From: Hormiphora californensis | Taxonomy: Eukaryota; Animalia; Ctenophora | Assembly (NCBI GenBank): GCA_020137815.1 | Contig: CM035362.1 | Coordinates: 1,984,001-2,048,000, forward strand | Length of the DNA: 64,000 nt | Direction of reading: 5' to 3' | In this document: positions 1 to 64,000 of the stretch, piece by piece | Layout of the letters: every line of letters starts with the position of its first letter | How positions within the stretch are numbered: the first letter of the stretch is position 1 | Program-made: the position numbers and the translations under genes | Notes under the pieces: model-generated | What the model was told of the DNA's origin: nothing | The model's input: only the letters and a program-made list of their open reading frames with translations | Databases searched by the model: none

Positions 1-673
1 AGTGGTAACTATTTCTTTGTTTTAGGTGGTTGGTATCAGTCTAGCATATGTTCTGACCAGAGTCATTCACGTTATATGAGACGAACCTGATTGTGAATGA
101 CGGTTGTACAGAAAGAAACTTGTAGACGCAGTGTATAATGAACTTTACATCAAAAAAGTAACGATAGAAAGACAGATTTAGTAAGTTCAAAGTTTACTAA
201 TCATTTGTTGACCCGGTGGCTAGAAACTATTTGATTTTGTTGTGTTTTTGAGAATTTAGAACAGTGTATAATATTTTGGTAATTGTATATTTTACATTTT
301 TGTGTACATGTGCAGTTGCTATACGAAACTTCTATTGTTGTCCAACACAATGTCCAAATTTCCTGTTCAACATTTCCCACTTTGCTATTTTCCCTCTTTT
401 CTTTTTTTCCCATTGGACGATCTAGCACCGTTTTTGTGACGTCCAACTAGTTTCTTCTCTCTTTCCAGCACCTAATCCGCCATCGTATCCCCTTAAATAA
501 TATAATATTCCACCTTTGTATCCATGATCCCTCCTACGTAGAGCTTGTTGTATTGATCAAACTCTACACAAAACTGTCCAAACAAGTGCTAGTACATTCT
601 TTTCCAATCCCCCCCCCCATTTACCTCGATCTACCCCCAAACTCCCTCCACGCCCCTCCTACCCTAGCACATA

Positions 674-18618
<17,945 letters not shown>

Positions 18619-19136
18619 TTGGAGTTAATTAATTAGTTAATTAATTGGACTAAATTGAGTACAATTGTGGACATTGTGTAGGGTAGATATATAATGAGGG
18701 GAACAATGGGACTCAAAACAGGGCACGGTGAACTTGTGTCATTATTTTCTGATTGTTTCACATCACATTATTTTTACCTAGATAAGACTTCATTTACACG
18801 CCAGATCAGGACACGTAGATTTTTGAGTGTGTGAGCATCTGAGTGAGCTTTTTAGTAGGGAAGCTACATTATTATACTAAATCAAGATGTTCAAAATATG
18901 CAGCTAAATGTGACTCTGAGCTGGTTACGAAACCCCTTGTGGTCTTCGTAGGGTGCACTTCGTGCTTGCAAGGGAGGGGTAACCTGACTCTGAGCTCATA
19001 GCTCAGCTCTCATTTTGCACATCCTGATTTATTATTATAGCGGCCCCTACTTTTTCTTCCTTTAGACATTAGTTAGTAATTTCCCCCGATTTTTATGTTT
19101 CCATTCCTACCATTATACACCATATTTTAAAAGTAT

Positions 19137-19173
<37 letters not shown>

Positions 19174-19639
19174 TGTGAGTGTGTGTGAGTGTGCCATTTG
19201 TATATTTCCACCCATAATCCGTAATATATTATATCGTGTATAAATTGATTCATATAATGTATTTAGGGCTTTTTCAAGAGAAATATAGAAAGAGAGAGAA
19301 ACTGGGAATGAGTGTACGTAGGGTAAAGCTATCATGATGTTTTCGGTATAAATTCTCTTCCCACCAAAAGTGAAAAGAAATGGACATCATCAAGAAACAT
19401 GATCTCTACCCGATCTCTATTAATCACCTTTTTATTGTATCATGTTTCGCGTTATCATTGAGCGACTTGATAATTTCAATTATGACACAAATTGATGTGC
19501 TAATTGACACCAATTAACACTAATTAATGTGCTAATTGACACACCAATTAACAGCGGGACTGAGTTGAAACTTTTGATAGGAACATTTCTACGCAGCTCT
19601 GAGAAGATGAAATTGTGATCAATATAATAAGGTGAAAGT

Positions 19640-19753
19640 GAAACAACAACGAACTGCAGCTGTGTGTTGCGCATTCGTTGTGCATAACGATACTCACCGG
19701 TGAGATTCACATGCGCAACATTGTGCAATGCGCAGCCAGTTCGTTGTTGTTTC
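19640..19753. repeat. Short hairpin element with 17-bp terminal inverted repeat
   Basis: gaaacaacaacgaactg ... cagttcgttgttgtttc. Confidence 0.65.
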
Positions 19754-19786
19754 GCTTACACTTTAGTTGTTATCAGTAGCCTTATT

Positions 19787-22700
19787 GGTAATATACCAAT
19801 TCTTGGTGTTCGAAGGAAATAGCGCTAATTAGCGATTTTAGGAGCGCTAATTAGCGCTAATTAGCGCTATTTAAGATTTCGATATTTATAAAAAGTGTTA
19901 GAAGCGCTAAAAATAGCGCTATTTTATAAAATAGCGCTATTTGTGACCGCTAATTAGCGCTAATTAGCGGTCACAAATAGCGGTAATTAGCGGTAGCGCT
20001 ATTTTAGCGCTTTTTGCACTTAAAAATAGCGCTATTTTAGTAGAAAAATAGCGGTTCTAAATTTTGTGTTAATTTCAAATTTGATAACACCGCTATTCAA
20101 ATAGCGGTCCTAAAAATTTTGAAATAGCGCTATTTAAGAGACATCGCTATTTGACGTATCTAAGCCATGATTGGTTGGCGTTGATCACGTGATTAAATAA
20201 ATCCTTATGATTGGTCAAAATCTGTAACCGCTAATTAGCGCCATTTCTTAAAGATTAGCTATTTTTATTTACAAATTAGCGCTAATTAGCGCTAATTAGC
20301 GCTATTAACAATATGAAAATACCGCTAACTAGCGCTAATAAGCGCTAAATAGCGCTAAATAGCGCTAATTAGCGCTATCAACAATTTGTAAATAGCGCTA
20401 ATTAGCGCTATTAATACAATATATGTATATTACTTTGTTAATAGCGCTAATTAGTGCTAATTAGCGCTATTAACATTTTGCAAATAGCGCTAATTAGCGC
20501 TTATAAGTGCTAATAAGCGCTAACTAGCGCTATTTGAAAATTATTAATAGCGCTAATTAGCGCTTATAAGCGCTATTAACATAATAGTAAACGTTTAAGT
20601 TGATAATAGCGCTAATAAGCGCTAATTAGCGCTATTAATAGTTTGCAATTAGCACTAATTAGCGCCTATTAGCGCTAACAAGCGCTAACTAGCGCTATTT
20701 GCAAATTATTAATAGCGCTAATTAGCGCTATTTAGCGCATTTCACAAAATAATGAATGTATATTTTGTTAATAGCGCTGATCAGCGCTATAGACAATTTA
20801 AAAGTAGCGCTAATAAGCGCTATTTCCATATTATTAATAGCGCTAATTAGCGCTAATTAGCGCTATTATCAACTTAAACGTTAACTATTTTATTAATAGC
20901 GCTAAAAAGCGCTAATTAGCGCTATTAATATTCTGCAAATATCGCTAGTTAGCGCTAATTAGCGCTAATAAGCGCTAATTAGCGCTATTTCCATATTATT
21001 AATAGCGCTAATTAGCGCTAATTAGCGATTTTATCAACTTACACTTAAAATATTTCATTAATAGCGCTAATAAGCGCTAGTTAGCGCTATTAATATTCTG
21101 CAAATAGCGCTAGTTAGCGCTAATTAGCGCTAATTTGCGCTTTTTTCATATTATTAATAGCGCTAATTAGCGCTAGTTAGCGCTATTATCAACTTATACT
21201 TTAACTATTTTATTAATAGCGCTAATAAGCGCTAATTAGCGCTATTAATATTCTGCAAATAGCGCTAGTTAGCGCTAATTAGCGCTAATAAGCGCTAATT
21301 AGCGCTATTTCCATATTAATAATAGCGCTAATTAGCGCTAATTAGCGCTATTAATAAAATAGTTAAAGTATAAGTTGATAATAGCGCTAACTAGCGCTAA
21401 TTAGCGCTATTAATAATATGAAAATAGCGCTAATTAGCGCTTATTAGCGCTAACTAGCGCTATTTCCATATTAATAATAGCGCTAATTAGCGCTAATTAG
21501 CGCTATTATCAACTTATACTTTAACTATTTTATTAATAGCGCTAATAAGCGCTAATTAGCGCTATTAATATTCTGCAAATAGCGCTAGTTAGCGCTAATT
21601 AGCGCTAATAAGCGATAATTAGCGCTATTTCCATATTAATAATAGCGCTAATTAGCGCTAATTAGCGCTATTATCAACTTATACTTTAACTATTTTATTA
21701 ATAGCGCTAATAAGCGCTAATTAGCGCTATTAATATTATGTAAATAGCGCTAGTTAGCGCTAATTAGCGCTAATAAGCGCTAATTAGCGCTATTTCCATA
21801 TTAATAATAGCGCTAATTAGCGCTAATTAGCGCTATTATCAACTTATACTTTAACTATTTTATTATTAGCGCTAATAAGCGCTAATTAGCGCTATTAATA
21901 TTCTGTAAATAGCGCTAGTTAGCGCTAATCAGCGCTAATAAGCGCTAATTAGCGCTATTTCCATTTTAATAATAGCGCTAATTAGCGCTAATTAGCGCTA
22001 TTATCAACTTATACTTTAACTATTTTATTAATAGCGCTAATAAGCGCTAATAAGCGCTATTAATATTCTGCAAATAGCGCTAGTTAGCGCTAATTAGCGC
22101 TAGTTAGCGCTAATTAGCGCTATTTCCATATTAATAATAGCGCTAATTAGCGCTAATTAGCGCTATTATCAACTTATACTTTAACTATTTTATTAATAGC
22201 GCTAATAAGCGCTAATTAGCGCTATTAATATTCTGCAAATAGCGCTAGTTAGCGCTAATAAGCGCTAATTAGCGCTATTTCCATTTTAATAATAGCGCTA
22301 ATTAGCGCTAATTAGCGCTATTATCAACTTATACTTTAACTATTTTATTAATAGCGCTAATTAGCGCTATTAATATTCTGCAAATAGCGCTAGTTAGCGC
22401 TAATTAGCGCTAGTTAGCGCTAATTAGCGCTATTTCCATATTAATAATAGCGCTAATTAGCGCTAATTAGCGCTATTATCAACTTATACTTTAACTATTT
22501 TATTAATAGCGCTAATAAGCGCTAATTAGCGCTATTAATATTCTGCAAATAGCGCTAGTTAGCGCTAATTAGCGCTAATAAGCGATAATTAGCGCTATTT
22601 CCATATTAAAAATAGCGCTAATTAGCGCTAATTAGCGCTATTATCAACTTACACTATAACTAATTTATTATTAGCGCTAATAAGCGCTAATTAGCGCTAT

Positions 22701-25700
22701 TAATATTCTGAAAATAGCGCTAGTTAGCGCTAATAAGCGCTAATTAGCGCTATTTCCATATTAATAATAGCGCTAATTAGCGCTTATTAGCGCTATTATC
22801 AACTTACACTATAACTATTTTATTATTAGCGCTAATAAGCGCTAATTAGCGCTATTAATAATATGGAAATAGCGCTAGTTAGCGCCAATTAGCGCTAATA
22901 AGCGCTAATTAGCGCTATTTCCATATTAATAATAGCGCTAATTAGCGCTATTATCAACTAATACTTTAACTATTTTATTAATAGCGCTAATAAGCGCTAA
23001 TTAGCGCTATTAATATTCTGCAAATAGCGCTAATTAGCGTTATTTCCATATTAATAATAGCGCTAATTAGCGCTAATTAGCGCTATTCTCAATTTATACT
23101 TCAACTATTTTATTAATAGCGCTAATAAGCGCTAATTAGCGCTATTAATATTCTGCAAATAGCGCTAATTAGCGCTAATAAGCGCTAATTAGCGCTAATA
23201 AGCGCTATTATCAACTTAAACTTTTACTATTTTATTAATAGCGCTAATAAGCGCTAATTAGCGCTATTAATATTATGCAAATAGCGCTAGTTAGCGCTAA
23301 TTAGCGCTAATAAGCGCTATTTTCATATTATTAATAGCGCTTATTAGCGCTATTAATAAAATAATAAACTTTTAAGTTGATAATAGCGCTAATTAGCGCT
23401 ATAAATATATTCCAAATAGCGCTAATTAGCGCTAAATAGCGCTATTAATAAAATAGTAAATGTTAAAGTTAATAATAGCGCTAATAAGGGCTAATTAGCA
23501 CTATTAATAATTTGCAAATAGCGCTAATTAGCGCTAATTGGCGCTAATTAGCGCTTATTAGCGCTATTTGCAAAATATTAATAGCGCTAATTAGCGCTTA
23601 TTAGCGCTATTAATAAAATCATCAACGTTTAAGTTGATAATAGCGCTAATTAGCGCTAATTAGCGCTATTAATAAATTCCAAATAGCGCTAATTAGCGCT
23701 AATTAGCGCTAATAAGCGCTATTTGCAAAATATTAATAGCGCTAATTAGCGCTTATTAGCGCTATTAATAAAATAATAAACTTTTAAGTTGATAATAGCG
23801 CTAATTAGCGCTAATTAGCGCTATTAATATATTCCAAATAGCGCTAATTAGCGCTAAATAGCGCTTATAAGCGCTAATAAGCGCTATTTGCAAAATATTA
23901 ATAGCGCTAATTAGCGCTTATTAGCGCTATTAATAAAATAATAAACTTTTAAGTTGATAATAGCGCTAACTAGCGCTAATTAGCGCTATTAATATATTCC
24001 AAATAGCGCTAATAAGCGCTAAATAGCGCTTATTAGCGCTATTTGCAAAATATTAATAGCGCTAATTAGCGCTATTAATAAAATAGTAAATGTTTAAGTT
24101 AATAATAGCGCTAATTAGCGCTAATTAGCGCTATTAATAATTTGCAAATAGCCCTAATTAGCGCTAATTGGCGCTTATTAGCGCTATTTGCAAAATATTA
24201 ATAGCGCTAATTAGCGCTTATTAGCGCTATTAATAAAATAATAAACTTTTAAGTTGATAATAGCGCTAATTAGCGCTAATTAGCGCTATTAATATATTCC
24301 AAATAGCGCTAAATAGCGCTTATTAGCGAAATAAGCGCTATTTGCAAAATATTAATAGCGCTAATTAGCGCTTATTAGCGCTATTAATAAAATAATCAAC
24401 GTTTAAGTTGATAATAGCGCTAATTAGCGCTAATTAGCGCTATTAATTTATTCCAAATAGCGCTAATTAGCGCTAAATAGCGCTTATTAGCGCTAATCAG
24501 CGCTATTTGCAAAATATTAATAGCGCTAATTAGCGCTTATTAGCGCTATTAATAAAATAATAAACTTTTAAGTTGATAATAGCGCTAATTAGCGCTAATT
24601 AGCGCTATTAATAATTTGCAAATAGCCCTAATTAGCGCTAATTGGCGCTTATTAGCGCTATTTGCAAAATATTAATAGCGCTAATTAGCGCTTATTAGCG
24701 CTATTAATAAAATAATAAACTTTTAAGTTGATAATAGCGCTAATTAGCGCTAATTAGCGCTATTAATATATTCCAAATAGCGCTAATTAGCGCTAAATAG
24801 CGCTTATTAGCGCTAATAAGCGCTATTTGCAAAATATTAATAGCGCTAATTAGCGCTTATTAGCGCTATTAATAAAATAATCAACGTTTAAGTTGATAAT
24901 AGCGCTAATTAGCGCTATTAATATATTCCAAATAGCGCTAATTAGCGCTAAATAGCGCTTATTAGCGCTAATAAGCGCTATTTGCAAGATATTAATAGCG
25001 CTAATTAGCGCTAATTAGCGCTATTAATAAAATAGTAAATGTTAAAGTTAATAATAGCGCTAATAAGCGCTAATTAGCGCTATTAATAATTTGCAAATAG
25101 CGCTAATTAGCGCTAATTGGCGCTAATTAGCGCTTATTAGCGCTATTTGCAAAATATTAATAGCGCTAATTAGCGCTTATTAGCGCTATTAATAAAATAA
25201 TCAACGTTTAAGTTGATAATAACGCTAATTAGCGATAATTAGCGCTATTAATAAATTCCAAATAGCGCTAATTAGCGCTAATTAGCGCTTATTAGCGCTA
25301 ATAAGCGCTATTTGCAAAATTATAATAGCGCTAATTAGCGCTAATTAGCGCTTTTATCAACTTAAACGTTGATAATTTTACTAATAGCGCTAATTAGCGC
25401 TATTTATAATTTGCAAATAGCGCTAATTAGCACTTATTAGCAAAATATTAATAGCGCTAATAAGCGCTTATTAGCGCTATTAATAAAATAGTCAACATTT
25501 AAGTTGATAATAGCGCTAATTAGCGCTAATTAGCGCTTTTAATGTTTTGTAAGTAGCGCTACTTAGCGCTAATAAGCGCTAACTAGCGCTAACTAGCGCT
25601 ATTTTAAAAATACTAATAGCGCTAATTAGCGCTTATTAGCGCTATTAATAAAATTATAAACGTTTAAGTTGATAATAGCGCTAATTAGCGCTAATTAGCG

Positions 25701-26850
25701 CTATTAATATATTCCAAATAGCGCTAATTTGCGCTTATTATCGCTTATTAGCGCTAATAAGCGCTATTTGCAAAATATTAATAGCGCTAACTAGCGCTAA
25801 TTAGCGCTATTAATAAAATAGTAAATGTTTAAGTTGATAATATCGCTAAATAGCGCTAATTAGCGCTATTTATAATATGCAAATAGCGCTAATTAGCGCT
25901 TATTAGCGCTTATTAGCGCTAATTAGCGCTATTTGCAAAATATTAATAGCGCTAATTAGTGCTTATAAGCGCTATTAATAAAATAATCAATGTTTAAGTT
26001 AATAATAGCGCTAATTAGCGCTATTTAGCGCTATTAATATTTTGCAAATAGCGCTAATTAGCGCTAATTGGCGCTAATTAGCGCTTATTAGCGCTATTTG
26101 CAAAATATTAATAGCGCTAATTAGCGCTAATTAGCGCTATTAATAAAATAGGAAATGTTTAAGTTGGTATTAGCGCTAATAAGCGCTAATTAGCGCTATT
26201 GATAATATGCAAATAGCGCTAGTTAGCGCTTATTAGCGCTTATTAGCGCTAACTAGCGCTATTTGCAAAATATTAATAGCGCTAATTAGTGCTAACTAGC
26301 GCTATTAACAAAATAATAAATGTTTAGGTTGATAATAGCGCTAATTAGCGCTAATTAGCGCTAATTAGCGATTATAAAAATAGCGCTAATTAGCGCTATT
26401 TTTCGTCACATGACAGGATTTTTGTCACGTGACATACATTATCCAATCATAGCGTTTTCTATATTTTGATGAAATTGGAAATAGCGCTAATTAGCGGTTC
26501 GAACAAAATTAATTGAGAATGTTAATAGCGCTAATTAGCGCTAATTAGCGCTGATTAGCGCTATTTTTGTAAGTGTTAATAGCGCTATTTTTTTAGAAAA
26601 ATTGCCCGATTAGCGGTTACAAAAAGCGCTAAAATAGCGCTACCGCTAATTACCGCTATTTTTGATCGCTAATTAGCGCTAATTAGCGGTCAAAAATAGC
26701 GCTATTTTGTGAAATAGCGCTATTATTAGCGCTATTAGCGCTATCGATAAATAGCGCTATCGCTAATTAGCGCTAATTAGCGCTAATTAGCGCTATTAAA
26801 ACCGCTAATTAGCGCTATTTCCTTCGAACACCAAGAATTGGTATATTACC
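19787..26850. mobile_element. 7.06-kb non-autonomous foldback DNA transposon (GG termini, 8-bp TSD; Merlin-like hallmarks) filled with a TTAGCGCTAA satellite
   Basis: Perfect outer TIR ggtaatataccaattcttggtgttcgaaggaaatagcgctaattagcg at 19787 and its reverse complement ending at 26850. GCCTTATT is duplicated at 19779-19786 and 26851-26858. Satellite orientation flips at about 23340, near the midpoint. No ORF. Confidence 0.92.
20270..26400. repeat. Satellite of the palindromic decamer TTAGCGCTAA arranged in 155/165-bp higher-order units with three AT-rich spacers
   Basis: The spacer ttatcaactt recurs at 21506, 21671, 21836, 22001, 22166, 22321, 22476, 22641, 22796 and 22951 (steps of 165 or 155 bp). 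Confidence 0.92.
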
Positions 26851-27447
26851 GCCTTATTAATACCAAATGGGGATGGATATGTTAGTGTACTTTTAGACTT
26901 TTAAGTCGAGACTGAGTGAAATAAGTTTTGTTGATTGTCAAATATTAATTTTATATCTGCACTTGTTCTTTGAAAAGATATCTTGTTTTCAATTGTATCT
27001 GGAACCTGTATGGCGGCGACAGTGCGCTCAGATGGGTCGCGGCGCCAGATAGTATAGATTTTATCTTGTCGAGTAACTCAACAAGCTGTATCTGGAACTG
27101 TCGGAGCAATGCCTGACCACTCTCACCGCTTCGCCCTACTGAGCGGAGCTAATCGCAAGAGAAAGGGTCAGCACGGTGCCTGACAGATTAATTGGAACTT
27201 CCAGGGGAAGTGGCCTAGTGGAGGGCCGGAAATTTTACTGTTGTAAATCTGTCCTGTTACATGTCGATTTGATTCTAAAAACAGTGCGCTCAAATGGGTT
27301 CCGCGGCGACAGACAGAATCTGTCAGGAATCACTCTTTCTCGTTCGCTTCGAGATGAGCGGAGCGGAGGGTGGTCATCAGGCATTGTACTGACACTGTCA
27401 GTGATTGTTGTAAATGTATTTGTAAATGTAAAAGGTCAACTTCTGTA

Positions 27448-27955
27448 TAGTGGGAGACACTAGCGTGGTACGCGCAAAAAATGCGTGCCACACCAATTTT
27501 GTTTTTCAAAAAACACGCAAGAAAAAGTTTTTCAAGATCGACTTTTCACGTTTTGGCTCATAACTCCTGTTCCTGATAAGATAAAGACTTCAAACCTTCG
27601 CCATTCGATGGGGCTTGAAATTCCCTTTCCAACGATATGCAAACGATTTCTGCAGCTTATCAGGAACCGGAGATGTGATCAATTATGATGATGCCGAAGG
27701 AAACTTACGCAGTCATTATCATAATTGATCATATCTCCGGTTCCTTATAAGCTGCAGAAATCGTTTGCATACCGTTGGAAAGGGAATTTCAAGCCCCATC
27801 AAATGGTGAAGGTTTGAAGTCTTATCAGGAAAAGGAGTTATGAGCCAAAACGTGAAAAGTCGATCTTGAAAAACATTTTCTTGCGTGTTTTTTGAAAAAC
27901 GAAACTGGTGTGGCACGCATTTTTTTTGCGTGTACCACGCTAGTGTCTCCCGCTA
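27448..27955. mobile_element. Near-palindromic MITE, TAG...CTA termini, 3-bp TSD (Academ-like hallmarks)
   Basis: gta|tagtgggagacactagcgtggtac ... gtaccacgctagtgtctcccgcta|gta. Arms about 245 bp, spacer about 20 bp at 27694-27713. The mirror-image ORFs 27485+ and 27916- are a by-product. Confidence 0.88.
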
Positions 27956-28076
27956 GTAGCTGTCTTCTTGAATTGTTGCTGAGATCTCAGATAGGAAACG
28001 AAATATAAAATGACGGTGTGAGCCACACAAGTTCCGCCCCGCATGATGTTATATCTGATAAGGATATGACGGTTTT

Positions 28077-28280
28077 CAGTCAGTCAGTCAGTCAGTCAGT
28101 CAGTCAGTCAGTCAGTCAGTCAGTCAGTCAGTCAGTCAGTCAGTCAGTCAGTCAGTCAGTCAGTCAGTCAGTCAGTCAGTCAGTCAGTCAGTCAGTCAGT
28201 CAGTCAGTCAGTCAGTCAGTCAGTCAGTCAGTCAGTCAGTCAGTCAGTCAGTCATTCAGTCAGTCAGACAGTCAGTCAGA
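28077..28280. repeat. (CAGT)n tetranucleotide microsatellite, about 50 units
   Basis: Direct reading. Confidence 0.97.
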
Positions 28281-29036
28281 CAGGTGAAGGCATGCTGTCG
28301 GCCGCGTGATTGTTGTGTCCTAAATACAACCCAAATACAAAACATTTTCCTATTTCAATCTCAATTTCTCTGAAATTGAAATGAATGTACCACTGGCAAC
28401 CGGTTGAGAACAAAATAAAACGCAGAAGATTTTGTTGTTGGTGTATGAAAATTTAATCATTAAAATTCACATATCAGCTGGTCACATTATAATTATATAT
28501 AGCACAGTCACACACACACACACACACACAAACAAACACACATTCAGCGCGATGCCTGACCACTCTCCTCGCTCCGCTCGCAAGAAGCGGTCAGAGCGAT
28601 GCCTGAAAGCACTGAAACAAACAATCCTTCGATTTAGGACCCAATGCTATGCTCCAAAACAACATGGTGATCTATACGTTCCTGACATAACAAACTATAA
28701 CACAGACAATAATTAATTAGGGGATGGGAAAATAGGGTATACATTGTTATCATTCTTCCATTTATATATCTAGAACTTGTTGAACTCAACAATCTAGAAC
28801 ACTACCCTGGCTCACACTTGACAGATGACACTAATTATACTCGTATGTCATATTGTCAAGACTAAAGAATTTAATTAATTAGACTTCTCAAGGAATATAA
28901 AGACAGGCCTGGTAATTATGGTAATTGTGCATAATCGTACCTATATCCATGTCAGCGGGGGTATATAAAAATGAATGGTTATAAATTACATAAAAACAGA
29001 TATAATAGCACACACACCATCTCACTCTCACTATAT

Positions 29037-29972
29037 GGGTCATTCTCATGAAATTGACACCAAAATTTCAAACTTGTCTGATTTCGATAAAACTTATATC
29101 ATCTGAAAGCACGTAATGGACTTAGTATTTCTGTATACGTGGACTTCATAATTATTGCATAATTAAATAATTATGAGTAATTAAAGCCGCGTACGTTACG
29201 CAACGACCGTTACGTGATGGACGTTACAATGCAATTTAATTACAATTGCATGTAAAGTGGTCGTAACGACCATAACGTCTATGGTCGTTACAAATTTAAC
29301 GACCGTTACGTGATGGTCGTTATTTCGTAACGTCCATAACGTTACGGACGTTACAGGTGTAATGTCTATGCAAATAACTTTGTGGCGGAGTCAAATTCAT
29401 GACCTTATAAGGTCTGTCACGGTCATTACATCTTGAATTTTGTAACGTCCATAACGTCATGGTCGTTACTTTCGTAGCGACCATAACGTTACGGACGTTA
29501 CAAATTTAACGACCGTTACGTGATGGTTGTTACATTTTTAACGACCGTTACGTTACGGACGAATGTCACGGTCGTTACAATCATTACATTTTTCACTATC
29601 AAAGCAATTTAAATCCAAATTAGTTACAAGTATGCTTTCATATTTCCCAATCAGACAGATCTCTTTGAGAGCTACCGCTGGATACCCATTTTTACGTCGT
29701 ACGACAACCATAACTGATTTTATGAGCGATTTTATCAGCGTCACGGTCGTCATGGTCATTACGTCCACGCCGAAAATCGGTCATTTTTAGCATATTATGC
29801 GTCATTATTCATTCCTATGATACATAATTGTACCATACTGTTCATTTTTCGTTAATTTAGACATTTTTCTACATTCTGGTACCAAAATTACCAAAGTTGA
29901 CCAATGTTAAGATGCTCTAAAGGCAGGACCAAAATCTCTCATCTCGAAGTGTCAATTTTATGAGAATGACCC
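29037..29972. mobile_element. Non-autonomous TIR element with GGG termini flanked by ATAT, with an internal acgaccgttacgtgatgg minisatellite
   Basis: atat|gggtcattctcatgaaattgacac ... gtgtcaattttatgagaatgaccc|atat. Internal cgttac/gtaacg repeats in both orientations at about 29190-29770. Superfamily uncertain (a 4-bp AWWT TSD would fit Sola). Confidence 0.8.
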
Positions 29973-30681
29973 ATATTATTATTCTAAGCGGTCAAAATAT
30001 ACATAAACATTCCGTGTAGAATTATAGATGTCACATAATATATATCATGATTTAACTTGCTGCAGGGTGGTTGGAAATTATTAAGCTCATTATTACTGGT
30101 CCCACAAAGACAGTGGGACACCCTGTATGTTTCTCAGTGTCCATCTTGTTCTCAAAGAATCTGGGAAACATACGGGCGAAATAATTCCAAACCACCCCCT
30201 AAATGAACTTAAAACATAGTCATATATATAGAAATATCAATAGAGCAAAATAATAATGTTTTTTTTCAGGGGAAACAAATAAACAATCTTCTACCCAACC
30301 CTACTTTATACCTAATGGCTAAATGCTAATACCGTTCATAATTGTCATTGGAGTGCAAACACGACCCCTAAATGTCACTAAGTACTCTTATCTAGAGCCC
30401 CTCGTAGCTCTATCTTTCAATTTTACTTAAAGTTTATCTTGAAGGAACTTCTTTAACAACGATTATATAACAAACAAAGTATAGTCCATGATAGCACCAA
30501 CAATGTCTTTTTCACCTGACGGGGGAACACTTCACATATTGTACAGAACTCAGCACCTCTCAACTTTCACGGATATATATAGTTGGGCTATTTAGGGCTG
30601 CACCGATGAAAGAGAGCTTCAAACACTCTCCCCCTAATATGCACCCCTATTATAACCCCTATAACAACGCGTCAACTCCCC

Positions 30682-33600
30682 TCACACTCCATGCTCACTC
30701 TCCTTCATTAAACTTTTATTACTGGGCGGAATGTTGCCGTACTCCCAATCAAACTGATTCGTTTCCCGGATCTTGTACACGCCCTTGTCTTTGTTACGTG
30801 TCCGGCACACGATAATCAGGACAATGATTAGGATGAGGAGCGCTGCTCCCACAACCGCACCCTGCAACGGAGAAATGGAGTTAATTAACGAGGAGATAGT
30901 AATTGGGAGTTAATTGGGAGAGTTAATTGGGAAAATGAGAACTGGGGTAAATAAGAAGGTTATTGTGCATATGAGGCGATATGAGTTAAATAGGCTGGTT
31001 CAAATATTAAATTTAGATTTCAGAATACCGGAAAAAATCCCAAAAACCCAAGTATGATCAGTGATCACTGATCACTCGCACTCTCGACAAGATTTCTGAC
31101 TTTAGTGCTGTATCTCTCCCCTCAATGGGGATAGTCCCCATTGCATCAGTTTATCTTTCTCTTTTTCCCGTTCAAAACACGCTGCGAATCACACCGAGAA
31201 TACACTCTTCTGGAAACCACACACACACACTCACTATAGAACTGTTACCCCTCACGACGTTCGCAAAAGTAACCAAAAAGCTAACTGCGTGATTTGGAAA
31301 AAAGATTGTCACTACTTGTTGACAACTTGTTGACTTACTCAACAAGTCACAACAGATAACGATTCAAACTTTCTATGTTCTCAATAATCAATACTTCTAA
31401 CTTCAAATGATTATTTCTACAGTTACTGAAATTATTCTGTTTTTCAGTCTGAATAACAGGACTATAATTAAAAAATTTAATAATTAATTAATTACTGGAT
31501 AATTCAGTAATGCAATATAGTTACCAGGATAATGTAAAGATCCTTGCTCTCCCCGGATATTACTTCAGCCTCAGTTCCATTCTTAGGGGGTTCAGTGGTT
31601 GTTGGGGCGGGTGTGGGTACCACTACTGCCATTGTCTCTGAGAACCTGCAGGTGAGAGATTGGTGTGAGTCAGAGCATTGGCGGAGCGCGCGAGAACTGT
31701 GGTCAGAGCATTGGCCTGACAGGTGTGAGGACTGAGGTGGAATGAAACTGAAAAAAAAACTTATAAAAGTAAATCTAGATCAAATCTTAATCAAATCAGT
31801 AAATCTAGCTCCCTTTGAAACTGGAGTATGAAAAACAATTTCTTACCTGGGAGTCAACATGCAGCCGCTTGTGAACCCCGTACTAAAGTTACCAGTGGTC
31901 GTCACGACCATCTGTTTATCTTCACTTTGGCCGGTGTGAACAGCAAACGGCTCGTGGTGCCTGTACTTGCCTGTTAAAATTTGTTGAGTATAGGGTGGGA
32001 AACTCAACAAGTCAAAATGGTATGGAGCTGTTATAGTGGCTGTTTTGTGAGTAGCGTTCAAAATTATAGAGAACAGGCCTGGCTTTGTTGAGTCTCATCC
32101 CTTACTCAACAAGCTTGTTCTATATAACAAAAGAAAAGAGTAAATTGGAGAAGCTGAAACTTTGAATTCCTGACTGGTTTTTAGGGGTTTCCCATGTGAC
32201 TTCCTCCCATACACGACCCATATCAGGACCTCGCGAGGGGCCCGGGGACCCCATCTTGGGGTCATGATGGACCCCCTAGACCCAGCACTTCCCGATAAGA
32301 TAGAAAGCTAATTCCAACTGCATTCGATTCGTCTCGAAAAACTGATTCAGAAAAGCTCTGTGCACCATGTAGACCTTATACATGGGAAACCCCTACTGGT
32401 TTTGTTGGGTAAGGGGTTACTCAACAAGACTGGTTGCTACTACATACTGCATGCAGATATATGTAACTCTAAAAAACCTACCATCAGCATTCGTGGTGAC
32501 AATATCAAAACTGGAAATACAACCCTGGTACCCCTCCCCAATTTCAACTGTCATGGGTAGCATGAGTTTATCTGTCATTCCGGGGATGTTTCCATAATTA
32601 TCAGGACCATCATCAACCTGAGATAATTAGTCAATTAAATAATTAATTAATTAAATATTCCCACAATATTTGAAAGACAAGGCATGAGGAAACAACGAAG
32701 TGGGTGGAACTATGTGGGACTGGGAGGTGCAAAAGTGCACACTTACCTTTAGAAATAGTTTGGCTCCATGCCTCTTTATCACAACTTTGTGTGCTTTGTT
32801 ATCAGCCAGATTCACCCAAGTGTTGGTCTGAAGGGAGGGTAATATATTACGTCATTATGACGTCATATTATGACAGCTTCCAAAACAAACAATGTGACGT
32901 TCTCCGCGGCGGCAGGGTCAACTTCATCAGATATCCTGGATGCGCGCGCAGCTAAATCTCGCGCAATATCATCCCTCCCCGCCAGAATTGTGCTATCGCG
33001 CGCTACGTAAAGTTACCAACAACACAACTCAGGGAGAGCGATCTGTTGCAGCAGTAAACTGGTGAGGGAAGTGGTACATACCTTTGCAACTTTGCCATTC
33101 TCAAGCCATCCATAGACGGTTAGAACCTTTTGATAGACCTTGACAAAATAACCCTGGTCGTCACTCTGCGAACTGAAAGGTGAAGTGTCACGTGATGCCC
33201 AAATATGGTCTGTCACGTGATGCCCAAATATGGTCTGTCACGTCCAGGGGACAATGGTCCAAATGCAATTAGGTACTATACCTGCACGCTTCACTCATGC
33301 AAACACACGCTTTCTGTCGCATATAACTCTCTCTTTCTCTCTCTATCTCTCTCACTCTTTCTCTCTCCCTGCTCCCTGCTCCCACACTATCTCTCTCACT
33401 CTCTCCCTCTCTCACTCTCTCCCAGTCGCAATTCGCATACAAAAACCGCACACATATGTTGCACACACACACACTCTGACCACTCACGTAGCGTTCCTCA
33501 CAAGTGATCTGGGATAGAATGGAACTTGGGCATAACCAAAATAAAATAAAGATTACTAAAAACTCTCAGATTTAAATAGTAGTTTACTTCGTTCTTTCTC

Positions 33601-36600
33601 ATTCTCATTTCAAAACTAGTTTTCCTCACTTCACTTCGTGTAAATTGTGTCTTGTGATGCAGCAACGCCCCGGGCCACCTCAGTAAGGGGATCTTTCAGG
33701 CCCCAAAGATCCCCTCACTCAGACCCTCTTCTTCACCCCATTTAGAGAATACTAGTCCAACCCAACCCCCCTAAGGCCTCATCCCTTACATCCCATCTAA
33801 ACTCACGCTAGCTTGAAGATAGTAGCGGGGGATTCCGTTGTAGTTGGTCGAAGATAGAACATCATCTGTTCCTCATAGCTTGCTTCAAGATCATATGTGA
33901 TGTTCGAGGTACCAGTACCAGTTGTGAATTTAACTGTCCCACGACCGTTGAATGAGATACTAGATCCTGAGGGAAAGCTGGGTTAAAAAAATGGGATTGG
34001 AAATACAATTATTGGGGTTGGGTGGTTGGCAATCGTGAAAGGAGGGAGAGAGAAGGAAGGATGGAGAGAGAAGGAAAGAGGGAGAGAGAATAAAAGAGTA
34101 GACCTTGGGAAACATTTATCCGCCAGTGGCTTGTTTATTTAAAGATTTTAGGCCACATAAGAACTGGGAAAGTTTCTGTTTTTGACCACAAATTGTGAAA
34201 TCTCGTGGGAAGAAAAGGAAACACCAGCCTCTAAAACCATTCTAAAAAGTTTCCCGCTCATTTCAATCTTCTCACATCGATAACTTCCTATATACATGTG
34301 AATAAATCCCCCTCTTTCTCTCCATTCTAATTCTCTACATATCTCTCTCTCTCTCTCTCTTCTCTCTATGTGATACATAAATCTAAACTACACAGAACTT
34401 GCCAGTCTCTGTAGTTTTGTGTGTAAACCTGTCTAGATAGCATTATATACTGTCTAGGTTGTATTCAATAACACGCATGACAGGTGAGCTCTGAGAAACA
34501 AAATACAGTCAGACCCATTTACCCCTTTTTCCCCAAACCCCTTCCCAGAAAACCCTTCCCCGGGGCCCGTTCGGGTTTTCCCATTAAGTTTTTTGTCCAA
34601 AAATTAAAAAAATTGTTGGTTTGATATTAACACCCTATTTGGTATATTTTTATAGATCCGGGGAAAAATTTATTTGATAAAAAAAAAGGGGGGGGAAAAA
34701 TCCCTTTTGGGGGGGAAAAAATTTGGGGGGGGGGGGGTTTTTTGTGGGGCAATAAATAGGGGGTTTTTTTATGGAAAAAAAAGGGGGGGGGGGGAAAAAA
34801 TTTTTTTGCCAAAAACGATGGATTGGAGTGTGTTTTTTCCCTTACTCAGTACGCAGGGTTCCCTTACCCCCAAAAAAAGGGAAAAGAGGATGAAAAAGGG
34901 GGGGGGGAGTGGTTTTTAAAACTTACGGGGCTTTCCCCCCAAACCCCTTCCAAATTTCCCCCTCCTCTTTTATTTCCCCCCTCTTCCTTCTCGTCCCTCT
35001 TCCTTTTCCCCTTTTCCCCTTTTTCCCTTTTTCCTTCTCTCACGGCCCCCTCCATCCCCTTTTTTCCTTCCCCTCTTCCCTCCCTCCTAACCTTCCCCCT
35101 TAAACTTCCCAACCCGGGCCCCTTTTTTCATTAAACTCATTCTTTTTCATTTTTCCGGGCTTCCTTTTTTTCTTTTCTTCTTTTTTTTTCCTCTAATCCT
35201 CTAAACTATCCTGGATTTGGAAAATTTTTAAAAAATCCCGGGAAACCTTCCCCTTTTTCATCCCTTTTAAAACCAAACCCCCCTCCCCCCTTTTTCCAAA
35301 AAATTTTTTTTTGGGGCCCCCCCTCTCTCCTTTATTTCGGCCTCGCTCCTCTCCCTTTCCTCTCGTTTTTTTCCTTTTTAATCCTTTTTTTTCAATCTTC
35401 TTTCCCTCCTTTTATTTCTCTCTTTTTTAATTTCCCTCTTTTCCCCCCCCTCCTTTTTTCCCCCAACCCCGCTCCCGCCTTACACCGGCACCCGGCCAAA
35501 CCCATTTCCCTCTTGTACTCTTTTCCTCCTCCTCCTCCCTTTTTCCCTTTTCCTCTTTGGCTTCACCTTAAATTTTCCCCAAATTTTCCCCCCAAATTTC
35601 CTTTTTTTTTGTTCTGAACCTCTCCCCTTTTCTTGTTTTTTTTTAAAACCCTTTTCCCTTTTCATTCTCCTTTCTTCTTCCCCCTCTTTTCGCTCCCCCC
35701 CCCTTCCCCCCCCTTCTTCCCTTTTTTCAGTTTCTTCAACCTCCCTCCTCACCTTTTATTTCTTTCTTTTTCCGTCCTCTTCTTCCCCTTTCCCTCCTTC
35801 CTTACTCTCCTTTCTTCACCTTTTTTTTTGTTTTGTTAAATTTTTCCCTTTTTCTCCCCCGTTTGTCACCCAAATACCCAACCAATTAAAAAGGTTTTTC
35901 CCCAAAATCCCTTTTTGGGTTTTCCCCCCAAAAAAAAACCCCTTTTTTAAATTTTTTTCCCTTTCTTTAAGGGGTTTGGGCCCCCCAATTTTTTTTTTTT
36001 TCCCCCTTTATACTAAAATTTAATTTTAAACCCCCCTTCATAAAAATTTTTGATTTCCCCCTTTTTGCTTTCCGGGTTTTTTTTGGGGGTTTGGTTTTTT
36101 CCCCCCTTTTTTTTCCAAAAATTTTTATTTTTCCCCCCCTTCTTTTTTTTTTTCCTAAAGCCCCCCCCCTTTTCCCCCTTTCTTTCCCCTCCCCCTTTTT
36201 CCTTTCTTTTTCTCTTTCCCCTTTCCCCCTTTCCCCCTTCCCCCCCTTTTTGTTTTTTCCCCCCCCGGGCCCCCTTGGGGTTAAAAAAAGGGGAAAAAAG
36301 GGCCCGGGGGGGGGGGAAAACGGGGGTTTTTTTCATATTATGATAGTATGTTTAAATTTTTGGGTGGGTTTTAAAAAGGGAAAATGAAAATAGGAAGAAG
36401 AAAAAGGTTTTTTTTTTTTTTTTTTTTTTAAAAAACCCTCCCCCCCCTTTTCGCTGCAAAATATAATACAGGGGGGCACTAAATAAAATCCCCTCCTTTT
36501 TTTTTTTTCCCCCCTTCTCTCGCTTTTTCCCTTTTTTTCCCCTCCAAGTGACATCACCAAGTGAACAAACAACAAATTCCCCGGGCCCCCTTTTTCCCTT

Positions 36601-39259
36601 TTTAAGAGATAGCACTTTGAAAAGAACTCTTTTCGCACATAATAACCCGGAAAATATTTTTATTGGCTGGAATACTTTAGCCACAAATGCTCTGCGAAAC
36701 GATCTCTTGATTCAACTCTCCATGTAACTCCATTTTCTTATTTTCCTGGTTTTTCAGTTTTTTTCCCATTTTATCTTTTTTCGGTATGACAGGAGCAGGG
36801 TTCCAACTCCACAATTATGGTACTAATTGTCTCAAGTCATTAGCCCCCTTATTGTTTCTTCATCCCTCTCTACCATTTCCTAGCCCGGTTCGTGAGCCCG
36901 CGACTGGTCATGAGAAATCGTTACTAGAAGGTCCTATTAGCGGTCTGCGGTTAGAATCTAAGAGAGATAGTGAAGAAGGAGAGAGAGAGAGAGGATAGAG
37001 ATAGAGGAGAGATAGTATGAAGACTGAAGGTAGGTAAACGATAGTACTGAGTCTATTTCTGGGTTTTAAAAAGCCATATTCTTTACCAGATATAGATTAA
37101 CCTAAAGTGGAGAAGTTTCCCCCTTTTGGGAATTTTTGGCCACCTAAACGTCCTAATTTGTTTATTCCTGCTTTTCAATAAAAACCAAAAGACACCCTAA
37201 TACCTCCAGTCATTTTGAAGATAATTAAAAAGGACAAGAAAAAAATATGATGAGGGGGGGGGGGGCTGGGTATTTTGTGGGACAAGTAATAACTCAAGAA
37301 AATCAATAATATTTGGGGGTAATAAACACACATACCTTTGCACTGTGGAACATCACAATACTGGGCAGGCTCCTCTGCATTATCGACACTACACCAGGGT
37401 CTGTCATACTGGTCAGGGTTTGGGTTCCGGCAGTAGTTCTCCGCTAGTCGGTACCGGTCAAAACTGGAAAAGAGGTTTTAATGCAAAATAGATAGGATTG
37501 GAGATAGATTTAGGGTTCACAGGATGGGGGTTTAGACAGGTCATACGGTTGTAGAGCTGGATTTTAATTTATCGGCTCATTTTGGACTTAGGAATTGTAG
37601 TTGGTTCGATAGGAACTGGAAGGGGGGTTGGTCAAAAGGGGCTCATTAAATCTCGGGAATCTCTCAATCAGGAGAGACAAAATCAAGAGAGAGTAATCAC
37701 ACCCTTTCTTTCGCACACACCACACGGACACATTCTCACTCGCATTCACTCTTATCAGGGATTATGATAATCATGGCCTGGCCCACGTGTCACAAAAAAA
37801 AGATAGGAAAAAGATAGGTCTGACACACGCACACAGGGAGAAAAAGATAGATCTCAAACAAACATTACCCAATCATTGAATACTGCTCAACGTATGCTCT
37901 GAGAGTGGGTTATATATGTATGTCGTGTGGGGGGAGAATATTTTATCAGAAAGTTATAACTTGGCAACTAAGAAAATATTAAACATACCAATGCATGATT
38001 CGGACTACCCTGAAATTCTCGAGCAATACAATGATTCTCACCTGTAGATGGATTTATCCCAGGCAATACAAGACTCGCCCTTTTCTGTTACACTGACGCT
38101 GCCTTGATAGTCGAAAACCGTACCCTCGGTCAATATAACAATCGGTAGCTAGTGAGGGGAAATATGTGTTAGTTAGAAATATAATGTTGATTTCAAGACT
38201 CCCAAAAACCGGAATGTTTTCATTCCTCTTACTTCAAAAAATAAATTGTCAGGTGAGTCAAAATAATTATTGATATGTTGAGCGGGTGTGAGCTGAATTT
38301 TGATGAGAGTCAGTCATTTTGAACGTTATTATAGCAGCGGTCTTCTGTCAAATCAAGCTGATTGATTGTCTCAGTCTCTCTTTTTTTCTCTCTCTCTCTC
38401 TCTCTCTCAATTTCTAATAACCTTAGTAAGGAGGCGTTGAAAAGCAGCTGAGATAGAAAGAGCTCAGAGATAGAGAGGAAGGAAGAGAGTGAGATATAGA
38501 GGCCATCAGAGAGTAGCTCAAATAGAGTACTGACAGGGTACTTGAGTAGGTGTGAGCGTGTGCTCTAATCCAGGAAACTTCCCCTAAACCAAGTTTAAAG
38601 GGCATCTTTGACAGAAATAAAAATACCGCCAAGAACGGAGCCCCAATACCGCCAAGACATGATACACGGAAGAAGTGTGACCCCTTGCAACAGCCATCTC
38701 TCTCTGTGTGTTTCAAATGCCACCATCCAGCTCTCGGGCCCGGAAAAGTGAGGGGATGTTTATGTGAAATGTGTGGGAGGCAGGGAGAGAGATAGAGGAA
38801 GGAAGGGAGAGATGGAGAGAGGAGGGGAGAGAGAAGGGCCATGGGCATGTATTTTTCAGAAACTGACACACCCAAAGATGGGAGTAACATCTAGTAAAAA
38901 CATTGCATGAGAGATGAGATGGAGACATAGCGAGAGAAGAGAAAGAGGGAGAGAAATCGGTAAATAAGAGGGAGGGAGAGGGAGAAAGAGAGAGAGAAAG
39001 ATAGAGAAGATGAATCATGGTAATCGAATACCATGTGTTTAGCGTGTAGTGATACATGTCAAGAGGAGGCCAATATATAACGCCAGTAACATTTAATGTC
39101 AAACTAATATCACTTTGGATTGGAACATTTCGGGATGTTTGATTTTGGTTTGGCGATGTTTCAAGGTGAAAGGAGTCTCCACTTTTCTAACCCCCCTCTC
39201 TTCTCCGTGGTCAATCACAAAATAACTCACCCGTTTAGAAGGAGAAAGGGGTGAGTGAA

Positions 39260-39343
<84 letters not shown>

Positions 39344-42300
39344 TGAGAAGATGGTTTAAACACAAGCCTCCCCAGTACATGGTATATTAAACAAACTGCA
39401 GACAACAATAATCACGTGACCTAAACCCTGGATGCTGATTGGCCGAGAGTCCCCATTCTCTCCCCTGATTGGCTTCTCTCAGTGGTCACGTGATCTGCTA
39501 TCATGTGATCAATGTTGACGGCAATGAATTGTAAAGCGCACAGGGGCCACCAAAAGTTTCTATTGCTAGATCACTGTTTAGAACAAAAGCTGAATTTAAA
39601 AACTTGGGGCCTTGAGAAGAGAATATTCTTTTGTTTAAGTGCTTGGATAATTACACTCTAGCTAGCTTCTAAAACGCTTCGATAACTCTCACTATATCTC
39701 TATTTCTTTCATGTTATATTGACAGGCACTAAGAAGACACTACAAAGACTTTTTGCCCCCCCCCCCTTTCCATACATTGGTAGGAGTCCCCGACATAGCA
39801 GGTTCTTGCGCTCTGAAAGAAATGAGAATAGGGCCAGGCCAATGCTCTGACAGCGACATAGGGCGCTGTCCGAAAGTGCATGACAGTTTATTATTGATTA
39901 TAGCCAGGCTGATTTCTTTAATTCTTGCATGCATAGATCATGATCAAAAACATTTTACTGTTTTTAGAATCACCCAAGGAATTTAAATTAGCGGGAGAGA
40001 CAGAAAATTGGCGGGAGAGACAAAAAGAGAAGTTGATTGAAAGAGAGATCGTCTGTGAAGGTGGAAATAGATCAACCCCCCACCCCGCCACCAATGTTTA
40101 TCCAAGACTGCTTGACCCTTGTCCTTAAGCAATTACTAAACATCTTCTGAGCCCTCCAGCCTTACATTATATCGTGTCAATCATGTACACACTTATCACG
40201 TGACTTACCGCCAAGGGCCCAATTAGCAGCCAATTAGACGGAATCAGTCACTCATGAGTGTACGGGACGAGGAAGAGAAGATGAAAGAAAGTGACAAGAC
40301 ACACATCTGCTGTGAGAGAGAGAAAGGAGAGAGGGGGAAAAATGAGAGGAGAGGAGAACGGGGGGGAGAGAGAGAAGAGAGAGAGAGATTGTTTTGTGTG
40401 TGTGAGAGGAAAAGAGAGAAGAGGAGGTGGGGGAGAGAGGGAGAGAGAGAGAGAAAAGGGGGAGAGAGAGGAGAAAAGAGAGAGAGAGAGGAAAAAAGAG
40501 AGGGGGGGAAAAAGGGAGACCAGAAAAAGAGGGGGGTTTTGGTGTGTTTATTTATGGTCTGGGAAAAATGCAAAAATTTTTATGTTTGAAACAAAAATTT
40601 GGCCCCGGAAAGGGGTTAAAAGGAAAACCAAAAAACCAATGAATATTCAAACGTTTAACAGAAAAAAAGAATTAAAAATATTTGGGTTTTCATAATGTTT
40701 TCAGACCTGTTTTTGTCTACACTTTCAGAGAAAAGGAAAAGGAATGAAAAGCCCGGAAAATAAAATGTTTGGTTGAAAAAAAATTTTCCATAAAACATTA
40801 GGTTAAAAAAAGAAAAAGAACTTCAAAAACGGGCCCCCCCCCTTTTAAACCAGAACTTCGGGAGCCCCAAGAGTGTGGAGACCCGCCCCCCGAGAAAAAG
40901 GGTTCCCCAAAACCTAGGGGCCCGCATAAGGAGGGAGGAGGGAAGAAGGAGAGAGAGAGAAAGAGGAGAGAGAGAGAGGAGAGAGGGGGAAAAGGAGGAA
41001 GGAAGGAGAGGCGGAATCCCCGCCAAGCAGACCACAGGGGCGGGGAATTTCGGTCGGGCGGGGGAGTTGTCATGCATTCTGACACCGTTTTACCATTTTA
41101 CTGCCCACTGATCCACAACCTCAACCTCTCTATCCTATTCCTTTCTCTCTCTTTGCCGCAAAGTATGTGAATAACACAACGATAACAGTTTTGGGCAACA
41201 CGGCTGAGCTTAGTAAGCAAACTGTTTACACCCAGTTTATTCTACGGATTGTCAAGTAAAATCTGATCGGAATAAAAAACACCGATATGGGCATTTTTTT
41301 AACTGTGCAAAAAATTTTTCCGAAAATGACATTTAAATTCAGTTTTTTTCGACTTTTATCATAGTTTTTTTCAAAAAAAAAATTTCCAAGAAATTATGGT
41401 AAAAATGTAAGGGAATAGATTTAAAAGGGAAAAAAAATTAAAAAAAAAAGGAGGTGCCCGGTGACCTTTTGCAAAAGGTGTGCCCCTTCCGTAAATTTTT
41501 AAATTTTTTTTAAAATTTTCGAAATATGCAAAAATGCCAAAATTTAAAAAACCCTTTTAAAATATGTAAACAAATACTAATCTATGGGTGAACCCGGGGT
41601 TTTAAAATTTTACTTTTACAGCTCTTTTAGCCCGGAGCACCTCAGTTTCACGACTTTTTCCTAGTAGATACTTTTAGTAGACTCAAAACCATCATTTGTA
41701 CCAAAAAAGTTCCAAAAATTTTGCTCAATGAGTGAGGTGCACCCAAAAAACTGTATTTTCTTTCAAACGCTAATTGCACCTCACTCAGTGAGTATATAGT
41801 TCTAAAAGTGGCCTTAATTTGCTCATATGACATCCCCAAACACTACCTAATCGATTCCAAGGTCATTGCTCAACCTGTGAGGTGCACTGGAGAAGTAGGT
41901 AAATATGTCATTTTTTGAGGGTCTGCACCTCACTCGCTGAGTAATTTTTAGGGCAAATTTTAGGTAAATCAGGAGGGAAATTGTCTAATCTTGCTTTATG
42001 CCAAGTTTCAATTCTTTATTTACTCATTGACCCCTAGTGAGTAAACTTTTAGCTCTAAAATCGGCTTGCACCTCACCAAATGAGTAAATTTTTCCATGGT
42101 TTTTCACCTCATCTGATGAGTGAGAAATATCCCCACCATTTCTGAAAGTTTGGAGATTTTTGATCAAACGGTATTTCTACAAATCGGGGGCACCTCACGA
42201 TAGCACCTCACGGCGTAGAAATGCTATAGCACCTCACTGGAGTAAGCTAGAGACTTCGTTCTTTCACTAAATTGAACTTTTAATATTTCTCGATTTTTTG

Positions 42301-42592
42301 AGGTGCTGAGTAAATTTCCAGTGGCCACAGCTATTTTGCTATGATCATTTGAAAAAATTTGGTAGTTGCACAAGTTAAAAAAAAAATGACCATATCCCCT
42401 ATAATTACTGCCCAAAGATGTGATCCTCAATTCAGTCAATATTCCAAGTAATGGGCGGAAGCTCCAACCAATTTCAACCTTTTAAATTAAATGGAACACT
42501 AACTTCAATTTGTAAGCATATTTTCTTAATCCCTTCAATTTGAAACATGGAAGCTTGTATAAAATACAAGACACTAATTAAGCTCTCAAACA

Positions 42593-42650
<58 letters not shown>

Positions 42651-42655
42651 CCCCG

Positions 42656-42723
<68 letters not shown>

Positions 42724-43144
42724 ATTTACGCCCAAGCTGTATGACATGTAGAGCACCTTGGAATTTCTCTGCTAATTATCCAGTCTAATGGAAGTCACCC
42801 AATTACCGGGATAATTTGAAATAAGAATCCACCTCGCCCTACTGTGTGATTTTAGTGAGGACAAGAAAACTCCGAAAGTAGCTAGGACAGATTGGGATAA
42901 TTTTTTGAAAGTCCCAAATTTAAGTTGTCATTGTATGAATTTCATGTTAAAACCTGGAATCTGAATCCAAGAATCCTGGTCATGGTTGAATATATTGTTT
43001 TGAACCAAACTCCCGAATTTCGGCATTATCGGAACTAATGATCTGTAGATCACGTGACACTCCAGACCATCTTCTGATGCTGAGAGCTGCTGCACTTAGA
43101 GGGAGCCATTTACGTCTAATTACACTTTGGGGGAATGAGGGATG

Positions 43145-43198
<54 letters not shown>

Positions 43199-43206
43199 TG
43201 AGAGTG

Positions 43207-43248
<42 letters not shown>

Positions 43249-43791
43249 GAGAGAGAAGAGAGAGAGAGAGAGAAAAAGATAGATGCCTAGAAAGAAGTCC
43301 TAAGAATATATCAGGTCTGTGTAAACCTCAGCATTGTATACATCACACACATAGCACGGTTAATTGTTTACCCACTTATTATATATGTGTGTGTGTGTGC
43401 CAGGGTACTACACTTCCCTAGTGAGGCACGTGGTGGTTACCATAGCAACCAGGGGTGTCGCTAACAAGAGAGATCACCAGAGTGAGCGACTGACTTTAGA
43501 ATTGTAAGTTGGAAAAACCTTCACGGTGACAGGAACAGGGGGTATGTGTAATTGAGAACTGGTAGGGAGAGATTGATAAGGGTCCCCGGGGGAATTAGGT
43601 GCTGATAGGTGGGTATGGGAGGAAGGGGGAAATTTAACCATGAGTACTGTTTATTTTTAGCATCGACCAAAACTTGAAAAATTATCGATTTTGAGAACTG
43701 AGTTTTTGGTAAGCTTGGTAGTTTTCTCACAAACCCGTGTCCGTGTAAGTACACTGGCCATTGTTATGCTTACACTGCTAAGTTACGAGCA

Positions 43792-43846
<55 letters not shown>

Positions 43847-46800
43847 CCTCTCTCTCTCTCTCTGTTTTTTTTCTTTACCCGGGATAAAATGAGAGCTCAT
43901 GTTTATTTTTGTTTGTCGTCCGCCAGGGGGATTGGATTGAGTCTTTGGATCTAAACCTCTCGTCTGAGTCTTTTAAACCCTCCCTTTCTCGCCCTTTTCC
44001 CCCCCTACTTCTTGCACGAACCTACCTCTCTCTCTTTTATGGATGTCAATGTTTCAGCTCTGCCAAAACAGGCCAATGCCCGGGCTTTTCCAAGATGTGT
44101 GTATACACCGCCCAAGACTCTCCCTCTCTCCGCAAGCTCTCATCCATTCCCATTTCTTATGCCGAGTGTCCAGAATAGAGAAGCATAGAAGAAAGGAGGG
44201 GAAAAGAGGAGGAGGAAGAAGAGAGAGAGGAGAGAGAAACGAGAGAGAGAGAAAGAAGAGAGAGAGAGAGAGAGAACGAAGAGGATGGACGGGGGAAGAG
44301 AGAAAGAGAGAGAGAAAAGAGAAGTGTGGAAGGGGGAAGAGAGAGAGAAGGGGAGAGGAGGAGAGAAGAGAGAGGCGAGAGAAGAGATGGAAGAGAGAGG
44401 AAGAAAGAGAGAAAGAAGGGACAGGAAACGTTAGCGCATTACTCGGCATGAGCGGTAGCAAACACCCGAGCAAGAAGTACGCTACAATACACACACACAA
44501 TGGTGATAGAAATGGAATGTATATACCCCCATTCCCACCCTTAACAATTCTAATACATCAGCTAGTATTATATTGTTCTTTACCAGATATATACTGATGA
44601 ACAATAGATCAGGGACAAGAGAATGGGGAACAAGCATTATGTACTTTTGTGAATGAAATTCCACCCGGACCTTCTTTAGTCAGTAAACGATCGATCGTTC
44701 AATGTTTTAAGAAGGTCTCGATCTGATAGAGACGAGCTAAATCAAAGAAAGCGCCAATTTGAGCTAATAGGACATACTAATATGAACAATTATGTAGGCT
44801 AAATCATGCTCTCCACCGATACTAACATATTTTCGCTTTTTTGGCGGGCCTTTATTTACAAGGGGGGAGGACCAGATGTACATAATTGACTACCATTAGA
44901 ACATGGTTTATATCTGAGTGCTGTGTTTGGAGGATGACCTGCTCAATTTAGCATGGTTTACATCTCAAAACGCACTTAGTGGAATTTCCCTACCAGAAGA
45001 AGCACCTTCCATTACCACTTTTATACGCTACAAAATTTGTCGTTTTAAGCTGTCACACGATGGAGAGAGAGGGAGAGAGAAAGAGAGAGGGGGGGAGGGA
45101 GAGACAGAGAGAGAGGGGGAGAGAGGAAGAGAGAGGGCGAGAGAGAAAGAGAGAGAGGGCGAGAGAGAATTTCAGTTATACCACATTTGGAATATACACT
45201 AGGTTCAAATCGCTCAAGGTAGCTAGTACAGAGAGAGTAAAATCTTTCTCATAACCTTTTGGTGTGTTCTGCAGTGGGGGACACAGCGTGGAAGAGAGGG
45301 AGAGATAGGGAAATAGAGAGAGGGAGAAAGAGAGAGAAAGATAGAGATGAAGGGAAAGAGAGAAAGAAAGATAGAGAAAGATCGAGAGATAGAGAGCGAG
45401 AGAGTATACAGCTCTTACTCGAGTAAGAGCTGCTAGAGGTCGGAGTGTGGCACTTCCCTCACCAGGTTCTACTCGGACACCAACTCGAGGCTGCTGCTCC
45501 CCACTTCCCACTCAGAAATGATGTGCACACTCTCACACTTAATATCTTCATAGATGCAGTATTACGTGACCACAAAGTGATGTGAAAATATAAAACAGAT
45601 CTATGAGTCCTTGTTTCACAAGACTGTTACATACATTATGATCTTATGTGTGTCCGTCAAGTTTTGTCAAGTTTTGTCAAAGCTTTAGAAGAGCAAAAGA
45701 TAGAAGTCGGTGGTCCCTAGTAAATTTCCATTCGTGATGATTTATGGAAAATAATAATGCCCCCTGTAAAAAACCAACAGATCTATTAAAAAATACTCAC
45801 GAGCATATGAACACGTTTCCACGACTTCCGTGGCTCGACAGCGTTTAAAGAAAACATCGAATGTGTCTGTATCAGCACAATTTTGTGAGGTTGCTTTCTT
45901 GTTCATGCATGAGTAGTACTTTCTACAGCTCATTGGGTCAGCCTCCTTTGACTGACGGTCACTTTCACACTGGAAACCTGTTGGGAAACAAGGCTATAAA
46001 ACTAGGATTGGAAACCTGTTGGGAAACAACGCTATAAAACTAGGATTGGAAAGCTAGTAGAGTCGATAACTACATCGACCTCTCCCAATTGTTCCAGTTT
46101 TTGTCACATCTGTTTGGAGCCTCGACACGACCTCTAAACAGCTGTTACTTTTTCACAAACTGTTTTCATCTTGGTGTAATCAGCAGTTGAAATGTTGCTG
46201 ATCATAACAAAAACCTGACTAAATTTTTTCAACTTGGGGTAAAACCATGGGTGTCAAAAGTTAGCTCTAGGTCCCCTGAGTAACCATCCGGAGACTCTAA
46301 GAGATATTTCAAGCCGTTCTCCCGTAATCATTAATCCCGGTGGAGAAAAAAATACAATGCGGACGTACGTGAGCGCTGGCAGGCTGCTTACATGTTATTG
46401 TATGTCTCTCACTCTCTCTGGAAAAACCGCACGTGCGGTTGCGCCGCGCGAGATAACTCTTTCTCAAGGGGGAGAAAAGAGAGAGACGCACATTAACGTT
46501 ATACATTAAAGTTGAGGTTGTAGGCAATTGCACGTACGTCCATACTCAAATATGTGCTCTACCGGGATTAATGATTACAGGAGAACGGCTTGAAATATCT
46601 CTTGGAGTCTCCGGATGGTTACTCAGGGGACCTAGAGCTAACTTTTGACACCCATGGTTTTACCCCAAGTTGAAAAAATTTAGTCAGGTTTTTGTTATGA
46701 TCAACAACATTTCAACTGCTGATTACACCAAGATGAAAACAGTTTGTGAAAAAGTAACACCTGTTTAGAGGTCGTGTCGAGGCTCCAAACTGATGTGACA

Positions 46801-47036
46801 AAAACTGGAACAATTGGGAGAGGTCGATGTAGTTATCGACTCTACTAAGCTGAAAAGGGGAGAGGGGGTGGTGCATGTATCTAGCAAATTGTCTACAAAA
46901 CATGTCTGGCGACTGAAAAAGTACCTAGATATAGGATTTAGGAACACATTTTAATAGGGATTACAATTCAAGACTCTTCATTACCTATCGTTCCAGGTAG
47001 CAGGTAGAGCAATAATATCACAGTCGTTGGTAGCAT
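30682..47036 (-). CDS. Neurexin/CASPR-family-like type I membrane protein: signal peptide, chitin-binding type-2 (CBM14), kringle, laminin-G, Thr/Pro stalk, TM, 4.1m motif, PDZ-type C-terminus; about 451-485 aa
   Basis: Exons (all GT-AG): 47036-46985 (MLPTTVILLLYLLPGTIG); 45977-45801 (C-x13-C-x5-C-x9-C-x12-C-x8-C); 38148-38042 and 37463-37336 (DCY..DYQGSVSVT..CIAW / NYCRNP..PWC..YCDVPQC); 33966-33807, 33172-33082, 32827-32747, 32617-32482 and 31970-31847 (SFNGRG..FYLRPT..LADNKAHKVVIKR..LKVDD..YQGCIS..C); 31645 (or 31747)-31525 (PTPAPTTTEPP); 30861-30682 (TM, RTRNKDKGVYKIRE, ...ESEHGV*). All phases join if one extra base near 38114-38117 is removed. Confidence 0.85.
33186..33243. repeat. 25-bp tandem unit carrying CACGTG and CCAAATATGG; related array at 55488-55550
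   Basis: tgtcacgtgatgcccaaatatggtc x2.3. A 26-bp variant catcgcgtgatgcccaaatatggcaa x2.4 is at 55488. Confidence 0.8.
34520..36650. other. Probable low-quality assembly segment (homopolymer-inflated)
   Basis: Abrupt switch to long A/C/G/T runs, with (CT)n tracts degraded into C/T homopolymers. A similar stretch is at about 40550-41650. Confidence 0.75.
45971..46052. repeat. 38-bp tandem duplication covering the splice acceptor of the chitin-binding exon
   Basis: tggaaacctgttgggaaacaa(g/c)gctataaaactaggat at 45971 and 46009. Confidence 0.85.
46055..46847. mobile_element. Long-arm palindromic MITE, TAG...CTA termini, 3-bp TSD (Academ-like hallmarks)
   Basis: agc|tagtagagtcgataactacatcgacc ... 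ggtcgatgtagttatcgactctacta|agc. Arms about 290-315 bp and nearly identical. Lies in intron 1 of the neurexin-like gene. Confidence 0.9.
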
Positions 47037-47618
47037 TGTAATGTATTTGCTGTAAAGTTGGTGCAATCAATTACAAAGAGGGGCATTATATAAAACAGAG
47101 GGAGAGGGGATTTGGTGCAAGTCATGCATATATTTATCAAGTTAATGGTCACGGCTGGTAACGATAATCAATGCCTGTAACACATGTATATAATAACGAA
47201 AGAAGTGGACAGTGATACAGAGTGCAGACAAGAATCAAGAGTCAAGTCAAAATGATCATTTCATCTCCTAACAAACGTAACAAATCCAGAAGTACGTTTC
47301 ACAAAATTGGATGAAATTATTAGTTAACTGTCTGAAAAGAATAGAATGGGCGATGGCTCCCACACCAAGTACCAATGCAGCAGGCAACTTCAAAACGATG
47401 TGCCGGGGGGGGGGGGGGGGGTGTGCCCGCACTAGAGAACACTTTGTAACAAACCTTGCAAATCAGTATGTAAATAATAATAATAATAATAGTAACAGTT
47501 TATATCCCGCACTGACACAGTTTGTATACAGACAACTCGTTTTCCGTAATTTGAAAGGGACTGCAGTAGACTGCCTGCTCCTAGCACGGTTCTCTGATAA
47601 CGGTGAGTTAGTGGGGAA

Positions 47619-48575
47619 CTATCCCACTTGGATAACGTTATTACGGATGAAATAGCAGCCGTCAGGATCTTCTGATCGTATCCGCTTCAAAGTGGACCTT
47701 AGAGCTTTTTGCTCTTTCAGTTCAGAGGGCGTAAGATCCGGAGAGAGATAAACAGCCGAAAACTGTTCGGAGTCTTTAAGGTTTCGTGCCTTTCTGAGGA
47801 GCGCGAGGAGAGTCGCTCTCTTCTCCAGGGATACTAAGAGCGGTCTAGGGCGCTTCTCATTTCTTTCGCCGATGCGTTTCATCGTAGTCACTTTCGGTTT
47901 CTCTTTTAATTCCTCAAAAAGTTCGTCTAAAGTAGTTTTAGCTACTCTATCGGTTGTTTCTGGGAGACCAAACACAACCATGTTCTTCTCTCTTCCGGGC
48001 TGTTGGACGGGAGTAGAATGATTCACTGGTAGTGGTTTTCCCACTTTGGGGGAGGTTGCAGCACAATTCTGTGCTAGCACAGTAGAGTAGGCTTTCACCT
48101 TCTGCACCGATGCTGTCACTGTACTGAGCTGTTGCTTCTGGTGGTTGATAACCGTTTGCTGAAGCTCGATCACGCTAACCCGATGGCGGTCAAGTTCTTC
48201 TTTACATTCACGCAGCTGTTTCTCGAGGTTTTCCGCACTGATAACCGTTTCAAAATTGTTCATTGTTGCTCGGGCAAGTTTCATACTGGAGAGAAAAATA
48301 CGCGAAGTAGCCTCGATTATTTCACTCGTAGTTCGCTCCGTGAGACAATGTCTAAAGTACGAACCCCAATGCTTGCTAGGCGAAGCTAAGCTGTCGTTGG
48401 TTAACATTGAATCGGGTGCAGCTTGAATCGATCTATAACATTGAGTAAACTCATCTGGTGTGATGCTCGTCGTGTTGTCCGAATTCAACAGGTAAACTTC
48501 AGAAACAAAGTCATCCACTGTCTCTTCTAATCGTTTTATCACAGGGTTATCGCCCTCGTACTTCGCTTCCGACAT
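47619..48575 (-). CDS. LINE ORF1p-like protein, 318 aa from the first ATG, in an ORF1-only retroposon
   Basis: Coiled coil (LEKQLRECKEELDRHRVSVIELQQ), REKNMVVFGLPE...KRIG...RPRPLLVSL...VYLSPDLT; homologous to the 15043 ORF. Followed by a vestige reading SCLYTNCVSAGYKL and an (ATT)n tail at about 47472-47490. Confidence 0.8.
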   Translation of the reverse strand: MSEAKYEGDNPVIKRLEETVDDFVSEVYLLNSDNTTSITPDEFTQCYRSIQAAPDSMLTNDSLASPSKHWGSYFRHCLTERTTSEIIEATSRIFLSSMKLARATMNNFETVISAENLEKQLRECKEELDRHRVSVIELQQTVINHQKQQLSTVTASVQKVKAYSTVLAQNCAATSPKVGKPLPVNHSTPVQQPGREKNMVVFGLPETTDRVAKTTLDELFEELKEKPKVTTMKRIGERNEKRPRPLLVSLEKRATLLALLRKARNLKDSEQFSAVYLSPDLTPSELKEQKALRSTLKRIRSEDPDGCYFIRNNVIQVG

Positions 48576-50519
48576 TATCAACGTTTCGTTTTTCTGCCCT
48601 TCGGGGCTGTTACATCGGATTCATCTTCCTGCTCAAATTAATTTGTTTAAAGTAGTGTTGAAAAGTTTGCTCGTATCAGTTCATTCTTTAATCTCTTTCA
48701 GAGAACTGAGCAACGAGGGACCCGGGGTACCGGTTCAAATAGAATATATGTCAGTACAATATTATTTACATGAATAATTATTAACAAAACTGGTGCCAAA
48801 CACAGGCAGTCAGTGACCGTGAGCTACGACAATTGACAAAATTTAAAAATCGGTTGCAAAGATTCTAGTATCTGTCGGCGCAGATTGAACGTACTGAGTC
48901 GGAAGTTTGGCCTACGCTGTTATAGTCCCACCGGACCTGCAAAGTGCAACGAGAAGAGTCAAGAGAGCTAAAAGTTTAAAAGAAGTAAAAATTCAAATTA
49001 CAAAATTCAAAACTCTGGTCGCGTCACCAAGATCATTTTGCGCGGCGCTATTTTACAACAACGCGCGGCTTCAAAAAAGCAGCGTTTAAACAAAAACTTC
49101 GCCGCCGTATTATTTAAAAGCCGCGCGTCGACTGTCCGCATCCTTTTTATTTTGTTTGTTTTTTGTTTGTTTAATTTTTTGTTGTTTTTTTGTTGGTTTT
49201 TGTTATTTTTTGGTGTTTTCCTTGAAAAGCGCTGCCTTATCCCTATCGGGGGCCAGCAACGTTTGCCAAGTGTTTTCCTTGACTTTTGGTCCTCGACCTG
49301 TGTGGCGTCGTGGTACTCACAGGGTCCTCCATTTTCTAAAAAGCGCAAGGACGTTCAGACGTAATTGTAACGTGCTTGAGACGGGTTTCCGTCTGATCTC
49401 AGAGGTTCCGTCCGATTTCGTCCAATACAACTCCAGCTCCGTTTGATTTCGTCCAACTCCGTCCGATTTCATCCAACTCCGTCTAACTCCTGTCAGGCCA
49501 TTGCTCTGACCACATGCACAGTTCTCACGCGCTCCGAGAATGGGTCAGGCCAATGCTCTGACAGTCTAACTCCGTCTAAACGGGTAGAGACCGTTTCAGA
49601 AGTTTTTAAGCGGCACGTCTCAATCCCGTTTGACTCCGTCTAGACACAAAACCTTGACATGTTCCTTGTCTGTCAGCTCTCACACCGGGCCGAAGGCCCG
49701 GTGTGAGCTTACGCGAGGTGCTTAACGTGCCGAACAGACAGACTGCGTAGTATGGCGAGCAAAACCCGTCTAGACGAGCCCCGTCTAGACGTCGTTGGAA
49801 CCGCGTCTAGACGACGTCTGTAGCAAATGAATATTTGCTCTTGGACGGGAGGAGGGTAAAACTATTCTGTAAGATATTGAGACCCTGGGTCAAGACGGTT
49901 CATAGATATCCTACTATCAGCAAATAGCGATTTGCGGGAGACGTAGTATAGACGTAGCAGCGACGTGTTATAGACGTATTATAGACGTATTACCGACAGA
50001 CGTATTATCGACCCTGTATATACCCTGTATATATATATTGCTGAAGGTGTGAGGGTCGAGTGAAACACGGTTACCCCACGCTTACTGCGCAATACCCCTA
50101 TAATACCCTTCAGTGAGCGTGGATCTAGCATGCGACTGAGTGTACGCTCATCGCGGGACCCTATCAATAGTTTTCTGGTAGGGATGTGGTAGAAATCCTT
50201 CACCTACCTCCTCCACTGCGAAAGTGACACATTTCTTTCTGCTGGGAACTTTCCGTGGTACGCTCGCGTCTAACCAAGGGTTGTTGTGGGACAGATCTCT
50301 CCCAAACGCCTTGGAGTATATCACGCTCAGGTCTACATGTGAGATCGGTGTCAGACCTGTTTCCTTCCTTGGACACAGTGGTCTACGCTTAGGGAATGTT
50401 AACTGTAGGTACACATTCCCCTTTTCTCGAGTGGGACCCTCCATTTCCACCGGTGAATCAGGAATGCATCGGTTGTGAAGCTGTACTTAGCATTACCTAT
50501 TACTAAAACTCGTGGAGTT

Positions 50520-51104
50520 GGGGGGGGGGGGGTCCAGCCCTAAAAAAAGCTAAAGGTACCCTGATTTTGGTCGATAGCGTTTTTTATTTTAGCTTTTTTA
50601 GCTTTTTTTAGCTTTTTTTAGCTTTTTTTAGCCCTACTTTTTATGTTTTTTTCAGCATTCATCTTGACACTTTTCCATTAAATTTTCATCCTTCCGGACG
50701 TCTATTGACTGCATTTGTTCATTTCCTGCACATTTTTTACCATAATCTACCGTTTATGTCCATACATAGCAATTTCTGTATCCACCCCTACTGCCATTTT
50801 CTGGAGACATTTTTTCGATAAAAATATTATTCAAATTTGATAAAAATAGTTTTAAAAAAGTTCAAAAAACGTTATAAAACGTTATAATAAAAGTTTAAAA
50901 AATTTGGCGTCAGCGGGATTCGAACCTATATGAATCCACTAAAAACTCAATTTTAGCTTTTTTTTAGCTTTTTTTAGCTTTTTTTTTAGCCTTAAAAAAG
51001 CTAAAAAAGCTAAAAAAAGCTAAAAAAAAAGCTAAAAAAGCTAAAGGTACCCTGATTTTGGCCGTTAGCTTAGCTTTTTTTAGGGCTGGACCCCCCCCCC
51101 CCCC
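50520..51104. mobile_element. Non-autonomous TIR element with poly-G/poly-C ends and a 6-bp TSD
   Basis: ggagtt|G13-tccagccctaaaaaaagctaa ... ttagcttttttagggctgga-C14|ggagtt. Internal tagcttttt repeats in both orientations. Confidence 0.85.
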
Positions 51105-51220
51105 GGAGTTAGAATCCTATTTCCCTGTTACCACCACCGGCTCTCCTTTGAGAAGGCACCGCATAACAAAATAATGAACACTTTGATACAAAACACAAAC
51201 TATTAGATTACTAACATATT

Positions 51221-52683
51221 TTATTTAATTTTTCTATATATATATTTTTTTAAAAAAAGTGTCATATTCTTTTTAGTCTTAGCACGGTCTGGGCCGCCCC
51301 CACCACCCTGTACTCCAGGGGCGGGGCCGGCCGCTTTCTCAAATACATCCCCAGCGAGGGGTACTGTTGCACCCCCACTGGGGATATGTCGGGTTGAGGG
51401 GTCGGAGGAGTCACCGACCGAGCGCCGGCCCGTCGCATTGACAGGTGGGGTGAGCCGGGTCGTAGGTCGGAGACAGGTGGCTCGTGTCCCAGGTTTTCGT
51501 CGGGGTCTCCCTCGCCGCCTCCTCCTTCCCGCTTCCCCCCTTTTTCTCCCCCAATTATATCTGACTGAACAGCCCCTCGGTACCTGCTGCCAATTCCAGC
51601 CTTTTTTCCAGGTCGTGGGTCCTCCTTTTATATTCCTCCTCCCTTGTAACAAAGCCATTTCGTTCCGTCACCAACGACAGTACGGTCATCCGTATTTCCT
51701 CCAACTGTAGGTCTTTTTGTTCGATAATCCCTAGCAGTTCCTCCTCTCTGGTTCGTCCTTCCTCTTCCCCCTCCAGCCTCTCCCCCGTCGCATTGACAGG
51801 TGGGGTGAGCCGGGTCGTAGGTCGGAGACAGGTGGCTCGTGTCCCAGGTTTTCGTCGGGGTCTCCCTCGCCGCCTCCTCCTTCCCGCTTCCCCCTTTTTC
51901 TCCCCCCAATTATATCTGACTGAACAGCCCTTCAGTACCTGCTGCCAATTCCAGCCTTTTTTCCAGGTCGTGGATCCTCCTTTTATATTCCTCCTCCCTT
52001 GTAACAAAGCCATTTCGTTCCGTCACCAACGACAGTACGGTCATCCGTATTTCCTCCAACTGTAGGTCTTTTTGTTCGATAATCCCTAGCAGTTCCTCCT
52101 CTCTGGTTCGTCCTTCCTCTTCCCCCTCCAGCCTCTCCCCCGTCGCATTGACAGGTGGGGTGAGCCGGGTCGTAGGTCGGAGACAGGTGGCTCGTGTCCC
52201 AGGTTTTCGTCGGGGTCTCCCTCGCCGCCTCCTTCCCGCTTCCCTCCTTTTTCCCCCCCCCCCCAATTATATCTGACTGAACAGCCCCTCGGTACCTGCT
52301 GCCAATTCCAGCCTTTTTTCCAGGTCGTGGATCCTCCTTTTATATTCCTCCTCCCTTGTAACAAAGCCATTTCGTTCCGTCACCAACGACAATACGGTCA
52401 TCCGTATTTCCTCCAACTGTAGGTCTTTTTGTTTGATAATCCCTAGCAGTTCCTCCTCTCTGGTTCGTCCTTCCTCTTCCCCCTCCTGCCTCTCCCTCTT
52501 CGTTTCCCTTTCTATTATCTCCCTCCTCTGCTTCAGGTATTCTCTATTCGTTTCTGCCCGTCCCTTTCCTGCGGAGCTGATCCTTCGCCACAAGCCCTGC
52601 TCCCCCAGTCTAGCTCATAAGTTGCTATACTTCTTCCTCTTGTCCTTCAGGGTTGCCTTGCGGGAGCTGTCGTTAGAAGCCAT
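51221..52683 (-). pseudogene. Decayed coiled-coil ORF of unknown, probably mobile-element, origin, partly triplicated
   Basis: One frame from the ATG at about 52683 reads MASNDSSRKATLKDKRKKYSNL*ARLGEQGLWRRISS...EEELLGIIKQKDLQLEEIRMTVLSLVTERNGFVTREEEYKRRIHDLEKRLELAAGTEGLFSQI*, with in-frame TGA and TAA. The heptad segment is repeated in each 355-bp unit. Confidence 0.4.
51430..52497. repeat. Three tandem copies of a 355-bp unit
   Basis: cgtcgcattgacaggtgggg starts at 51431, 51786 and 52141; the copies are nearly identical. Confidence 0.95.
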
Positions 52684-53819
52684 AACAAATAAGCAATGTG
52701 AGTATCTCATATATCTACTCGTGCTACATACCGAGGGCAGACGCAGGGATTGTTCATTGAGTCATGTTGTATACGGGTGGGAGTAGGTGAGAGTAATAGC
52801 TGAAGAGGTTCCGGAGCAAGTAAGAAGGGCTGAACTGAACTGCCTTTCTGGGCTTGTGCTCTTGCTTATAAAGGTTGCCTCCGTCATCTCGACGCAGGGA
52901 TTGTCGGTTGAGTCATGTTGGTGTCCGGGTGGGAGTGGGACTGACATATCCTAAACAAACAGAAAGATCAATTAAGTCACCGGTAGAGCTAACACTTTGT
53001 AAAATAAGAGCTGAGCAAAAGACATATAGCAGAGGTTGAGAGAGAAGGTCACCCATACAGAGTGACTTAGTCTCAGTGATCACATGGGAAGTGGGGGGTA
53101 TCAGATGACAACCTCAACATAACAGAAGCTCCCATAAAAACATAGAAAACATATATGTAATCCTCTCTGATGTTTCTAGCCTAAGGTATAAATATGGCAG
53201 GGGTTGCCATTGGAGAGTAGAGTGGTTGCCGGTTGGAATAGTAGTAGTGTTGCTGTTGCGGTGGCTGGGGTGGTTTGGAAGCGGCTCTTTCAGTTTTAGC
53301 TCCTGCTTATATACTCTCTGGACGACGGTGGTCGTCCAGAGTAATGATGGGGGACAACAGGTGGCATCCCCTTCCTCACAGGACTGGTTACAATAAAATA
53401 TGCCCTCCTTCCCATATTCTATTGTATGTGAGGGCACGGAAAAGGTGGTTCCCCTAGCTTACAAAATGCGATACAGAAGACACTGGAATGCATACCTGTG
53501 CTTATTGAGACGTGTGTCGGGGTACGGGAAAAGAGGTTCACCCGGCCACTATAATACAAAGTCGAGGACCCATAAATGAGTACCCTAGTTTATTATCAAG
53601 TTTTCTAGATCTTTTAGGCGAATCCGTTTCCGGTTCACTATGCACGTGGTCCCGCGTACAGTTTCGAACCCCTCCGACCTGTTGTGAACTATGGATCCTT
53701 TGTCAATGAACCACTGTATTATAATTCCAGCCAACACTGGTGTTGGCCATCCCCGGATCCCGGTTCGTCAGCGTCGGAGGTTTCCCTAAATCCATGTCGC
53801 TCTAGAGTTAAGAGTATAT

Positions 53820-53932
53820 ATGCAGATGTCTCCCGGACTTCCAGTCGGTCAGGAGTCCGGACACCTATGCAGATGTCTCCCGGACTCCCAAGTCCCAGTC
53901 GGTCAGGAGTCCGGACACCTATGCAGATGTCT
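53820..53932. repeat. About 50-bp tandem repeat, 2.3 copies
   Basis: atgcagatgtctcccggact...ccagtcggtcaggagtccggacacct, repeated. Confidence 0.8.
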
Positions 53933-55689
53933 TGGTCGCCAATCACCCGATGCCCTCGTCTGGAGAGGCTCCCCAATAAAACCTTATTGAGTTTAGGGTG
54001 CAATTCAGAGTCTCCTCTCAGCGATCCTTTAGGCTTTAGCTTTGAGTGCTTATATGGAAGTTTACCTTGTCCTACAAAATCCCAACACCCCATTTTTAAC
54101 TAGCTAAGAAGGGGCACAACCCCGAAACGTTCGAACAGATATCCGTGTTTTGACACTCGCTCCGGACGTGTTTCCCCACCTACCCAGCATACTTAGCACT
54201 CAGAAGTTGTTCAGTACCCCTTACCCTTTACTCAACATTTCAGAAGAGTAGTCATGCATCGTGTTGTTATGTTCTAACCCTCCTTTACATTTGTAAAGGA
54301 GGCGGGGCGCACAAAACACAGTCTAGCTAGGCAAGCATCGTGCTGACAGTCTACTCCAAGTTTGAATGGAGTTACCAGGGATGCTGAAGAAAGCATCAGT
54401 TAGGATTCTTGGTGGTCAGCTGTAGTTACTAAGCCATTACAAAGTAACACAAGCCTTAATTTGTAGTAGCTTGCATTGTCCTTTGCCGCGTGGGAAAATC
54501 CGCAACTTTTTAGATCGCTCCATCTTTTCTCTATTCTCACTATATTAATCTCTATCTCTCCTTCTCTCTCCCTCTCTCTTTCTGTGGCTCTCTTTCTTTT
54601 ATCACAAGAATTACTGAATGCCCGGCCAATGTCTATGCGAGAGAAATATTTTACCAAAATTCACAAATTTACAGTGTGTCTCTCATTTGTGCTGTTGCAC
54701 CTCCCCCGCGCCCCCGTATGAACAATACAATCTCTCATCTGTTTCTTCGTCAAGCGAATAAAGAGAGATGAAAAAGAGATAGAAAGATAGAGAGAGAGAG
54801 AGAGAAAAAGAGATAGAAAGATAGAAAGATAGAGAGAGTTTGTATGTGCTTCAGTTATTTTCGTTTCATTTCTATTTAATTTTTTCACCTTACAGCTGTA
54901 TACAAAACATGCGTGCCGTTTTATTTTGTGAAAAGAGTCTCAATCTCGGCATCCTATTGTTTCACTTTCATTTCTGGCAGAACCAACACAATCGGTTTTC
55001 TTCGACTGTACCTTGCACTGCGCCCCGAAGGCGACAAACACAATCGGTAGCTCTATATAGTAGTCTATGGGCATATAAAATGACATTCTTTCCTTTGCTT
55101 CTTCTGTTTTCCCTTTCATCTCTTCATTTCCCTCAAACTGTCTTCCCTTTCCTTCCTTCTTTTCTCTAAAACTACCCTCCCTCTCTTTTTCTTTTCCTCC
55201 CCCTTTACTTTCTCTAACAGCTACTCACTGCCCCTACGGTGCTACTGCAGCTGCTGTTGCAGCTTATAATTATTGAACTCGCGGCTCCAAGTTTCCGCTT
55301 GTAATTAAAACTTGACAGACAGCAGCTGCATTCCGAGAAAATTCCTTTGACCTTATATGGAATATGACACGGCCTCTGTCATGGGTTTCATTTCGTATTT
55401 TGTACTGTTTGGGTGTCTAAATCCAACGGGATGTACTGTTTTTAAGAATCATCAGATATTCCCTTATTAATATTGCCATTTATGGGACATCGCGTGATGC
55501 CCAAATATGGCAACATCGCGTGATGCCCAAATATGGCAACATCACGTGATTGTATCTTGTGCTGCTCAGAGAAGTGCACTTGCCGCGGCAGCTCTCTCTC
55601 TCCATTTGAAGCAATTTGCAGTGCTGAGCGAGTCTGCTTCGTGTGTGCAGGGCGGGTTAAGCTGATTGGAGTTTGCTTCTTTCCAACTA

Positions 55690-55724
<35 letters not shown>

Positions 55725-58295
55725 CTCTCACTCTTCTCTCTCTCTCTCTCTCTCTCCTACTCCTCTCTACCTCTGCTCTCTCTGTCTCTCTTTCCCTCCT
55801 CTCCCCTCTTTCTCTCTTTCTCCCTTTCTCACTCTCCCTACTCTCTCTGCCTAACTTCCTTCTTTATTTATGAAAACATATTATTTCTGACCCGGGCACC
55901 AAAGTGCAGGTGAGAAGTTGCTGCACCTCTCCCGTTTGGTTTACAGTATTTTTTGTTATCGTACGACCTACCCTTATGACCAACTCATCCAAATGTATTG
56001 CTCGGCCCTCTCTCACCGTTCCCATGTTATAATTGATTGCTGACTGCTGACTGCTGACTGCTGACTAGTATTCCTCAAGATTTTGAAATCAGGCCATGTC
56101 TAATTCTCCAGTCTCCTCTCCCAATGAACAATTATTGTGCTAGACTCGTCACGCTCTAACGGTTAATTATACCTCATCATTTGGGCGGGGAGCTGCATTG
56201 TGAGATCAGCCACTAACAATTCCCCAATAATAGAACGCACTCATTTTTTGTTCCAATTTGTTTAACTGCCGGTTTTTGTGAAAATCAACATTTAAATCGG
56301 TTTATTTCCCACGGTCCCTAAATCAGAAGCCCTATCACATGTATTAATAAACACACTGGTTGATGCGAGACCTGCATTTAGAAGGCTTTTTGTACTGAAG
56401 CTTGTGTGTGTTTGTCGCTCTAAAATTGTTGCTACATCACCGGCCGCTGCGGGAAGCCATGTTTTCTACTTTCTTGTGGGAAAATTTGGGGTTTACTGTG
56501 GCGTGTGATTCGAATTTAAAACTTATTCTTATTTTTTGTTGTCCGCGTTGAGATGAACACACTGGCTCAGGCTGATATTTCTTTCGTATGATTGTCTGAT
56601 CGGATTATACTTGTCAGCTGTTTGACAGAGGCCGCTCGTGCTAGCATCAGCCTGTATTGAGAAAGCCGGCATCAGAGGGAAGATTGGGTATGAACAAAAA
56701 AAGGTCGGAAAAAAGAACACTGGATCGTAGTATGAGGGGTGAGAGAGATGACCATAGTAGTGCAAACTCCTTATGGGTGATCTAATGTTGGAGTTTGCTG
56801 GCTGTTTAGAGCCTGGCATAAAGCAGGCTTCACTGAGAGAGGGAGGGAGAGAGAGGGAGGGAAAAAGAAAGAAAATTGACTGAATATGTAAGGTGTTTGA
56901 TATTACAATAAGAGAACTCTGTCTGTTTTCTTGAAGGAATGTCGAGATACTGAAACAGACTCGACCGAGTGTATTGTGTGTTACAAAACATGCTACTGCA
57001 GCACTTGCCTTTATTTTGACAAACCTTGTTTCGTTTCCAGGAGTCCAAGTTTCTGTAAGCTTCAGCCTTCAGGTTTATGAAATGTGTTTACCACTTCTGC
57101 CGAACATGCTTTTTGTTGAACGGGGGATTAGTGATCTCACGCGGCCAGATGTGTTACAGCATTTCGTTGCTGGCTCTCCCTCTCTCTCTCTCTCTTTGCT
57201 GTTCTCTTGTCTTTTAGTTACAGTTATTACTGCACTACCATATGAAAATTCATTTATAACAACGCTATATACTGCACACGTTTCTTGGTGAAAACCAAAT
57301 AACTGGAACATTTCCTGCCTTTCTTTCTGTATATATCGACACGTATGTACTTTTTAGTTGTGTGAACAGGTTTCCTAAATCATTTATTAAAGTAAATGTC
57401 TTCGAACAAAACAACAAGTCGTCAAGTCGTGTATATGATCAATATTCTTGATTTACATCTTGATTCTTGACTCAGGATGTGGATGTTTCTAAATATTCTA
57501 ATTCTTATATTCTTATTCTTGATAATAATTATTCTTATCATGCTCCTCATGCTGTTCGCTATATATGATAGTTCGTCATAGAAGGCCATGCTCCTTCACA
57601 CTGCTAATTATTGCTAAATCCTCCCTGTTTCCCAATCTATGATCATCCCTCTCTTATGGTAGATGGTGAATGATCATCTTTTTCTTCCCCTTTCTCTCTC
57701 CCTCCGTTTCTCTCTCCCCTTTCTCTATCTCCCCTTTCTCTATCTCCCTTTTCTCTCTCCCCTTTCTCTATCTCCCCTTTCTCTATCTCCCCTTTCTCTC
57801 CCCTTTCTCTATCTCCCCTTTCTCTCTCCCTCCGTTTCCGGGATAGACGACTGTTTAGCAGCAGCTCGATCTAAATCACGTGGTTACTTCAATGAACAAT
57901 CCCGTGTCACGTGGTGTGTTTAACTGTGTCAATGTACGTTGTAAAAAGAAGAGAATTAAGATTGACGTAGACGAAAAGTTTAGAGAGTAAAAAAATGTGA
58001 GAAAAACGTGTCAAAAATTTCTTGCCCGGTTTTGCTGTGGTGAATCCATTCACCCGAGTGGTGCCAAGCTGACGGCGATACTTCTAGGCTATCAATCCAA
58101 GTTGACCAACCAATTGAGAGCCAGAGAGAGAGAGAGAGAGAGTGAGAGAGAGAGTGAGAGAGTGAGAGAGGGAGAGAGAATTTGACGCGATGTACAAGCC
58201 GCTGCACATAAGATGGGGTATTTTAGCTAAATTGATCTCTGGTGTGTCTTGATTGCTCTAATTTTCGCATCTCTGTCTTGATCGCTCTGCACTAT

Positions 58296-58373
<78 letters not shown>

Positions 58374-58993
58374 CACTATCACTTTCCCTGGATCACCTAT
58401 ATTTACGATAGAAAATGCTTCACATCAGCGTGTGTGTTATTTTCCCATTTCGTTGCGTCAGAACATTTTATTGGCTTCCCTTCTCATGCTTGCACCCAAC
58501 TCCTTCGCGAGCCAAAATCGCACTATTTCTCACACTACGTGTGTGCTTATAGAAACACTTACGGAGTTTGGAGCATTAACTCTCTCTCTCTCTATCTTTC
58601 TCAGCTCTATCTCTATCTTTCTCTCACTCTCTCTCTATCTTTCTCTATCTCTCTCTTTCTTTCTCTCTCCCTCTCTCACTCCTTTTTCCAAACTCACTTA
58701 CACACTTTGAGTCTTTACTCGCACTAAGCCCACTCAGTGTGTTGCTTTTTCCGGGTGCTACGTGTTTTTTGAGCCACCTATAATTGACAGACAGGTACCG
58801 TGGCGCCAAATAGAAATTCATTAAAATCGGTTCTTTGGTTCTTTTTTAGATGTTTAAAAAAAATTTATATCGATGTTTTTTTAGTTTATATCGAATCTGT
58901 TTATTGTAGTTTTATATCCGATGAAGAAATGTGATTTTTCAAACTTGTAACTTTTCTCCCAGATCCGCCCTAGTAATTGTACGGAATTTAGGC

Positions 58994-59089
58994 ATCTCTA
59001 TCTCTATCTCTATCTATCTCTATCTCTATCTCTTTCTATCTCTATCTCTATCTCTTTCTATCTCTTTCTATCTCTATCTCTATCTCTCG

Positions 59090-59129
<40 letters not shown>

Positions 59130-59290
59130 ATCTCTTTCTATCTCTTTCTATCTCTATCTCTATCTCTATCTCTATCTCTATCTCTATCTCTATCTCTATC
59201 TCTATCTCTATATCTATCTCTTTCTCTATCTCTATCTCTATCTCTATCTCTATCTCTTTCTCTATCTCTATCTCTATCTCTATCTCTTTC
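58994..59290. repeat. (ATCTCT)n hexanucleotide microsatellite
   Basis: Direct reading. One of many (CT)n-derived tracts in the window. Confidence 0.9.
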
Positions 59291-59744
59291 CTGATGCCAG
59301 TTAATTGGCAATTCTTTCTCTGTTTCTAATATCTCCCTTTTCTATCTCTCCATCTAATTCTCTTGTCACATGTAGTGTGATATCACCCCACCACCAACTT
59401 TTTGTACTATTTTTTACTTTGCCTCAGCTGAGCGACGGCCCTTTTTCATTTCTTGTATTTTAGTTTTACAAATTTACCTCAGCTTTGGTGTATTGCCAAA
59501 AACATGTCGAGATCAATTTGTTAATCGAGTCTAGATTGAATCCAGATCTTGTTTGATTTGTTAACCCACTTACTATTCTTTATAGGATCAAGATTTAATG
59601 AGCTGACATGTCAAGATAAAAACAACGTGATAAAATACTCCCAACAATTTAACCAACCACTACCAACTTCAAAAACCACTCCAACTACTGCTCCTTCATA
59701 AAAACAATCATCAATATCAAAAATAGTATAAGTTCGGATCCAAC

Positions 59745-61542
59745 ATGCCCGTCCTCATCTCCCTCCTCCTCCTCCTCCCTGTGGTAGCTAGCTCCTTCCC
59801 TGGTCGATGCTCTCACCCCTCGGGCACTATGCAGGGCGAGATAGAGCTAGACAACCAGTCAGGCAGTGACCCAATCACAAGGACTGTAATCAGTAGTAGC
59901 ATTGCCCTCCAAGAGACTCTTTGTTATCGGATTTTGAACGAGTATACCGACCACACGGGCCGGACCAAGACACGTGAGCTATTGTACACCTTGGATTATG
60001 ATAGTTTGAAGCACGTGTATAATTACAAGAACCAGTATAATTTCAAGATCCCCCAAACGAAGATTTCCTGTTGGTGTGACTGTCCGGGAGGTAGCAATCA
60101 GTGTGATTCTAATACTGACTCTTGTGGACTGTAAGTACAATTATGTGTTTGTTATACTTGTTAGGGTTAGGTGTATGTGGACTGTCTTTAAACATGAATC
60201 TACCATGACTTAGGTGCGGGCACTGTTCGGCCTTCTGGAGCTTCTAACATGAATCTTGTCTGTTCATTTGCCTGTCTGCCAGTCGCTCTGCTATGGAGAG
60301 GATAGTTTTCAGGGCTTTGTCATCTTGTTCTTTTGGAAACGTAGGGGCGCTCTGTTTTCTAGCTGGAAGTAGGGCTCAAACCGGAGATTGGAAATTAGCA
60401 GACAGTGCCCAACTACACACCTCTACCACTCTGTACTTCTCTCTCTACCACTCTGTACTTCTCTCTCTCTCTCTCTCTCTCTCTGCGCTTCAGGAAGCGG
60501 AGTCTTGTTAGCGCAACCCCACATCCAGCTACACACACGAGCAGTACTTACTTTTAACTAGGCCAATTGGAAGGGAGAAATAGTGAGCTTAATATAATAA
60601 CTAAGGAGAGAGATGAAGAGAGATTGTTAAATAAACTAAAGGGAGAGAGAGAGATAGGGGAGAAGGCAGTTAGTTATGGAGGTCTAAAAACGGCTCACGG
60701 ACAGTACTTGTACACAGCGCCGGCTCTCTCTACAAATTATTTCCCTCCGGCCCAGTTACACAGGTCCAAAATGTCCTAAAAAAGTAAAGTATTAAACACG
60801 TGTCCATCGTGAGGAATTAAAGGTCTCAATTGTTTTACAAGCTGTCTATATTGGGCGCCAAGGGAGGCAGGCAAAATTATGGACAATTGGTTAATAAGAA
60901 TATGTGTGAACTAGCCCCCGCCCCCCCCCCTAACTAACCCCCTAGCCCCCTATTCCCTAACCAACCCCCTAATTTCCCCTACCCCCTTGTACAGGTACAA
61001 TCACGGTAGTAACGGCTGTGTGAACTGGTATGCGGATGGGCAGACTCTGGATGGTTGTATCTGGGTTACTGGAGCTGGACAAACTTGCTGTAGCGTCAAC
61101 ATTGAGCCGTGAGTAACAACTGTCAAACCTCGGTTTACCGGAACTCTTGTGACAAGTAAAACAACCTTGTCACAACAGTTCAGCTCTCCGCATCCCCGGA
61201 TCGAGCATTCTACAGGACACCAACTTTTAAAACTAACAAGTTTACCGGAACTCAAATTTACCGGAAAAGTGAATATTGCTACCTTTACTATAGCAACCCA
61301 ATGTGCTACTACATAATTGGTATCTAGTATCTACCCCTTTCTTTCCTGGGTCTAGCACGGGAGCCTTTGCTAATTAATTTCCTGGCAGTTCTGAGGGGTT
61401 ATTTCGTAACTAAATGTGCTACCTTCTCCTATCCCTCAGATTTAACGCTTACACCTATAAAGCAGTGGAGATATCAAGTCCTATCACACGAGCACAACTC
61501 CGGCTAAATGTTTGGGATGTTTCTAGTACCCTTAGTAAACCG
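59745..61542 (+). CDS. EFF-1/AFF-1 family (fusexin, class II fold) cell-cell fusogen, first three exons (201 aa); gene continues beyond the window
   Basis: Exons 59745-60130, 60995-61108, 61440-61542 (GT-AG, phases 2, 2, 0). Signal peptide MPVLISLLLLLPVVASS, then IALQETLCY...LLYTLDYDSLKHVYNYKNQYNFKIPQTKISCWCDCPGGSNQC...CVNWYADGQTLDGC...TCCSVNIEPFNAYTYKAVEISSPITRA. This follows the recalled EFF-1/AFF-1 pattern (H..x..Y.F.IP....SC.C.C ... C..F...QT..GC ... CC.V...P....AV....P.T). Confidence 0.85.
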
Positions 61543-62313
61543 GTATGTTTCTTGTACTATTAGTAAATCTGTATGTTTCTACAATAATAAATGCAAATGT
61601 ATAGTACGATAATATGGTTGGGGTCTCTGGAGACTTAATTGATCGAATGTGTGATAGGGTCTGACTGTGGTCGGAAACCCCCTATTGTGTGATCAAGTGA
61701 GATGAGGTATTTTAGTTGAAGTTTTTATGTCCCGGATAGCCTGAATAATTAGTGCTGTCTTGAAATATCCCGGGTTATAGGAGCTAGGTGGTAAAATGTT
61801 TGGTTTTGGAGGTCGGTTTTTGTTGTTTTGTTTCCAGAAAAAAGTCTAAATTTTGCCATTTTTTGGGCAAAAACGCCAGTTTTTGGGTAAATTTTGGGGG
61901 TGTGTGTGTGGATAAATGCAAATGTATAGTACGATAAGATGGTTGGGGTCTCTGGAGACTTTGATTGACTAAATGGTCATTTTTGGCCAAATTTGGTCAA
62001 TTTTTTGTTTCCAGAAAAAAGTTTAAATTTTGCCATTTTTTGGGCAAAGAAAACTAGTTTTTGAGTAAATTTTGGGGGTTGTAGGGGTCTATTTAGGTTT
62101 TAACCACGAAAGGAAATTAAATAAGTGGTCCATTTTGGGGGTCCTTTTGGGTCTTGACCAATTTTTAGGCATATATGTAGTTACGTCAGAACCATTTATC
62201 TTGAACCCCCCCCCCCCCTGAGCGTGCAGCATTATTAAATTATAACGTTTTTGTGTTACAAAAACACAATTTTATAATTATGGCACAGAACACAATGAAT
62301 ATATTCCAATAAA

Positions 62314-64000
62314 TCACTCCAAAATACTGGTCCTTGTCTCTTTTTGGAACAAGAATGTCATTACAAACGCCACACTCGAAACCCCACCAATACCTCCAAT
62401 AAGGTACGGATAGTTGTCCAGACTCAGTAATAGTGCCGCTACCGCTGTTCCGATACTAAACAACCGACCTGTACTCAGCAGGTAGCCTTGTAACATTGCT
62501 CGTTGATCGGTGGGGTAGACCTCGTTGGAATAAAGTTTGAAAATTGTAAAGCTGCACGACTTCACAAACTTAAGCAGGACAATATTGATCACCAATTTGA
62601 TACTCCCTCCAATGCAGATGAGTAGCGCAAAAAGGAGCGCTGATAGTGCTCCAACAATCGTCCTGATCGACAGAATCCTTGATATATACAAATTCACAGC
62701 CAGCATTATCCCTGCACCGGCAATATCTCCTGTCATACCTAGGGCCAACATCGAGAGAGACTTGTCACTGTAGGTATGGCAGTTAGCGGTGTGGTTGGTA
62801 GACCCTAGCTCACTGTCACAATAGCCTTCATTATACATTCTAGGGCCACCAAACATCAGTAATGACCAAGTTAGGGACTGTGAGATGCTGACGAACATGA
62901 AAGCTAAGGTATGCCGTTGGAAGGTCGTATCCCTGTAGGGGAGTTGTAGAAGTGAGATCTGGGTGGGGTCACCGACGTTGTGGTTCACCAACTCTCCCTC
63001 CAGAGGAGCTGTCTTATTCAAACGCCATATGTTGGCTATATAGTACATAACTCCCTCCCGCGCGGGCATCTATTCAATAGACGCACTGCAGAGCAGTGCG
63101 TCTATTGAGCTGTAATGCACGGGTCCCGAAGGGACCCGTGCGTTACAGCCCTGTAAATCCCGAGCGTCAGCGAGGGGTTTACAGGTATATCTGCATGTAA
63201 GGGAGGGAGTTGTGTTCTATAGACCCCGCTGGCGGGCACCTAGAAGCAAAACAAGCACAAATTAGGTGGTTGACACCGAGAGAGCTCACACAAAACGGGT
63301 CAAACAGTTAGAAATGAAGCTACAGAGTGCCTCTCTACATTCCTACACACTCGTAACAATCGTTGTAACAGTTTCAAAGCGTGGAATGCAGAGAGAGATT
63401 ACAGTTAATTGTGGGTCATGAGCAACAGTTGCAACAGACTGGCGGGCGCCAAATCTAGACAGAGAGCGTTGTAGGTTGTACACACACTCCCTCTTGAGTT
63501 ACCAAGTCATTTTATCGTGTTTCCAGTGATTCTTTGTGATCTTTACACAAATCTGTCAGAGGGCGTGCGTCTATCGAGACACAAACTCACGGCAGTGCAC
63601 GGCCCAATAGACCAGTGCAAATTGTTTGAGCGCGCCGTGCGTCTATTTGAGCCGGCGGGGTCTATAGTAGTTTTAGCGGAGTCCAATCTGTCACATGCGA
63701 TATCATAAAAGGCTGATTCCCGTTGGGTCAGGGTAGCCAGGGCTCCGAGAAATCCGGGCACGGAGAGAATGACTAAGACGACCCTCCAGCCGGAAGATTC
63801 AAGGAGAGCTCTGGCGGTAAGGGCGGCAGTTAGCGCACCAATTCCGTAAGAAATGGACTGGGCAGTAAACACATAGGGTCGGGTCCAAACGGGCGAATAC
63901 TCAACTGAGTAAATAGTTGCTGCCGATGTTGCTATTTCTAAGAACAGTACTGTGATTCCACGGAATACCAGAAACTGAACAAAACTTGCTGCCATTATGT
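62314..64000 (-). pseudogene. SVOP/SV2-related MFS transporter, intronless in the visible part, 5' end outside the window, interrupted by an insertion; nested antisense in the fusogen intron
   Basis: ORFs 63995-63666 and 63039-62314 join as ...GWRVVLVILSVP...RESAFYDIACDRLDSAKTT-I-ANIWRLNK... once 626 bp are removed. MFS motifs YSVEYSP...R, YSNEVYPTDQRA and C-terminal KETR are present, as is a Cys-containing loop after TM7 as in SVOP. Confidence 0.78.
63041..63664. mobile_element. 624-bp non-autonomous element with split inverted repeats (internal complement of both ends), TA-flanked
   Basis: Left end tagtacataactccctccc, right end gccggcggggtcta. The internal segment at 63201-63233, gggagggagttgtgttcta-tagaccccgctggc, is the reverse complement of right end joined to left end. 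Three consecutive hairpins at 63076-63185. Confidence 0.85.

What the first reader, a model, noticed from the sequence alone, without database searches (positions are those of the whole stretch)
30682..47036. Neurexin-like receptor with a chitin-binding domain and a kringle in place of the usual N-terminal LamG/EGF array
Seen: eleven phase-compatible exons, most too short for the ORF track, spell a complete type I membrane protein. It has a signal peptide, a six-Cys module spaced 13-5-9-12-8, a two-exon kringle, one laminin-G domain, a Thr/Pro stalk, a TM helix, RTRNKDKGVYKIRE and a terminal EHGV. Established: that Cys spacing fits the peritrophin-A/CBM14 chitin-binding consensus. LamG plus O-glycosylated stalk, TM, 4.1m motif and PDZ-ligand tail is the membrane-proximal signature of neurexins/CASPR. 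Inference: this is a beta-neurexin-sized adhesion receptor that could couple extracellular chitin or GlcNAc glycans (matrix, prey cuticle or microbes) to a band-4.1/PDZ cortical scaffold. I know of no described protein with this architecture. The CBM14 exon and the kringle exon pair are both phase 1-1 modules, the footprint expected of exon shuffling.
Basis: partly seen in the sequence, partly recalled or inferred. Interest (0 to 1): 0.9.

Follow-up and report, generated by a model that had tools for sequence, protein, structure and literature searches.

The report
Comb-jelly chitin-module, kringle, LamG membrane receptor
This is a real, intact gene for a small cell-surface receptor found so far only in comb jellies; it combines a chitin-binding module, a kringle and a laminin-G domain with a very conserved neurexin/syndecan-type tail, and nobody has studied what it does.

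Summary
One flaw was missed. As assembled, kringle exon 3 carries an extra T (TTTT, 38117-38114), so the frame hits a stop. DNA contigs from three runs in two studies lack that T. Without it the exons give 451 codons and one terminal stop.

All 10 listed exonic read differences are synonymous. Four full-length orthologues of 454-473 aa exist: Bolinopsis microptera, Mnemiopsis leidyi, and two sequences on intron-free contigs. Each scores above Pfam cut-offs for CBM_14, Kringle, Laminin_G_2 and Syndecan, and each ends in ESEHGV. They map collinearly on exons 2-11.

The architecture is therefore real and conserved. It was seen only in ctenophores, where databases call it 'uncharacterized' or 'hypothetical'. 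No paper describing it was found.

'Neurexin-like' holds only for a LamG domain plus a shared TM/juxtamembrane cassette. There is no EGF, EHGV is not a canonical PDZ ligand, and the kringle lacks lysine-pocket residues.

The genome is probably Hormiphora californensis. It has chitinases but no chitin synthase, so any chitin ligand would come from outside. Function and expression are untested. Interest is moderate: kringle mosaics are common in this genome.

The parts
46985..47036 (-). Exon 1: ATG at 47036-47034 and the signal peptide (MLPTTVILLLYLLPGTIG). The exon ends in phase 1 with a GT donor at 46984-83.
   Evidence: Sequence read. Length is 52 nt. The orthologues have a similar hydrophobic N-terminus of about the same length before F-x-C. 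Too short to test by search.
45801..45977 (-). Exon 2: a complete CBM14/peritrophin-A module. It has six Cys spaced 13-5-9-12-8, is 177 nt long and is phase 1-1.
   Evidence: Pfam CBM_14 E 3.2e-6, 27.6 bits against a 22.1 cut-off, profile 1-53 of 53. phmmer found 197 proteins at E<=1e-3, and the four top multi-stretch hits I scanned are CBM14-repeat proteins. PDB matches are 8in3 at E 1.5e-7, squid chitin-binding beak protein 3 and mite Der p 23-type allergen. Identity to the orthologues is 51-57%.
38042..38148 (-). Exon 3: the 5' half of the kringle (Cys1 and Cys2). It is 107 nt as assembled and 106 nt in the reads.
   Evidence: Two frames each hold part of the kringle. Pfam Kringle E 4.9e-4 for the downstream piece. 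tblastn of the orthologues gives two HSPs in different frames that overlap at 38114-38133.
38114..38117 (-). TTTT run holding one T more than the sequencing-run contigs show. As assembled it shifts the frame into a TAA inside exon 3.
   Evidence: read-laying table 4 reports 'left out 1' at 38114: X1 49 of 49, X6 241 of 241, X5 236 of 902. Removing it gives 451 codons with no internal stop. The orthologues read G-F-D/N-Y-Q-G across this point.
37336..37463 (-). Exon 4: the 3' half of the kringle (NYCRNP...PWC...YCDVPQC). It ends in phase 1.
   Evidence: Pfam Kringle E 3.3e-9, 37.4 bits against 34.3, profile 41-79. PDB plasminogen E 7.6e-26. The three listed read differences here are synonymous.
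33807..33966 (-). Exon 5: start of the LamG domain.
   Evidence: 53-60% identity to the orthologues. Two synonymous read differences.
33082..33172 (-). Exon 6: LamG.
   Evidence: 62-66% identity to the orthologues. Two synonymous read differences.
32747..32827 (-). Exon 7: LamG (W-x-x-L-A-D-x-x-x-H-K).
   Evidence: Pfam Laminin_G_1/2 is weak on this exon alone, E 0.07-0.12. It is collinear with the orthologues, whose Laminin_G_2 scores are 25.8-31.8 bits against a 22.9 cut-off. One synonymous read difference.
32482..32617 (-). Exon 8: LamG (VDDG...GCISSFD).
   Evidence: Collinear with the orthologues. One synonymous read difference.
31847..31970 (-). Exon 9: end of the LamG domain, carrying the second LamG Cys (SGCMLTP).
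   Evidence: 55-57% identity to the orthologues.
31525..31645 (-). Exon 10: Thr/Pro-rich stalk (VVPTPAPTTTEPPKNGT) and the start of the TM helix.
   Evidence: Sequence read. The orthologues run TPRFSE straight from exon 9, which favours the acceptor at 31645 over the in-frame alternative at 31747.
30682..30861 (-). Exon 11: TM helix, juxtamembrane RNKDKGVYK motif, the invariant tail ...QFDWEYGN.PP...ESEHGV, and the TGA stop at 30684-30682.
   Evidence: Pfam Syndecan PF01034 E 1.6e-6, 28.4 bits against 25.2. At 76% identity over 58 aa to three of the four orthologues, this is the most conserved exon. The tail is nearly invariant among the orthologues.

Best explanation
Shown: this is a single-copy, intact gene under purifying selection. 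It has 11 exons over 16.4 kb on the minus strand and encodes a 451-aa type I membrane protein. The order of parts is signal peptide, one CBM14 (peritrophin-A) module, one kringle, one laminin-G domain, a Thr/Pro stalk, a TM helix and a 41-aa cytoplasmic tail. The family was found only in ctenophores: this genome, plus four orthologues, two of them named by their source (Bolinopsis microptera, Mnemiopsis leidyi). The tail is the most conserved part.

Inferred mechanism: a cell-surface adhesion or recognition receptor. The membrane-distal CBM14 binds chitin or GlcNAc-rich glycan. Because this genome has chitinases but no chitin synthase, that ligand would come from outside, from prey cuticle or from microbes. 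The kringle lacks the canonical lysine pocket, so it and the LamG domain would act as further protein or glycan contact surfaces. The juxtamembrane R-N-K-D-K-G-V-Y-K cassette (neurexin/syndecan/glycophorin-C type) and the invariant C-terminus (ESEHGV) would recruit FERM/4.1-type and possibly PDZ-type cortical proteins.

My odds:
- Real gene with this architecture: about 0.95.
- Adhesion/recognition receptor coupled to the cell cortex: about 0.6.
- Ligand is chitin or a GlcNAc glycan: about 0.4.

The frameshift in the assembly is most likely a residual homopolymer error, or one allele of a composite long-read assembly.
For: Gene model:
- All ten introns are GT-AG. With the read-supported removal of one T the exons give 1,356 nt, 451 codons and one terminal stop.
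- All 10 listed exonic read differences are synonymous.

Orthologues P0039, P0151, P0152 and P0153:
- Each scores above Pfam cut-offs for CBM_14, Kringle, Laminin_G_2 and Syndecan.
- They are collinear with exons 2-11 at roughly 36-76% identity per exon.
- P0039 and P0153 lie on contigs of 1,982 and 1,735 nt, so they are spliced transcripts.
- All end in ESEHGV, and the tail is almost invariant.

Distribution:
- Three word-indexed searches of 5.8 billion clusters returned only these four.
- Among the 150 best CBM14 relatives listed from the search of 1.84 billion representatives, only this family also has the kringle and tail motifs.

Chitin context in this genome:
- Three GH18 loci, each with a CBM14 match beside it.
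- No Chitin_synth_2 match.
- PMC11184263 reports the same for ctenophores.

The tail cassette is homologous to that of a second gene of this genome: hhalign probability 93.5%, E 2.3e-7.
Against: - No RNA evidence in this species. The only RNA-labelled run (X7, 44 Mb) has nothing on the exons.
- Chitin binding is untested. The best solved relative of the CBM14 exon is annotated as a polyphenol-binding protein, so the fold does not fix the ligand.
- The C-terminus E-H-G-V fits none of the canonical PDZ classes. G-V-Y replaces the usual G-S/T-Y of 4.1-binding motifs.
- In run X5 only part of the summed depth shows the 1-nt deletion, so a frameshifted allele cannot be excluded.
- Structure prediction failed, with mean pLDDT 31.6.
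Confidence: 0.6

Rival explanations
1. Same protein, different ligand. It is a matrix or cell-cell adhesion receptor for endogenous mesoglea or glycocalyx components. The CBM14 module has been reused for a non-chitin ligand such as a glycoprotein, a mucin-type glycan or a polyphenol-like compound. The kringle and LamG domains would do most of the binding, as LamG does in dystroglycan ligands and neurexins.
For: - The best solved relative of the CBM14 exon is a '25 kDa polyphenol-binding protein', E 1.5e-7.
- This genome has no chitin synthase, so there is no endogenous chitin.
- Kringle and LamG are generic protein-binding modules, and the genome holds at least 80 kringle matches in many mosaics.
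- No kringle or PF00051 entry appears in the held supplementary files of the Mnemiopsis tentacle/colloblast candidate study. The one CBM14 entry there is a different protein, ML16904a.
Against: - The CBM14 exon keeps the full six-Cys pattern and the family's conserved aromatic positions (C-R-K-Y-Y-S-C, T-F-D) in all five species.
- The other CBM14 modules scored highest in this genome lie beside chitinases.
- Ctenophores other than Beroe eat chitinous prey (PMC11184263).
Confidence: 0.3
2. It is a true short member of the neurexin family. It would be analogous to vertebrate beta-neurexin or the cnidarian delta-neurexins, derived from an LNS domain plus neurexin tail, and it would act in neuronal or synaptic adhesion.
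For: - The LamG, stalk, TM and PF01034 cassette are in neurexin order and the protein is beta-neurexin sized.
- The only non-kringle, non-CBM14 PDB match of P0153 among the 60 rows shown is Neurexin-1 over the TM region, but at E 0.15.
- Short single-gene neurexins exist in cnidarians (PMC11294457).
Against: - No EGF domain, and no significant match of the LamG part to any neurexin LNS.
- The feature search placed the LamG part nearest to pentraxin/Laminin_G_3 clusters, with low shared-feature counts.
- PF01034 is equally the syndecan cassette, and two other genes here share it.
- Ctenophores are reported to have a single six-LNS alpha-neurexin and no short type (PMC11294457).
- The C-terminus is not EYYV-like.
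Confidence: 0.1
3. In this individual or assembly the gene is a pseudogene or a null allele, and the extra T in exon 3 is real.
For: The assembly reads TTTT, which gives a TAA within exon 3. In X5 the deletion is shown by one contig holding 236 of 902 summed depth.
Against: - Contigs of X1 and X6 show the shorter run at all their depth, and these come from two different studies.
- All 10 exonic differences are synonymous, and there is no other stop in 451 codons.
- The assembly is described as PacBio CLR, short-read polished and haplotype-composite, with about 3% combined SNP and indel heterozygosity (PMC8527503, if the species assignment is right).
Confidence: 0.05

Closest known systems
Neurexins (alpha/beta) and the cnidarian short delta-neurexins
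   Same: Type I membrane proteins with a membrane-proximal LamG/LNS domain, a Ser/Thr/Pro-rich stalk, a TM helix and a short tail. The juxtamembrane basic-D-x-G-x-Y motif is caught by Pfam PF01034. The size is that of beta-neurexin.
   Different: - No LNS-EGF-LNS cassette. The N-terminus is CBM14 plus a kringle.
- The LamG domain is recognisable only at Pfam-family level.
- The C-terminus is ESEHGV, not a class II PDZ ligand such as EYYV.
- The reported ctenophore alpha-neurexin has six LNS and three EGF domains (PMC11294457), which this gene does not have.
- The family was found only in ctenophores.
Syndecans / glycophorin C (PF01034-type TM and cytoplasmic cassette)
   Same: The TM helix followed by a basic stretch and D-K-G-x-Y-K scores above the Syndecan gathering cut-off in the window and in all four orthologues.
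   Different: The ectodomain is made of folded modules rather than an extended GAG-bearing chain. The last profile positions, which hold the EFYA PDZ ligand, are not matched.
Peritrophin-A/CBM14 proteins and the CBM14 modules of animal chitinases
   Same: A full six-Cys CBM14 with conserved aromatic positions. In this genome CBM14 matches lie beside all three GH18 chitinase loci.
   Different: There is a single CBM14 at the tip of a transmembrane receptor, not a secreted multi-repeat peritrophin or an enzyme. None of the 150 nearest CBM14 proteins outside this family combines it with the kringle and tail motifs.
Kringle-bearing type I receptors (Kremen, ROR/MuSK). The Kremen comparison is from my own knowledge and was not tested here.
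   Same: A single kringle in the ectodomain of a single-pass receptor. In Kremen it sits beside a putative carbohydrate-binding module (WSC) and a beta-sandwich domain (CUB), a similar design logic. ROR1/ROR2 kringles appear among the PDB matches.
   Different: There is no homology outside the kringle and no kinase domain. The kringle here has N, P and A where plasminogen K4 has D55, R71 and W72.

Membership tests
CBM14 / peritrophin-A chitin-binding module | Six Cys with consensus spacing, and a Pfam PF01607 score above the gathering cut-off | tested here: met
   Spacing is 13-5-9-12-8. The window exon scores 27.6 bits against 22.1 over the full profile 1-53. The orthologues score 22.5-27.8 bits.
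CBM14 / peritrophin-A chitin-binding module | Actual binding of chitin | not testable with these tools
   Only sequence-level evidence is available. The nearest solved relative is annotated as polyphenol-binding.
Kringle | Six-Cys kringle signature, and a Pfam PF00051 score above the cut-off | tested here: met
   The 3' half alone scores 37.4 bits against 34.3. The orthologues score 34.4-68.1 bits. All six Cys are present once the read-supported 1-nt correction joins the two frames of exon 3.
Kringle | Canonical lysine-binding pocket (Asp55, Asp57, Arg71, Trp/Tyr72 in plasminogen K1/K4 numbering, from general knowledge) | tested here: not met
   Alignment to the plasminogen kringles gives PNPD for PDAD and PAQYC for RWEYC, so positions 55, 71 and 72 are N, P and A. 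P0153 also lacks the second Asp.
Laminin G / LNS domain | Pfam Laminin_G score above the cut-off | tested here: met
   Met in the orthologues, where Laminin_G_2 scores 25.8-31.8 bits against 22.9. The window's five LamG exons are individually too short (best E 0.07) but are collinear with the orthologues at 36-66% identity. The joined window protein was not scanned.
Neurexin family | LNS-EGF-LNS cassette(s) for alpha, or the beta-specific leader joined to LNS6 | tested here: not met
   No EGF match in the window's exons or in any orthologue. The N-terminus is CBM14 plus a kringle.
Neurexin family | TM plus a juxtamembrane 4.1-type motif (Pfam PF01034 region) | tested here: met
   28.4 bits against 25.2 in the window and 27.0-33.5 bits in the orthologues. 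Syndecans share this feature, so it is not diagnostic.
Neurexin family | C-terminal class II PDZ ligand (EYYV type) | tested here: not met
   The C-terminus is E-H-G-V in all five sequences. The Pfam match stops at profile position 56-58 of 64.
Neurexin family | The LamG domain groups with neurexin LNS domains in a phylogeny or structure comparison | tested here: inconclusive
   No neurexin LNS appears among the PDB rows shown, but only the best 60 of 67 and of 94 matches are listed, and almost all of those rows are kringle proteins. The feature search points to pentraxin/LamG_3 clusters with low confidence. The AF2 model was unusable. No tree was built.
Syndecan family | Extended ectodomain with Ser-Gly GAG attachment sites | tested here: not met
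   CBM14, kringle and LamG fill the ectodomain. Only the TM/cytoplasmic cassette is shared.

The most novel reading that the evidence does not exclude
This is a ctenophore-specific transmembrane chitin sensor. It would be a membrane-anchored CBM14 receptor with a neurexin/syndecan-type tail, detecting prey cuticle or microbial chitin at the cell surface of an animal that makes no chitin itself. Its almost invariant tail would pass that contact to the cell cortex. Candidate elements in the tail are the FERM-type motif, an invariant Y-G-N that fits the pY-x-N SH2 consensus (from my own knowledge), and the C-terminal ESEHGV. [quoted passage not shown]
Probability: 0.25. Interest if true: 0.7.

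Novelty: new variant of a known kind. Interest (0 to 1): 0.5.

Why it matters
[quoted passage not shown] This family is a conserved, single-copy receptor seen only in ctenophores. It is built by exon shuffling from four well-known modules, in a combination not found elsewhere in my searches.

Its cytoplasmic tail is more conserved than its ectodomain, which points to a fixed intracellular partner. Its chitin-type module sits in an animal that digests chitin but apparently cannot make it. Together these give a concrete, cheap hypothesis to test: prey or microbe recognition coupled to the cell cortex.

The finding also sharpens what 'neurexin-like' means in ctenophores. The TM/juxtamembrane cassette is a shared mobile unit carried by at least three genes, not a marker of neurexin identity.

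On the practical side, it flags a 1-nt error or variant in the reference assembly that breaks the gene model.

Tried and rejected
- **Alternative exon 10 acceptor.** The in-frame acceptor at 31747 would add 34 aa carrying two GQCSD-type repeats. I rejected it because all orthologues run TPRFSE directly from exon 9.
- **Alternative exon 3 acceptors.** None avoids the frameshift while keeping the first kringle Cys.
- **Expression.** The look-up of sequencing runs returned no RNA holder. The one RNA-labelled run (X7) laid only on simple repeats.
- **Structure.** AlphaFold2 on the 4-sequence alignment gave mean pLDDT 31.6, which is unusable. I therefore made no fold search and did not spend a second job.
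- **LamG against PDB.** The listed rows for the whole-protein and profile searches are almost all kringle proteins, and only the best 60 are shown. Single LamG exons were judged too short to try.
- **Wider family.** Three homologous-protein searches (whole protein, LamG-to-tail region, profile) found only the same four proteins.
- **Atlas feature search of the LamG part.** It gave only low-confidence pentraxin/LamG clusters.
- **Literature.** Supplements of the Mnemiopsis tentacle study hold one CBM14 entry, but it is a different protein (ML16904a, ML domain + CBM14). The injury-response paper reports early up-regulation of 'chitin binding' genes, but no gene list was readable. The Mnemiopsis immune-repertoire paper mentions none of the domains.
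- **Joined model.** The joined spliced model of the window was never sent to a search or fold tool. Searches were made exon by exon by reference, or with database proteins by id. A script walked the exon coordinates only to count codons and stops and to classify read differences, and printed no sequence.
Full report
**Observation**

I translated the minus strand of 30000-47500 in three frames and read the sequence around every candidate exon.

| Exon | Coordinates | Content |
|---|---|---|
| E1 | 47036-46985 | ATG, signal peptide |
| E2 | 45977-45801 | CBM14 module |
| E3 | 38148-38042 | kringle, 5' half |
| E4 | 37463-37336 | kringle, 3' half |
| E5 | 33966-33807 | LamG |
| E6 | 33172-33082 | LamG |
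| E7 | 32827-32747 | LamG |
| E8 | 32617-32482 | LamG |
| E9 | 31970-31847 | LamG |
| E10 | 31645-31525 | Thr/Pro stalk, start of TM |
| E11 | 30861-30682 | TM, tail, TGA |

All ten introns are GT-AG. E2 is 177 nt, phase 1-1, and its six Cys are spaced 13-5-9-12-8. Exon-by-exon Pfam scans gave:
- CBM_14: E 3.2e-6, 27.6 bits against a 22.1 cut-off, full profile.
- Kringle 3' half: E 3.3e-9, above the cut-off by itself.
- Kringle 5' half: E 4.9e-4.
- Syndecan (PF01034) for the TM/tail exon: E 1.6e-6, 28.4 bits against 25.2.
- LamG: only E 0.07 on E7, because the domain is cut into five exons of 27-53 codons.

E3+E4 total 235 nt, which is not a multiple of three. Entering E3 in phase 1 gives P-T-D-C-Y-I-D-R-G-Y-G-F and then runs into TAA. 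The rest of the kringle (D-Y-Q-G-S-V-S-V-T-E-K-G-E-S-C-I-A-W...) lies in the next frame. The switch is at the TTTT run 38117-38114. As assembled, the gene is therefore broken.

I laid the contigs of four public runs on 32400-38200. One base is left out at 38114 in X1 (49 of 49 depth), in X6 (241 of 241) and in one contig of X5 (236 of 902). X1 and X5/X6 come from different studies. With that base removed the eleven exons give 1,356 nt, which is 451 codons with a single terminal stop. The same contigs also lack one base at 38151, which turns the E3 acceptor from tAG to cAG.

The ten read differences listed inside exons 3-8 are all synonymous. The tool notes that 89 further differences were not listed. 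That pattern is strong evidence that these frames are translated and under purifying selection. The only run guessed to be RNA (X7, 44 Mb) has nothing on the exons, so expression in this species is untested.

**Orthologues**

phmmer with the CBM14 exon against 1.84 billion representatives gave 197 hits at E<=1e-3. The top rows match in many stretches, and the four I scanned are CBM14-repeat proteins. One single-stretch hit stood out: P0039, 458 aa, 53% identical, with the module at residues 20-78.

A search with P0039 added three more:
- P0151, 'uncharacterized protein LOC134824967 isoform X2 [Bolinopsis microptera]', 456 aa.
- P0152, 'hypothetical protein ACHWQZ_G019512 [Mnemiopsis leidyi]', 473 aa.
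- P0153, JGI source, 454 aa.

All four exceed the Pfam cut-offs for Kringle (34.4-68.1 bits), Laminin_G_2 (25.8-31.8), CBM_14 (22.5-27.8) and Syndecan (27.0-33.5). P0039 and P0153 sit on contigs of 1,982 and 1,735 nt. The gene in the window spans 16.4 kb, so these must be spliced transcripts that join all modules in one mRNA.

tblastn maps each orthologue collinearly on exons 2-11, with two overlapping HSPs in different frames at 38114-38133. At every exon junction the orthologues read straight through. This also favours the E10 acceptor at 31645 over the in-frame alternative at 31747.

Intron positions look conserved. The Mnemiopsis model carries two short insertions exactly where introns 3 and 5 lie in the window. 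These are probably mis-called splice sites. Two short ORF fragments from other assemblies (P0038, P0045) run from the CBM14 exon into an intron at the same place.

Two further searches, one with the LamG-to-tail region and one with the family profile, returned only the same four proteins among 5.8 billion clusters. Among the 150 best CBM14 relatives, only this family also has a kringle motif and the tail motif. Those searches see only proteins of 0.55-1.75 times the query length and depend on shared words, so more distant or differently sized relatives are not excluded.

**Organism (inference)**

The named orthologues are ctenophore proteins. G000 has 110.69 Mb in 45 contigs. The published Hormiphora californensis assembly has 110.6 Mb in 44 scaffolds, 13 of them chromosomes. 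It is PacBio CLR, short-read polished and haplotype-composite, with about 3.2% combined SNP and indel heterozygosity (PMC8527503).

GH18 chitinase matches lie on C5, C11 and C13. These are the chromosomes named in the H. californensis chitinase gene ids c5.g1106, c11.g13 and c13.g295 (PMC11184263). This fits the roughly 2% difference between the read contigs and the window. It also makes a residual homopolymer error, or an allele, a natural reading of the extra T.

**Anatomy and likely mechanism**

The mature protein, read from the N-terminus, has these parts:
- One CBM14 that keeps the family's conserved aromatic positions (C-R-K-Y-Y-S-C, T-F-D) in all five species.
- One kringle with all six Cys. 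It has N, P and A where plasminogen K4 has D55, R71 and W72, so a classical lysine pocket is unlikely.
- One LamG domain with the usual pair of C-terminal Cys.
- A Thr/Pro stalk with a conserved N-G-T site.
- A TM helix.
- A 41-aa tail.

The tail exon is the most conserved part, at 76% identity over 58 aa to three of the four orthologues. Among the orthologues R-N-K-D-K-G-V-Y-K-L-K-E-T-K-Q-F-D-W-E-Y-G-N-L-P-P and E-S-E-H-G-V are invariant. That argues for fixed intracellular partners.

The juxtamembrane cassette is homologous to that of a second gene at C3:429247 (hhalign probability 93.5%, E 2.3e-7). A third PF01034 match lies on C5. The cassette is therefore a shared unit, not a neurexin marker.

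The chitin context in this genome is as follows. There are twelve CBM14 matches, some of them beside each of the three GH18 loci. There is no Chitin_synth_2 match. This agrees with the literature: ctenophores digest chitinous prey but are not thought to make chitin, and Beroe, which eats ctenophores, has lost chitinase (PMC11184263).

My best reading is a cell-surface adhesion or recognition receptor. Its distal CBM14 would bind exogenous chitin or GlcNAc-rich glycan, and its tail would couple to FERM/4.1-type and possibly PDZ-type proteins. The architecture is shown. The ligand and the partners are inference. The best solved relative of the CBM14 exon is annotated as polyphenol-binding, so the ligand is open.

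**Comparison with known families**

Like neurexins, this protein has a membrane-proximal LamG, a stalk, a TM helix and a PF01034-type motif, and it is beta-neurexin sized. It differs in these respects:
- It has no EGF domain.
- Its LamG gave no significant match to a neurexin LNS. The only neurexin match is the TM region at E 0.15.
- The feature search pointed, with low confidence, to pentraxin/LamG_3 clusters.
- Its C-terminus is not a class II PDZ ligand.

Ctenophores are reported to have a single six-LNS alpha-neurexin that lacks a PDZ motif, and short neurexins are reported only in cnidarians (PMC11294457). I therefore do not file this protein as a neurexin. It resembles one in its membrane-proximal layout.

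No paper in the library holds kringle, laminin G, chitin-binding and transmembrane together. The papers I checked on ctenophore immunity, tentacle genes and injury response do not mention it.

**Weighting**

The genome has at least 80 kringle matches, many split at the same profile position as here. Earlier notes of this scan list several other kringle mosaics. Lineage-specific kringle shuffling is thus common in this genome, which tempers the surprise. What stands out is the conservation across divergent ctenophores, the single-copy status, the nearly invariant tail, and a chitin-type module on a receptor in an animal without chitin synthase.

**Limits**

Searches were made exon by exon by reference, or with database proteins by id. 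A script walked the exon coordinates to count codons and stops and to classify differences, and printed no sequence.
- The AF2 model was unusable, with mean pLDDT 31.6.

Noticed in passing
window 46055-46847 (intron 1): A foldback element with two 317-nt arms that are 95% complementary, separated by 159 nt. It also explains the mirrored short ORFs seen on both strands.
   Followed up: partly
window 45971-46052: A 38-nt unit repeated 2.2 times duplicates the acceptor region of exon 2. Using the upstream copy would run into a stop, so only the proximal acceptor gives an open frame.
   Followed up: partly
window 33186-33243 (intron 5, 14 nt upstream of exon 6): A perfect 25-nt tandem repeat of 2.3 copies. 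Contigs of X5 and X6 show a 'goes back 50' joint (33234>33185), meaning two more copies in other individuals.
   Followed up: no
window 38151: Read contigs of X1, X5 and X6 lack one base just upstream of exon 3, which changes the acceptor from tAG to cAG.
   Followed up: partly
window 34900-36700 (intron 4): A purine/pyrimidine-rich low-complexity stretch. Several 194-nt bins have no contig from any of the four runs (table 2). This could be a filter effect or a poorly assembled stretch.
   Followed up: no
L002 1411-2124 (G000 C3:429157-429870, minus strand): A second gene carries the same TM/juxtamembrane cassette (...RDKGSYKLEETKE...). It ends in E-W-Y-L, which looks more like a classical hydrophobic PDZ ligand than EHGV does. 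Upstream lie an acidic repeat stalk and a possible LamG end (GCFSIL). A third, weaker PF01034 match is at C5:6222789.
   Followed up: partly
G000 C11:95300-99400, C5:7041937-7043989, C13:2593640-2597860: There are three GH18 chitinase loci, each with a CBM14 match next to it. The genome has no Chitin_synth_2 match.
   Followed up: partly
G000, genome-wide: At least 80 kringle matches at E<=1e-5. Many cover only profile positions ~39-79 or 1-~40, so two-exon kringles split at the same place as in this gene are common.
   Followed up: no
P0152 (Mnemiopsis leidyi model), alignment A1 columns 114-122 and 223-230: Two short insertions (SAYLDYTYL, SLVKSDPS) lie exactly at the positions of introns 3 and 5 of the window's gene. 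They are probably mis-called splice sites in that annotation.
   Followed up: no
P0155 (cluster listing of P0038): A 490-aa protein with no visible similarity was listed as a member of the 90% cluster of the 56-aa CBM14 fragment. It looks like a database oddity, and I ignored it.
   Followed up: no

What the first reader, a model, noticed from the sequence alone, without database searches (positions are those of the whole stretch)
59745..61542. Intron-containing EFF-1/AFF-1-type cell-cell fusogen gene
Seen: three spliced exons give a signal peptide and a Cys-rich ectodomain with SCWCDCPG, QTLDGC and CCSVNIEP motifs in the order and spacing I recall for nematode EFF-1/AFF-1. Established: FF proteins are class II (fusexin) fusogens that are sufficient to fuse cells and mediate neurite fusion and repair in C. 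elegans. They are patchily distributed outside nematodes, with uncharacterised homologues reported in a few lineages including a ctenophore. Inference: spliceosomal introns and no adjacent gag/pol make it a host gene rather than a retroelement env. If the organism is a ctenophore, it is a natural candidate for building syncytial tissues such as the fused subepithelial nerve net or muscle, or for rapid wound fusion.
Basis: partly seen in the sequence, partly recalled or inferred. Interest (0 to 1): 0.85.

Follow-up and report, generated by a model that had tools for sequence, protein, structure and literature searches.

The report
Comb-jelly EFF-1/AFF-1 cell-fusion gene
This is the first third of a spliced comb-jelly gene of the EFF-1/AFF-1 family, whose product likely fuses cells; such relatives were already known in comb jellies but are untested, and this one has a tryptophan-bearing tip where worm EFF-1 is acidic, which makes it a testable candidate for building their fused nerve net.

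Summary
Observation confirmed. Three GT-AG exons (59745-60130, 60995-61108, 61440-61542) give 201 stop-free residues with the motifs stated. Exon 1 alone passes Pfam EFF-AFF (60.8 bits, cut-off 25). A gene model labelled Pleurobrachia bachei is identical over residues 17-201 and runs on past the window. An MFS transporter lies antisense, apparently inside intron 3. Full-length orthologues in Mnemiopsis and Bolinopsis (66%; the latter already named 'aff-1-like') have one transmembrane helix. The predicted Mnemiopsis fold (pLDDT 86) matches EFF-1 best (E 8.5e-31), ahead of viral Gc, HAP2 and retroelement env. It is a host gene, not an env. Ctenophore homologues are already mentioned in reviews, so this is a new member of a known family. 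Added here: Bolinopsis has three paralogues, and the domain-II tip loop has Trp and no acidic residue where EFF-1 has EDD (Trp in 0 of 29 nematode-clade loops). No transmembrane exon or transcript was seen for this species. A role in the syncytial nerve net has no direct evidence, and none of my searches found it proposed. The scan's index held no earlier ctenophore finding of this kind.

The parts
59745..60130 (+). Exon 1: ATG, likely signal peptide (about aa 1-16), start of domain I/II, CWCDC motif and bc loop
   Evidence: Pfam EFF-AFF 60.8 bits; donor GTAAG. Six single-ORF calls from unnamed contigs of relatives also stop at this place; five end in ...SCGK, one in ...TRGK, which suggests a shared phase-2 intron (inferred).
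60995..61108 (+). Exon 2: strands c and d of domain II with the cd (tip) loop
   Evidence: Pfam profile 73-113; 38 of 38 residues identical to P0001
61059..61085 (+). cd loop, aa 151-159, Trp152 at 61062-61064, no Asp or Glu; aligned to the acidic EDD tip of C. elegans EFF-1
   Evidence: phmmer alignment to 4OJD; loop survey; EDD motif in PMC4050280
61440..61542 (+). Exon 3, ending in a phase-0 donor (GTATG)
   Evidence: 34 of 34 residues identical to P0001, 71% to Mnemiopsis; a near-identical exon in unnamed record P0117
61543..64000 (+). Start of intron 3 (inferred). The remaining exons (rest of domains I and II, domain III, stem, TM, tail) lie beyond the window
   Evidence: No further EFF-AFF-like stretch in any frame of the window; P0001 aa 378-589 match the profile but not the window
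62314..63998 (-). MFS/sugar-transporter-family gene (open frames 63543-63998 and 62314-63069), antisense and apparently nested in intron 3
   Evidence: Sugar_tr E 3.4e-10, MFS_1 E 6e-10 and 3.2e-05; nesting inferred from P0001 continuing past it

Best explanation
This is the 5' third of an intron-containing ctenophore host gene of the EFF-1/AFF-1 family, whose product is predicted to have the class II (fusexin) fold, likely carries one transmembrane anchor as its orthologues do, and likely fuses the plasma membranes of neighbouring cells or cell processes. Shown: spliced frame, family match, 11 of 11 cysteines at conserved columns, one orthologue each in Mnemiopsis and Bolinopsis. Predicted (on the Mnemiopsis orthologue): domains I-III, stem, one TM helix, cytoplasmic tail. 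Inferred from EFF-1 and class II proteins: surface monomers would trimerise and fold domain III and the stem back into a hairpin that pulls two membranes together. Inferred from sequence only: the Gly-rich, Trp-bearing tip loop would dip into a bilayer, as viral, HAP2 and Fsx1 loops do, in place of the electrostatic contact proposed for EFF-1's acidic tip. Which tissue uses it is untested; nerve-net neurites, muscle, wound edges and gametes are all candidates.
For: Pfam EFF-AFF 60.8 bits for exon 1, 218 bits for P0001 and 240 bits over profile 1-466 of 467 for Mnemiopsis P0002. The only PDB sequence matches at E up to 10 are four EFF-1A chains (E 1.5e-26; profile E 1.7e-152). AlphaFold2 of P0002 with a 64-row alignment: pLDDT 85.9, pTM 0.74. 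Foldseek: EFF-1 4OJE E 8.5e-31, TM 0.82 by target, against La Crosse Gc 1.3e-16, HAP2 1.1e-15, Atlas env 1.1e-13. The tree joins P0001, P0002 and Bolinopsis P0166 at 100/100. P0002 has one C-terminal hydrophobic peak (19-residue windows starting at about 516-540; helix 521-559) and two annotated tail forms, as EFF-1A/B have (PMC4723337). Loop: interface score -1.04 against a minimum of 0.49 and median of 3.33 in 29 nematode-clade loops; Trp in 0 of 29 there and 9 of 30 in the other rows.
Against: No fusion assay of any ctenophore member was found. The model for this species (P0001) stops before the stem and TM, and has a wrong N-terminus and an insertion of about 38 residues, so a membrane anchor is not shown for this gene. 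The fold was predicted on the orthologue, not on this protein. Exposure of Trp152 was not measured. The loop counts are on related sequences, so they are not independent, and the scale values were recalled. Archaeal Fsx1 has an uncharged loop yet fuses only bilaterally (PMC9259645), so the loop does not imply one-sided action.
Confidence: 0.78

Rival explanations
1. It is a true family member, but in ctenophores it works mainly in self-fusion or scission of one cell's membrane (wound sealing, phagosome closure, endocytic scission), or in adhesion, and makes no syncytia.
For: EFF-1 and AFF-1 do auto-fusion in neurons (PMC12407032 passages); roles in scission and membrane repair are recalled, not from a call. 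The nerve-net paper leaves open whether neurons fuse or stay joined after division (PMC7617566). Three divergent paralogues (about 31% identical to this one over the compared part) allow a division of labour.
Against: Complete conservation of the cysteine frame and of all three predicted domains, with 60-66% identity between cydippid and lobate orthologues, fits a kept fusion machine, but does not separate cell-cell fusion from self-fusion.
Confidence: 0.12
2. In this species the gene is truncated, secreted or decaying: the coding part ends at or soon after exon 3, and the neighbouring MFS gene marks its end.
For: An MFS gene ends about 770 nt after exon 3 on the other strand. No later exon lies in the window. 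P0001 has no TM. Two of four EFF-1 isoforms lack a TM.
Against: Exon 3 ends in a GT donor. P0001 carries a further ~230 stop-free family residues about 60% identical to Mnemiopsis. Nested genes are common in this family of ctenophores (2357 in Hormiphora, PMC8527503), and the window seems to hold a second case.
Confidence: 0.08
3. It is the env gene of a Bel/Pao-type retroelement or an endogenised bunyavirus glycoprotein.
For: The fold is shared with phlebovirus Gc and Atlas env. ESM Atlas lists a nematode Phlebovirus-G2 cluster second (0.93 against 0.95 for EFF-AFF). A viral origin of the family has been suggested (PMC5332557).
Against: Spliceosomal introns, one apparently shared with lobate relatives. 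64 of 64 aligned homologues match EFF-AFF and none matches Phlebovirus_G2 or HAP2 at E 0.001. No RT, integrase or gag domain in 103 of the 190 window ORFs of 75 aa or more (87 low-complexity ones were dropped). Orthologues follow the species pattern. No relative in viral contigs.
Confidence: 0.02

Closest known systems
Bolinopsis microptera 'cell fusion protein aff-1-like' XP_063693454.1 and Mnemiopsis leidyi ACHWQZ_G018899 (KAL5246852-4)
   Same: Orthologues: 66% identical over the window's peptide, clade support 100/100, same tip loop type.
   Different: Full length with TM and tail on record. Automatic annotation only; no study of them was found.
C. elegans EFF-1 / AFF-1 (Pfam PF14884; PDB 4OJC, 4OJD, 4OJE, 4CYL)
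   Same: Pfam family, cysteine frame, predicted class II three-domain fold, type I topology and alternative tails in the orthologue.
   Different: About 19-20% structural-alignment identity. The tip loop is uncharged with Trp instead of acidic EDD. Not assignable to EFF or AFF: it lies outside the 100/100 nematode clade. Fusion activity untested.
HAP2/GCS1, archaeal Fsx1 and bunyaviral Gc / Atlas env (other fusexins)
   Same: Class II fold and a non-acidic tip loop.
   Different: No PF10699 or PF07245 match; 9-13% identity; much weaker fold scores than EFF-1; no polyprotein or mobile-element context.

Membership tests
EFF-1/AFF-1 (FF) fusogens | Pfam EFF-AFF PF14884 above the curated cut-off | tested here: met
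   60.8 bits for exon 1; 218 bits for P0001; cut-off 25
EFF-1/AFF-1 (FF) fusogens | Conserved ectodomain cysteine pattern | tested here: met
   All 11 Cys of the 201 aa map to columns that are Cys in 43 of 45 up to 57 of 57 non-gap rows
EFF-1/AFF-1 (FF) fusogens | N-terminal signal peptide | tested here: met
   Hydropathy 2.82 over aa 1-11, aligning with the orthologues' leaders; no dedicated predictor was run
EFF-1/AFF-1 (FF) fusogens | Class II three-domain fold closest to EFF-1 | tested here: met
   On the Mnemiopsis orthologue's predicted model: pLDDT 85.9; top three Foldseek hits are EFF-1
EFF-1/AFF-1 (FF) fusogens | Single C-terminal TM helix and cytoplasmic tail | tested here: inconclusive
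   Present in the Mnemiopsis and Bolinopsis orthologues; not in the window and missing from P0001
EFF-1/AFF-1 (FF) fusogens | Acidic domain II tip (a feature of C. elegans EFF-1; it varies among nematode-clade rows, so it is not family-wide) | tested here: not met
   Loop has Trp and no D/E
EFF-1/AFF-1 (FF) fusogens | Post-fusion homotrimer | not tested
   No complex job was sent; a pass would mainly reflect likeness to the solved EFF-1 trimer
EFF-1/AFF-1 (FF) fusogens | Sufficient to fuse cells, needed on both membranes | not testable with these tools
   Needs a heterologous content-mixing assay
Bel/Pao (Cer, Atlas) env or endogenous bunyaviral Gc | Intronless ORF beside gag/pol and LTRs; Phlebovirus_G2 match | tested here: not met
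   Three spliced exons; no retroelement domain in 103 ORFs scanned; no PF07245 hit; sequence beyond 64000 was not seen
HAP2/GCS1 | HAP2-GCS1 PF10699 motif and long cd loop | tested here: not met
   No PF10699 hit; loop is 9 residues against 40 in Chlamydomonas HAP2

The most novel reading that the evidence does not exclude
This orthogroup is the fusogen that joins neurites into the syncytial subepithelial nerve net of ctenophores, and it keeps a virus-like, membrane-inserting Trp fusion loop that nematode EFF-1 replaced with an acidic tip. The ctenophore nerve net would then be built by true cell fusion with the same family that sculpts worm neurons, and non-nematode FF proteins would bridge viral and somatic class II mechanisms.
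Probability: 0.15. Interest if true: 0.88.

Novelty: new member of a known kind. Interest (0 to 1): 0.5.

Why it matters
The paper that described the syncytial nerve net of Mnemiopsis ends by asking whether its neurons stay joined after division or reach out and fuse (PMC7617566). A conserved EFF-1/AFF-1 gene with a named Mnemiopsis locus, and two further paralogue groups, turns that into a direct test by expression mapping and knockout. I found no tested non-nematode FF protein in my searches, so an assay of this one would also show whether the family is a general animal fusogen, and whether the acidic tip and two-sided action of EFF-1 are nematode specialities. The bare presence of the family in ctenophores is not new.

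Tried and rejected
No whole genome is held, so the downstream exons could not be read. No RNA holder was listed. The one run offered held only three contigs under 90% alike; one crosses the exon 2/3 junction without an intron, but it is a relative's or paralogue's sequence, and the run's RNA status is a guess, so it says nothing on expression of this gene. Single-sequence AlphaFold gave pLDDT 39.7 and was discarded. The VIA-align second look never ran. Word-index searches returned only P0001 and P0002. No confirmed relative in viral contigs for P0002 or P0025 or in metagenome contigs for P0166. Many hits match P0001 aa 35-120, a repeat-derived false N-terminus, and were dropped: 100 of 161 held proteins matched P0002, and 64 went into alignment A2. 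The monophyly of the three ctenophore groups is not settled (85/86, with three unnamed rows inside). The Mann-Whitney p for loop scores (5e-7) is not used, because the rows are related. Supplements of PMC10876535: 4 files searched, 0 hits, one further PDF unreadable. The Mnemiopsis single-cell atlas paper is not held, and bioRxiv supplements are closed; expression tables there may bear on the tissue claim. No complex prediction was run.

Full report
Observation. The gene starts at an ATG at 59745. Exons 59745-60130, 60995-61108 and 61440-61542 have GT donors and pyrimidine-rich AG acceptors and join to 201 codons without a stop, with the three motifs at aa 108, 145 and 160 and 11 cysteines. 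Pfam EFF-AFF matches exon 1 at 60.8 bits (cut-off 25; profile 1-72) and the exon 2 frame at profile 73-113 (15.2 bits); exon 3 alone has no hit. A profile from 31 nematode-clade rows only gives the joined peptide 126.7 bits against at most 3.5 for shuffles (175 of 200 reported), and ranks the three exon frames first among 1985 six-frame stretches. This is far beyond chance.

Organism and orthologues. A search with exon 1 found two proteins among 480 candidates: P0001, identical over aa 17-201, whose accession is labelled Pleurobrachia bachei, and Mnemiopsis leidyi P0002 (590 aa, 66%). Bolinopsis microptera XP_063693454, named 'cell fusion protein aff-1-like', is also 66% identical. The three form a 100/100 clade in a 33-row tree (also 100 in a 64-row quick tree). 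Bolinopsis has two more family members, XP_063692208 and XP_063679431, about 31% identical to the window peptide and in separate 100-support clades. Near-full-length single-ORF calls on unnamed contigs suggest that these have few or no introns (inference). Named relatives elsewhere are from Owenia, Branchiostoma, Tachypleus and nematodes. Only 20 representatives were looked up; in the 32-row 'nematode clade' three rows are named and the rest are assigned by the tree.

The rest of the gene. No further family sequence lies in the window. An MFS/sugar-transporter gene occupies 62314-63998 on the minus strand. P0001 continues with about 230 family residues that are not in the window, and it includes 13 residues read from 62825 on the plus strand, antisense to the transporter. 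I infer that the model spans this scaffold, that the transporter is nested in intron 3, and that the true exon 4 lies beyond 64000. Nested genes are common in the related Hormiphora (PMC8527503, passages). P0001 is a poor model: its first 140 residues are partly repeat-derived and replace the signal peptide, it has an insertion of about 38 residues absent from both orthologues, and it stops before the stem and TM. The TM is therefore shown only for the orthologues. Mnemiopsis has two annotated cytoplasmic tails, as EFF-1A and B do (PMC4723337, passages).

Fold. The only PDB sequence matches are four EFF-1A chains. AlphaFold2 of P0002 with alignment A2 gave pLDDT 85.9 and pTM 0.74, a beta-rich ectodomain and a helix at 521-559. 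Foldseek ranks three EFF-1 structures first (E 8.5e-31 to 2.2e-29; TM 0.79-0.82 by target), then La Crosse Gc (1.3e-16), HAP2 (1.1e-15) and Atlas env (1.1e-13). The best viral predicted structure scores 4.8e-18 at 12% identity. The ESM Atlas puts an EFF-AFF cluster first (0.95), with phlebovirus-G2 clusters close behind (0.93, 0.92).

Not an env. All 64 rows of A2 match EFF-AFF and none matches Phlebovirus_G2 or HAP2. None of 103 scanned window ORFs (of 190 of 75 aa or more; 87 low-complexity ones dropped) has an RT, integrase or gag domain. Six single-ORF calls from relatives end where exon 1 ends, as a read-through of a phase-2 donor would, so intron 1 is probably shared between cydippid and lobate ctenophores. 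DNA beyond the window was not seen.

The tip loop. In viral class II proteins the cd loop is the hydrophobic fusion loop; in EFF-1 it is acidic, with an EDD motif (PMC4050280, PMC8784728, PMC12236693, PMC5350521; passages). In the alignment to 4OJD the EDD falls on the window's IWVTG. The nine-residue loop has Trp152 and no Asp or Glu, and both orthologues keep this. On the Wimley-White interface scale (values recalled) it scores -1.04. The 29 nematode-clade loops (31 rows, 2 without the loop) score 0.49 or more, median 3.33, with Trp in 0 and any aromatic in 4. The 30 other loops (33 rows, 3 without) have median 1.15, Trp in 9 and an aromatic in 22. The trait is thus shared with several non-nematode members and is not special to this gene, and the other two ctenophore groups lack the Trp. 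Against over-reading: rows are related, many nematode loops are not acidic, exposure was not computed, and Fsx1 has an uncharged, required loop yet acts bilaterally (PMC9259645, passages).

Mechanism. Most likely (0.78) this is a cell-surface class II fusogen that trimerises and folds into a hairpin to merge two plasma membranes, with the Trp loop gripping a bilayer. Family and fold are shown or predicted; the anchor in this species, the activity, the loop's role and the tissue are inferred. Rivals are a self-fusion, scission or adhesion role (0.12), a truncated or secreted product (0.08) and an env (0.02).

What is known. Reviews state that EFF-1 relatives occur in arthropods, ctenophores, chordates and protists (PMC6504885, passage; PMC4723337); the primary 2011 paper was not seen (recalled). 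The nerve-net paper cites EFF-1 only in its reference list and leaves fusion versus incomplete division open (PMC7617566, passages). In PMC10730927 and PMC9816575 the terms occur only in references. The 12 of 15 passages shown from PMC12407032 do not tie EFF-1 to ctenophores. Searches for EFF-AFF with Mnemiopsis, Pleurobrachia with AFF-1, and EFF-AFF alone gave 0 papers; (listings) gave no study of a ctenophore member. The library lacks most subscription papers, so absence is not proven. The scan's index returned two unrelated fusexin findings and nothing for ctenophores, this place or this sequence.

Verdict. Real, and correctly identified, but a new member of a known family whose orthologue is already auto-annotated. 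Its value is as a concrete handle on an open question and as a non-nematode member with a different tip. Interest 0.5; the nerve-net fusogen reading has probability about 0.15 and would deserve about 0.88.

Noticed in passing
window 1177-1509 (+), 17492-17737 (+), 5402-7284 (-): A PBD hit and a protein kinase hit on the plus strand suggest a PAK-type gene; between them, antisense, lie a GT4 glycosyltransferase frame and a second 251-aa frame with an N-terminal hydrophobic stretch. Probably another nested gene.
   Followed up: partly
window 30685-30909, 37178-37477, 45745-45993 (all -): Syndecan-type C-terminal, kringle and chitin-binding peritrophin-A domain hits on the minus strand; possibly exons of one or more surface proteins.
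   Followed up: no
window 15016-15999 (+) and 47619-48620 (-): Two related-looking ORFs of about 330 aa without a Pfam hit that resemble LINE ORF1 proteins (resemblance recalled); no reverse transcriptase was found next to them.
   Followed up: partly
window 61587-62082: Two short direct duplications (50 nt at 61587/61912, 98%; 80 nt at 61826/62003, 80%) in the presumed intron 3, between exon 3 and the MFS gene.
   Followed up: no
window about 34700-36700 and 40200-41200: Homopolymer-rich stretches that look like low-quality draft sequence.
   Followed up: no
proteins P0025, P0026, P0035, P0068, P0076 and P0019, P0021, P0023: Two well-supported clades of EFF-AFF proteins; the members looked up are unnamed, mostly single ORFs on metagenome contigs, some of 0.3-1.1 Mb. 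Four of five in the first clade have a Trp tip loop much like the ctenophore one. Hosts unknown; P0025 had no relative in viral contigs.
   Followed up: partly
proteins P0162, P0176 (Bolinopsis) and relatives: Two further ctenophore EFF-AFF groups; one has a cytoplasmic tail of several hundred low-complexity residues (820 aa in Bolinopsis).
   Followed up: partly
window 51207-52614: Tandemly repeated unit of several hundred bases with repeated open frames and no Pfam hit at E 0.001.
   Followed up: no
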